From positions 1-64,000 of the IMG/VR virus record IMGVR_UViG_3300027770_003399: a DNA stretch of 64,000 nucleotides, one strand, 5' to 3'. This document shows, one piece after another, positions 1-64,000 of the stretch. Every line of letters starts with the position of its first letter. Positions within the stretch are counted from its first letter, which is position 1. Source of the stretch: a virus. The notes below the pieces were generated by a model. The model had not been told where the DNA came from. It was given only the letters and a program-made list of their open reading frames with translations, and did no database searches. Made by a program: the position numbers and the translations under genes.

Positions 1-1061
1 TCAAGAATAGACGACCCATTGTGTTGTAATGAGTTTAATTTATCAAATAAGTAAGCTACTTGTTCAGAATGATGTTTATTAATTTTAGCAATACTTTCCT
101 GCTTAATAATATCATTGCCGTGGTGGCTTAATTCATGGTGGCCCTCTTTAACTTCTATTTTAGGATAGGGTCTATTGCTTCCTTCATCAGCTAGTACCAG
201 CGAAACCACTCTGGTAGAATCTGTTAAAAGGGCCAATCCTATAAGATCAATCAAAATCTTACAGTGGTCATCAAAAAATTCAGGAATATCAGAATATAAT
301 TCTCTTTGGCCAGATAATTCTTTGGGCTTAGACTCTTCCATTTCAATACGTCTTTCAATATCTCTAACACTATTGATATACTCTTCTAGCTTACGTTTAT
401 CTGAGCCTGAGAGGTCTTTATTTAAAAGATCCACCTCCCGACTAACCCCATCTAAAATACTCTTTTTATAAAGAATTCGCTCTTTACTTTGTGGAGTATT
501 TCCACCATAAATTCTTTCAAATATACTTCGTGGATTGTTATCTTTGGGCAACGGGGAGGTTGCACTATTCCAAGATATTGTGGATGAATAAGCACAACTA
601 TAACCACTATCACAATTACCAGACTGTTTACCAGACTCACACCCTAATTCTAAAGATCCAAATCTTGTTATAGACCTATAATGTTTAGCTGCTATTTGAT
701 CAGCAGAAATTCCCCCACTAATATTTTTACCATCAGTTTTTTTAATCTGAACACCAGTTAAATAAGTACTCATAGATCTTGCGTGATCTCCACCCCCATC
801 ACCATTAGCTCTTGCTTTTGTTTGAGCAAGGCCAGAAAGAATTAAAATCTTATCTTTATAATTATTAAAGGGTTGTAGAGTTGGTGGTAACTCATTTAAA
901 ACCCCAACATCTTTAGGGGTCCAACTATTCATATTCATACCATTAGGACTAAATACAAATACTAATCTTTTTTTATTTTCAATAATATCTCCCAAAGACT
1001 CTAATAATGGTAGTCCTAATAATGATCCTGATCCAACTATAAATTTTCTTCTATTAATCAT
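1..1061 (-). CDS. DUF1552-family protein with Tat-like signal; runs off the left window edge (absent from the ORF track)
   Basis: Manual translation from ATG at 1061: MINRRKFIVGSGSLLGLPLLESL...RLVFVFSPNG...GDGGGDHARSMSTYLTG...GISADQIAA...SLELGCE...CDSGYSCAYSSTISW...NPRSIFERIYG...EGHHELSHHG, open to position 3. These are typical DUF1552 motifs. The start overlaps the upstream stop (ATGA). Confidence 0.85.
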   Translation of the reverse strand, partial: MINRRKFIVGSGSLLGLPLLESLGDIIENKKRLVFVFSPNGMNMNSWTPKDVGVLNELPPTLQPFNNYKDKILILSGLAQTKARANGDGGGDHARSMSTYLTGVQIKKTDGKNISGGISADQIAAKHYRSITRFGSLELGCESGKQSGNCDSGYSCAYSSTISWNSATSPLPKDNNPRSIFERIYGGNTPQSKERILYKKSILDGVSREVDLLNKDLSGSDKRKLEEYINSVRDIERRIEMEESKPKELSGQRELYSDIPEFFDDHCKILIDLIGLALLTDSTRVVSLVLADEGSNRPYPKIEVKEGHHELSHHGNDIIKQESIAKINKHHSEQVAYLFDKLNSLQHNGSSIL

Positions 1062-1570
1062 AAAGATTCCCACAATTCTATGTCTTCTTTTAAAAGACCC
1101 CTAATAATTTCTAATTCTGCCCCAGATAATTCTGGCTTATTTTCAGGATTTGATGGAGAGATATGTTCTACATTACCATAAATACCAAGAAATTCAAACA
1201 TTGATTGAAATCCATTCTCAAACTTAAAATGCACACACCTATTATTAATTAGATTCATACCATAAAGAGTCTCATATGATCCATTTTGCAAAGAGTCTAT
1301 TAGCATAGAAACAGATAGATTCTTTTTTGAACATAAAGACCGTAATCTTTCTATGGGGTTTCTTACCATTACTCCAACATTATATTCTTGGTCTAGAGTT
1401 GTAACAGATAAAAATGTTGTTGGGTGGCGACCACTAGTGTCTTGTTGATATTCAATAAATTTATCTGGATAAAAATCCCTAAGTAAACAATGGGCTATTG
1501 AGTGACTACCACTACGAGTTACCATAGCTAATTTATTATTATTTGGAGCTTGATATAGTACTGTTATCAT
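1058..1570 (-). CDS. Sulfotransferase family-2-like protein
   Basis: TRSGSHS (PAPS 5'-loop-like), VRNPIERLRS (RxPxxRxxS 3'-PAPS motif) and C-terminal EDIELW. Confidence 0.6.
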   Translation of the reverse strand: MITVLYQAPNNNKLAMVTRSGSHSIAHCLLRDFYPDKFIEYQQDTSGRHPTTFLSVTTLDQEYNVGVMVRNPIERLRSLCSKKNLSVSMLIDSLQNGSYETLYGMNLINNRCVHFKFENGFQSMFEFLGIYGNVEHISPSNPENKPELSGAELEIIRGLLKEDIELWESL

Positions 1571-3072
1571 GTGAAATATAGGACTAATGCCCCATTGCCT
1601 CCGGGAGTTGTAAAAGTATCATAAGCTCCTCTGCCGCCATATCCAGCAGTTTTAGTTAAGGCGCTATTATATTTATTAACATATCCTGCTGATCCAAAAG
1701 CTGCTGTTGCTCCGCAAGTTTCTGTTGTGCTTACTCCAGCTAAAGTTAGGGCTGCGAATAATCCACTAATATCTGTAGCTGGTTTTCTTCCACAAGCAGT
1801 AGTCGTAGCAGAATCTCCACCAACAGCTCCTCCCGGACCACCATAAGCTCCAGATCCTCCGTTTGCTCCACCATCTCCTCCACTATAGCCTCCTGCATCT
1901 GCTAAGGGGTAGACGGAATTATTGCCGTTTCCTCCTGTGATAGTTACTGAGCTATATGTTGCTGTTGATTTTGTTGAAAGGGTACTAGTGTTTATTGCTC
2001 CTACTCCTAGAGCATAAGAGATAGATGCACCAGATACAGACCATGTTTTATACGCACAACCTCCACCATAACTTAAGCTTCCAGGACTACATCCTCCACC
2101 TCCAACGACCCAAGCTTTCATAGTGGTGGCCCCAGCAGGAATAGAGTAGCTTGTGCCAGAAGTTAATAAAACCGCTTGTGGGGTAAATGACACAGGAGTA
2201 AGATATCTAATAATAACAATTCCAGATCCTCCAGCACCACCAGTTCCATTAGTTCTTTCTCCTCCACCACCACCACCTCCAGTATTTGCTGCTGCTGCTA
2301 ATGCACTACCAGATCCAACCCCAGCAGTTCCTCCTCCAGATCCTCCAGCTCCAGGTGTTCCTCCTGCATATGTAGATCCTCCTCCTCCTCCACAATAAGT
2401 TGTTGATATTCCACTAATGCTGCTAGCTGTTCCAGTTCCACCAGCTCCACCAGTAGTGGTTGTTCCGTTTCCTCCCGCACTAGTAGATCCTCCTCCTCCA
2501 CCAGAACCATAATTTCCAGATGTACCTGCTGTTCCTCCATTTTTTCCTTGTCCAACAGTGCCAACTCCGCCAACATTAGAGCCATAACAGGCTCCTCCTC
2601 CAGAAGCTTTTGTACCTAAAGACGCTTGAGTAGGAGGAGTTGTTGGATAGTTGTACCAACTAGCACCTCCTTGGCCTCCTAAACTAGTAATACTGCTAAA
2701 TATAGAACTAGCTCCATTATTTCCCTGAGCAGTAGTAGCTATTCCTCCTAATCCCACAGTAACGGGATATGTTCCATTAGTAACAGCAAATCCAGTTCCT
2801 GTTTGAAATCCTCCTGCTCCTCCACCACCACCATGATAAGTTCCTCCTCCTGAGCCTCCTCCTCCTATAACTAAATATTCAACTGATAAAGATTGCAAAG
2901 CAATAAAATTACTACCAGATGATAAAAATGTATGAACCGTATATAATCCATCATAAGTTATGGTTCCTCCTGTTGCCAAAGATGCATGAGTCCATATTTT
3001 AAGAGTTGATGATGTTCCACTCCCTATTTTTAATAATCCTCCTGTAGTACGACCTATTTTAAATGTTGTCAT
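1567..3072 (-). CDS. Glycine-rich virion/fibre-associated protein (two Gly-rich domains)
   Basis: ATGGTIT..YTVHTF start, YLVIGGGGSGG, repeated GGGGG runs and the AGGSGIVIIRY terminator motif; lies in the fibre operon. Confidence 0.7.
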   Translation of the reverse strand: MTTFKIGRTTGGLLKIGSGTSSTLKIWTHASLATGGTITYDGLYTVHTFLSSGSNFIALQSLSVEYLVIGGGGSGGGTYHGGGGGAGGFQTGTGFAVTNGTYPVTVGLGGIATTAQGNNGASSIFSSITSLGGQGGASWYNYPTTPPTQASLGTKASGGGACYGSNVGGVGTVGQGKNGGTAGTSGNYGSGGGGGSTSAGGNGTTTTGGAGGTGTASSISGISTTYCGGGGGSTYAGGTPGAGGSGGGTAGVGSGSALAAAANTGGGGGGGERTNGTGGAGGSGIVIIRYLTPVSFTPQAVLLTSGTSYSIPAGATTMKAWVVGGGGCSPGSLSYGGGCAYKTWSVSGASISYALGVGAINTSTLSTKSTATYSSVTITGGNGNNSVYPLADAGGYSGGDGGANGGSGAYGGPGGAVGGDSATTTACGRKPATDISGLFAALTLAGVSTTETCGATAAFGSAGYVNKYNSALTKTAGYGGRGAYDTFTTPGGNGALVLYFT

Positions 3073-3407
3073 GGTTCAATAGGCCATTCTATATTAGATG
3101 GATCATTTTGCAGATTAGGAAGATCTCTAAGATTTTGTCTATAAATTATCCAATCTTCTTTATTATTTCCAACATCTGGTAAAACTCTCCAGTCGCATTT
3201 AGATAATAAAAGATCTCTTTCTGCTCGAACTGCTACCCAAAGCTTTTCGATAGGCCAGTTTAAAATCAAAGAGTCTATCTGAACCTGTTGGTCTGGAGTT
3301 GGTTGGTCATCTTTATAATCTATTCTAAATTCATTATTTTCAAGATCAGCTATGCCATGTATTGGTATAATATTATTAATTTTTGTATGGAGTATATTTA
3401 TTAACAT
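3069..3407 (-). CDS. Tail fibre assembly chaperone
   Basis: WVAVRAERDLLLSKCDWRVLPD...WIIYRQNLRDLP...IEWP is the phage tail-assembly-chaperone pattern; adjacent to fibre genes. Confidence 0.8.
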   Translation of the reverse strand: MLINILHTKINNIIPIHGIADLENNEFRIDYKDDQPTPDQQVQIDSLILNWPIEKLWVAVRAERDLLLSKCDWRVLPDVGNNKEDWIIYRQNLRDLPNLQNDPSNIEWPIEP

Positions 3408-5875
3408 AAGAATAATCCTTGTTCCATGTTGACGTTTGTAAAACTAGTATTAGCAGATATTCCTTTTTCTAAAGATTGTATATAGTGATATCCAATTTGA
3501 GGATCAAAAGTAGCTGATGTGCTAAAAGTTCTATAATCTGTAGTGCTTGTTTTTGTTAAAATTAGATTTGTGGGAGTAGTAATACTATCAAGAGCTAGGG
3601 CTATATTTCCACATGTAAAAGAACTATTAAGATTTACACTAATAGCATCTTCTGCGAGTCCCGTAACAAACTCAAACCTTCCTTCTCCAGGTGTGGTATT
3701 AGAGTTAAAAGCTCTCCAAGTAGCAGTAGCATATGAATGAATTGAATATTGCCCAGCATAGATAGCATGAGGCACCCTATTATTATAATTCCATACAAAT
3801 CTCCTTTTTTTACTATCTTCGGTTGTTGTTGATGATGTTGTTCTTAATGTTCCTACATATCTATATGATTTATCACTAGTTTTAACATAAACTCCATCTT
3901 GTAAAGATATTGCTGTTGCTCGTGTAGTATCACTAGCCCAAATATTAATACTTAAAGCCATCTCATTAGGAGTACCAATATAATTTATAAATAAATCATA
4001 ATTAGCATCAGCAGTAACAGCAGGAGTATCAAGACGAACGGTAGAAACATTAAGACCTCCAGCAGAATTGGAGATTGAATATGGAACCCAAACAGAATTA
4101 GTTGTATCATACAAACCAATATAACCATGTGTAAAATGGTAATATCTAATAATAATATTCCCTGTACGATCAGCATCTGGAATTATTCCTCCTCCTAGAC
4201 TACTAGCTTGAACAGAAATTCTCCCTCCAGCTAGTCTACTAGCAAATAAAGAATCATAAGCTTGAACATTAGTTCCTATAGCTAATCCAAGAGTTGTTCG
4301 AGATGTACTAGCATCAGCATCGTCAACTAAGCTTCGTGCAAAAGTTGTTATAGCTCCTGTTGTATAAACATCATTAGCTGTAGCATAAAGATAACTACCA
4401 GAAGCTGTTGTTAATCCAGCAATACTGAGTAATCCAGCATCATATGCTTGAACATTAGTTCCTATGACTAATCCACTAGTATTAATTGTTGCTGTGTCAG
4501 TACCACTATTATATGAAAGAACAATACCTGTTCCAGCAGTAAGAGCAGCAGTAACAAATGACTCAACTCCTCCAGACGATGCTAATAAAGACCTGCCGTA
4601 CTCAGTATAGATACCAGTTGTATAAACATCATTAGCTGTTGTATAGAGATAACTGCCAGAAACTGTTGTTAATGCAGCAATACTAGTTAACCCAGCATCA
4701 TAAGCTTGAACATTAGTTCCAATAGTTAAGCTAAGAGAAGCAGCAGTTTGATCTCCAGTATTTGTTCCGCTAGACGTTCCAGAAAAAGTTCCACTTTGAG
4801 TTGCTAAAGTTCCCAATCCTAATGTTGTTCGACATGTACTAGCATCAGCATCGTCAACTAAGCTTCGTCCAAAAGAAGTAATGACTCCTGTTGTATAAAC
4901 ATCATTAGCTGTTGTATAAATATACCTATCTGCTGCTGTTGTTAATGCAGCAATACTAAGTAATCCAGCATCATATGCTTGAACATCTGTTCCAATAGCT
5001 AATCCTAATGTTGTTCGAGATGTACTAGCATCAGCATCATCAACTAAGCTTCGTCCAAAAGAAGTAATGACTCCTGTTGTATAAACATCATTAGCTGTAG
5101 CATAAATATAATTACCCGACTCTGTTGTTAATCCAGCAATACTTGTTAACCCAGCATCATTAGCTTGAGCATTAGTCCCGATGGTTAAACCAAGAGAAGC
5201 AGCAGTCTGATCTCCAGTATTTGTTCCACTAGACGTTCCAGAAAAAGTTCCACTTTGAGTAGCTAAGGTCCCCAACCCTAATGTTGTTCGAGATGTACTA
5301 GCATCAGCATCATCAACTAAGCTTCGTCCAAAAGAAGTAATGACTCCTGTTGTATAAACATCATTAGCTGTAGCATAAATATAATTACCCGACTCTGTTG
5401 TTAATCCAGCAATACTTGTTAACCCAGCATCATTAGCTTGAGCATTAGTCCCGATGGTTAAACCAAGAGAAGCAGCAGTCTGATCTCCAGTATTTGTTCC
5501 ACTAGACGTTCCAGAAAAAGTTCCACTTTGAGTAGCTAAGGTCCCCAACCCTAATGTTGTTCGTGCTGTACTAGCATCAGCATCATCAACTAAACTTCTT
5601 CCAAAAGTTGTAATAGTTCCTGTTGTGTAAACATCATTAGCTGTAGCATAAAGATAACTACCAGAAGCTGTTGTTAATGAAGCAATACTAAGTAAACCAG
5701 CATCTCCAACCCCCACATTACTACTCAAACTAGTCCAAGTTGAAGTTCCATCTCCAATTTTTAGCAGATTATTAGTAGTATCAAAACCCGGTTCGCCACT
5801 AGCTAATACTGGATTAGTATTAGACCACTGAGTTGCTGACCCTCTTCTAACTTGTATTTGATTGGTTCTAGCCAT
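3401..5875 (-). CDS. Tail fibre 1 (Mtd_N-type N-terminus, repetitive shaft, distinct C-terminal tip)
   Basis: QIQVRRGSATQWSNTNPVLASGEPGFDTTNNLLKIGDG N-terminus; repeated DAGLxSIAGLTT...FGRSLVDDADASTxRTTLGL modules. Confidence 0.8.
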   Translation of the reverse strand: MARTNQIQVRRGSATQWSNTNPVLASGEPGFDTTNNLLKIGDGTSTWTSLSSNVGVGDAGLLSIASLTTASGSYLYATANDVYTTGTITTFGRSLVDDADASTARTTLGLGTLATQSGTFSGTSSGTNTGDQTAASLGLTIGTNAQANDAGLTSIAGLTTESGNYIYATANDVYTTGVITSFGRSLVDDADASTSRTTLGLGTLATQSGTFSGTSSGTNTGDQTAASLGLTIGTNAQANDAGLTSIAGLTTESGNYIYATANDVYTTGVITSFGRSLVDDADASTSRTTLGLAIGTDVQAYDAGLLSIAALTTAADRYIYTTANDVYTTGVITSFGRSLVDDADASTCRTTLGLGTLATQSGTFSGTSSGTNTGDQTAASLSLTIGTNVQAYDAGLTSIAALTTVSGSYLYTTANDVYTTGIYTEYGRSLLASSGGVESFVTAALTAGTGIVLSYNSGTDTATINTSGLVIGTNVQAYDAGLLSIAGLTTASGSYLYATANDVYTTGAITTFARSLVDDADASTSRTTLGLAIGTNVQAYDSLFASRLAGGRISVQASSLGGGIIPDADRTGNIIIRYYHFTHGYIGLYDTTNSVWVPYSISNSAGGLNVSTVRLDTPAVTADANYDLFINYIGTPNEMALSINIWASDTTRATAISLQDGVYVKTSDKSYRYVGTLRTTSSTTTEDSKKRRFVWNYNNRVPHAIYAGQYSIHSYATATWRAFNSNTTPGEGRFEFVTGLAEDAISVNLNSSFTCGNIALALDSITTPTNLILTKTSTTDYRTFSTSATFDPQIGYHYIQSLEKGISANTSFTNVNMEQGLFLC

Positions 5876-5894
5876 TATAATTCCATATTAAATA

Positions 5895-8303
5895 TTAACA
5901 TAATAGAGAGCTTTCTATAGCAAATGAGGTAAACGATGAACTAGCAGTAGTTCCATATTCCACCCCTTGTACAAAATGATATCCTATCTGTTGAGTAAAA
6001 GCTCCAACAGCACTAGCTGCGCTACTATAGGTGGTTGAGGCTTCGACTAATATAGAACTATTAGAGGCTGTACTTGTTGTGTCTAATCCTAATCCGACAT
6101 TTCCATATACTATCTGACCATAGTACATAAGAGATATAGAGTCTTCATTGAAGCCAGAAACAAATTCTATTCTGGTACTACCAAGAGTTGTATTATTATT
6201 CCATGATCTCCAAGTAGCTGTAGAATAAACATGAACACTAGATAGATAGCAATAAACTTTTTTATATCTTCTGTTATTATAGTTCCATAACAATCTTTGA
6301 GCAGCAGTATCTACTGTTGTGGTTGTTGTTACTGTTCTAAAAGTTCCTAAATAACGATATGATTTATCACTAGTTTTAACATAAACTCCATCTTGTAATG
6401 ATATTGCTGTTGCTCGTGCAGTATCACTTGTCCAAATACTAGATGCTAATGTTAGGGTTCCAGTATTGCTATACATAAAAACGTCATAATTATATCCACT
6501 GCTTAATGTTCCAAGAGCTAACGATCTTTGAGTAAAGCTGTATGGAACCCACACTAAATTTGTAGTATCATACAGTCCTATTGAAGAATTTACATATGGA
6601 GTATAATAAATAGTTGTTTTAGCGGATTGATCGGTGGTGCTTATTGGGACGCCACTTTCAAGAGTTAGTCTACCTCCAGCAAATGCACTAGCAAGCACAG
6701 AGTTATATGCTAGAACATCAGTTCCTATTACTAATCCTAATGTTGTTCGAGATGTACTAGAATCAGCATCGTCAACTAAGCTTCGTCCAAAAGCTGTTAT
6801 AACTCCGGTTGTATAAACATCACTAGCTGTAGCATAAATATAATTACCCGACCCTGTTGTTAGTCCAGCAATACTCTGTAAACCCGCATCATATGCTTGA
6901 ATATTGGTTCCTATTACTAATCCACTAGTATTAATTGTTGCTGTATCAGTAACACTATCATACGAAAGAACGATACCTGTTCCAGCAGTAAGAGTAGTGG
7001 TGATAAGCGACTCAACCCCGGATGATGCTAATAAAGACCTACCATACGCCGTAGAGGTACCTGTTGTATAAACATCATTAGCTGTAGCATAAAGATAACT
7101 ACCAGAAGCTGTTGTTAATGCAGCAATACTAGTTAATCCAGCATCGTAAGCTTGAGTATACGTTCCAATAGTTAAACTAAGAGAAGCAGCAGTCTGATCT
7201 CCAGTATTTGTTCCGCTAGAAGTTCCAGAAAAAGTTCCACTTTGAGTTGCTAAAGTACCCAATCCTAATGTTGTTCGTGCTGTACTAGCATCAGCATCGT
7301 CAACTAAGCTTCGTCCAAAAGTTGTTATAGCTCCTGTTGTATAAACATCATTAGCTGTAGTATAAATATATCTATCTGCTGCTGTTGTTAATCCAGCAAT
7401 ACTAAGTAATCCAGCATCATAAGCTTGAACATCTGTTCCAATAGCTAATCCAAGTGTTGTTCGAGATGTACTAGCATCAGCATCGTCAACTAAGCTTCGT
7501 CCAAAAGTTGTTATAGCTCCTGTTGTATAAACATCATTAGCTGTAGTATAAATATATCTATCTGCTGCTGTTGTTAATCCAGCAATACTAGTTAATCCAG
7601 CATCGTAAGCTTGAGTATACGTTCCAATAGTTAAACTAAGAGAAGCGGCAGTCTGATCTCCAGTATTTGTTCCGCTAGAAGTTCCAGAAAAAGTTCCACT
7701 TTGAGTTGCTAAAGTTCCCAATCCAAGAGTTGTTCGTGCTGTACTAGCATCAGCATCATCAACTAAGCTTCGTCCAAAAGTTGTTATAGCTCCTGTTGTA
7801 TAAACATCATTAGATGTTGTATAGATGTATCTGTCTGCTGCTGTTGTTAATCCAGCAATACTAGTTAGCCCAGCATCATAAGGTTGAATACCAAGAGAAA
7901 CTGAGGTCTGATCTCCAGTATTTGTTCCACTAGACGTTCCAGAAAAAGTTCCACTTTGAGTTGCTAAAGTTCCCAATCCTAATGTTGTTCGTGCTGTACT
8001 AGCATCAGCATCATCAACTAAGCTGCGACCAAAAGCTGTTATAACCCCCGTTGTATAAACATCATTAGCTGTAGCATAAAGATAACTACCAGAAACTGTT
8101 GTTAATCCAGCAATACTAAGTAAACCAGCATCTCCAACCCCCACATTACTACTCAAGCTACTCCACGCTGAAGTTCCATCTCCAACTTTTAACAGACTAT
8201 TGGTAGTATCAAAACCCGGTTCTCCACTAGCTAATACCGGATTAGTATTAGACCACTGAGTCGCCGTTCCTCTTCTAACTTGTATTTGATTGGTCCTGGC
8301 CAT
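5895..8303 (-). CDS. Tail fibre 2, paralog of 3401-5875
   Basis: Near-identical N-terminus and shaft modules; diverged C-terminal ~250 aa. Confidence 0.8.
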   Translation of the reverse strand: MARTNQIQVRRGTATQWSNTNPVLASGEPGFDTTNSLLKVGDGTSAWSSLSSNVGVGDAGLLSIAGLTTVSGSYLYATANDVYTTGVITAFGRSLVDDADASTARTTLGLGTLATQSGTFSGTSSGTNTGDQTSVSLGIQPYDAGLTSIAGLTTAADRYIYTTSNDVYTTGAITTFGRSLVDDADASTARTTLGLGTLATQSGTFSGTSSGTNTGDQTAASLSLTIGTYTQAYDAGLTSIAGLTTAADRYIYTTANDVYTTGAITTFGRSLVDDADASTSRTTLGLAIGTDVQAYDAGLLSIAGLTTAADRYIYTTANDVYTTGAITTFGRSLVDDADASTARTTLGLGTLATQSGTFSGTSSGTNTGDQTAASLSLTIGTYTQAYDAGLTSIAALTTASGSYLYATANDVYTTGTSTAYGRSLLASSGVESLITTTLTAGTGIVLSYDSVTDTATINTSGLVIGTNIQAYDAGLQSIAGLTTGSGNYIYATASDVYTTGVITAFGRSLVDDADSSTSRTTLGLVIGTDVLAYNSVLASAFAGGRLTLESGVPISTTDQSAKTTIYYTPYVNSSIGLYDTTNLVWVPYSFTQRSLALGTLSSGYNYDVFMYSNTGTLTLASSIWTSDTARATAISLQDGVYVKTSDKSYRYLGTFRTVTTTTTVDTAAQRLLWNYNNRRYKKVYCYLSSVHVYSTATWRSWNNNTTLGSTRIEFVSGFNEDSISLMYYGQIVYGNVGLGLDTTSTASNSSILVEASTTYSSAASAVGAFTQQIGYHFVQGVEYGTTASSSFTSFAIESSLLC

Positions 8304-8356
8304 ATTTCTCCCTTATAGTCTATCTTATTATTATAATAATAGATAAATATCTAAAA

Positions 8357-10684
8357 TCAAGGAGACCCACCATCTAGAGTTCCCCATGTTGGAACTCCAG
8401 CAACAACTTGTAATATATATCCATTAGATCCAGCAGCTAATTCAGAACCCACACTACTAGCTCCAACCATCAGAGCATTGGAGGCTAATGCTATTTTACC
8501 AACTGTTATTCCAGCAGTACTATTAACATCAGCATTTAATATAGTACCATCTAATATCATGGTGCTAGTAACTTTACCACTTCCAATAGCAGTAACTCCA
8601 GCATTAGTAATAGTAACATCTCCAGTAACACCAACAGATGTTGCTACGTTTGAAGCATTTCCCACTAATATATTAGCACTAGTTAAAGATGCCAACTTAC
8701 TAAAAGCTATAGCAGCACTACTATTAATATCAGCATTTACAATAACATCATTAGCAATACTAGTAGCATTACCCACACTAGTTACATCCCCAGTAAGATT
8801 AGCATTAGTAGTAACAGTACTAGCATTTCCAGTTAGGGCTCCAATAAAAGTACCAGCAACAAAAGTTTCACTTCCAACAGTCCACCTATTATTAGTTTCA
8901 TCCCATATCAATGAAACATTGGCATCTGTACCTCTTTCAATCTCAATACCAGCATCTTGCGTAGCTGAATATGTTTCATCGCTATTAAGAGTAATAATAG
9001 AATCCCCAATATTAACAGTATTACTATTTACTGTTGTTGTGGTACCATTAACTGTTAAATCTCCGCTTAGAATAAGCCCCGAAGCATTTACTGTTCCTGT
9101 AAAAGTTGGACTAGCAATAGGAGCAACATCTGTTCCTATAACCAATCCAAGTGTTGTCCTTTGTGCGGATGCGTCAGCATCGTCTAATAGGGCTTTGCCC
9201 GCAGTTGTTAAATCAAACACAGCAGCTGTGCCCGCTCCTGTAAATTGAATACCCTTATTAGCAGCAGACGTTAAGCCAGCGATAGCAGCAAGTTCAGCAT
9301 CATAGGCCTGAACATCAGTACCAATAGTTAATCCTAACGAAGTTTTTAATGTTGCTGCACTTTCAACAACAAAGTTAGTTCCATTGCCGATAATTACTCC
9401 GTTGTCTGTTGGACTTAATCCAGCAACGTCAGCTAACTGAGCATCATAAGCCTGAACATCTGTTCCTATAGCCAACCCTAATGTTGTTCTTTGTGCGGAT
9501 GCGTCAGCATCGTCTAATAGGGCTTTGCCCGCAGTTGTTAAATCAAATACAGCAGCTGTGCCTGCTCCTGTAAATTGGATGCCTTTATTAGCAGCAGACG
9601 TTAAACCCGCAATTGCAGCAAGTTCAGCGTCATAAGCCTGAACATCAGTACCAATAGTTAATCCTAACGAAGTTTTTAATGTTGCTGCACTTTCAACAAC
9701 AAAGTTAGTTCCATTGCCGATAATTACTCCGTTGTCTGTTGGACTTAATCCAGCAACGTCAGCTAACTGAGCATCATAAGCCTGAACATCTGTTCCTATA
9801 ACTAACCCAAGAGTTGTTCGACCTGCACTAGCATCAGTATCGTCAACTAAACTTCGCCCAAAAGCTGTTATAACTCCTGTTGTATAAGTATCATTAGCCG
9901 TAGCATATAGATAGCTACCAGAAGCCGTTGTTAATCCAGCAATGCTAGTTAAACCAGCATCATAAGCCTGAGTATACGTTCCAACAGTTAAATTAAGAGA
10001 AGCAGCAGTTGGTAGAGTCTGATCTCCAGTATTTGTTCCGCTAGACGTTCCAGAAAAAGTTCCATCTTGAGTAGCTAAGGTCCCCAAGCCGAGAGTTGTT
10101 CGACCCGCACTAGCATTAGCATCGTCAACTAAACTTCGTCCAAAAGCTGTTATAACCCCCGTTGTATAAACATCGCTAGCTGTAGCATAAAGATAATTGT
10201 CCGACCCTGTTGTTAATCCAGCGATGCTCTGTAACCCAGCATCATAAGCTTGAATGTTAGTTCCAATGCCACTAACAGCAATAGTCAACTGATGACCACT
10301 ATAAGTCAAATCAATATTAGACCCCTCTATGAGTCCACTCCCCACAATATCCATAACTTGATCAGAGCTAACTGTTCCAGCAGTTACTCTAGCATCAACA
10401 GCAGTATTAAAATCAGTAATACGACTGGATGGAATTCCAGTAACACTAATAGCTATCGTGGATCCATTAGTCCCCTTAGACAGTCCAATACCACTAACAC
10501 CCGTAAAATCAGTAGGTAGGGTAGCAGCATATGTTAAACTATTCCAAGCAGTTGTTCCGTCTCCAATCTTATACCTACCAGTTGTTGTATCATATCCCCA
10601 CTCTCCAGCAGACAAAACAATAGTACCAGCAGCCCACTCAACAGTTGTTCCACGACGAATCTGAATTAATGTTTTAACTGCCAT
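8357..10684 (-). CDS. Tail fibre 3 (Mtd_N-type N-terminus)
   Basis: IQIRRGTTVEW...GEWGYDTTTGRYKIGDG; shares shaft modules and has an internal 110-aa (330-nt) tandem duplication. Confidence 0.75.
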   Translation of the reverse strand: MAVKTLIQIRRGTTVEWAAGTIVLSAGEWGYDTTTGRYKIGDGTTAWNSLTYAATLPTDFTGVSGIGLSKGTNGSTIAISVTGIPSSRITDFNTAVDARVTAGTVSSDQVMDIVGSGLIEGSNIDLTYSGHQLTIAVSGIGTNIQAYDAGLQSIAGLTTGSDNYLYATASDVYTTGVITAFGRSLVDDANASAGRTTLGLGTLATQDGTFSGTSSGTNTGDQTLPTAASLNLTVGTYTQAYDAGLTSIAGLTTASGSYLYATANDTYTTGVITAFGRSLVDDTDASAGRTTLGLVIGTDVQAYDAQLADVAGLSPTDNGVIIGNGTNFVVESAATLKTSLGLTIGTDVQAYDAELAAIAGLTSAANKGIQFTGAGTAAVFDLTTAGKALLDDADASAQRTTLGLAIGTDVQAYDAQLADVAGLSPTDNGVIIGNGTNFVVESAATLKTSLGLTIGTDVQAYDAELAAIAGLTSAANKGIQFTGAGTAAVFDLTTAGKALLDDADASAQRTTLGLVIGTDVAPIASPTFTGTVNASGLILSGDLTVNGTTTTVNSNTVNIGDSIITLNSDETYSATQDAGIEIERGTDANVSLIWDETNNRWTVGSETFVAGTFIGALTGNASTVTTNANLTGDVTSVGNATSIANDVIVNADINSSAAIAFSKLASLTSANILVGNASNVATSVGVTGDVTITNAGVTAIGSGKVTSTMILDGTILNADVNSTAGITVGKIALASNALMVGASSVGSELAAGSNGYILQVVAGVPTWGTLDGGSP

Positions 10685-10711
10685 AGTAATATCTTTCTTT
10701 TAAAAATTAGT

Positions 10712-10984
10712 TTAAGGGGAACCACAATCAAAATCATAATCATCTAGATAAGTATTTAATCCATCTATTCTAGCAACACTCAAATTACCAGTAATCTTAC
10801 TCATAGGAATATCTGGAAGGTCACTAACAGATATAATATCTCTATCACTAATTATATTTACACTATTATATCCAAATTTCTCAATTTCTACAACCCCAAT
10901 ATTATCAATATAGCTAGTTTCCAGACTTATGATATTCGGCTCAATATTTTCAATAACTACAATAAATTCGCTCATGGTTGACAA
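10712..10984 (-). CDS. Hypothetical virion-operon protein
   Basis: Co-oriented ORF in the structural operon. Confidence 0.5.
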   Translation of the reverse strand: MSTMSEFIVVIENIEPNIISLETSYIDNIGVVEIEKFGYNSVNIISDRDIISVSDLPDIPMSKITGNLSVARIDGLNTYLDDYDFDCGSP

Positions 10985-11370
10985 CTTAATAGGGTGTCGC
11001 TATTTCTACGAATTATTTTTACACCGCCAAAAATCAACCTTATTATTTCTTTGCCTCCCCCAGTATACATAGCAGAAGGACTTTCTAGCTCAAGATCATA
11101 CTTTGCGCTATCAAATAAGAAGTTGTTCGTAACACTAGCAGGAAATTGCAATAATAGTTTGCCTTCTGCTCCAGTAATTGTAAATTTATAAAGAGTATAA
11201 TCAAGATTAGTGGTACTAAATACCTGTACAATTCCCTTGCTGGTTGTCCATATCAATCTGGCACACCAACCGGTAATATTAATGGGTATCTCACTACTAT
11301 CTTTATATATTAAGGATAGCTTAAAGGAAGATCCTTGTTCTATTGTGAAGTCATATTTGCCAGCTGCCAT
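10972..11370 (-). CDS. Conserved phage structural-region protein
   Basis: MAAGKYDFTIEQGSSF...AKYDLEL pattern recurrent in phage structural regions. Confidence 0.55.
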   Translation of the reverse strand: MAAGKYDFTIEQGSSFKLSLIYKDSSEIPINITGWCARLIWTTSKGIVQVFSTTNLDYTLYKFTITGAEGKLLLQFPASVTNNFLFDSAKYDLELESPSAMYTGGGKEIIRLIFGGVKIIRRNSDTLLSCQP

Positions 11371-11439
11371 ATTATTTGACCTTCATGGAATGGGTGGCCT
11401 ATATATTTAGTGATAATAAGTTTATATAAAATAATACAC

Positions 11440-13134
11440 CTATAAGCAAGAATAAATCCACTTAGCTTGTCCACAATCCCATATTTTGAATAATCCATGA
11501 TCATATCCAGAATTTCCCGGAAACCTTAATCTATTCAATGTAATTTGGCCATCTGTCCATTTAAAGCTAGGATATGTATGATTATATTTAAATCCTAAAT
11601 CAGACAAATAAGACCCATCCCCATATCTTAGATCTATAAATGTCATAATAGAAGATGGATTAATTTGTTCTATAGCATAATTTAATAGTTTTGAAAATCC
11701 CCCAACAACTCCAGTTCCTTTTGAGCAGCAGAATCTTGATACTTCATAGTCTTTATCTTTTAATCTTTTAAGCCTTAAACAGCTTACAATCTCATTATCA
11801 TATAATAAACAATAGGTTTGTCCCCTACCTTTTCCCATAAGATGATTAATCTCATAAAACTGATCAGCCTCCTTATTGGACAATACTCCTATAGAGCACT
11901 TTCTAGCAAAAATCCTATTAGATTTGCCCAGTCGATTTAGTATGATAGATTTAATAATATCAAACTTATCGTTCAATTCATCTTCCCTAAAAAATAATGA
12001 TCTAAAATTATTACTAGAATATACTAGCCTCTTCATGATATGATAGTTTTTATCTAATTTAGTAGCATCACTATGCCAGTATAGTCCATCTATTTCTATT
12101 AATAAATTATCTATTTTAAAGTCTGATATATAAACCCCATTATCATGAGAAACCCTATGTTGTTGAGAATAACTAATATTTTCTTCATCTAACCAGTTTT
12201 TTAAAATTTGCTCTAGAGAACTATATCTATTACCCTTTTCCATAGTGGTAGCAACTTCAAAACCATATTGAGATACCAACTGATTAAATCTACTGAGACA
12301 ATATCCTGTTTCTTCTGCCCACTCTTTACTATTTTTATTTTCATAAAATCTAGCATTACCATTAGAAATCATAGTATTAACAATCTTCTTTTTAACCTCT
12401 ATATTCTTAGTAGCACTAGTATATCCATATCTTTTTAAATTAGTTTCTTTAGTGGCCTCTTTAAATATTTCTACCTGAGCTACATTTTTGACCCCGTACT
12501 TAATTAGATTAGTATTTTGTTTCAATATCTCATTATTAGGATCTTTTGCATGATGACTAACTCCCCGAACCCTAAGATTAGTATCTTTAATTTTTTGTTT
12601 AATATCTTCATTCTGAAACACATTATCTGTACCAAATCTCTCTAGATTAGTTCTATTTCTATTTTCTGATATTTTTATCTTATATGATGGTCCATACTTT
12701 TCTATTAGGGTTTTATCTTTTTTATCCTGTAGTTTACCCTTAGTATCTAGACCCCAGCTCTTTATGGTTCTATTCAGAGATGATCTTGGAATACCCAGTT
12801 TATTAGATATATTAGATATAGACCACCCCTCTGAGATCATAAGAATAATATCGTCCTTATTACTATTTATTTTAAGACTTTTAGGATTATCTAATCTTTG
12901 AGATGAATTCTTCACTCCGTGCAACAATAGACTTATTTCTTCTCTTTTTTTAAATCTACATTGTTCACAACAATCTTTATCTAGTACCTTGTTCTGAATA
13001 TATCTAGCCTTATTACTTTTAATAATATGCTTATGGCAGTAATCACAATCAACTATAATGCTCTTGTTAGAACACTTGCTAAGGTCTTGTGGATAGTATT
13101 TATATTCACTGTATGTTATATCATTTTGTATCAT
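11440..13134 (-). mobile_element. Free-standing homing endonuclease (Zn-ribbon, TNLxRYG repeats, PD-(D/E)xK/Hef-like C-terminus)
   Basis: CDYC/CEQC pair; repeats TNLERFG, TNLIKYG, TNLKRYG; DFKIDNLLIEIDGLYWHS nuclease motif; IFARKC...NHLMG tail; sits between the capsid gene and the next structural gene. Confidence 0.75.
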
Positions 13135-13156
13135 AGAAAATTTCCTCTTTTGACTT

Positions 13157-13184
13157 ATAATACAGCAAATGCTTTGTTTGTCAA
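13157..13184 (-). promoter_or_regulatory. sigma70-like promoter of the homing endonuclease
   Basis: Minus strand TTGACA-16 nt-TATTAT, preceded by TG, about 20 nt upstream of the start codon. Confidence 0.55.
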
Positions 13185-13208
13185 GGCATAGAGTCTATGT
13201 ATGACTAG

Positions 13209-13236
13209 AAAAAAGGACCAGTATTTCTACTAGTCC
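13209..13236 (-). terminator. Intrinsic terminator after the major capsid gene
   Basis: Hairpin GGACCAGTA-tttc-TACTAGTCC (one mismatch) followed by U6 on the minus strand. Confidence 0.55.
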
Positions 13237-13264
13237 AGTTTTCGTTAATAATAAATAAAAGGTA

Positions 13265-14275
13265 TTAGAGTGAACCTATGATAACTCTACGATTATCTAG
13301 TACGGCGAAGCCCAGTTCTGCCCATCCGTAGAATCCAGCTCTCTTCTGACGATGAAGAGTATCATCTTCAAAAATCTGAACTTCTTGGCGAATTGGCATG
13401 ATGAAACTATCTCTCTTGCGCATATCTAGACCTACCACAACTTCAGTATCTCCACCGGGCATACTTGCAGCCAAGGAGGTAGTGAAGAATGCTTGGTATT
13501 CTTGACCAACACCAAGTTCATCTAGATCATGAAGATTGACTCCGAATACACGATTTAGACTACCGTCTGCTGCTGTATAAATCTCTCGACGAGTAATTTC
13601 GTCAATTTGATCAATACCCCAGTTTCGAATATCTTCCATCGCTTCTGGAGATACAAAAAGATCAGTTAGCATTCCACGATTAGCACTGGTACTATTACCG
13701 CCGCCGTTTCGTCTCATGACTGTTTTCATCAAACTTACCAATCTCTTGGTAAATTGACTAGCAGAAGCATCAGAATCATAAACAACGATATTTCGATCAA
13801 CACCAGCAGCTAACAAAGTATGCCAGCCGTCATCATTCATCTTCTTAACAAAGGAGCCCTCTAAAGCTTCCATTGCTCTGCCAACAACATCCCACCTAGC
13901 ATCTCTAGCATACTTTAGCAAGTAGTCGATAGATGAACCAATGTCGTAGGTTGGAACCATAACATAGTCACCTTCAACATGACGCTCTGGAATATATCCG
14001 TGATTAGGCAAAGTATATGCAACAAAGTCTTTTTCGGTACCTGGTGCAAGAAAATCTAATGGAAATTCTGGAGTAGCACTTTGAGCAAGCTTGATAGGCT
14101 CAAATATGCCGTCTAAAATATCTCCACTTAGTAAACCCTGACGAAGAGGCAATTCTAGTGCTTTTGCAAATTCTGCATTAGCGGCTAATGCTACTTCTCT
14201 ATTTGGCGAACCAGAACGCATCAAAAGATCTGTTAATTCTGGTGTTGGCTGAAATCTCTCTGTTTTAGCTGACAT
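13265..14275 (-). CDS. Major capsid protein (HK97-like fold inferred)
   Basis: 336 aa, downstream of portal, protease and decoration genes; capsid-like segments YARDARWDVVGRAMEALEGSFVKKMNDDGW and GFYGWAELGFAVLD. Confidence 0.75.
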   Translation of the reverse strand: MSAKTERFQPTPELTDLLMRSGSPNREVALAANAEFAKALELPLRQGLLSGDILDGIFEPIKLAQSATPEFPLDFLAPGTEKDFVAYTLPNHGYIPERHVEGDYVMVPTYDIGSSIDYLLKYARDARWDVVGRAMEALEGSFVKKMNDDGWHTLLAAGVDRNIVVYDSDASASQFTKRLVSLMKTVMRRNGGGNSTSANRGMLTDLFVSPEAMEDIRNWGIDQIDEITRREIYTAADGSLNRVFGVNLHDLDELGVGQEYQAFFTTSLAASMPGGDTEVVVGLDMRKRDSFIMPIRQEVQIFEDDTLHRQKRAGFYGWAELGFAVLDNRRVIIGSL

Positions 14276-14307
14276 GTTTTATCTCTCCCTGTGATTTAAA
14301 AAAAAAC

Positions 14308-14760
14308 TTATAGATTAACTGATACTTTTGCATAACCGTCTGCGTCTGTAGCACTTAAGAATTGACCAATTTGAACAGCATTAGTACTACTAGTACCTAT
14401 ATTGCCGTTTGCACCAACATAAGCCTTGGCTCCTGCACTTGGAGTGCCAGCAAGGAAATTAGTTGTAACCTGCCCATTTCTGAGTATTGTTACCTTTCCT
14501 CCTACCTGGACCTCATCTTTGTGCCAATTGATATGTTGTTTTGTTAGGTCAATATTTACAACATCATTTAGCAGAATTCCTACGGGTAATGAACCAGATG
14601 CTACTGAAGCATAAGCAACAACAGCATTGGCATCATCCATAGATACTCCCAACCCGGAAGTAGCGACATTAACACTAACCACACCACCGCGTGTTGCAGT
14701 TGTATTCATGAAAAAAGAAACATCAGTCAATAGTTCAATACGATCAGATTTTAAGGCCAT
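14308..14760 (-). CDS. Head decoration/cement protein
   Basis: 150 aa, small and beta-rich, immediately upstream of the capsid gene; VGILLNDVV...GGKVTILRNG pattern. Confidence 0.55.
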   Translation of the reverse strand: MALKSDRIELLTDVSFFMNTTATRGGVVSVNVATSGLGVSMDDANAVVAYASVASGSLPVGILLNDVVNIDLTKQHINWHKDEVQVGGKVTILRNGQVTTNFLAGTPSAGAKAYVGANGNIGTSSTNAVQIGQFLSATDADGYAKVSVNL

Positions 14761-14788
14761 TGTAATTTCTCCAGTAAATATTTAGGGA

Positions 14789-16333
14789 CTATTTATTTTT
14801 CTTGTTACCTAGTTTGCTGTACACGAATTCTACCAAAGCTGCTCTTGTGGAATTTAATGAAGACTCAGCTGATTCTTCACTAACGCTTAAGCTTACAGAG
14901 TCTTCTACTTCAACGTCTTCAAGGACAGATATATCGCTATTGTCTTCAGAAGCTTTCTTCTTAGGATCTTCCTTCTTAGGATCTTCCTTCTTGGTGCCAT
15001 CTTTTTCTTTCTTGTACTTTTCTAGCCAAGGAGGCAGACCAGCAGCAAAAAGAAAAGTCATAGCATCAAAAGCTTCATCTTCCATAGCATCAAATTTTTC
15101 CAATATGCTAGCAACAATTTCAGCATCTAGACCTTTGTCTACTAATGATGCTTTTCTAAGCATGTTCTTTTCTTTCTTCATCATAGCGGCTTCAGCAGCT
15201 CGATATGTCTCAATGATACTATTGGCAGTATCTAGTTCTAATCTTATAGCCTGTATAGCAGCTTCAGAATCGTCTTCCATTTTATCCATTTCTTCTTGCA
15301 TCTTTTTGATCTGCTCTTTGGTCTTTTTTGCAGCCTGAGCCATTTCGTCTTCCATTTCAAGATTGGCCGATGCGAGACCAGCAATTTTGGCTTGAATGCT
15401 GTCAGATGCTTCTTTGGTATAGACAACATCATCACTCACTGTTAGCTCTATTTCTTCAGCGACGGTTACCTTCTCTTTTGAACTCATAATAGTATTCTCC
15501 GAATTAGTGTTGGCCTGAGTAATAAATACACCTGATTTTATAATTTCTTCTTTTTTTTCCAAAGTACAACTATTGGATTTTTTGTTATCGGTCTCAGATA
15601 ATAAGTTCTTAGTAAATATTATACTATCCTGATTAGCTGGTCTGTCAACAAAACCCTTGCCAGAAAACGTTATATTTCGCAAGACTCTTCCAATTTTATA
15701 ATTTTCATGTTCACCAAGACCCCCATAAGACCGCAAATATTTGCTTAAATACGCAGTCTCATTATTTCGAGATAATATTTTATATGTTCCAGTATTTTTT
15801 TCTATTAGACCATAATCAAACCCCTTAAAGAAACATTCCATACTAACATACTTAGTACCGTCTTGTATTTCAGCTATTAGTTTTTCGGATCTGTCTTTAA
15901 GTTCTGGATTAGTAAAAGATTTATATATTACTGATCCTGTTAATATATGATATTTTTCTGGTAGATCTTCCACTTCGGTATTTTCATCTATAAGAATACC
16001 TTCCTCTGTAATAGGCCAATTTGATGTGATGTGTCCTATTATTATATTCTCATCATGTTCTAAATTAGTGGGTTTGTCTTCTGGAGTATTTTTTGCTATC
16101 CAGACTTCTTTTTTATCAAAGATATCGTCATTTTTATTCCAACTAGAACTAACAAGTATAGACTGCACATAATACAGATCATCATCACTGAAAGATGCTA
16201 GACTATGAATATTTTTTTTAATATCTTCAGATTTATGCTCTATTGGCTCTGCTATACAAGCATAAGATATTGAGGCAGAAGAGGATAACTGGGCCTCTAA
16301 CCCATCTATTTTTTCTTGGTCAAATATATGCAT
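14789..16333 (-). CDS. Prohead protease-scaffold fusion
   Basis: N-terminal domain with H (IIGHI), S (YVSMEC) and FSGKGFVDRPAN; acidic coiled-coil C-terminal half; located between portal and capsid. Confidence 0.65.
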   Translation of the reverse strand: MHIFDQEKIDGLEAQLSSSASISYACIAEPIEHKSEDIKKNIHSLASFSDDDLYYVQSILVSSSWNKNDDIFDKKEVWIAKNTPEDKPTNLEHDENIIIGHITSNWPITEEGILIDENTEVEDLPEKYHILTGSVIYKSFTNPELKDRSEKLIAEIQDGTKYVSMECFFKGFDYGLIEKNTGTYKILSRNNETAYLSKYLRSYGGLGEHENYKIGRVLRNITFSGKGFVDRPANQDSIIFTKNLLSETDNKKSNSCTLEKKEEIIKSGVFITQANTNSENTIMSSKEKVTVAEEIELTVSDDVVYTKEASDSIQAKIAGLASANLEMEDEMAQAAKKTKEQIKKMQEEMDKMEDDSEAAIQAIRLELDTANSIIETYRAAEAAMMKKEKNMLRKASLVDKGLDAEIVASILEKFDAMEDEAFDAMTFLFAAGLPPWLEKYKKEKDGTKKEDPKKEDPKKKASEDNSDISVLEDVEVEDSVSLSVSEESAESSLNSTRAALVEFVYSKLGNKKNK

Positions 16334-16351
16334 AATGATTAACCCTTATGT

Positions 16352-18556
16352 TTAATTACCTGCCTCATCATACACCAGACAATAGAAAGAAGCTTTTGCT
16401 TGCTCATTCTCACTAACGGATAGTTGTCTACCCAGATCTCCCTGAATAGCTTTTAGCCAAATATAAAATTTAGAGACTATCTTGCTATTAGTCTCCATGT
16501 TGTGAAAAGATTCCACTACTTGAGAACTCCCAATGGTGCAGTAAGGGATAAGATTAAGAAGAATATTGGTTTTAACCTGTTCTAGCTCTTGGGACTCTGC
16601 ACTAGTTAAACTTCTTAAATTTTTCTTATTATAGAATTCTAACATTAGTGGGTTCATAATTTCCCCTATTTTATTCTGAGCTGATGTCGCCCACATTAAC
16701 ATCTTGGCCCCTGTTCTGGGTATAAAGGTCTTGGGCGCTCGCTTTTTCTTATCTTTTGATAGTTTAGGCCTTCCGTCGCCAGATTCTTTCGGCAACGAAT
16801 CCGATGACGGATCGTTTGCCAACTTCGTTGGTTGTGGTGCTGTTGCTGCTTTCATCTCAAGGGATGTTTTTTCTCCGGGTTTCTTTTTGGGAAGATCAAG
16901 TCCTACTTGACTAGGAGCCACTATCCCCAATTGCAGAGATATTTTTTTCAAAGAGTTCTCAAACTGAGGATCAAACCAAGGCCCAGCTTTATCTACCATT
17001 CTACTTGTTTTTCTGTCTCGGAATTCTCTGTTCAGTCTGTATTTCTCCATATCTGGATCAAATCCAAATCTTGTTTGTATTAGCTCATCAGATACTAAGT
17101 TTCTATCAGCTAGCTGAATGAGTAAAGCCTTTTCTGTGTCTTCATTGGATAAATCCATTCTGTCAAACTCAATTTTTCCAGGATATTGAAATCCCATAGC
17201 TTGTTGGACTAATTCTAGTTCCTTTTCCCAGAAACTAACTAGTATGTCTCTGCCGTACTGAAGTCTTTGGGTCAGTGTTTTAAGGCTTATAAAATTGTTT
17301 GTTGTTCCACTAGCTCCGAAAGTACCTGTTAAGGTTGGTGGAATACCTAGACCAGCATAAATAGCGTTCAAGTGGGGAATGTATTTTCCTTCGCCCAAGA
17401 ATTGATGAACATTAGTTTTTGATTCAAGAAGCTCTATATCTGGACCCCACACAAGATCCATTGTTCCTCCCCCAACATTATTTCCAAGTATTTGAGCTAA
17501 CTTCGCCGTTGCTGCTTTTGTAGGGGCTATTTTGTGTTCTAGGCTCCCTAGTTTAAATATTCTAATATTTGATATAGCTCCATCTAAAGCTGCCATATCC
17601 GCGAGTTTCAGCTTTTCTATAACATTGATATCATCCATGATAGCATACATCATAGGAAATGCCCAAGCCTGCCAATCATCTTTCTTATAATGAAAAACCA
17701 TTGTCTTTTCAGGATCCAAAGGATAGGATTTCTTCTTTTGGGCCGCTTCGACAATTTCTGCTGGCAGACCACTAACTACCAAGGCTTCTGCCTCATTCTT
17801 TGGAGCATTTATGATTCTTCTAAGACTAGCTGGTAGAATAAGTTGATACTGCTTTTTTTCTACAAATGAAGATAATGGTCCTCCAGCAACTTCAACAAAT
17901 ACAGGATCCATAAAAGTATATCGCCAAGGTATTTCTCTTTTTTCCAACTTAATACTATTTAAATCAGCAATATCAAAATTAGGAGCAGAAGCAGATCTAT
18001 ATAGTTTTTCAGCAACCTTTACACTAATTTTCCCAGTTTGTTTGTTAATTACAACATTTCCCACCTTATATAAATTATTTAAAAATCTCTCACTCCTATC
18101 TTTCCCCCCAATCTTCTTGAACCACTGTCTATAAAATCTCTCTATCCTTTTATTCTTATGAACAATCCTGACACCCTGAGCAGCAAAATCTCCCATAAGA
18201 TCAATAACATTTTTAACCAAGCCGATTCTCTGATAAATATCTTCTGCTCTGCGCAGGATAGCCTTAATATTTCCTCTAGGAACAGCTTCGTCTGGTCTGA
18301 AAAAATCGTAATCGTCCCTTGTTAATCCTGGTCTTCCCGAAGTTCCAGTGCCGTCAAGATTAGAGTAATCAAAACCGTGTCGTCTTGCTGCTGAACCTGT
18401 TGATTTTTGTATGCCAACATACTCCTCCAAAGACTCTGAGGAAGTATGAAGGGCAATCTTCTTGCTTTCCAAGTCTTCGCCCCATGTAACATAGGCTTCT
18501 TGGCCGATTATGGTAGAATCTTGGTTTGCTTCGCTTTTTGGATATTTTTTAGTCAT
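16352..18556 (-). CDS. Portal protein
   Basis: 734 aa directly after the terminase; portal-like segments (GLVKNVIDLMGDFAAQG, IYAGLGIPPTLTG, KTLTQRLQYGR). Confidence 0.7.
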   Translation of the reverse strand: MTKKYPKSEANQDSTIIGQEAYVTWGEDLESKKIALHTSSESLEEYVGIQKSTGSAARRHGFDYSNLDGTGTSGRPGLTRDDYDFFRPDEAVPRGNIKAILRRAEDIYQRIGLVKNVIDLMGDFAAQGVRIVHKNKRIERFYRQWFKKIGGKDRSERFLNNLYKVGNVVINKQTGKISVKVAEKLYRSASAPNFDIADLNSIKLEKREIPWRYTFMDPVFVEVAGGPLSSFVEKKQYQLILPASLRRIINAPKNEAEALVVSGLPAEIVEAAQKKKSYPLDPEKTMVFHYKKDDWQAWAFPMMYAIMDDINVIEKLKLADMAALDGAISNIRIFKLGSLEHKIAPTKAATAKLAQILGNNVGGGTMDLVWGPDIELLESKTNVHQFLGEGKYIPHLNAIYAGLGIPPTLTGTFGASGTTNNFISLKTLTQRLQYGRDILVSFWEKELELVQQAMGFQYPGKIEFDRMDLSNEDTEKALLIQLADRNLVSDELIQTRFGFDPDMEKYRLNREFRDRKTSRMVDKAGPWFDPQFENSLKKISLQLGIVAPSQVGLDLPKKKPGEKTSLEMKAATAPQPTKLANDPSSDSLPKESGDGRPKLSKDKKKRAPKTFIPRTGAKMLMWATSAQNKIGEIMNPLMLEFYNKKNLRSLTSAESQELEQVKTNILLNLIPYCTIGSSQVVESFHNMETNSKIVSKFYIWLKAIQGDLGRQLSVSENEQAKASFYCLVYDEAGN

Positions 18557-18606
18557 AGGTATTCCAATTACAATAGGAATGCAATCAATATGTAACTATA
18601 CACTAT

Positions 18607-20628
18607 CTATCGATATATTCCCTTGTAAATATCATCGTTTGCTCCAGAAGTGAACCATTCTGGCCCACGATACATATCTCCTGAATTCTTGGTCATATTT
18701 CTGGCATTTCCTCCTACCACATCATATGTTAGGGGTTGAAAAATTCTCTGCATTTGTCTAGCTATCATATTAGCTATTATTAAAGAACTATATCTATCTT
18801 TTCTAAGTCTACCCTTTTTCCCATTTGGCATCTTTATCTCTGGAGTATCCCACCTATCTCTTGAATTTGCGGATGAACTAGTTTGACTCATTACAATAGT
18901 TGTTAATTCATTTTTTAGCTCTTCTATCTCTAGAACACATTCGCTAAGACTGTCGTAGACTCGATTTAAATCAGTGGACATGATATCTTTACCTTCTCTA
19001 TCCAAAGCTAGACCCAGAGTGAGATTATCGAATCTTGGAAACAATAAAATTTTATCCTCTAGATCTTTTCTTAGTCCGTGATTAGCTTGGGCCGTCCATT
19101 CTGCTTTAGCAAACTGTACAAGCTCCAATATATGTAAACCAGCTTGGTCATCAGTTTCTTTTCTCTTATTTTCCTCTATGATCGGCCATATAAGATTTTC
19201 CCCATTTTCTAATCTTGATGGATCATGTAGAGCCTCTTCAATAGCTACTCCTCCACCCTGAGCATCCATTCCTAATCTTGCTGGAGGAAATACCTTCATT
19301 AAATTTCTTATTTTTCTAGCACAGAATCCATAAAAATCATGCTCATTAACCAGGCCTATCTTTTGTCTATCTTTAAAATTATTCCTATTTGTTGTCCAGC
19401 AATATACTAACCTGTGATGGTTATCATGAATTTCTAAAATGACTATACTAAAATTATCTTGTTCTGAAGCTGGATCTATCCCATAAATATATTTACAACT
19501 TAAATTACCCTGAGTAACAGCATCAAAACTAATTTCTTTCCCACCTACAGATATTGGAGTTGAATCATTCGTAACACAACTCTCTATTAAAGATCTTTTA
19601 AAGAATCCAGCACTATCATTAATAAAACATGCAGCATACTCCATATTATAAATAGCAGTATGAATAGTAACCTTCGCCCTAGATACTTGTCTATCATCCA
19701 TAAATCCCTTTGGTATTAATTCATAGGGGATTCTTATTATAGAATAATCTTGCCAATTAAAGTTTGGAGGAACTTCGCCCTGAAATATATCTTCTAATAT
19801 CCTAACATTACCCTGACTCTCTATTATAGCTTTATATCTTTTCCAATAGGCTGCAAAATGCTTAAACCCATAATCTGCTGTTCCTGAGATAATAGCTTGA
19901 TTACCCATTCTAGTATTAAGAGCTTCTAATTCATCGTTCCACAAGCCTTTGTCTCTCATGGCCTTTTTCTTAGCTTGTTCTTTTACGTTCTGAATTGGAC
20001 TCGCACTAACAGCAGCAAATCCAGATACAACAGTTTCATATATATCTGAGCTAATGGATGCAAATTCATCCGCTATAATAATGTGCGCTCGAAGTCCTCT
20101 GATCTTACTACCATCACCAAGAGGAATAGCTATAGCCCAACTATCGCCCAATCTCATCGTACATCTATCAACATCTCTTCTTGGTCCATCACTATTTCCA
20201 GTAAATATACTTCTGAGAATAGAGCTATTTCTCCAAATAGTTTCCATGTATTCAAAAATAATTTTACTCTGTCTAAAACCTGATCCAACGATAACTATTT
20301 TAGTGCCCGGGCTAAATAAACACTTTAACACAGAATACAGAGCTAAAAGAAAACTCTTTCCCCAACCTCTGCTTGCTATATACATAGGGAATGGTCTTAT
20401 CCAAAACTCTTGCAATATTGCTACTTGCATAGGATGTAACTCTATGTCAAATAGCAGTTTGCAAGTTGACCCTACGTATTTAGGATCTCTTAATATTCTA
20501 AGAAGATGTAGATCTGGATTTTCTATGTCTTTTTCTATTCGATTGATCATTATGTTTCGATCAATCTGAATTAACGATGTATCTCCAAGATCTAACCAAG
20601 CACTATCAAACTCATTGTTACGAGACAT
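18607..20628 (-). CDS. terL: Terminase large subunit
   Basis: Walker A ASRGWGKS, Walker B IIADEF, nuclease motif YGIDPAS, C-terminal DRYSS. Confidence 0.85.
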   Translation of the reverse strand: MSRNNEFDSAWLDLGDTSLIQIDRNIMINRIEKDIENPDLHLLRILRDPKYVGSTCKLLFDIELHPMQVAILQEFWIRPFPMYIASRGWGKSFLLALYSVLKCLFSPGTKIVIVGSGFRQSKIIFEYMETIWRNSSILRSIFTGNSDGPRRDVDRCTMRLGDSWAIAIPLGDGSKIRGLRAHIIIADEFASISSDIYETVVSGFAAVSASPIQNVKEQAKKKAMRDKGLWNDELEALNTRMGNQAIISGTADYGFKHFAAYWKRYKAIIESQGNVRILEDIFQGEVPPNFNWQDYSIIRIPYELIPKGFMDDRQVSRAKVTIHTAIYNMEYAACFINDSAGFFKRSLIESCVTNDSTPISVGGKEISFDAVTQGNLSCKYIYGIDPASEQDNFSIVILEIHDNHHRLVYCWTTNRNNFKDRQKIGLVNEHDFYGFCARKIRNLMKVFPPARLGMDAQGGGVAIEEALHDPSRLENGENLIWPIIEENKRKETDDQAGLHILELVQFAKAEWTAQANHGLRKDLEDKILLFPRFDNLTLGLALDREGKDIMSTDLNRVYDSLSECVLEIEELKNELTTIVMSQTSSSANSRDRWDTPEIKMPNGKKGRLRKDRYSSLIIANMIARQMQRIFQPLTYDVVGGNARNMTKNSGDMYRGPEWFTSGANDDIYKGIYR

Positions 20629-21196
20629 TCATCAGTGCTTCTGTCTTTTTAACAGATTGAGATATGGCCCTATTAACCATCATCTTTGCTACTGTTTCAA
20701 TAAACGGAAGATTTCTCTTGGAGCTTTCATCTTTCAACCATTCCAAGATAGTGCTCATATTATTCTTGCACCATTCTGGTCCTTGCTCATTCATCTGTAG
20801 AGCATGTCTTCGACAGCTACATGTTGAACTACTCTTAATCCCAAGAGTACTAATCATATTAGTTAAAATAGTTCCTGGGCCTGTTGGATCTTCCTCAAGA
20901 GTTTTAGGATATAAAGCCCTTAATGTTTTACCAATATCTTCTCCTAGATATGATCTAAGTCTTCCCTCAATATATTCTTGAGTATAATCTCCAATACCAA
21001 CATACTCATCTGAACCTATAATAGTCATACCATGAGGAATGCCTTGTATATTAACAGATACTGTTTGACGTAATGGACTATCACTGTATGTTGGATCTAG
21101 TACTCCGTCAAAAACAATTGTCTCTGGCTGTACTATCTTATCATTGTGATCAGTGTATGGAGGTGGCGTAACAGATACTTTTCCTTGAATAAACAT
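20618..21196 (-). CDS. Hypothetical protein with Cys-rich C-terminal motif
   Basis: CSCRRHALQMN...GPEWC; co-oriented and overlapping terL. Confidence 0.5.
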   Translation of the reverse strand: MFIQGKVSVTPPPYTDHNDKIVQPETIVFDGVLDPTYSDSPLRQTVSVNIQGIPHGMTIIGSDEYVGIGDYTQEYIEGRLRSYLGEDIGKTLRALYPKTLEEDPTGPGTILTNMISTLGIKSSSTCSCRRHALQMNEQGPEWCKNNMSTILEWLKDESSKRNLPFIETVAKMMVNRAISQSVKKTEALMNVS

Positions 21197-21209
21197 ATGT
21201 AATATCTCC

Positions 21210-21683
21210 CTATTTAGCTTCTTTTGTTAAATGATAAATTTTCTTTAAAATAATTTCCGCAACTTTTTCCGCATCGCTAGGACTACCACAAAACATAACT
21301 TTTATATTATGTTCAAGTTCCCAATCTAAAACATGCTTCATTATAAAAGCAGGACTTATTTTTACTTTGTCCCACAATCTTTTTGGCAGGTCTGACCCAA
21401 TAGGATAACTCAAAATATCTTTTATACTAAACTCTAAAAGCAAAAAAGCATGTTTATGTTGAGCTAATCTTGATATCGCATCTTTAAATCTTGGTTCAAT
21501 AATATTATTAGCTATTTCAGTAACACTCTTTTTTCTTTCTATCGCCAAAATAGTCTCTAGTCCCTCAATACTATAGTCACCAGCATCTAATTTATGGTGC
21601 GATGTTGTATAGTTATCAAAAGTCCAAGGCTGTTGTTCTCTAGTATCTACTATAATAGTAAAATCATCGTATTCTTTTGTCAT
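21210..21683 (-). CDS. ERCC4-domain nuclease
   Basis: IIVDTREQ, GDYSI and IERKKS motifs. Confidence 0.8.
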   Translation of the reverse strand: MTKEYDDFTIIVDTREQQPWTFDNYTTSHHKLDAGDYSIEGLETILAIERKKSVTEIANNIIEPRFKDAISRLAQHKHAFLLLEFSIKDILSYPIGSDLPKRLWDKVKISPAFIMKHVLDWELEHNIKVMFCGSPSDAEKVAEIILKKIYHLTKEAK

Positions 21684-21952
21684 GGTGGAAATGCTTTATT
21701 TTGGAGTATTTTTATAAAAACGGCCTCATAAATATTCTCTATTCCTGATATCATCTTATGATGATTTTTGCATAAAGTAATACCATTATTAACTTCAAAT
21801 CTTAATCCCGGAAAATCCGCCCATGTTCTTATGTGATGAGCATTTAGTTTCTTTTTAACATTACATCCCAACCATTGGCAAGTATGGTTATCTCTTTTAT
21901 ACACCAGTTTTCGCCACTTTTTGTATTGTGGATCATTAAAGTCTCTAGACAT
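21680..21952 (-). CDS. HNH endonuclease
   Basis: RDNHTCQWLGC...AHHI...NGITLCKNHH. Confidence 0.8.
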   Translation of the reverse strand: MSRDFNDPQYKKWRKLVYKRDNHTCQWLGCNVKKKLNAHHIRTWADFPGLRFEVNNGITLCKNHHKMISGIENIYEAVFIKILQNKAFPP

Positions 21953-23021
21953 AAAGACACCTATTATCAGAGTCCACCATTTCTATTACTAGTTGATCAA
22001 ATGAAATATCCGGGGTCCAATTCATCTTTGATCTGGCTTTGCTCGAATCTCCCCTTAAATATTCAACCTCTGCGGGTCTGAATAATAGGGGGTCTATAAT
22101 CATATATTGTTTATAATCTAACTGGACATGATTAAAAGAGGTTGTTAAAAAATCCTGAACCGATTTTGTTACTCCTGTAGAAATTACATAGTCTTCTGGA
22201 GTGTCCTGTTGTAATATCATCCACATAGCCTTTATATAATCTTTAGCATGTCCCCAGTCTCTTTGTGCAGAGATATTGCCTAGTTTAAGCTTGGGGAATT
22301 TATTTTCTTCATCTGTCGACCAAACATCTACTAAATATAGGTTATCTTCTGACGATACTGTTTTATCTGTACGGATCGCATGTTTCTCGCACCATGATAG
22401 GTATTCTCCGATCCATTTTGTTATTTTTCTGGTGACAAAATTTTCACCTCTTCTGGGAGACTCATGATTAAACAATATGCCGCAAGAACCAAAGATACCA
22501 TATCCGTCTCTATAGATTCTTGTCATATCGTGAGATGCTAATTTTGATATTCCATAGGGGCTTTGTGGTGAAAACTGAGTATTCTCATCTTGATATTTAG
22601 AACCGTCAGCAGAATCCACATCGTAGTTATACCCAAACATCTCGCTTGTACTAGCTTGGTAAAATCTTGTTGCAGGAGAAAATACTCTGATGCCCTCTAA
22701 AATATTAATGACCCCGATAGTATTAACATGTACAGTAGTAATCGGTTGATTAAATGAAGTTGCAACATGACTCTGAGCAGCAAGATTATAAAATTCATCT
22801 GGCTTAGTATCTTTAATTATATTATTAATGGAACTAGGATCTGTTAAGTCAAATTCAAGCAATTTGAACTGGGCGTTATTTAAAAGATGATTAATTCTAG
22901 ATAAATTATAATTACTCGTTCGTCTATAAAGCCCAAAGACCCTATAATCATGATCTAATAAAAACTCTGCGAGATATGACCCGTCTTGGCCAGAGACCCC
23001 TGTTATGACTGCTGTTTTCAT
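21945..23021 (-). CDS. gmd: GDP-mannose 4,6-dehydratase
   Basis: ITGVSGQDGSYLAE, YNLAAQSHV, FYQASTSEMFG, SPYGISK, ILFNHESPRRGENFVTRKI, RDWGHAKDY. Confidence 0.95.
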   Translation of the reverse strand: MKTAVITGVSGQDGSYLAEFLLDHDYRVFGLYRRTSNYNLSRINHLLNNAQFKLLEFDLTDPSSINNIIKDTKPDEFYNLAAQSHVATSFNQPITTVHVNTIGVINILEGIRVFSPATRFYQASTSEMFGYNYDVDSADGSKYQDENTQFSPQSPYGISKLASHDMTRIYRDGYGIFGSCGILFNHESPRRGENFVTRKITKWIGEYLSWCEKHAIRTDKTVSSEDNLYLVDVWSTDEENKFPKLKLGNISAQRDWGHAKDYIKAMWMILQQDTPEDYVISTGVTKSVQDFLTTSFNHVQLDYKQYMIIDPLLFRPAEVEYLRGDSSKARSKMNWTPDISFDQLVIEMVDSDNRCLYV

Positions 23022-23857
23022 AATTTTTCTTCCGTATTTTGAACTACTGTGTCTGGTGTTAAAAATGGGCGATCTAAAGTATTATCTTGATAAGTATGAT
23101 ACTCACTAAGTTTATCTAAACTTTTTTTTGTTGCCATATTTATAATTTCCATCTCTCTACCTTCTCGTTCTCTTGTTTCTTCATCTTCCAACATTCTTAT
23201 TAATCCGACCCAACTGCTCTTACCATCCTCGATCCTTTTAATTCTTTGTTCTCTTGTTGCTTTTAGATCCTTGCTTATTTTTTGCTGTTCATTTAAAAGC
23301 TTCGTATATTCATTTGTATAACTAGCTATACTATTTCTAGCAAATCCCAATTGTGTTTCTAGTTGCATCAGTTTGCTATAGTCTTTTGTATCATCTGATT
23401 TATTAGACTCTTTGTCAACTGCTTTTTGAAGTTTTTCTGTTTCTGATAGGTGCCGTTTTCTTTCTTTCATGCTTCTATTTATAAGAATATCTATAGTTAT
23501 AAATTGTTTTATTTGAAGTTCTTCTGCTGGTAAAACATCTTCTCTAAACTGCTTAATTAATCCTATCCAAGTATTTATAAAATAAGTAAGTTCTCCTGAC
23601 TCATCATCAAACTGTCTTTCAATTTCTCCCCAAAATGTTTTTCCATATAATTTATGTTTTAAAAAATCGTCACTAGTAACATCTTCTTTGGAAGATACTA
23701 AATTATTTTCTTTAATATATCTTTCTATAGGAGCAGTTCCCCTATTAAGATAATTAGCTATTTCCACTACTGATAAAGTTGTTACTTTTTCCCCTATAAA
23801 TTTTTCTTCTTCTAAACTTAGCTGTCCTCTTTTTTTGGGGGGAGTTGTTTTGTCCAT
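23018..23857 (-). CDS. Hypothetical coiled-coil protein
   Basis: 279-aa co-oriented ORF overlapping its neighbours. Confidence 0.6.
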   Translation of the reverse strand: MDKTTPPKKRGQLSLEEEKFIGEKVTTLSVVEIANYLNRGTAPIERYIKENNLVSSKEDVTSDDFLKHKLYGKTFWGEIERQFDDESGELTYFINTWIGLIKQFREDVLPAEELQIKQFITIDILINRSMKERKRHLSETEKLQKAVDKESNKSDDTKDYSKLMQLETQLGFARNSIASYTNEYTKLLNEQQKISKDLKATREQRIKRIEDGKSSWVGLIRMLEDEETREREGREMEIINMATKKSLDKLSEYHTYQDNTLDRPFLTPDTVVQNTEEKL

Positions 23858-24576
23858 TTTTGTTCCTCCATTATTTTTGAGATATGAGCTTGAAGACGAG
23901 ATAGTTCTTGTTTTTGTATTTTTGTCCCGTGTTTTAATTTAAGATAAGATTCTCTGTATTCTTGTTGAATATATTGATCCAAAAAATCTATGATTTCTTT
24001 ATTTTCAGTTGTTTTTACAGTATCCTTAGTTTTGTCAGCATGAAATCCATCATCAATAATATTAGAGGGTTGGATAATATTCTTCTTAGCATCATTTCTT
24101 TTGCTCCAAGAAGCATATGGTTGACAGTCATCTTTGTTTAAAAACTTGCTACATTGATTGGAGGAATTTTTATAAGCTTTGTCAAATAGGGGACAAGTAA
24201 GACATGGCTTGTCTGGTCTTTGAAAATTATTTCTTTTATAATTAAATAGCCTATTCCTAACATGAGTCCATAAGAAATTTTCCAGCGGTCTGCTGTTGTC
24301 GTATTTTTCAAGTCCCTCTATTGCAAAAATAGCAGCTTGTTGTTTCATATCATCAAAATTGTGATATGCAAATCTAAACTTGTATGCTAATCTTTTGCTT
24401 ATATTATCTAGTACTCTTAAAAAATCTTTTTCATCAACCCCTTTTGGCAATTGGTTTTCTTTGGGTTTTATTTTGGGTTTTGCTTTGGGTTTTGTTTTGA
24501 GTTTTTCCTTGGGTTTTTTAAGAATCTTTAATTTGGGGGTTTTCTTCTTTGGTGTCTTGCTGGGTTTTTTGTTCAT
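23818..24576 (-). CDS. Phage sigma70-like factor (region 2) with Cys-rich insertion
   Basis: DDMKQQAAIFAIEGLEKYDNSRPLENFLWTHVRNRLFNYKR resembles sigma region 2; CLTC...C...C insert; C-terminal helical HTH-like segment. Confidence 0.6.
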   Translation of the reverse strand: MNKKPSKTPKKKTPKLKILKKPKEKLKTKPKAKPKIKPKENQLPKGVDEKDFLRVLDNISKRLAYKFRFAYHNFDDMKQQAAIFAIEGLEKYDNSRPLENFLWTHVRNRLFNYKRNNFQRPDKPCLTCPLFDKAYKNSSNQCSKFLNKDDCQPYASWSKRNDAKKNIIQPSNIIDDGFHADKTKDTVKTTENKEIIDFLDQYIQQEYRESYLKLKHGTKIQKQELSRLQAHISKIMEEQKWTKQLPPKKEDS

Positions 24577-24741
24577 TTAATAGGCATGAAATGCTTTGTC
24601 CTGTTGGAAGATCAAGGTCTTTTAAAACTTCTGAATCTAGTATTTCAGATGCTCGGACCGATAATACTGAATCTATAAGATTGTTATCAAAGTTATCTGG
24701 TGACATTTTTTCTCCTTGCTGTAAACTCGCCAAGTAATAGT

Positions 24742-24770
24742 ATAGTATGACGTAACCAATAGTTTGTCAA
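24742..24770 (-). promoter_or_regulatory. sigma70 promoter at the strand-switch point
   Basis: Minus strand TTGACA-17 nt-TACTAT in the divergent intergenic gap. Confidence 0.65.
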
Positions 24771-24798
24771 TACTAATAACACCAAAGGGGCTTTATAA

Positions 24799-25029
24799 AT
24801 GGGAAATTATAAAAAGTGGACAGATGTGGAAATTGATTATATTAAGCAACACCACAACACAGTTGCTGACGAGGATCTTGCTCAAAAGCTAAGTCAGTTG
24901 TCTTCTCAGTCTGTTACAACAGCTATGATTAGGCGACAAAGACGAAAGTTAAGGCTAAGTAAGCCACGGGGTAGGCCTCGCAAGACTAAGCAGGTAGTTT
25001 TGGGGGCTGTACAGAAAGAAAAGGAATAA
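24799..25029 (+). CDS. Small basic, probably DNA-binding protein
   Basis: KKWTDVEIDYIK...DLAQKL...RRQRRKLRL, HTH/Myb-like pattern. Confidence 0.45.
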   Translation: MGNYKKWTDVEIDYIKQHHNTVADEDLAQKLSQLSSQSVTTAMIRRQRRKLRLSKPRGRPRKTKQVVLGAVQKEKE

Positions 25030-25040
25030 GGGCCTAATAG

Positions 25041-25982
25041 ATGAAAATATTAGTAACTGGGGGATCTGGGTTTTTGGGGAAATCTGTTATAGGGGCATTA
25101 TATAATAGTTGTTTTAAATATGATGATGTTTTTATATGTAGAAAAAAGGATTTTGACCTTACTAATAATGATGATGTTAAAAGATTATACTCTACCTATC
25201 AACCTAATGCTGTTATTCATTTAGCAGCAGAGGTTGGTGGGATAGGGGCAAATATGGCCAATCCCGGAAGATTTTTCTATGCTAATATGTCTATGGGAAT
25301 TAATATGGTCGAAAACGCCCGTATATTTAATCTGGAGAAATTTATTTTTGTTGGTACAGTTTGTTCGTATCCAAAATTTTGTAAGGCTCCTTTCCTTGAA
25401 GAATCTATATGGGACGGATATCCAGAAGAAACTAATGCTCCTTATGGAATAGCTAAAAAAAGTATTATGGTAATGCTTCAGTCTTATAATAAACAGTATG
25501 GGTTAAAATCTTGTGTTATCTTGCCAACTAATATGTATGGGCCTAATGATAACTTTAAAGATGAAAGTAGTCATGTTATTCCAAGTTTGATAAAAAAGTT
25601 TGTGGGGGCAAAATTAAATAATGAGGAATCTGTAACTTGTTGGGGAAGTGGACAAGCTACTAGGGAGTTTTTATATGTGGGGGATTGTGCAAGGGGAATA
25701 GTTAGTGGGTTAAAATTAATAGATGAGCCGGTTCCTATTAATATGGGTGGGGGAGTTGAAATTAGTATGTGGGATTTGGCCTATAAAATTAAAGATAGTG
25801 TTGGATATGGGGGATCTATCTTGTGGGATAAGTCTAAGCCTGATGGTCAACCAAGACGGTTATTAAATATTGATAGGGCAAAAAAATTATTAGGGTGGGA
25901 AAGCTTGGTGAATTTTGATGAGGGTTTAAAAGAGACGGTGGAATGGTATGAACAAACTTTAAAAGGGGAAAATAATGGTTGA
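25041..25982 (+). CDS. fcl: GDP-L-fucose synthase
   Basis: LVTGGSGFLG, HLAAEVGGIGAN, GTVCSYPK, PYGIAKK, PTNMYGPNDNF, SHVIP, TREFLYV, KPDGQPRR. Confidence 0.93.
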   Translation: MKILVTGGSGFLGKSVIGALYNSCFKYDDVFICRKKDFDLTNNDDVKRLYSTYQPNAVIHLAAEVGGIGANMANPGRFFYANMSMGINMVENARIFNLEKFIFVGTVCSYPKFCKAPFLEESIWDGYPEETNAPYGIAKKSIMVMLQSYNKQYGLKSCVILPTNMYGPNDNFKDESSHVIPSLIKKFVGAKLNNEESVTCWGSGQATREFLYVGDCARGIVSGLKLIDEPVPINMGGGVEISMWDLAYKIKDSVGYGGSILWDKSKPDGQPRRLLNIDRAKKLLGWESLVNFDEGLKETVEWYEQTLKGENNG

Positions 25983-26379
25983 AAATATTAAGAAGAGACC
26001 TTTCGGTTATAGTTATTTTTTAGATATGTATGATTGTGAGGATACTACAGCAGATGATATGGAATTGGTTTATAGATTTTTAGAAAGATTAGTTGATGAG
26101 ATTGGAATGACTCGAATGACTCCTCCTATTGTTATTCATGGGCCAACTGATCATGGTAGGGAAATTTATGCAGATAAGTGGGGGGTTAGTGGGTGGGTAG
26201 GATTAATAGAGAGTGGAATTCAAATTCATGCTATAGAGGCAAAACATTTTATTAGTCTAGATGTCTATTCGTGTGCTGAATTTAAACCAGAGGTTGTATT
26301 AGATTTTGCTAAGAAAACTTTTGGGTTCAAGAAGCATGAGGCTCACTTCTTAGAGAGAGGAATTGATTATCATGAGTGA
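25975..26379 (+). CDS. speD: S-adenosylmethionine decarboxylase proenzyme-like protein
   Basis: GVSGWVGLIESGIQIH...LDVYSC; the Glu-Ser autocleavage site is retained. Confidence 0.7.
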   Translation: MVENIKKRPFGYSYFLDMYDCEDTTADDMELVYRFLERLVDEIGMTRMTPPIVIHGPTDHGREIYADKWGVSGWVGLIESGIQIHAIEAKHFISLDVYSCAEFKPEVVLDFAKKTFGFKKHEAHFLERGIDYHE

Positions 26380-27070
26380 TGGTAGTGATAATATGTCTCC
26401 TATAATGATGAAACCTGAAGTAAAACTTATTAGTGTTACTCCTGATGCAGAAAAGCATATGGCTTATTGTGCTCGGGTTAGCAATCCTAATAATCAGGAG
26501 AATGATAATTTTTCTGGATTACTAAAGTATTGTATTGATCACCAACATTGGAGTATTTTTGAACAGGCTTTTCTTACTGTTGAGATTAATACTAGTCGGG
26601 GGATTGCTGCTCAAATATTGAGACATAGATCATTTACATTTCAAGAGTTCTCACAGCGTTATGCTGATAGTTCTCTTTTGGGTGAGATTCCTCTTCCAGA
26701 GCTTCGTAGACAAGACACAAAGAATAGGCAAAATTCTACAGATGATCTTGATCCAGATCTTGCTGGTCAACTATATTCTGAGATGCAAAATCATTTTAAG
26801 GCTTGTCAGGATTTGTACAAAAGACTTTTAGATGCTGGGGTAGCAAAAGAGTGTGCGAGATTTGTTCTTCCTCTTGCTACTCCTACAAGACTCTATATGA
26901 CGGGTTCTGTAAGGTCTTGGATTCATTATATAGGGCTTCGCTCAGGTCACGGAACACAAAAAGAACATAAGCATATTGCTGAACTTATTCGTAATATCTT
27001 TACTTGTGAGTTTCCCGTAATAGCTAAAGCGCTTTATGGGTGGGAGATTAAATATTTGTGGGACAAATGA
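26363..27070 (+). CDS. thyX: FAD-dependent thymidylate synthase (true start probably 26405)
   Basis: HWSIFEQ, RGIAAQILRHRSFTFQEFSQRY, ECARFVLP, RSWIHYIGLR. Confidence 0.95.
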   Translation: MIIMSDGSDNMSPIMMKPEVKLISVTPDAEKHMAYCARVSNPNNQENDNFSGLLKYCIDHQHWSIFEQAFLTVEINTSRGIAAQILRHRSFTFQEFSQRYADSSLLGEIPLPELRRQDTKNRQNSTDDLDPDLAGQLYSEMQNHFKACQDLYKRLLDAGVAKECARFVLPLATPTRLYMTGSVRSWIHYIGLRSGHGTQKEHKHIAELIRNIFTCEFPVIAKALYGWEIKYLWDK

Positions 27071-27117
27071 TCCAACTTTTATAATGGTGTCAATAATCTA
27101 ATCTAAGGGGTTGTAAA

Positions 27118-27978
27118 ATGAAAACAATAGGTATATTATCATATGAGCGAGCTGGAACCACATGGCTGACTCATGTCTTTCATACGGAAGGGGTCCTTTG
27201 CTTATATGAGATATTCTCTAGAAATCCAGCTCAATATTATTGGAATATTCTAAATCTAATGAAGACCACTGATTGTATTCCAGAGGTAGCAATAGAAGCA
27301 TTTGAAAAAATATTTCATCCTGAAAATATGAGAGTTGATCCGCTATCGTATCGAAAAATTAAACGAAAAATGCTGGCTTCCAATCCATACTCTATCGAAT
27401 TACTGAAAACGTATCAAGAAGAGGCATATAAAAGAAATAAGATGCTTTGCTTTAAAATTTTCCCATATCATTTACAAGAGAATATTCGTGTCGAAGATGT
27501 TATAGATTTATGCGACTATATTATTATAACATATAGGGATAATATTCTAGAAACTTTTTTAAGCTGGAAATTAGCAATCAAAACTGGTGAATGGACTAAA
27601 AAAAGTTTAAGAAGAGATCAACAAGATGGATCTACGCCAGCTAAGGTTTCATGGAATGAGGTAGAGTATAGGGCGTTTTATCAAGACATATGTGGATATA
27701 TTAATGAGTGGAAAAGAGCTAGCTCTAATAGTAAGAGAGAGATTCTTATGTATGAAGATATTCATAATATGGGATATACTATTGATCAAAAATTGAGACT
27801 TGTACAAAAGACTATAGATTCTCTGGGTATAAATATGTCTGTCTATAATGGACAGAATATAGAGAAGCAAGCAGATTATTCTGATCTTTCTAAAATAATT
27901 GATAATTTTGCCGATTTTATTATTTCTAAAGATAATATCCCTATCTTTTATCACACTTCACTTGAGCGGAATATTTAA
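27118..27978 (+). CDS. Sulfotransferase-like (Stf0-like) P-loop protein
   Basis: YERAGTTWL N-terminal PAPS loop, YEIF, FKIF, YRDNILETFLSWKLA, YEDI. Confidence 0.6.
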   Translation: MKTIGILSYERAGTTWLTHVFHTEGVLCLYEIFSRNPAQYYWNILNLMKTTDCIPEVAIEAFEKIFHPENMRVDPLSYRKIKRKMLASNPYSIELLKTYQEEAYKRNKMLCFKIFPYHLQENIRVEDVIDLCDYIIITYRDNILETFLSWKLAIKTGEWTKKSLRRDQQDGSTPAKVSWNEVEYRAFYQDICGYINEWKRASSNSKREILMYEDIHNMGYTIDQKLRLVQKTIDSLGINMSVYNGQNIEKQADYSDLSKIIDNFADFIISKDNIPIFYHTSLERNI

Positions 27979-28002
27979 ACTTGTAATATAAAGGAGATTA
28001 TT

Positions 28003-28329
28003 ATGCAGAAAAGAAGATTATATGTGGGGGTTTTAGTATTTATATTAGTAATGGTTGGGGGATTAAATGTTTGTGGGGCAAATGATCCAACTTTTATAAT
28101 GGTTGAGAGGGGATATGTTGTTCAAACTAATATGGTAGTTATGGTTCCTCAAACTATTGTTTATGTGCCGATGGTTAATCATACGATATCTTATTATTAT
28201 CCTGTTGCTCCATTGATTCAGGTTGTTCCAATGGTTGGAATAGTGCCAGCTTATAGGGGGGTGGGGCTTTTTCATAGACAGAGGGTTCCAGTTGGGGTTC
28301 CTGTATATTTTTATGGAAATAATTATTAA
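28003..28329 (+). CDS. Hypothetical exported/membrane protein
   Basis: Hydrophobic N-terminus; Val/Pro/Tyr-rich body. Confidence 0.5.
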   Translation: MQKRRLYVGVLVFILVMVGGLNVCGANDPTFIMVERGYVVQTNMVVMVPQTIVYVPMVNHTISYYYPVAPLIQVVPMVGIVPAYRGVGLFHRQRVPVGVPVYFYGNNY

Positions 28330-29006
28330 AGTGGCTAATTAAATATTAAACTGGCCAATTATTTTTTAGGGTTCGTATCGTTTATGGACCACCCCCGACT
28401 TTATCGCAAAAACTCGGGAGTCCTTTGGCAAACAAAAAAACCCCCTCTCTTGCGGGGGACCTTCTATTGGGGGGGTAGCCAATACCATAGAGGGGTCTTA
28501 TATTGGAGCCCCTCTTGCGGAGCCCCTTCTATTGGAGGGATAGCCAATACCATAGTAGACCCGACCCGTATGTTGAGACCCGAATATAAGTTCTTACGCT
28601 GTAAGGAGTTACGACAAGCTTTCGCCCGCCCGAAAGTTGTAAGTTCTTTGGTACCAACGACTTAGAGCAAGTGCCCTGTGCAAATATCGTGCCAAACTTT
28701 CTACAAAAAAAAATTTTATTTCGCATTCTACTGATACCTTATTGGGGGGGACCTCTATTGGGGGGATAGCTATATCGTAGGTGGGGTATCGTAAACGCAA
28801 CTCGATTGCATTCTATATATCGACAACTTCTCAACATTTTTGAGCACAAAAAAAAAGATTTTTTGAGACGTAAAGCCTTGCTACCCAACAGGTTACGTCA
28901 AAGCAAAAACATTTTTATATTTCCTATTGGACAAAGCGAATGATGTCGATATAATACGTAGAGAAGAAGAAAAGAAGAAAAAGAAAAGAAAGAAAAGAGA
29001 AAAACA

Positions 29007-29261
29007 ATGAATATCGAAAAGATCAAAAAGACGTACGGAACAGATTGCCAGACTTGTGAGCAAGTATGGAATCAAGCGGTTGAAGCCTACAAGAACGACT
29101 TCACCTTTGCTGAACATGTTGACGAGTTCAACAATGATCGTTTTGAGTTCAACTCGCCTGAAGCGATTGAAGCCTACGAACTCAGCGAATACTTTGAAGA
29201 ACACGTTGAAGAATATTATCTTCCAGAGGCTTGGGAACAATACGATTATGAAACAAGATGA
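29007..29261 (+). CDS. Small acidic early protein
   Basis: Follows a promoter and purine-rich leader; Glu/Asp/Tyr-rich. Confidence 0.6.
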   Translation: MNIEKIKKTYGTDCQTCEQVWNQAVEAYKNDFTFAEHVDEFNNDRFEFNSPEAIEAYELSEYFEEHVEEYYLPEAWEQYDYETR

Positions 29262-29292
29262 GTCTAGTAAAGAAAGAAAAGAGAAAAGCATT

Positions 29293-29544
29293 ATGAAAAA
29301 AAACAACGGTCTATCAAAAGTATTTCTAGGAAAAGGTTTCTTTCATATGGAAGAAAAGATGGTAGCGGTAGTGGAAGGAATCGAGACGCCAGTGTTCTGT
29401 CATGGCTCTTTCGGATCCTACTTGATTGTGAGTTCAACCCATTGGAAAAACGGAGGGTTGCGAACTATCGAAGAAGATTGCGTTGTGAAAGGTTTAGCTC
29501 ATCAAACGATTTTAGACTTTCATGGAAAAAGGAAAACAGTATGA
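29293..29544 (+). CDS. GFFHM-family early protein, paralog 1
   Basis: MKKNNGLSK...GFFHMEEKMV...VFCHGSFG; paralogs at 33131 and 33759. Confidence 0.7.
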   Translation: MKKNNGLSKVFLGKGFFHMEEKMVAVVEGIETPVFCHGSFGSYLIVSSTHWKNGGLRTIEEDCVVKGLAHQTILDFHGKRKTV

Positions 29545-29759
29545 ATAACTTTGACGATGTTCCTCTAGCGTTGACAACTATCATTGACAACAGAAAAGAA
29601 AAAGAAAACCTATCATTCTTTGAACATTTTGATATGGATGCTTTTCTATTAGATCAGGATGAGTCCGAGTCCGACTATATACCGGGCTATGATGATGGCG
29701 AATGGGATAATAACGAAGAAGTATATGATACATTCGTAGACGTTAATGAGCGGGCGTGA
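29541..29759 (+). CDS. Small acidic protein, paralog 1
   Basis: MNNFDDVPLAL...ESDYIPGYDDGEWD...EEVYDTFVDVNERA. Confidence 0.65.
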   Translation: MNNFDDVPLALTTIIDNRKEKENLSFFEHFDMDAFLLDQDESESDYIPGYDDGEWDNNEEVYDTFVDVNERA

Positions 29760-30100
29760 TAACTACTCCTTGCGGGGGGGGGATAGTGTACAAACGCTAC
29801 CCCCCTATGAGGGGATACCATTACCCCCCCAACGGACTAGAACTTAAACCCTTACAGCGTAAGAACTTACGACAAGCTTTCGCCCGCCCGAAAGTTGTAA
29901 GTTGTTTGATACCAACGACTTAGAGCAAGTGCTCAGAGCAAATGTTGTGCCAAACTTTGTACAAAAGATTTATTTTGTTTTGGCATGAGAAATTATTCCG
30001 AGAAATTTCTTTTTAGCTATTGCAAAAGCCTAGAAGTGTCGATATAATACGTAGAGAAGAAGAAAAGAAGAAAAAGAAAAGAAAGAAGAAGGATTTTAAG

Positions 30101-30328
30101 ATGAATATTTTTGTGATAGTTGGTTACATTGCGATCTCCGCACTAGTTTTAATCGGTGTCGGCAATGTATTGTTTTACCTTGTCATTCAAGTGCTTGGCC
30201 GTCTTGACAATATGATCCAAAAAGGTGGATACACTTTTCATGGTTGTATTGGAGAGGCACCGAAGATGCCGGAAGTCTGGAAAGATTCCAACGGAGATGA
30301 GTGGACAATATCTTCTTGCGAAGATTGA
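30101..30328 (+). CDS. Small membrane protein
   Basis: MNIFVIVGYIAISALVLIG hydrophobic start after the purine leader; similar start at 32379. Confidence 0.5.
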   Translation: MNIFVIVGYIAISALVLIGVGNVLFYLVIQVLGRLDNMIQKGGYTFHGCIGEAPKMPEVWKDSNGDEWTISSCED

Positions 30329-30673
30329 TTGTTACATGATCTGCGGGTCAGATAGTATCTTCTGGGGGATAGTGTACAAACGCTACCCCCCTATGAGGGT
30401 ATACCATTACCCCCCCAACGTACTAGAACTTAAACCCTTACAGCGTAAGAACTTACGACAAGCTTTCGCCCGCCCGAAAGTTGTAAGTCCTTTGATACCA
30501 ACGACTTAGAGCGAGTGCCCTGTGCAAATACCGTGCCAAACTTTGTGTAAAAGATTTATTTTGTTTTGGCATGAGAAATTATTCCGAGAAATTTCTTTTT
30601 CCCTATTGCAAAAGCCTAGAGATGACGATATAATACACAGAGAAGAAGAAAAGAAGAAAAAGAAAAGAAAGAA

Positions 30674-31000
30674 ATGAGAAAGACGATGATGAAGAAAAAG
30701 AGTTATCTAAATTGCGAAGTAGTTGTGAACTATAAAGGTAAGAGGATCGAGGGTGCTGTAGTTGGAGTAGATCGCAATCTTCATCGTATTGGCGAAAGTC
30801 TCGGTACGCGATTGCTCATTCAAACAGAATGGAAAGGCTCTTTCCTAAGAGGTACAGAAACCATTTGCGAAAAGTCTGTTTACAAGTCCGTCTACCTTGA
30901 TCAGGCTGAAGGATTCCGCGTTATTGAACGTGCGGATCACTATACTGGAAAAGATGAGCCTTGTGATGCTGTAAGAGATTATCGTCGAGTTAATAACTAA
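30674..31000 (+). CDS. Hypothetical early protein
   Basis: First ORF after a repeat promoter. Confidence 0.6.
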   Translation: MRKTMMKKKSYLNCEVVVNYKGKRIEGAVVGVDRNLHRIGESLGTRLLIQTEWKGSFLRGTETICEKSVYKSVYLDQAEGFRVIERADHYTGKDEPCDAVRDYRRVNN

Positions 31001-31018
31001 AGAAAAGAGAAAAAGAAA

Positions 31019-31231
31019 ATGCTTGCGACGAATTCGAAAAATGTAACAAATAACCTTGATAAGATTTTCACTGCTATGCGAAACGGTAAGTATAATAGCG
31101 TGATTGATACAAGAGGCCGTGTTCACATGGGTATCATCAACGCTATCATGCGTGAAGACGGTAGCGGAAAGAATTGGATTGTAACAGTGACAGGTGCGGT
31201 AAGCGAAAAAGTATTCATTCACGCCTCTTGA
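31019..31231 (+). CDS. Hypothetical early protein
   Basis: Purine-rich leader, co-oriented. Confidence 0.6.
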   Translation: MLATNSKNVTNNLDKIFTAMRNGKYNSVIDTRGRVHMGIINAIMREDGSGKNWIVTVTGAVSEKVFIHAS

Positions 31232-31261
31232 AAAAAGTAAAAAAAAAGAAAGAAAAAGAAA

Positions 31262-31432
31262 ATGGATATGAATCATTTTGAAGATGTTCTACTCGCCCTT
31301 GAAGATATTATCAACAGCAGAAAGATTAAAGAAAACCTATCATCCTTTGAAAATTTTGATATGGATACGCTCACCGAACATGAGGACGAAGAAGTATATG
31401 ATACATTCGTAGATGTTAATGAGCGGGCGTGA
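31262..31432 (+). CDS. Small acidic protein, paralog 2 (not in the ORF track)
   Basis: Manual translation: MDMNHFEDVLLALEDIINSRKIKENLSSFENFDMDTLTEHEDEEVYDTFVDVNERA*; the C-terminus is identical to 29541-29759. Confidence 0.7.
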   Translation: MDMNHFEDVLLALEDIINSRKIKENLSSFENFDMDTLTEHEDEEVYDTFVDVNERA

Positions 31433-31760
31433 TAACTACTCCTTGTGGGGGGATAGTGTACAAACGCTACCCCCCTATGAGGGTATACCATTACCCCCCC
31501 AACGGACTAGAACTTAAACCCTTACAGCGTAAGAACTTACGGCAAGCGGGGGCCCGCCCGAAAGTTGTAAGTTGTTTGATACCAACGACTTACGGCAAGT
31601 GCCATGTGCAAATGGTGTGCCAAACTTTGTACAAAATATTTATTTTGTTTTGGCATGAAAAATTATTCCGAGAAATTTCTTTTTTCCCTATTGCAAAAAC
31701 ATAGAACGGACGATATAATACATAGAGAAGAAGAAAACAACTAAAAGAAAGAGAAAGACT

Positions 31761-32114
31761 ATGACCATGACACTATCAAATTTTAATCAGAACCACTATA
31801 AGATGACGACCGGGTTTATTGAGGACGAACAGGGTCTTACCGGAGTCGTTGGAATGATTATATCTTTCGGAGTCTATGACGACTCCCATGATAGCAATGA
31901 AGAGTCATTTTCGTATGACGATGGTCTCGTGAAAAGGTATTACGAGATCGCTCCCTACTACTGTGTAGTAGATGAGAACGGGCCAGTCACTGATGATAAC
32001 GGTACTCTTAAAGTTTTCCCTATTCTTATCGGCGGATGGGGCCACCCGCCCACCGTAGCCTTGATCAGCCTGATCGAGCAAGAAATAGACCGAATGTTTT
32101 CCATCAACTACTAG
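31761..32114 (+). CDS. Hypothetical early protein
   Basis: First ORF after a repeat promoter. Confidence 0.55.
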   Translation: MTMTLSNFNQNHYKMTTGFIEDEQGLTGVVGMIISFGVYDDSHDSNEESFSYDDGLVKRYYEIAPYYCVVDENGPVTDDNGTLKVFPILIGGWGHPPTVALISLIEQEIDRMFSINY

Positions 32115-32378
32115 AAAGTTTACAATGTCCCTCCCGTATACCATTGCAATTGTTAAAAGTATCAACTCTAAAAAGAAATGAATAAAATGAAAAATCGAAG
32201 AAAAGTATCGAATTATGAGAAAGCCCAAGCCCTAATGGAAGAGGCCACCCGTATAGGTATGAACAAAAAGATAACCTATCAAAAATGCCTCTGCCCCATT
32301 TGTATCGAAGCTCGGAGCAAGCCCCACAGTGTTAAAGTTGTAATAGAGTCTTGAGTTTAGTATCAATAGAAAAAAGGT

Positions 32379-32588
32379 ATGTATATGAATATGTTTGAAG
32401 TTGTTGGGTATCTGGCGATTGTTTGGTTGCTCGGTTGTATAGTTTTCCTTCCGTGTTATGCTATCGTATGGTATTTTGTTAGTATGAAAAATAATAAGAT
32501 ACCGATGAGTAGTGATAGCGTGTGGGTTAATGGTGTTAATATTCACCATGATACCAATGGTAACATCTCTAGTTTTGCAAAAGATTAG
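32379..32588 (+). CDS. Small membrane protein
   Basis: MNMFEVVGYLAIVWLLGCIV hydrophobic start. Confidence 0.5.
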   Translation: MYMNMFEVVGYLAIVWLLGCIVFLPCYAIVWYFVSMKNNKIPMSSDSVWVNGVNIHHDTNGNISSFAKD

Positions 32589-32894
32589 ATATGCTACCTA
32601 CGGGGGGATAGTGTACAAATGCTACCCCCCTGAGATACTAGGTCTTAAACCCTTACAGCGTAAGGACTTACGACAAGCGGGGGCCCGCCCGAAAGTTGTA
32701 AGTTGTTTGGTAGCAACGACTTAGGGCGAATGACCAGTGCAAATACCGTGCCAAACTTTGTGTAAAAGATTTATTTTGTTTTGGCATGAGAAATTATTCC
32801 GAGAAATTTCTTTTTTAGCTATTGCAAAGGGTTAGAATAGTCGATATAATACTTAGAGAAGAAGAAAAGAAGAAAAAGAAAAAAGGAAAAGAAA

Positions 32895-33125
32895 ATGGAT
32901 ATGGATAAAGATAGCATCGAAATGGAACTTAAATACAGAGGGTATTCTCTCGTTCCCAGACTTGCGGGAAATGATCCTCACCTCAAAGCGGAGAATCTTA
33001 GGTGGAGAGTAACTTCCAATCATATCGATTGGGATTGGGATTTTAAGACTCTGGAAGAAGTGGTAGAGTTTATCGGTAAGGAAAAACAAATATTCAAACA
33101 GGTATGTCGCAGGTTATCAAAATAA
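32895..33125 (+). CDS. Hypothetical early protein
   Basis: First ORF after a repeat promoter. Confidence 0.55.
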   Translation: MDMDKDSIEMELKYRGYSLVPRLAGNDPHLKAENLRWRVTSNHIDWDWDFKTLEEVVEFIGKEKQIFKQVCRRLSK

Positions 33126-33130
33126 GGAGA

Positions 33131-33421
33131 ATGATTATGAATGATGGTATTGCAAAAAAGATGGGTGACCGGGGTTTCTTCCACATGATGGAAAAGATGA
33201 TGGTTAATGTTGATGGTGTTGTGCAAGAAGTTGTATGTCATGGTACATTTAACGATCAACTAATGTTAAGTTCATCCGATTGGTATGGTATCAAAATGGT
33301 TGATATTGATAAAATCAGATGTCGGCCTTATCATCCTAGCTTTGAGAGTATTGTTGATGGTGAGTCGGATCAAGACTATTACAACTATATCGACGCGATT
33401 GATCAGGCTTTTCGTGATTGA
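33131..33421 (+). CDS. GFFHM-family early protein, paralog 2
   Basis: AAGGAGA RBS; NDGIAKKMGDRGFFHMMEKMM...VVCHGTF. Confidence 0.7.
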   Translation: MIMNDGIAKKMGDRGFFHMMEKMMVNVDGVVQEVVCHGTFNDQLMLSSSDWYGIKMVDIDKIRCRPYHPSFESIVDGESDQDYYNYIDAIDQAFRD

Positions 33422-33758
33422 GCACAAACACTACCCCCTGTATGAGGGGGACACTCTTGTGGGGGGATAGTGTACAAACGCTACCCCCCTGAGACACTAG
33501 ATCTTAAACCCTTACAGCGTAAGGACTTACGATTTTGGGGCGGGCCCCCGCAAGCTGTAAGTTCTTTGATACCAACGACTTAGAGCAAGCGTCCAGAGCA
33601 AATGGTGTGCCAAACTTTGTACAAAAGATTTATTTTGTTTTGGCATGAGAAATTATTCCGATAAATTTCTTTTTAGCTATTGCAAAAGCTGAGAATGGAC
33701 GATATAGTGCTTAGAGAGTAACAAGAGAAGAAAACGAAAATAAGAAAAGAGAAAAAAG

Positions 33759-34163
33759 ATGACAAAGAACAACGACGGTCTTGCAAAAAAGTTCGGTGAT
33801 GTGGGTTTCTTCCACATGTTGGAAAGAATGATGGTCACGATTGAGGGCGAGAAAGAGCAGGTTGTGTGCCACGGCACGTTCGGAAGCCAGTTGCTTCTGA
33901 GTTCTCAAAAATGGGATGGAATCAAGATGGTCGATGTCGATAGCATTGTCTGTCGCCCTTTTCATCCGGTCTTCACCAGCATTATGCTGGGAGATCAAAG
34001 CAAGGAAAATCTTCTGGAATACTGGCATTGGGTCGGTCTGCCTCAAGACCATCTCTATGTCGATTGGGACGTGATGTATTTGAGCGAAATGGAAGCGATC
34101 TGTATGGACGGACTACAAGAGGAGGACTACCCTCTTAATTGCGAAGCTGATTGGGGGAAGTAA
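33759..34163 (+). CDS. GFFHM-family early protein, paralog 3
   Basis: NDGLAKKFGDVGFFHMLERMM...VVCHGTFG; its stop codon TAA is the first 3 nt of dyad A at 34161. Confidence 0.7.
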   Translation: MTKNNDGLAKKFGDVGFFHMLERMMVTIEGEKEQVVCHGTFGSQLLLSSQKWDGIKMVDVDSIVCRPFHPVFTSIMLGDQSKENLLEYWHWVGLPQDHLYVDWDVMYLSEMEAICMDGLQEEDYPLNCEADWGK

Positions 34164-34403
34164 ACCCTTACAGCGTAAGAACTTAGAGCAAGCAGGGGCC
34201 CGCCCGAAAGTTGTAAGTTGTTTGATACCAACGACTTAGAGCAAACGCCCAGAGCAAATACCGTGCCAAACTTTGTACAAAAGAATTATTTTTATTTGGC
34301 ATGAGAAATTATTCCGATAAATTTCTTTTTTCCTATTGCAAAAGAATAGAATGGTCGATATAATGCTTAGAGAAGAAGAAATCACCACAACGGAGAGAAA
34401 AAC

Positions 34404-34622
34404 ATGTCACATTACGAAAACGACGATTATGAGTGTGCAGACGATCCTTTTTGTCCTCCTGCTTTCCCCATCTCTGATGAGTCGGACTATATGCCCGGCT
34501 ATGATGACGGAGCATATGATGCTGACGAGGTTGACGAAGATGAGTCTGACTATATGCCCGGATGGGATGATGGCGAATGGGATGATCATGAGAGTCTGTG
34601 CGGCGAAGAGGATTTCGCCTAG
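34404..34622 (+). CDS. Very acidic small protein with a doubled ESDYMPG[YW]DDG motif
   Basis: Two copies of the motif also found in 29541-29759. Confidence 0.65.
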   Translation: MSHYENDDYECADDPFCPPAFPISDESDYMPGYDDGAYDADEVDEDESDYMPGWDDGEWDDHESLCGEEDFA

Positions 34623-34997
34623 TACCTGTGGGGGGATAGTGTACAAACGCTACCCCCCTATGAGGGTATGCCATTACCCAGGTATGCTTATAGTCTCACC
34701 AAATCCACGGAGATTGACTAAATTGGCTATAGTCAGCGAGAATCACCCCCCCACAACATACTAGATCTTAAACCCTTACCCCGTAAGGAGTTACGAAAAG
34801 CTTTCGCCCGCCCGAAAGTTGTAAGTTGTTTGGTAGCAACGACTTAGAGCAAGCGTCCTGTGCAAATACTGTGCCAAACTTTCTCAAAAGAATTATTTTA
34901 TTTGGCATGGTAAATTATTTCCCGAATTTCTTTTTTTCCTATTGCAAAATCATAGGATGGTCGATATAATCTTTAGAGAAAAGAAAAGAGAAAAAAG

Positions 34998-35333
34998 ATG
35001 AACAAGATGGTAAGAAAAGCGAAACGATTGGCTCGCAAATGTTTTCTAGGGATCGCTATTCCCACCCTTAAAAAATCAGTCGATGGTGGTTGGGTCGAGT
35101 GTGAAAAAGTTTGGAAGTTTAACCGAATTTCTTTATTGTCTCCACCTACCAAAAAGACGAGTAAAAAGCAACTGGTAAACCCAGCAGCAGACTTGGCCTT
35201 TGTAAAAGCTGGTCGTCCCGGAAGCAAGGAACGAATGGAATCATATAAGCTTCAATACGAAGCTATTGAGGAGAAAGATGAATATGGCATGACTATTATT
35301 CCTGAAGGAAATATGTCGTTGTTTGCTGAATAG
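34998..35333 (+). CDS. Hypothetical early protein
   Basis: First ORF after a repeat promoter. Confidence 0.6.
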   Translation: MNKMVRKAKRLARKCFLGIAIPTLKKSVDGGWVECEKVWKFNRISLLSPPTKKTSKKQLVNPAADLAFVKAGRPGSKERMESYKLQYEAIEEKDEYGMTIIPEGNMSLFAE

Positions 35334-35382
35334 GGTATTGACAAGAAAATAATTTAAGGTATAACGGAAACAAGGAGAAATT

Positions 35383-35679
35383 ATGATGACAAAAGATGAG
35401 CTAGTACAGGTTGAGAGCTATAATGGTTGGAAAAATTATGAGACTTGGAATGTTTCCCTCTGGATAGTGAATGATGAGAGGTACTATAACATTGCCAAAA
35501 AAACACGAGATTATACATATTTTTTATATGCTCTTGAGAGGGAGTATCATCTACAGCCCTCATGGCACTGCGGATTACCGAACGGGCTTATCAAGAACAC
35601 AACTCCTGACGGTGTTTCTTGGATCGACCGTAGAATTGATGTTGGTGCGATCAATAAGATGCTAGGAGAATTGGCATAA
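35383..35679 (+). CDS. Hypothetical phage protein
   Basis: YNGWKNYETWNVSLWIVNDE...TPDGVSW motif, recurrent in phage early genes; own TTGACA promoter at 35338 and AAGGAG RBS. Confidence 0.65.
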   Translation: MMTKDELVQVESYNGWKNYETWNVSLWIVNDERYYNIAKKTRDYTYFLYALEREYHLQPSWHCGLPNGLIKNTTPDGVSWIDRRIDVGAINKMLGELA

Positions 35680-36366
35680 TGACTTATAAAGAATTGCTCG
35701 ATAGGTTACAAGAACTTGATCAAGAAAAGTTAAGTGGGCCTGTTAAGGTGTGGAATGATAATGATAGTCAATATATGGAACTGTTGACTTTCAACGATAT
35801 AGAAGTTTTTTGGGCCAGTTTTCCGACCATATTTTAGGGGAAATAGTATGATGATGGAAGTATATCTAGGTATTGTTTTTGTAACGTCTTTAATTGGGGC
35901 GTTTGGTATTGGTGTTACTGGTACTCTCTTGTATGTTATTTATAAGGAGGATAAGATTGGATATTGATAATATTGAAAATCTTTATGAGATGGAAGATAG
36001 TCTCTATCGTAATGTTGAAATGGAATGTCCTGAATATCTGGTAGGTGATAACTTGTGTGATTATAATTCAGAAACAGACAGTTATCATTATAAGTATTGA
36101 TTTATTATACTACCACCCGTAAACCCTTTGGTCGTAAGAACTTAGGGCAAGCGGGGGCCCGCCCGGAAGTTGTAAGTTCTTTGGCAGCAACGACTTAGAG
36201 CGAATGCCCCGTGCAAATACTGTGCCAAACTTTGTACAAAAGATTTATTTTGTTTTGGCATGAGAAATTATTCCGAGAAATTTCTTTTTTAGCTATTGCA
36301 AAAGATTAGAAGTGTCGATATAATACATGGAGAAGAAGAAAACAAGAAAAGGAAAAGGAAAAGAAA

Positions 36367-36756
36367 ATGTACGATCTACAAAAAGCGGTCAGAGAAAAAG
36401 AGAGAGCAATGAAAGCACTAGAATATGCACAAAACGAATTCGAGATTTGTGAGGCTCAGTTGGAAAGTGTGCTAAAAGACATGAAGAAAAATTGGATAGC
36501 GGCGGAGAAAAAATGGGCGAGTAGTGTTCTGAATCTCGTAGAGGCTCGCAAAGCTGCCAGTGCTGCGGCTCTTGTGCGAAGCGTCGGAATCCCAATAGTA
36601 ACGTCTCAAAGCGTTAAAGATTGGCAGCAAGAGGTAATAGAAACTAGGAACGATGTTGCAAGAGAACACAATGCCTACCTATTGGCCTGCGAATGTGCGG
36701 GGGTTGTCCGAGAGGGCAAAATCAATGAGGGAACGGGTCTTGCTTTATTGTCCTGA
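36367..36756 (+). CDS. Hypothetical coiled-coil early protein
   Basis: First ORF after a repeat promoter. Confidence 0.6.
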   Translation: MYDLQKAVREKERAMKALEYAQNEFEICEAQLESVLKDMKKNWIAAEKKWASSVLNLVEARKAASAAALVRSVGIPIVTSQSVKDWQQEVIETRNDVAREHNAYLLACECAGVVREGKINEGTGLALLS

Positions 36757-36800
36757 GTCTAAAGAGTTGTAATTAAAGAAAAAGAAAAGAGAAAAAGAAA

Positions 36801-37208
36801 ATGAAACTAGAAACATACGAAGCAGCAATAGCAGCGATTGAGAAAACTCGAAACAAAGTATCCAAGAGAGTGTCGGCCAATACTACCCTCTACAAAATTG
36901 TGGCTGTGGATGGTACGGTAACTGTGGGAGTAAAACTCTATGATACATTTGTGGTCATCATGCACCCGGATCATTCGGTATTATTTTCGGGAGGTTATAA
37001 AACCAGCACTACAAAAAAGAGAATCAATAACTATAGCTTGTGTTCGATATTTCAAAAAGACTTTGAATGGTTTGTGAAAGATGGTACCCCTTTTGAGGAG
37101 GGGATCGTAGTAGATCGTGGGGGGGCATTGCTATCTTTGACTCCTCAGAGTTTAGAGTGTGCATCATTTATACTCCCGCCCCTAACTCCTTTGGTCATAG
37201 GAACTTAG
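36801..37208 (+). CDS. Hypothetical phage protein
   Basis: LFSGGYKTSTTKKRINNY motif; reads into dyad A of the next repeat. Confidence 0.6.
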   Translation: MKLETYEAAIAAIEKTRNKVSKRVSANTTLYKIVAVDGTVTVGVKLYDTFVVIMHPDHSVLFSGGYKTSTTKKRINNYSLCSIFQKDFEWFVKDGTPFEEGIVVDRGGALLSLTPQSLECASFILPPLTPLVIGT

Positions 37209-37322
37209 GGCAAGCGGGCCCCCGCCCGGAAGTTGTAAGTTGTTTGATACCAACGACTTAGAGCGAATACCCAGTGCAAATGGTGTGCCAAAAAAATATT
37301 TTAATAAATTTCTTTTTAGCTA

Positions 37323-37661
37323 TTGCAAAAGAATAGAAGAGACGATATAATACGTAGAGAAGAAGAAATCACACCACAGGGAGAGAAAAACGTGTTCAAT
37401 ACGCCATATGCTTTGTCGGATCGTACAACTCGGACGATTACCGCAGTGGACATGATCGAGTTTAGTGGGCTGTCCACTAGCGGTAGTAAATTCAAAATAG
37501 TCACTAAACTTGAGGATGCCCAGCGTTGGGTCAACGGAGAGTTCATTCAAAATTGTTTCCCTTATCTCAATGCTGATGAGCGTGAAATTCTGATGACGGG
37601 AATCGACGCTCAGACTTGGGAAACCATGTTAGTAGGAATGCAGGAGGAAGAGGAAGTATGA
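37323..37661 (+). CDS. Hypothetical protein (true start probably downstream of 37351)
   Basis: IQNCFPYLNADEREILMTGI motif; the track start lies inside the promoter. Confidence 0.55.
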   Translation: MQKNRRDDIIRREEEITPQGEKNVFNTPYALSDRTTRTITAVDMIEFSGLSTSGSKFKIVTKLEDAQRWVNGEFIQNCFPYLNADEREILMTGIDAQTWETMLVGMQEEEEV

Positions 37662-37710
37662 ATACCGATACCTAATTGCAAAAGAACAGAAGAGATGATA
37701 TAATACATAT

Positions 37711-37825
37711 ATTCCGGTACCATCCCGAATACGGGTGGTGGAGCGAATTAACGCCACGGCGCTACACCCGTGTCTTATCACTAATCAGGTAAGATCGCTG
37801 AATTAACAGCCGGACACCGCACACA
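37711..37825 (+). ncRNA. Candidate structured RNA leader of the LexA-like gene
   Basis: Promoter at 37676-37704; stems ACGGGTG/CACCCGT, GCG-AATTAA-CGC, TCTTA/TAAGA and GCTG-AATTAA-CAGC. Confidence 0.5.
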
Positions 37826-37849
37826 GAGGAAAAGAAAAAAGGAAAAAAA

Positions 37850-38482
37850 ATGAAACCGCTCACCGAACGACAAACTGCTATCTACGAATTCATTCGAGAG
37901 AAGATTCAGTCTCGCGGATATGGTCCGACCATCAGGGAAATCGGTGATGCTTTCCAAATTCATTCACTCAATGGAGTGATATGCCACCTAAAAGCTCTGG
38001 AGAAAAAGGGGTGGATTACACGTGGAAAGAAAATGTCAAGAGCAATCCAACTCCTTGGTGAGCCACCGATGGTATATACGACTCAGCATAAAGTTGCTGT
38101 TGCCATGATTGAATCGACGTATGAAGCCTATAAAGACTGGAAAAGTCATGATAAGGAATATTTGACCGACGAATTAAATAACTATAATGACAACATTCCA
38201 GTATGGCGAGATATGGATGATAACACCAAGTGCGCAGCGATTGAATACGTATACAACAAGCGTGATACTATTGAGCTTCATTCTGATATTGTTGAATCTT
38301 GGGTACAAGCAACAGCGTATTTTATGTTATATAATTTTTGTAGTGATATTACAAATGGAGAAGAGCCAGATTTGGAAATGTTTTTTGATGATCTGGATTT
38401 TATGTTGGACGAAGAAATTCTCAACGATAGTGATGTTCAAAAGATAATGGGAATAAGTTCAGATTTTACAAAAAAGTTCTAA
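37850..38482 (+). CDS. LexA-type N-terminal DNA-binding domain fused to an acidic unknown domain (no peptidase domain)
   Basis: LTERQTAIYEFI...GYGPTIREIGDAFQIHSLNGVICHLKALEKKGWITRGKKMSRAI is the LexA winged HTH; no Ala-Gly site or Ser/Lys dyad is recognisable. Confidence 0.8.
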   Translation: MKPLTERQTAIYEFIREKIQSRGYGPTIREIGDAFQIHSLNGVICHLKALEKKGWITRGKKMSRAIQLLGEPPMVYTTQHKVAVAMIESTYEAYKDWKSHDKEYLTDELNNYNDNIPVWRDMDDNTKCAAIEYVYNKRDTIELHSDIVESWVQATAYFMLYNFCSDITNGEEPDLEMFFDDLDFMLDEEILNDSDVQKIMGISSDFTKKF

Positions 38483-38689
38483 TGAAACTACGCTCCTCTT
38501 TCTTCTCTCCGTAAACCCTTTGATCGTAAGAACTTAGGGCGAGCGGGGGCCCGCCCGAAAGTTGTAAGTCCTTTGATAGCAACGACTTAGAGCAAACACC
38601 CAGAGCAAATACTGTGCCAAAAAAATATTTTAATAAATTTCTTTTTCCCTATTGCAAAAGAACAGAAGAGACGATATAATACATACATA

Positions 38690-38862
38690 GGCCAGTAACT
38701 GCGAGAGGGAAGCAGGGCGACGAGATTAAAAAATCTCTAAGGACCAGTGCCGTGGGCAGTTCCAGTATTGATGCTTTCGAGCAGGGAGAAATTTCCCTAG
38801 ATACTGATTATAGAACCGGATCGTAAATGGTTCGCTGGTAACAATACAACAGCCGGATACCG
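38690..38862 (+). ncRNA. Candidate multi-stem ncRNA expressed as its own cassette
   Basis: Directly after promoter 38652-38680, with no ORF; stems AACTGC/GCAGTT, GAGATT-aaaa-AATCTC, CAGTAT/ATACTG enclosing TGCT-TTCG-AGCA and GGGAG-aaat-TTCCC, and GAACC/GGTTC. Confidence 0.55.
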
Positions 38863-39045
38863 TTTAGTCTCACCAAATCCACGGGGATTGGCTAAATTGG
38901 CTATAGTCAGCGAGAATGCGGGGCCGTTTAGTCTCACCAAATCCACGGGGATTGGCTAAATTGGCTATAGTCAGCGAGAATGCGGGGCCGTTTAGTCTCA
39001 CCAAATCCACGGGGATTGGCTAAATTGGTTATAGTCAGCGAGAAT
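38861..39045. repeat. Three tandem near-identical 64-bp repeats
   Basis: CGTTTAGTCTCACCAAATCCACGGGGATTGGCTAAATTGGCTATAGTCAGCGAGAATGCGGGGC starting at 38861, 38925 and 38989 (last copy partial); a single copy at 34691-34744. Confidence 0.9.
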
Positions 39046-39218
39046 CCCCCCGAACATACTAGATCTTAAACCCTTACCACGTAAGGACTTACGAAAAGCT
39101 TTCGCCCGCCCGGAAGTTGTAAGTTCTTTGATACCAACGACTTAGGGCGAACTCGCTGTGCAAATACTGTGCCAAACTTTGTACAAAAGATTTTCACAAT
39201 AATTCATGCTAGAGCCTA

Positions 39219-39479
39219 TTGACAACCGATAATAGGTATGGTATAACGATGGAAAGAGAAAGAGGAGAAAGAATGTTCCCAACAAAATTTATGGATCACT
39301 CGGCCTACATGAAGAAGGTCAAACGAATGACTCAGGCTGAATTGGAATATACCATCAAAGATTGTAAAGAGGTATTGGCCGTGTGGGTTGACCACCCCAA
39401 TTGTGGGTACTATTCAGATGAGATATGTTACTGTTCGACGGAACTACACAGAAGGAAAGTAAAGGCCCAAAATGTATAA
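39219..39479 (+). CDS. Hypothetical protein (true start probably ~39249-39273)
   Basis: Follows promoter TTGACA-17-TATAAC at 39219-39247. Confidence 0.55.
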   Translation: MTTDNRYGITMERERGERMFPTKFMDHSAYMKKVKRMTQAELEYTIKDCKEVLAVWVDHPNCGYYSDEICYCSTELHRRKVKAQNV

Positions 39480-39864
39480 AGTAAGATTTCACCTCGGTGC
39501 TGGTAAACATTACAAGCATTGGCAGATTCGGTCGGAATGCGGAGTGTCGTATTACTGGCCTATCGAGGTTCAACTCTTTTTGTTTAACTGTGTGCTAAAA
39601 AGCAATAAGAAGAAAGCATACAAGGTATATGCTGAACAGGTGCGTGACGTGTGTGGTTGGGTCGAGTGTGACAATGTTAAAGTCGAAGATATGACTTTTG
39701 CATATGAGCCTATTACAGTGGAGGGATTGCCAAGGATCACATATGATCCGAAGGTAACGCCGTATTGGAAGATCGAGGGAGATAGCGATAATTATGAAAT
39801 GTTAAGAGTACAAAGAGTAGTATCAAATGGTAATAAATTATTTATGAGAGAGAGCTATGTATGA
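39472..39864 (+). CDS. Conserved hypothetical phage protein
   Basis: MYKVRFHLGAGKHYKHWQI...VCGWVEC...ITYDPKVTPYW. Confidence 0.6.
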   Translation: MYKVRFHLGAGKHYKHWQIRSECGVSYYWPIEVQLFLFNCVLKSNKKKAYKVYAEQVRDVCGWVECDNVKVEDMTFAYEPITVEGLPRITYDPKVTPYWKIEGDSDNYEMLRVQRVVSNGNKLFMRESYV

Positions 39865-39936
39865 TCCCGTAGCTCAAATGGATAGAGCAACAACCTTCTA
39901 AGTTGTGGGTTGCAAGTTCAAGTCTTGCCGGGGTTA
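39863..39936 (+). tRNA. tRNA-Arg(TCT)
   Basis: Acceptor GATCCCG/CGGGGTT, D arm GCTC/GAGC, anticodon arm ACAAC-CTTCTAA-GTTGT, T arm GCAAG-TTCAAGT-CTTGC; no encoded CCA. Confidence 0.9.
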
Positions 39937-39988
39937 TTGACAAAGTGTTTTTTTGTGGTAAAATGTCGTAGTGTTCTAAGTTGTTCGA

Positions 39989-40402
39989 TTGTTCAAAGGG
40001 AGAGTTTTTATGAGTAGTATGGAATTGGCTTATGTTGTTGGTGTTTTTAGTTTGACCTCTGGCCTTATTGGTGGGTTGGTCGCTATGTATCTGAATGGGA
40101 CTTATATTCCTCTGAAGGAAGCCCATCCCGGTGATGTTGTGAATTTTGTTTATCTCCAACCTGCTGCTGGACAACCCGAAAGGTATCTGGCTAAAGTTGT
40201 TGGAGTAAGTAAGTTGACGCAAGAACAAATTGCTCGACTTGATAAGAAAAGTTATTATCGATCTAAGGATGTTGCTTTCAAGAGAACAGAGCACCTTATC
40301 AAATGTGTTATGAAAGACGGTACGTTGAGAAATTTCTATGCGGAACGAACAGTAGATTGTAAAAAAGTCCCGTTCGGAGGAATTTTCCACAAAGTATCTT
40401 GA
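39989..40402 (+). CDS. Hypothetical membrane-anchored protein
   Basis: N-terminal hydrophobic helix; promoter TTGACA at 39937. Confidence 0.55.
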   Translation: MFKGRVFMSSMELAYVVGVFSLTSGLIGGLVAMYLNGTYIPLKEAHPGDVVNFVYLQPAAGQPERYLAKVVGVSKLTQEQIARLDKKSYYRSKDVAFKRTEHLIKCVMKDGTLRNFYAERTVDCKKVPFGGIFHKVS

Positions 40403-40580
40403 TACTCCCTGCCTCGCAAACCCTCTGTGCGTAAGCACTTAGGGCGAGCGGGCCCCCGCCCGGAAGTTGCAAGTTCTTATGGGGTAAGACTTTGCATCAT
40501 ATTATTTTTTCCTAAAGATTTCCTCTTGACAAGTCGATTTATATCGTATACAATAATCAGACACAAAGGGAGAAAATCTA

Positions 40581-50519: not shown

Positions 50520-51015
50520 ATCGCTGAGAGAACATACGTCTTCTTTAAAAACAAGATTTTTGTGATCATGCTATTGACAAAGCTGTGGCATTGTGGTAAA
50601 ATCAGTAAACAAGGAGAAAAAGAGATGTTTTATTTTACAGATGGCGGTGTTCGGGGCAGTTGTGAACATAAACACAAGACTGTAGAGACGGCCCAAAGAT
50701 GTTTAGACTCTGATCATATCGGTTGTCACTATCAGGGTGGGTATTCGGATCGATCTATCTATTCTCAAGATGGTGATAGAGTAGAGTTAATTGGTTATGG
50801 AGCAGATGACGAATGAAAGAATTTCTAATAGTAAATGCTAACACCAATCAGATATTGGGCAATGAAAATAGTAGAGACAAAGCATTAGATTTTGTCAACG
50901 CGATTTTGCTCAAGTCTGATCTAGAGCGTGTCGATATAGTGGTATATGAAGCAACACCTCTCATGTGGAATCCCCATAGGAAAAAAGTGTATGCTAACTA
51001 CCAATAGGGTGTATT

Positions 51016-51324
51016 ATGAAGGAGTTTTGGAAAATGACCGCTCAGATTTTGTATGTGGTGTTAAGTATCTGTTGTCTATATTATGCTGATTTTTTACACA
51101 AGAATATAAAACCTGCCGAGTCCCCACCAGCAAACATAGAAAAAAAAGATTTTATTCCTTCATGGGAATACTATTGGGCCGCTTACGACAAAAACAATAA
51201 CAAAACCTACTACTATTATAACGGATTATGGTATGACAAGCCAACACAAATACGACAATATCCAAATCAAGATCAAAAAGTTCTGGGAACAGCGAACTGG
51301 ACACAATCCACATATCTCAGGTAG
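51016..51324 (+). CDS. Hypothetical membrane-anchored protein
   Basis: Hydrophobic N-terminus, Tyr/Trp-rich C-terminus. Confidence 0.45.
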   Translation: MKEFWKMTAQILYVVLSICCLYYADFLHKNIKPAESPPANIEKKDFIPSWEYYWAAYDKNNNKTYYYYNGLWYDKPTQIRQYPNQDQKVLGTANWTQSTYLR

Positions 51325-51707
51325 TGGACAACACAATTCTATCCCTAAAAAAGAACGCACAAGGGCAGAATCTAAGAAGGAATCGATAAATGAATGGAAC
51401 GGTATTTGAAATATTTCTCTTGATCGCTCTGGTTTGTGGTATCATAAGCGTTCTTATTAAGAGATATTCTTAATTCTTAAAAATATTTTTCTGAAATATT
51501 CACCTATTGACAAGCGTTGTTTGGTCTGGTAGAATACTATCATGGAGATAAAAATGCCATTTGAGTTCAGCGAAGTCCTTGAAGATAGCTTGGAAGAGTT
51601 TGTTTATGAGGGTTCTAGTTTTTCTTTTTCTAAAGAAGAAGAATCGGACTATTCAGAATGGCTTAACTATTACAAGGATCAGGCAATAGACTTTATAGAT
51701 TGATAAA

Positions 51708-52280
51708 ATGTCTAATAAACTACTACCTATTGAAGATTGGCGTAAGACCGATAGCGGCGAGTATATTGCTGCTACCGATCATACTGGAACAATCCTTAAT
51801 CATCGTAGCAGAAATAAGATCATAGATAAGGCTGTTTGTGAACTTGCTCCAATAGTACATAGGTTTGAAAGTATTGTCTGTTGTGGAACAAGTGGTCTAA
51901 TGGTTGTGCCACAAATAGCGGAAAGACTAAGAAAGAATATAGTTGTAATTCGTAAAGGAACTGAAAATTGTTATTCTGACTTTATGATTGAGGGGCCACA
52001 GCCAAGAAGATTTATTATTGTGGATGATTTAATCTGTTCTGGAAATACTATCAAACATATATTATCTCAAATTAGTATAGAATATAATACAAATGTTTGC
52101 TATCCTGTTGGGATATATTGCTATCTTCCTGAACATTGTTACTATGGATCGTCTTCGCTTGCTTATTACGATAATCCAGACGCTGCGGCAATGAATTTCC
52201 ACAGGAAGTATAAGTTTCATTATCTAAATAGTTATGGAATAAATAAATTGCTAGGATTACCAGCTATTAAAAATGTTTAG
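51708..52280 (+). CDS. Phosphoribosyltransferase-family protein
   Basis: PRPP-binding motif FIIVDDLICSGNT. Confidence 0.8.
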   Translation: MSNKLLPIEDWRKTDSGEYIAATDHTGTILNHRSRNKIIDKAVCELAPIVHRFESIVCCGTSGLMVVPQIAERLRKNIVVIRKGTENCYSDFMIEGPQPRRFIIVDDLICSGNTIKHILSQISIEYNTNVCYPVGIYCYLPEHCYYGSSSLAYYDNPDAAAMNFHRKYKFHYLNSYGINKLLGLPAIKNV

Positions 52281-52521
52281 TTTTCAAGAAATAAAAAAGT
52301 GGGCAAAGCAACAAGGATACAACACCATTAAAGAAGAGGATGGGTATTACTGGACTAAAAATAATAATATAGAATCTAGTGGGGTATCTAAGAGTGTTAG
52401 TAAACTAGCTAGAGATATTTTTAATCATATAACAAACAACAAATGGATTGATTATCAGGCCGAGTATTTGAAGACTATTACAAAAGAGATCGATTTTAAA
52501 TCTTTACAAGGATACCAATAA
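52273..52521 (+). CDS. Hypothetical protein
   Basis: Overlapping, co-oriented ORF. Confidence 0.5.
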   Translation: MFSFQEIKKWAKQQGYNTIKEEDGYYWTKNNNIESSGVSKSVSKLARDIFNHITNNKWIDYQAEYLKTITKEIDFKSLQGYQ

Positions 52522-52850
52522 TGTCATCATTTAAATCATTCTGCGAAACATTAGAAAATAGTGTTGGGGAAAGTAAAGTAGACGACAATCTTCATATAAT
52601 CAGAAAGATGTATGATAAATATGCGACTGCTGAACAAGTGTTGCTTAGACTAGCTAAAGAAGATACATCATTACTTGTTGAGAATTGTGCTACTGTAGAG
52701 TATGAGAGTTTATTTACTCTAAATATTAATGATAAGGTGATGGTTGGGAAAGATTGTGGTAAAGTTGAATCTGTCTTATCTTCGGGTTATAATATAAAGT
52801 TAGATAATGGAGCAAAATATTATTTAGCCTCTGTGAAAGTTCATATCTAA
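52521..52850 (+). CDS. Hypothetical protein
   Basis: Overlapping, co-oriented ORF. Confidence 0.5.
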   Translation: MSSFKSFCETLENSVGESKVDDNLHIIRKMYDKYATAEQVLLRLAKEDTSLLVENCATVEYESLFTLNINDKVMVGKDCGKVESVLSSGYNIKLDNGAKYYLASVKVHI

Positions 52851-53267
52851 ATTATGTGTAATCATTCTTATCTATTGGAGAGGCCCAATGACTCTTATTA
52901 ATATAACATTAATATTATTTGCTATATATATGACTATGGGTTTGCTACTATTGGTTATTATGCTATGTGTAATGATCTATGTTGTTTATGAAATTAATCG
53001 GAAACATATTATCCCCACCAAATTAAAGGAGAAAAAATGTCTAAAAACAAATATTCAGTAACCGCACAAGGAAAACTAATCAATCCCGGTTTGGATAATA
53101 AAGATTTAGACGGACAAACAATACTTCTGTATGATGATATTATAGCAGATACTATGGAGGAAGCAGAAGCTACTTTTAAAAAACTATTTGGATCAACCCA
53201 TGAAATTATTAGGGTTTATTCTGTTCATCTTATTACGAATGATAAAAAACTAGCAAAGGTAGCATAA

Positions 53268-53693
53268 ATGAGAGTAATAGCAATCCTTGTTTTATTGTTT
53301 TGTCTTTTCTCTTTTTTAGAAAATAACAAAGCATCAGAATATGATGATGTATTTGACGCTGCTAAAAATACCAAAGGGATCGTACTATTATATTTTACTG
53401 ATGAAAGTTGTTCTTGGTGTTATAAATTAAAGCCTATATTTAAAACCCCAGAAGTACAAAAGATTATAAGTAAATACTTCTTTGTAGAAATAGACATAAC
53501 AGATAATCCAGAATTATATAGTTTTTATAAGATTTCCTCTATACCAGCTTATATGTTGGTGGACGGTAACAAAAAGATTATTATTAGAGGAATGGGATAC
53601 AAGGACAAAACAAATTTTATAAATTGGTTACAAACTTATAAGAAAGAGGATACTAATGTCAGGAAAAGGATCAAATCCGCGACCAGTAAATAA
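53268..53693 (+). CDS. Exported thioredoxin-like protein
   Basis: Signal-like N-terminus, LYFTDESCSWC, SIPAYMLVD. Confidence 0.8.
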   Translation: MRVIAILVLLFCLFSFLENNKASEYDDVFDAAKNTKGIVLLYFTDESCSWCYKLKPIFKTPEVQKIISKYFFVEIDITDNPELYSFYKISSIPAYMLVDGNKKIIIRGMGYKDKTNFINWLQTYKKEDTNVRKRIKSATSK

Positions 53694-54210
53694 GAAACTC
53701 TATGATACTAATTATGAGCAGATATTTGGCAAAAAGACTAAAATAAAAACCAAACCCAAAAAACCTGCTGAATGGGATGCTGAAGATGTTGCTACAGCAG
53801 AATCTAGAGAAAATGAACCTAGTACAATATGGATAACACAAGATAACGATCAAACAGAAAGATAATAATGAGTAAGCCCCTGATTATTATAACTGGATTA
53901 ATTTATCTCTATGTTGCTGTGGAGCAATGGTACAATGGAAACAATGCTATGTGTTTAGCTTATGTAGGATATAGTTTTAGCAATGTTGGATTATATTTTT
54001 TAGCTCATTAGGAGAATAAATGAAACAACAACAAATAGTTATATTGAAAATTAGTTATGAAGACAAAAATAATCCTCCATCTTCTTGGCATTGGCCCACA
54101 ATAATAGGATGCGAAGATAATTGTGTAGAAATTATGAATTATGGGGGCGTGGAAGAAATTCCTGAAGTGGCCTCTTGACAATGCCGATATTCATGGTACA
54201 ATTGTGTTTT

Positions 54211-54282
54211 TGCGGGATAGCATAATGGTAATGCACCAAACTGTTAATTTGCAAGATATAAGTTCGACTCTTATTCCCGCAG
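54211..54282 (+). tRNA. tRNA-Asn(GTT)
   Basis: TGCGGGA/TCCCGCA acceptor, GCAT/ATGC D arm, CAAA-CTGTTAA-TTTG anticodon arm (top pair mismatched), ATAAG-TTCGACT-CTTAT T arm; promoter at 54175-54202. Confidence 0.8.
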
Positions 54283-54310
54283 TTGTTCTCCCTCTTAAAA
54301 GGATAAATCG

Positions 54311-55228
54311 ATGAGTTATGGTATCTGTTGTATAGTATTGTCTTTAGCCGATCAAGACCCGCCAGTCAAATTTCAGACCATGACATATAAAAGATTTTCC
54401 TCATTAGAAATTAGTGAGGCTCTTAATATTTTAGGTGGTAGAATTTTAAATAATATGAATGTTACTTTCGAGTGCATTAAGTTTTGTTTTCAGAATAATT
54501 ATACCTATCGGATTAGTAGTGATCTATTTCCAATTATGACTTATGACAGAGCAAATATTGAGTTGGGCGATCTTCCTCAATATGATGAGATTTTATCTGC
54601 TATGAGTAAGATTAAAGATTTTGTTACAGCTAATCCAACAAGGGTAAGTTGTCATCCTAGTGAATTTAATGTATTGGCATCTTTTAATAGTGTTGCAGTA
54701 GAGAAAACTATTAAGGAATTAAATTATTATAGTTGGTTTATGGACAAGATCGGTTGTTCACCTGATTATAACTCACCTATGAATATTCATATCCATTCAA
54801 ATGCGGGTGAGAGATCAGAAGTTATTGAGAGATTTATGATTAATTATAATAGATTAGATACTAATTGTAGGAATAGATTGGTTATTGAGAATGATGACAA
54901 GTTGAATTGTTGGAGCGTTAATAGGCTAATCAAATACTTGACCCCTGTTCATAATATACCTATCACATTCGACTACCTGCACCATAAATGTCATCCAGAT
55001 GGACTAACGGAACAAGAAGCATTTGAAATATGTGTAGATACTTGGGGACAATACAAGCCACTATTTCATTATAGTGAGAGTAGAATTCTTGGAGATAATC
55101 CTAGAGCACATGCTGATTATCTAACGTCTTTACCAGACACATACGGGGTGGATGTTGATATTGATCTAGAATTAAAGATGAAAGATAAATGTTTTGAATT
55201 TTTACCAGCAGGAGTAGTATTACAATGA
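54311..55228 (+). CDS. uvsE: UV-damage endonuclease (UVDE)
   Basis: YRISSDLFP, RVSCHPSEFNVLAS, RLVIENDDK, PITFDYLHH, PLFHYSESR, RAHADY, DLELKMKD. Confidence 0.9.
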   Translation: MSYGICCIVLSLADQDPPVKFQTMTYKRFSSLEISEALNILGGRILNNMNVTFECIKFCFQNNYTYRISSDLFPIMTYDRANIELGDLPQYDEILSAMSKIKDFVTANPTRVSCHPSEFNVLASFNSVAVEKTIKELNYYSWFMDKIGCSPDYNSPMNIHIHSNAGERSEVIERFMINYNRLDTNCRNRLVIENDDKLNCWSVNRLIKYLTPVHNIPITFDYLHHKCHPDGLTEQEAFEICVDTWGQYKPLFHYSESRILGDNPRAHADYLTSLPDTYGVDVDIDLELKMKDKCFEFLPAGVVLQ

Positions 55229-55767
55229 ATAAATGTGGTTGTCAAGGACGGTGTTCTTGTGGTAGAGGCTATTCTGGATACCCTCATGTATGGGAAAAGA
55301 ATGACCCTTGGGACAAGACTTTAGATAATATTCCAAAAAATAAACAGATTGAATATGATGCCTATGGACAATATTCCAATTCTGATCCTGATGATTTATT
55401 CTTTAAGGGAACCAAACGAACTAAGCCAGTACCTATTCCATTAAAAGCTGTTGATGACTCTTGGAAATTAGATTATGAAAGAGAACTGAAAGACCCAATC
55501 AAAATTGTTTTTCCTCGATCAGCAGCAGAAGAGGCAGCAGAAAAGGCAGCAAAAGAGACAACATCTGTTGGGCCTGTTTCGATCTTAACTCTAAAAGGAG
55601 TTATCGCTGTTGACGTTAAAGTCGAATCGTTGAATGATTTGGTTATAGATAGTAAAATTTTCAAAATCAAAAGAGCTATACAAGAAAAACTATCTGAAAT
55701 CAAAGAGATTGATATTACTACAAACATTAGCATTGATCTTGTGGATTTGAAACAAACTATTACATAA
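55225..55767 (+). CDS. Hypothetical protein
   Basis: ATGA overlap with uvsE. Confidence 0.5.
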   Translation: MNKCGCQGRCSCGRGYSGYPHVWEKNDPWDKTLDNIPKNKQIEYDAYGQYSNSDPDDLFFKGTKRTKPVPIPLKAVDDSWKLDYERELKDPIKIVFPRSAAEEAAEKAAKETTSVGPVSILTLKGVIAVDVKVESLNDLVIDSKIFKIKRAIQEKLSEIKEIDITTNISIDLVDLKQTIT

Positions 55768-55768
55768 C

Positions 55769-56227
55769 ATGAAGATTATAGATAAGTCTTTAAAAATAGC
55801 TTATGGATTATTCAAGCCTAATCCTTATCAGAGAAGGTATCATTTCGCTATAGCTTTCGATGGGAAAAAACCAATAGGTATTGGACAAAATAATCCTATT
55901 AAAATGAATGCTAAAGCTAAGATGATTGGGGACTTATTTAATATACAAACATATATTGAGTTTCCTTTTCTCCATGCTGAAGTTAATCTATTATGTAATT
56001 TATGGAATGAATACGAGAATATTGATCCATCATGGAAAGTTGTGGTATTGAGAATCAATCGCCCCGGTAAACTTATGATGAGTAAACCCTGCAATAATTG
56101 TGAAAAAATTCTATCTAAGGTTAATTTAAAAAAAATTATTTGGAGTGGAGAAAATGGAGTATTCTGTCAAAGAAGTAAGGATTCTTTCTCAAGTTTGGTC
56201 TTGACAAACCCGAATATAGAGGTATGA
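55769..56227 (+). CDS. Zinc-dependent cytidine/dCMP-deaminase-fold protein
   Basis: LHAEVNLL and SKPCNNC motifs. Confidence 0.75.
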   Translation: MKIIDKSLKIAYGLFKPNPYQRRYHFAIAFDGKKPIGIGQNNPIKMNAKAKMIGDLFNIQTYIEFPFLHAEVNLLCNLWNEYENIDPSWKVVVLRINRPGKLMMSKPCNNCEKILSKVNLKKIIWSGENGVFCQRSKDSFSSLVLTNPNIEV

Positions 56228-56459
56228 TTAAGACTGATTGAGGAATGACAGAAACTAGGAGATAGAATATGACGGTTTCAGAATTGATTCTGGCTCTGGA
56301 AAATTGCGATTGCGTAGACAAGGACAACACAGAGGTGTTGTTCGATCATCGCGGAAAACTTTCTTTTTTAAGTCCAGATGTTCGGTACGATTTGAGTTGT
56401 GCTACTACAACTCTATTTTTTGAAAGCAAACTCTCAAAAGAAGATTATGCGAGGTACAC

Positions 56460-56684
56460 ATGAGATTATTCTGCTCATACTGTAGAGACGATGTTGATTC
56501 AGAAAGATATGATTTCTTGACAGAGCAAAATAGACCTATCGTATGCAAAGGATGTTCCACAGAAGGAAAAGCTATGGGATTTATGGACTATGGGCATAAA
56601 ACAGCCCCACAATTAGTGATGGTTCCTAGCAATGCCAAAGAAACTATCCGCATTTTACATAGGGCGAACAGAAGAGCCAGATAA
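56460..56684 (+). CDS. Small zinc-finger protein
   Basis: CSYC and CKGC pairs. Confidence 0.55.
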   Translation: MRLFCSYCRDDVDSERYDFLTEQNRPIVCKGCSTEGKAMGFMDYGHKTAPQLVMVPSNAKETIRILHRANRRAR

Positions 56685-56765
56685 ATTTTATAAGACCACT
56701 TGACAAGCGATGATGCTCAAGATATACTAAGAGAGATGAGACATAAACCTTCTGGAGAATAGATC

Positions 56766-57179
56766 ATGGGAAAAGGACAAAAACAGTGCGATAAATGTTT
56801 GACGCTAACTGGCCCAAGAGCATTTTGTTGCCCTTCTTGCAAGACTCCCTTTATTTTTAAGGTAAAATCAAAAGAAACAAAAACTACTAAGATTTTGCGT
56901 AATATTGATTGGAAAACTCTGGTATGTGGAGATAGAATAAAGGTAAATGGTGGGCCATACTATATTGGTAAAGACGGTGATTATATTCCTATGGGATACA
57001 GAGGAAAGTTTAGAGTAGAAAAAGTAGAGTTCAATGGGATTCATGCTTATGGAATAGATAAGCATACAGGATATGCTTTTATCTGGATGGGTAAAGATAT
57101 GAAAGATAAGGAGACGAATGTAAATAGGACTGCCCATAAAATAATCAAGTTTAAACTAAAGGAAAACGGTGGTGTATGA
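56766..57179 (+). CDS. Zinc-ribbon protein
   Basis: CDKC...CPSC N-terminus; own promoter near 56700. Confidence 0.55.
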   Translation: MGKGQKQCDKCLTLTGPRAFCCPSCKTPFIFKVKSKETKTTKILRNIDWKTLVCGDRIKVNGGPYYIGKDGDYIPMGYRGKFRVEKVEFNGIHAYGIDKHTGYAFIWMGKDMKDKETNVNRTAHKIIKFKLKENGGV

Positions 57180-57451
57180 ATCGAAAAGAAGTTATTGATA
57201 AATTGGAAGATCACAGGGATGCTATCATAGCACATATGAAAGGCATTACAGATATTCTAAAGAACTCAGCACCAAAGCAACACACAAGAGCATACTCAAT
57301 TTGGATTCCCCAAATAATCACAGCATTAACAAGAAATACTAAGTGGCTACCTAGAGGAGACTATTGTATGCAAGATACTTTGGACGATCTCAGAGAAGTT
57401 TCCACCAAAAACAGTGGCAGTTTGTATAAAGTTGTTGGGGTTGAAAAATGA
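57176..57451 (+). CDS. Hypothetical protein
   Basis: ATGA overlap. Confidence 0.5.
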   Translation: MNRKEVIDKLEDHRDAIIAHMKGITDILKNSAPKQHTRAYSIWIPQIITALTRNTKWLPRGDYCMQDTLDDLREVSTKNSGSLYKVVGVEK

Positions 57452-57813
57452 CAAAAAAATCATATGTAATTACTCACTTTGATAGCTTTGCAATAGACAT
57501 TAGAAAAGCAGTTGCTGATGCTCTTGTACACAGTAAATTTCCAGATGGTGAAAACACGACAATAGACCTTGATAGTTATATGACAATACATCAAGTTAAA
57601 GACATTATTAGAAATAATGCTCTAGAAGTTACTGATGATGATTGTCCTGTTGTTGATCTAAAAGGTATGGATAATGCTTGGACACAGATTGATACTGGAC
57701 TCTATAATGCGACACTGTCTAAACTAGCAGCTAGTGGACATATTGAATGTGGCTGGGATGAAAGTACAAATAATATGATGTTTTGGCCCAAAGAAAAAAA
57801 AGAAGAAAAATAA
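57448..57813 (+). CDS. Hypothetical protein
   Basis: ATGA overlap; LSKLAASGHIECGWD. Confidence 0.55.
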   Translation: MTKKSYVITHFDSFAIDIRKAVADALVHSKFPDGENTTIDLDSYMTIHQVKDIIRNNALEVTDDDCPVVDLKGMDNAWTQIDTGLYNATLSKLAASGHIECGWDESTNNMMFWPKEKKEEK

Positions 57814-57861
57814 TTAAAGGACTTGACAAGGTCTGATCGAACAGGTAGAATAGATACATAT

Positions 57862-57937
57862 GGGGCGTAAGGTAAGCCGGTTGCATCCGTCACTCTTATA
57901 AGGTGATCATAGGTACGTTCAACTCGTACACGCCCTA
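57862..57937 (+). tRNA. tRNA-Ile(TAT), rare UAU anticodon
   Basis: GGGGCGT/ACGCCCT acceptor; TCACT-CTTATAA-GGTGA anticodon arm; GTACG-TTCAACT-CGTAC T arm; weak D stem; own promoter TTGACA-17-TAGAAT at 57823-57851. Confidence 0.7.
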
Positions 57938-57998
57938 TTTTATAGTTTTAGTGTATTCTTTTTTATATAGAAGATTACTTATTTTAAAAGGACATACC

Positions 57999-59243
57999 AT
58001 GAATCGTAGACATTTTCTAAGCCATGTTGCTGGAACAGCAGCAGTAGCAGCACCAATCTCTAATTTTGCAAATTCTATTTTAGCAAATGTTGCTGATCTT
58101 CGCAAAAGACACAAATCCGCTATTCTATTGTGGATGGGTGGTGGGCCAAGCACTATTGATCTATGGGATTTAAAATCTGGTACTCCTACAGCAGGCCAAT
58201 TTAAAAGCATCTCAACCAGTGCTGATGGAGTATCTATCTGTGAACACCTGCCTCTAATGTCCAAGCAGATGCACCACATGAGCATCGTGAGAAGCATGAG
58301 CACTAGAGAAGCCGATCATATGCGTGGAAGATATTATATGCACACAGGATATGTTCCAACTCCTAGTATTGATCATCCTAGTTATGGCAGCGTTATTTCT
58401 CACGAATTAATGGCATCTATTCCAGAACTAGAAATCCCTTCATTCGTTAGTGTTGGTGGAGGCAGTGTCGGCCCCGGCTTTTTAGGCATGGGCTATTCTC
58501 CATTTGTTGTAGATTCTAATGGAAACATTAGAGATTTAGATATGGGAATAGATAATGAAAGAGTTATGCAGAGGCTACAAATGCTATCTGCTATAGAGAA
58601 TAAATTTATTGCTGAAAATAGGGGAGGTGGAGCTTCTGATCATCTGAAAATTGTTGATAGAACAGTAAAGCTAATGACAAGTAAACAGATGGATGCTTTT
58701 AAAGTAAGCAAAGAACCAAAAGAGATGCTTGAAAAATATGGTAATACTGGTTTTGGAAAAGGTTGCTTGATGGCTAGGAGACTCGTTGAAATCGGAGTTC
58801 CTTTCATCGAAGTAGATTTAGGAGGATGGGATAATCATACTGATATTTTTAAAACACTAGAAAATCAAAAACTCCCAGAATTAGACAAAGCTATGAGTGC
58901 TTTAGTAAGTGATCTAAATGATAGGGGTCTATTAGAAGATACTGCCATTATTTGGATGGGGGAATTTGGTAGAACTCCCAATATCAATGCTAACGGAGGA
59001 CGAGATCACTGGGCAAAGAGTTGGAGTGTTGTTGTTGGTGGGGCAGGATTTAAGGGTGGGCTAGTGGTTGGAGAAACTAGCGAAGATGGCAAGGATGTTA
59101 TATCAGAGCCATATTCTTCACAGGATTTAATGGCTAGTGTTATAAAATCTCTTGGAATTTCTCTTGAAACTACTTTTACTTCTAAGAGTGGTAGACCTAT
59201 GAAGATTGCTAATTCTGGCAAAATTATAAAAGAATTATTCTAA
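57999..59243 (+). CDS. DUF1501-family protein with Tat signal
   Basis: MNRRHFL; ILLWMGGGPSTIDLWDLK, ICEHLP, VRSM, HPSYGSV, YGNTGFGKGCLMARRLVEIGVPFIEV, GGWDNH, WMGEFGRTP, GGRDHW. Start moved from 57903, which overlaps the tRNA. Confidence 0.9.
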   Translation: MNRRHFLSHVAGTAAVAAPISNFANSILANVADLRKRHKSAILLWMGGGPSTIDLWDLKSGTPTAGQFKSISTSADGVSICEHLPLMSKQMHHMSIVRSMSTREADHMRGRYYMHTGYVPTPSIDHPSYGSVISHELMASIPELEIPSFVSVGGGSVGPGFLGMGYSPFVVDSNGNIRDLDMGIDNERVMQRLQMLSAIENKFIAENRGGGASDHLKIVDRTVKLMTSKQMDAFKVSKEPKEMLEKYGNTGFGKGCLMARRLVEIGVPFIEVDLGGWDNHTDIFKTLENQKLPELDKAMSALVSDLNDRGLLEDTAIIWMGEFGRTPNINANGGRDHWAKSWSVVVGGAGFKGGLVVGETSEDGKDVISEPYSSQDLMASVIKSLGISLETTFTSKSGRPMKIANSGKIIKELF

Positions 59244-59348
59244 AAAACTAAAGTTTAGAAACCCATCAATCCGATACTTGACAAGACGATTGATCTGTGG
59301 TAGAATGAGTTCTAGGAATAGAAGCATAGAAAAATTTGGAGAAGTATA

Positions 59349-60677
59349 ATGATCTTGGTCAATGCAAAAGCCTTGGACACAAAAGCCTTGTTGAGAGACT
59401 TGAATAATCTGTGCGTGGAACTACAATCCACAAGCAGCAGCAATGATAAGATTGCTATTCTTAAAAAACACCTAGTGACTAACTATCATAGTCAAGATTT
59501 AATTAAACTTGTTAGATATATTTATCATCCCACATATCAATTTTATGTGACCAGTGATAATCTGGTAAAGAAAAACCACCTAACAGGTTCCTCTTATGTT
59601 GACATATTTGACTTGTTGGACGATCTCAGAACAAGAAAGATTACTGGTCACGATGCTATTGGAGCAATTAATACTTTTGTCTCTAATTTCCCATCATACG
59701 CAGACCTTATCCACTGCATCATAGACAAAGACCTAAAGACTAGAGCGGGAGATAAGATTATCAATAAGGTTATTCCTGATCTTATTCCTATCTTTGAAGT
59801 TGCTCTTGCTGCTAGTTATGAAGATGCTAAGGTGGATTTTGCCGACAGGTGGTATTCATCTCAGAAAATGGACGGGGCGAGATGTATCGTAGTGGTTGAC
59901 GACAAAGGAAAAACAACTACTTTTTCAAGACAAGGCAAAATCTTTGAAACTCTTGGCTTGGTACAAGAAGCTATTGAGTCTCTAGGTTTAAAAGATGTTG
60001 TATTTGATGGGGAAATTTGTTTACTAGATTTTCAGGGCAAAGAGAGTTTTCAGGGAATAATGAAGTTGATAAGAAAGAAAGACTTTACTATTTCAAATCC
60101 TGTGTTTAAAATATTTGATCTATTGTCTTCCAAAGAGTTCTATGATAGAGTAGGTTCAAGAAGTTTAAGTGTAAGACTATCCAATCTTAATGATATTTTA
60201 TCTAAAAATGATAATCCAACACTAACTATTCTGACCCAAACTCTGATTAAAGATCAAAAACATTTTGAATATTTGATCCAAGAATCAGTAGAAAATAAGT
60301 GGGAGGGTCTTATTCTAAGGAAAGATGCTGGATATAAGGGGAAAAGGAGCAAAGATTTACTCAAGCAAAAATCTTTCTTTGATGATGAATACCAGATTAT
60401 GGATACAGAGATGGGTAAATTTAGGTATCTTAAAGAGGGTAAAGAATATGAAGAAACTATGCTATCTAGTATAATTATTCATCACAAGGGGAATTCGGTT
60501 GGGGTAGGTTCTGGGTTTACTGTGGATCAAAGACAAGAATTTTATAAAAACCCAAAAAAGATTCTGGGTAAGATTGCTACTATCCAATATTTTGAAGAAA
60601 CTAAAAATCAAAATGGGGGAATTTCTTTGAGGTTTCCAACATTTAAATATTTGCACGGTGAAGAAAGAGACACATAA
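59349..60677 (+). CDS. lig: ATP-dependent DNA ligase
   Basis: KMDGARC (KxDG), VFDGEI, FKIFDLL, WEGLILRK, LLKQK, VGVGSGF, SLRFP. Confidence 0.92.
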   Translation: MILVNAKALDTKALLRDLNNLCVELQSTSSSNDKIAILKKHLVTNYHSQDLIKLVRYIYHPTYQFYVTSDNLVKKNHLTGSSYVDIFDLLDDLRTRKITGHDAIGAINTFVSNFPSYADLIHCIIDKDLKTRAGDKIINKVIPDLIPIFEVALAASYEDAKVDFADRWYSSQKMDGARCIVVVDDKGKTTTFSRQGKIFETLGLVQEAIESLGLKDVVFDGEICLLDFQGKESFQGIMKLIRKKDFTISNPVFKIFDLLSSKEFYDRVGSRSLSVRLSNLNDILSKNDNPTLTILTQTLIKDQKHFEYLIQESVENKWEGLILRKDAGYKGKRSKDLLKQKSFFDDEYQIMDTEMGKFRYLKEGKEYEETMLSSIIIHHKGNSVGVGSGFTVDQRQEFYKNPKKILGKIATIQYFEETKNQNGGISLRFPTFKYLHGEERDT

Positions 60678-60688
60678 TAAGTAGCCGC

Positions 60689-64000: not shown

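What the first reader, a model, noticed from the sequence alone, without database searches (positions are those of the whole stretch)
28679..39175. Twelve consensus sigma54 (-24/-12) promoters hidden on the reverse strand, back-to-back with the sigma70 promoters
Seen: TTGGCAC-N5-TTGC(A/T) on the minus strand in 12 consecutive repeats (e.g. TTGGCACGGTATTTGCA at 30523-30539). GG-N10-GC is invariant, variation is confined to the N positions, and the gap to dyad B is always 14 nt although its sequence varies. A second -24-only box (TTTGGCATG/TTTGGCACG) faces the other way about 30 nt away in most copies. Established: this is the RpoN consensus, and RpoN holoenzyme stays in a closed complex until an AAA+ enhancer protein acts. 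Inference: a +1 would fall about 4 nt before dyad B and give an antisense, hairpin-rich RNA. Alternatively the array is a sigma54 sponge or roadblock, or couples cassette recombination to host RpoN signalling. I know of no description of such an array in a phage.
Basis: partly seen in the sequence, partly recalled or inferred. Interest (0 to 1): 0.8.

Follow-up and report, generated by a model that had tools for sequence, protein, structure and literature searches.

The report
Sigma-54 docking sites in phage cassettes
An uncultured lake phage carries twelve near-perfect binding sites for the bacterial sigma-54 RNA polymerase, one in each copy of a repeated promoter cassette and all pointing backwards; relatives and many unrelated phages carry such sites too, a use of this host enzyme that I found in no paper.

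Summary
TTGGCAC-N5-TTGCW occurs 12 times on the minus strand at 28679-39175, with none expected by chance and none elsewhere in the 122-kb phage genome.

- **Site quality.** A weight matrix built from 42 E. coli sigma-54 ChIP-seq promoters scores the sites at 18.5-21.7 bits, above the median of genuine promoters.
- **Conservation.** Only matrix positions 8, 9, 10 and 17 vary between copies. The adjacent 14-nt spacer varies at 10 of its 14 positions.
- **Relatives.** Related phages (TerL 76-80% identical) hold about 175 such sites. Ten of these are textbook sigma-54 promoters, with two or three upstream palindromes, the site, a leader and an ATG.
- **Other phages.** Tandem pairs with the exact N5 spacing occur in at least 120 viral contigs, against 9-20 for N4, N6 or N7 spacing. 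Most of those contigs are unrelated to this phage.
- **Host.** The phage carries DUF1501 and DUF1552 genes, which point to a Planctomycetota or Verrucomicrobiota host. These phyla encode rpoN.

The binder is therefore most likely host sigma-54.

The function in this window is not settled. I found no enhancer and no activator gene. The region that would have to melt is GC-rich, and the predicted antisense RNA folds unremarkably. I lean towards silent docking sites (sequestration) over antisense promoters.

The scan has already noted sigma-54 site arrays on other phage DNA.

The parts
28679..28695 (-). sigma-54-type site 1 (TTGGCACGATATTTGCA), 21.7 bits
29937..29953 (-). sigma-54-type site 2, 19.6 bits
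30523..30539 (-). sigma-54-type site 3, 20.8 bits
31607..31623 (-). sigma-54-type site 4, 20.2 bits
32738..32754 (-). sigma-54-type site 5, 20.8 bits
33597..33613 (-). sigma-54-type site 6, 19.4 bits
34253..34269 (-). sigma-54-type site 7, 20.0 bits
34861..34877 (-). sigma-54-type site 8, 19.3 bits
36212..36228 (-). sigma-54-type site 9, 19.3 bits
37275..37291 (-). sigma-54-type site 10, 20.2 bits; this cassette has a deletion of about 40 bp, so the sigma-70 -35 element lies only 31 nt away
38604..38620 (-). sigma-54-type site 11, 18.5 bits; same deletion form of the cassette as site 10
39159..39175 (-). sigma-54-type site 12, 19.3 bits; followed by a different sigma-70 promoter
33856..33872 (-). 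possible 13th site (GTGGCACACAACCTGCT, 18.0 bits); it lies outside the repeat, antisense inside ORF 33759-34163, and may be a chance match
29774..29830 (+). representative cassette: two hairpins made of a G run and a C run, just after the stop codon of the upstream gene; the loop of the first holds GTGTACAAACGCTAC
29845..29869 (.). representative cassette: dyad A (9-7-9, imperfect), 53 bp upstream of dyad B
29865..29902 (+). representative cassette: GC-rich hairpin with outer stem ACTTAC/GTAAGT; its inner part differs between copies; possibly the terminator of the upstream gene
29898..29922 (.). representative cassette: dyad B (TAAGTTGTT-7-AACGACTTA); 20 of its 25 columns are invariant across the 12 copies
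29923..29936 (.). representative cassette: 14-nt variable, GC-rich spacer; on the minus strand it spans about -10 to +4 of the sigma-54 site
29956..29965 (.). representative cassette: palindrome TTTGTACAAA close to the -24 side of the site (exact in 6 of the 12 cassettes)
29980..29986 (+). representative cassette: the TTGGCAT '-24-only' box facing the other way (8 of 12 cassettes); it has no -12 GC
30020..30048 (+). representative cassette: sigma-70 early promoter TTGCAA-17-TATAAT, followed by a purine-rich leader and an ATG at about 30101

Best explanation
The twelve motifs are real, high-affinity docking sites for the host's sigma-54 RNA polymerase. Each is a fixed part of a repeated terminator/promoter cassette that separates the small early genes of this lake phage.

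In this genome each site lies between the dyad and hairpin module of the upstream gene and the sigma-70 promoter of the next gene, and it points back towards the upstream gene. I think the sites mostly hold sigma-54 polymerase in its silent closed complex rather than fire. As the phage genome replicates, twelve consensus-strength sites per copy would soak up the host's small sigma-54 pool. That would damp the host's enhancer-dependent stress responses and leave more core polymerase for the neighbouring sigma-70 early promoters. Any transcription from the sites would be antisense and would need a host activator.

- **Shown:** the sites, their conservation, their match to sigma-54 sites, and their spread in relatives and in unrelated phages.
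- **Inferred:** binding by sigma-54, the host phylum, and sequestration as the selected function.
For: **The binder is sigma-54.**
- There are 12 exact matches against none expected, and no other match in the genome.
- A matrix from 42 E. coli ChIP-seq promoters gives 18.5-21.7 bits. The simulated median for genuine sites is 17.4, and the best hit in shuffled genomes averages 15.6.
- Variation sits at positions 8, 9, 10 and 17, which are low-information positions in E. coli, while 10 of the 14 neighbouring spacer columns vary. This argues for selection rather than recent copying.
- Relatives hold 175 unique sites of at least 14 bits.
- Ten sense sites in six related contigs each have two or three GTAGCAAAATGCTAC-like palindromes starting 79-161 bp upstream and an ATG 31-49 nt downstream.
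- Of those 120 loci, 109 have no tblastx hit to this phage, and their GC content ranges from 34 to 67%. A factor shared by so many phages points to the host.
- DUF1501 and DUF1552 point to Planctomycetota or Verrucomicrobiota. In the cited survey 32 of 33 Planctomycetia genera have rpoN, with about 21 activators per genome.

**Docking rather than firing.**
- All 12 sites are of consensus strength.
- The enhancer palindromes seen in relatives are absent from this genome.
- The phage encodes no activator and no sigma-54 of its own.
- The 11 nt that would have to melt are 61% GC in a region of 41% GC, whereas the sense promoters of relatives have TATATAG there.
- The predicted RNA folds unremarkably.
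- Orientation is not conserved across the family.
- Sites in relatives and in unrelated phages sit 19-29 bp apart, too close for independent promoters.
Against:
- The host is inferred only from marker genes. MAG bins that hold related contigs carry five conflicting labels.
- The benefit of sequestration is conjecture.
- This genome has single sites 0.5-1.4 kb apart, not the dense arrays that suggest a sponge most strongly.
- Relatives use the same motif as a working promoter. In L034 an antisense site shares an enhancer cluster with a sense promoter, which favours firing.
- The fixed position next to dyad B, in both orientation classes, suggests a local role that simple titration does not explain.
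Confidence: 0.4

Rival explanations
1. The sites are enhancer-gated antisense promoters. A host activator switches them on during infection. Each then transcribes back through the dyad module into the 3' end of the upstream early gene, lowering or shutting off early genes through antisense RNA or colliding polymerases.
For: - The family uses this motif as a working promoter with enhancers.
- In L034 two antisense, dyad-adjacent sites lie 30-110 bp from the same palindrome cluster that serves a sense promoter, like the divergent sigma-54 promoter pairs known in E. coli.
- The predicted start lies 4 nt before dyad B in 12 of 12 copies.
- Bonocora et al. could not exclude interference from active antisense sigma-54 promoters.
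Against: - I found no enhancer-like repeat in the window's cassettes and no phage activator gene.
- The region that must melt is GC-rich.
- The predicted RNA is not unusually structured, and neither strand is favoured.
- In the G008/G013 subfamily the dyad overlaps the predicted start, and other relatives have the site in the opposite orientation.
- Overlapping sites 19-23 bp apart cannot all act as promoters.
Confidence: 0.28
2. The motif is the operator of another DNA-binding protein, phage-encoded or from the host. One example would be a response regulator or a MotA-like activator that reads the direct repeat TTGGCA-N5-TTTGCA. On this view the likeness to sigma-54 sites is a coincidence.
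For: - The two halves form an 11-bp-spaced direct repeat (T-K-GCA), an architecture I recall for winged-helix regulators.
- Clusters of 17-bp sites separated by 2-9 bp look like phage operator arrays.
- In the sense promoters the TTGGCA lies about 12 bp upstream of a TATATA, which from my own knowledge resembles T4 middle promoters.
- The phage encodes a protein with only a LexA DNA-binding domain, and a sigma-70-family factor.
Against: - The same motif, with the same strict N5 spacing and the same packing distances, fills arrays in contigs with no detectable relation to this phage and with 34-67% GC. A phage-specific protein would not be shared so widely.
- The second half reads TTGCT more often than TTGCA, and the secondary preferences (C/T at position 7, G/A at position 8) follow the E. 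coli sigma-54 matrix.
- The sense promoters carry enhancer-like palindromes at the distance typical of sigma-54 promoters.
Confidence: 0.17
3. The sites have no function in this genome. They are relics of an ancestral cassette that spread along with the promoter module as it multiplied.
For: - Three further cassettes (at 40460, 41865 and 43133) lack the site and still have their own promoters.
- Some complete relatives hold only one or two sites.
- All 12 copies share one ancestry.
Against: Thirteen specified positions are invariant in all 12 copies, whereas 10 of the 14 adjacent spacer columns have changed. The motif is also kept across relatives whose flanks and dyads differ.
Confidence: 0.1

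Closest known systems
Enhancer-dependent sigma-54 (RpoN) promoters of bacteria, such as glnAp2, pspA, and the divergent hycA/hypA and zraP/zraS pairs of E. coli (Bonocora et al. 2015, PMC4591121)
   Same: - The same bipartite -24 GG / -12 GC motif with exact spacing, and scores as high as the best E. coli promoters.
- Relatives of this phage have the full architecture: two or three palindromes about 80-160 bp upstream, the site, and then a gene.
   Different: - In this window there is no enhancer, no downstream gene and no activator gene.
- All sites face the 3' end of the preceding gene.
- The sites belong to a repeated cassette in a phage, and in relatives they are packed 19-29 bp apart in both orientations.
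Intragenic and antisense sigma-54 binding sites of E. coli that are bound but transcriptionally silent (PMC4591121)
   Same: Good motif matches that do not sit in front of a gene and are presumably occupied by a closed complex. That paper also discusses decoy and interference roles.
   Different: The E. coli sites are scattered, mostly weaker and inside genes. The phage sites are intergenic, of consensus strength, repeated once per cassette, conserved across a phage family, and multiplied by genome replication.
PeSL (promoter-early stem-loop) cassettes of T4-type phages (PMC2839356, PMC4122927)
   Same: A repeated composite of stem-loop (terminator) plus early sigma-70 promoter, lying between small variable genes in one block of the genome. 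Copies are similar enough to recombine.
   Different: - This phage is not T4-like (TerL at most about 28% identical to any isolate).
- The cassette is longer, about 330 bp.
- It holds two protein-site-like dyads and a sigma-54 site, neither of which is part of what I read of the PeSL papers (titles and abstracts only).

Membership tests
sigma-54 (RpoN) dependent promoter | -24 TGGCAC and -12 TTGC elements with GG and GC exactly 10 nt apart | tested here: met
   12 of 12 exact matches. Scores are 18.5-21.7 bits under a matrix from E. coli ChIP-seq sites.
sigma-54 (RpoN) dependent promoter | The host encodes rpoN | tested here: inconclusive
   The host is unknown. DUF1501 and DUF1552 point to Planctomycetota or Verrucomicrobiota, where rpoN is nearly universal according to PMC12316311. 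MAG bins that hold related contigs disagree with one another.
sigma-54 (RpoN) dependent promoter | Binding sites (UAS) for an AAA+ enhancer-binding protein about 80-150 bp upstream | tested here: not met
   The palindromes found in relatives are absent from this genome. Only a single TTTGTACAAA lies close to the site, in 6 copies. The feature is met in relatives: 10 of 10 sense sites have them.
sigma-54 (RpoN) dependent promoter | A gene or functional RNA downstream in the direction of the promoter | tested here: not met
   The sites face the dyad module and the 3' end of the upstream gene. The predicted RNA folds at z -0.46 and -1.27, there is no strand bias, and there is no Rfam match.
sigma-54 (RpoN) dependent promoter | Binding by sigma-54 holoenzyme and an activator-dependent transcription start | not testable with these tools
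This needs gel shift, ChIP or 5'-end mapping.
PeSL-type mobile promoter/terminator cassette | A repeated intergenic unit made of a stem-loop plus an early sigma-70 promoter, between small variable genes | tested here: met
   There are 15 units. TTGCAA-17-TATAAT (one TATAGT) follows 10 of the 12 site-bearing units.
PeSL-type mobile promoter/terminator cassette | Sits at the junctions of insertions, deletions and swaps between closely related phages | not tested
   I made no synteny comparison with a near-identical relative.
PeSL-type mobile promoter/terminator cassette | Belongs to a T4-type myovirus | tested here: not met
   The best TerL matches are 24-28% identical, to Bacillus and Microcystis phages. 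The cassette works like a PeSL but is not a member of that family.

The most novel reading that the evidence does not exclude
Phages of hosts that have sigma-54 use arrays of consensus sigma-54 sites as DNA decoys. The sites capture the host's scarce sigma-54, free or in holoenzyme, as the phage genome replicates. This switches off the enhancer-dependent stress and defence regulon and shifts core polymerase towards phage sigma-70 promoters. In this lake phage the decoy is built into a mobile promoter cassette, so its dose rises with the number of cassettes.
Probability: 0.25. Interest if true: 0.85.

Novelty: new variant of a known kind. Interest (0 to 1): 0.66.

Why it matters
Sigma-54 is regarded as a host regulator of nitrogen, stress and envelope responses. 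In the papers I searched, phages appear only as inducers or inhibitors of it, never as carriers of its sites.

Here a widespread family of freshwater phages carries conserved consensus sites, and some relatives have complete enhancer-dependent promoters. At least 120 viral contigs, mostly unrelated to this phage, carry arrays with the exact sigma-54 spacing.

If the sites bind sigma-54 polymerase, phages either run genes on the host's enhancer-dependent switch or disarm it with DNA decoys. Either would be a new layer of phage-host control, and it can be tested directly with a 60-bp fragment and purified holoenzyme.

Tried and rejected
- **Close DNA relatives.** Megablast of the array against isolate phages found no match.
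- **Known RNA families.** Rfam at a permissive threshold found only two tRNAs.
- **Host assignment.** TerL in GTDB genomes hit five MAG bins labelled Rickettsiales, Flavobacteriales, SAR202, Silvanigrellaceae and unclassified, so it gives no usable host signal. The genome search draws no relatives for a virus record.
- **Phage-encoded partners.** Neither a sigma-54 activator (PF00158) nor a sigma-54 DNA-binding domain (PF04552) was found in this genome. In a complete relative there was only a 12.6-bit P-loop match.
- **A strand-specific structured RNA.** Rejected: mean folding energy is -26.1 against -26.5 kcal/mol for the two strands, with a 20:19 split, and the z-scores are unremarkable.
- **TATATAG as a general late promoter of this phage.** No pattern was seen.
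- **The site at 14434.** It lies inside an ORF and is probably a chance match.
- **A method failure.** My automatic 'intragenic' label was too loose, because stop-free stretches run across GC-rich spacers, so I ignored it.
- **A sigma-70 reading of the site.** Rejected: TTGGCA is only 12-14 nt from the nearest -10-like hexamer.


Full report
**1. The observation**

The pattern TTGGCAC-N5-TTGCW matches 12 times in the window, all on the minus strand, from 28679-28695 to 39159-39175. No match appeared in 100 dinucleotide-preserving shuffles. The relaxed core TGGCAY-N5-TTGC occurs nowhere else in the 122,120-bp genome of which the window is the first half.

Aligning the copies shows that each site belongs to a repeated intergenic cassette of about 330 bp. 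The cassette contains, in order:
- two hairpins made of a G run and a C run, just after the upstream stop codon;
- dyad A;
- a GC-rich hairpin;
- dyad B (9-7-9);
- a 14-nt spacer;
- the site;
- an AT-rich stretch with TTTGTACAAA and a plus-strand TTGGCAT box;
- a TTGCAA-17-TATAAT promoter;
- a purine-rich leader and the next small gene.

- Only motif positions 8, 9, 10 and 17 vary.
- Dyad B begins exactly 14 nt after the 17-mer in 12 of 12 copies, and 10 of those 14 columns vary.
- The TTGGCAT box lies 24-26 nt beyond the site in 8 copies.
- The sigma-70 promoters are confirmed.
- Three more cassettes (40460, 41865, 43133) have the dyads but no site.

The copies share ancestry, so the meaningful signal is an invariant motif beside a spacer that has diverged.

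**2. Is it a sigma-54 site?**

I tallied a count matrix from the 42 intergenic-sense sigma-54 ChIP-seq motifs in Table 1 of Bonocora et al. 2015 (PMC4591121).
- The 12 sites score 18.5-21.7 of a possible 24.2 bits.
- Sites simulated from the matrix have a median of 17.4 bits, which places the phage sites at the 62nd to 93rd percentile.
- The best hit in shuffled genomes averages 15.6 bits.
- The four variable columns all fall among the seven least informative columns of the E. coli matrix.

**3. Relatives**

The terminase has more than 595 relatives in IMG/VR at 76-80% identity, so this is a large family of uncultured phages; related contigs turn up in MAG bins labelled ME2017/ME2018. No isolate phage is close.

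In 1.3 Mb of related loci I found 175 unique sites of at least 14 bits. The family consensus is TTTGGCA(C/T)(G/A)NN(A)TTTGC(T/A). The sites fall into three settings:
- **(A) Next to a dyad and pointing at it**, as in the window.
- **(B) Sense promoters.** Ten sites in L015, L034, L036, L047, L051 and L069 are followed by TATATAG, a purine-rich leader and an ATG 31-49 nt on. All ten have two or three GTAGCAAAATGCTAC-like palindromes starting 79-161 bp upstream. This is the textbook layout of an enhancer-dependent sigma-54 promoter.
- **(C) Sense-oriented sites** upstream of a CCTTAC-N6-GTAAGG dyad and a sigma-70 promoter.

Sites also occur in clusters with fixed spacing: tandem at 26 bp, convergent at 19-21 bp and divergent at 23 bp. 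The dyads differ between subfamilies (GTAAGT-type here, CTGCCATTTTGGCAG in G008 and G013), while the site stays the same.

**4. Beyond the family**

The same pattern with N4, N6 or N7 spacing gives 9, 20 and 11 contigs.
- Of the 120 loci, 109 show no tblastx similarity to this phage.
- Their GC content runs from 34 to 67%.
- Seventy-seven hold four or more sites, with a maximum of 44 sites in 6.5 kb.
- They obey the same packing distances as the relatives.

A factor shared by such different phages is far more likely to be a conserved host protein than a phage-specific one, and sigma-54 is the only one I know with this motif and this strict spacing.

**5. Host**

The phage encodes DUF1501 (339 bits) and DUF1552 (314 bits). 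The nearest protein clusters are mostly from Planctomycetota. According to PMC12316311, 32 of 33 Planctomycetia genera, 7 of 7 Phycisphaerae and the Opitutia have rpoN, and Planctomycetia average about 21 activators per genome, whereas Actinomycetota lack rpoN. The refutation 'host lacks rpoN' is therefore unlikely, but the host assignment is an inference. The phage has no activator and no sigma-54 of its own. It does encode a probable sigma-70-family factor at 23818-24576.

**6. How it works here**

*Points against firing:*
- The window has no enhancer-like repeat.
- The 11 nt that would have to melt are 61% GC in a region of 41% GC. The sense promoters of relatives have TATATAG there.
- The predicted antisense RNA folds like shuffled sequence (z -0.46 and -1.27).
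- Neither strand folds better across 39 related copies.
- Dyad arms in relatives are often two different half-site types that are not complementary, so the dyads look like DNA sites for a dimeric protein rather than RNA stems.
- Orientation is not conserved in the family, and the tight packing elsewhere is incompatible with independent promoters.

*Points for firing:*
- The family clearly uses the motif productively.
- In L034 antisense sites share an enhancer cluster with sense promoters.

*Roadblock:* action as a roadblock is made less likely by the E. coli result that bound sigma-54 polymerase does not lower expression of the genes it sits in.

*My reading:* I therefore favour silent docking with sequestration as the effect (0.40) over enhancer-gated antisense promoters (0.28), another binding protein (0.17) and relics (0.10). 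From my own knowledge E. coli has only about a hundred sigma-54 molecules per cell. On that scale, 12 consensus sites on a replicating genome would be a large sink whether or not that is the selected function.

**7. Comparison and novelty**

The sites meet the sequence definition of sigma-54 promoters. In this window they fail two features of a working promoter, an upstream enhancer and a downstream product, and binding could not be tested.

The cassette works like the PeSL promoter/terminator cassettes of T4-type phages (PMC2839356, PMC4122927), but this phage is not T4-like and the PeSL abstracts I read mention neither dyads nor a sigma-54 site.

Searches of the paper library found no description of sigma-54 site arrays or sigma-54 promoters in phage genomes. 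The scan itself has reported similar arrays on other phage DNA; I checked that general claim independently.

My verdict is a real and conserved feature, a new variant of a known kind, with its mechanism still open.

Noticed in passing
L034:2985-5760 (minus strand); also L015, L036, L047/L091, L051, L069: Relatives carry complete enhancer-type sigma-54 promoters in front of small genes: two or three GTAGCAAAATGCTAC-like palindromes, then TTGGCAC-N5-kTGCW, TATATAG, a purine-rich leader and an ATG. In L034 an antisense site next to a dyad shares the palindrome cluster.
   Followed up: yes
viral contigs L103-L222, e.g. L131, L133, L206: Dense arrays of sigma-54-type sites occur in many phage contigs, most with no detectable similarity to this phage (up to 44 sites in 6.5 kb). 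They share packing distances: tandem 26-29 bp, convergent 19-20 bp, divergent 23 bp. L206 alternates orientation eight times in a row.
   Followed up: partly
window 23818-24576 (-): This 252-aa ORF at the head of the late, minus-strand block matches Sigma70_r2 (22.8 bits, just under the Pfam cut-off) and a PHROG sigma-factor family. It is probably a phage late sigma factor.
   Followed up: partly
window 37850-38482 (+): This 210-aa protein has a LexA DNA-binding domain (76 bits) and no peptidase domain, and it is encoded inside the cassette array. It is a candidate binder of the dyads or of TTTGTACAAA.
   Followed up: partly
window 57903-59243 (+) and 3-1073 (-): DUF1501 and DUF1552 genes, two families typical of Planctomycetota and Verrucomicrobiota, are present in a phage. 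I used them here as host markers.
   Followed up: partly
window 29786, 30372, 31456, 32611, 33470, 34639 (+): GTGTACAAAYGCTAC sits in the loop of the first G-run/C-run hairpin of six cassettes. Its reverse complement, GTAGCGTTTGTACAC, shares its first nine bases with the enhancer palindrome of relatives (GTAGCGTTTTGCTAC).
   Followed up: no
L090, L092, L030, L031, L035, L044 (G008/G013 subfamily): In this subfamily the two dyads are perfect CTGCCATTTTGGCAG palindromes about 29 bp apart. They start only 3-5 nt after the sigma-54-type site, so they would overlap the predicted start. Each arm resembles a -24 element.
   Followed up: no
window 28679-39175, the 14-nt spacers: On the minus strand the variable spacer reads roughly CWGG-N3-YTYGCYC, and several copies read GGCAC-TTGC. 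It looks like a collapsed second site with the wrong spacing, perhaps a remnant of a tandem pair.
   Followed up: no
window 38860-39045 and 45843-45997: Two tandem arrays with a 64-bp period contain TAGTCAGCGAG (2.9 and 2.4 copies).
   Followed up: no
window 11440-13134 (-): A 564-aa homing or HNH endonuclease-like ORF (PHROG 3339, E 3.6e-58) lies among the structural genes.
   Followed up: no
window 26363-27070 (+), 25975-26379 (+), 54311-55228 (+): Auxiliary genes: ThyX thymidylate synthase, an S-adenosylmethionine decarboxylase-like protein and a UvdE UV endonuclease.
   Followed up: no
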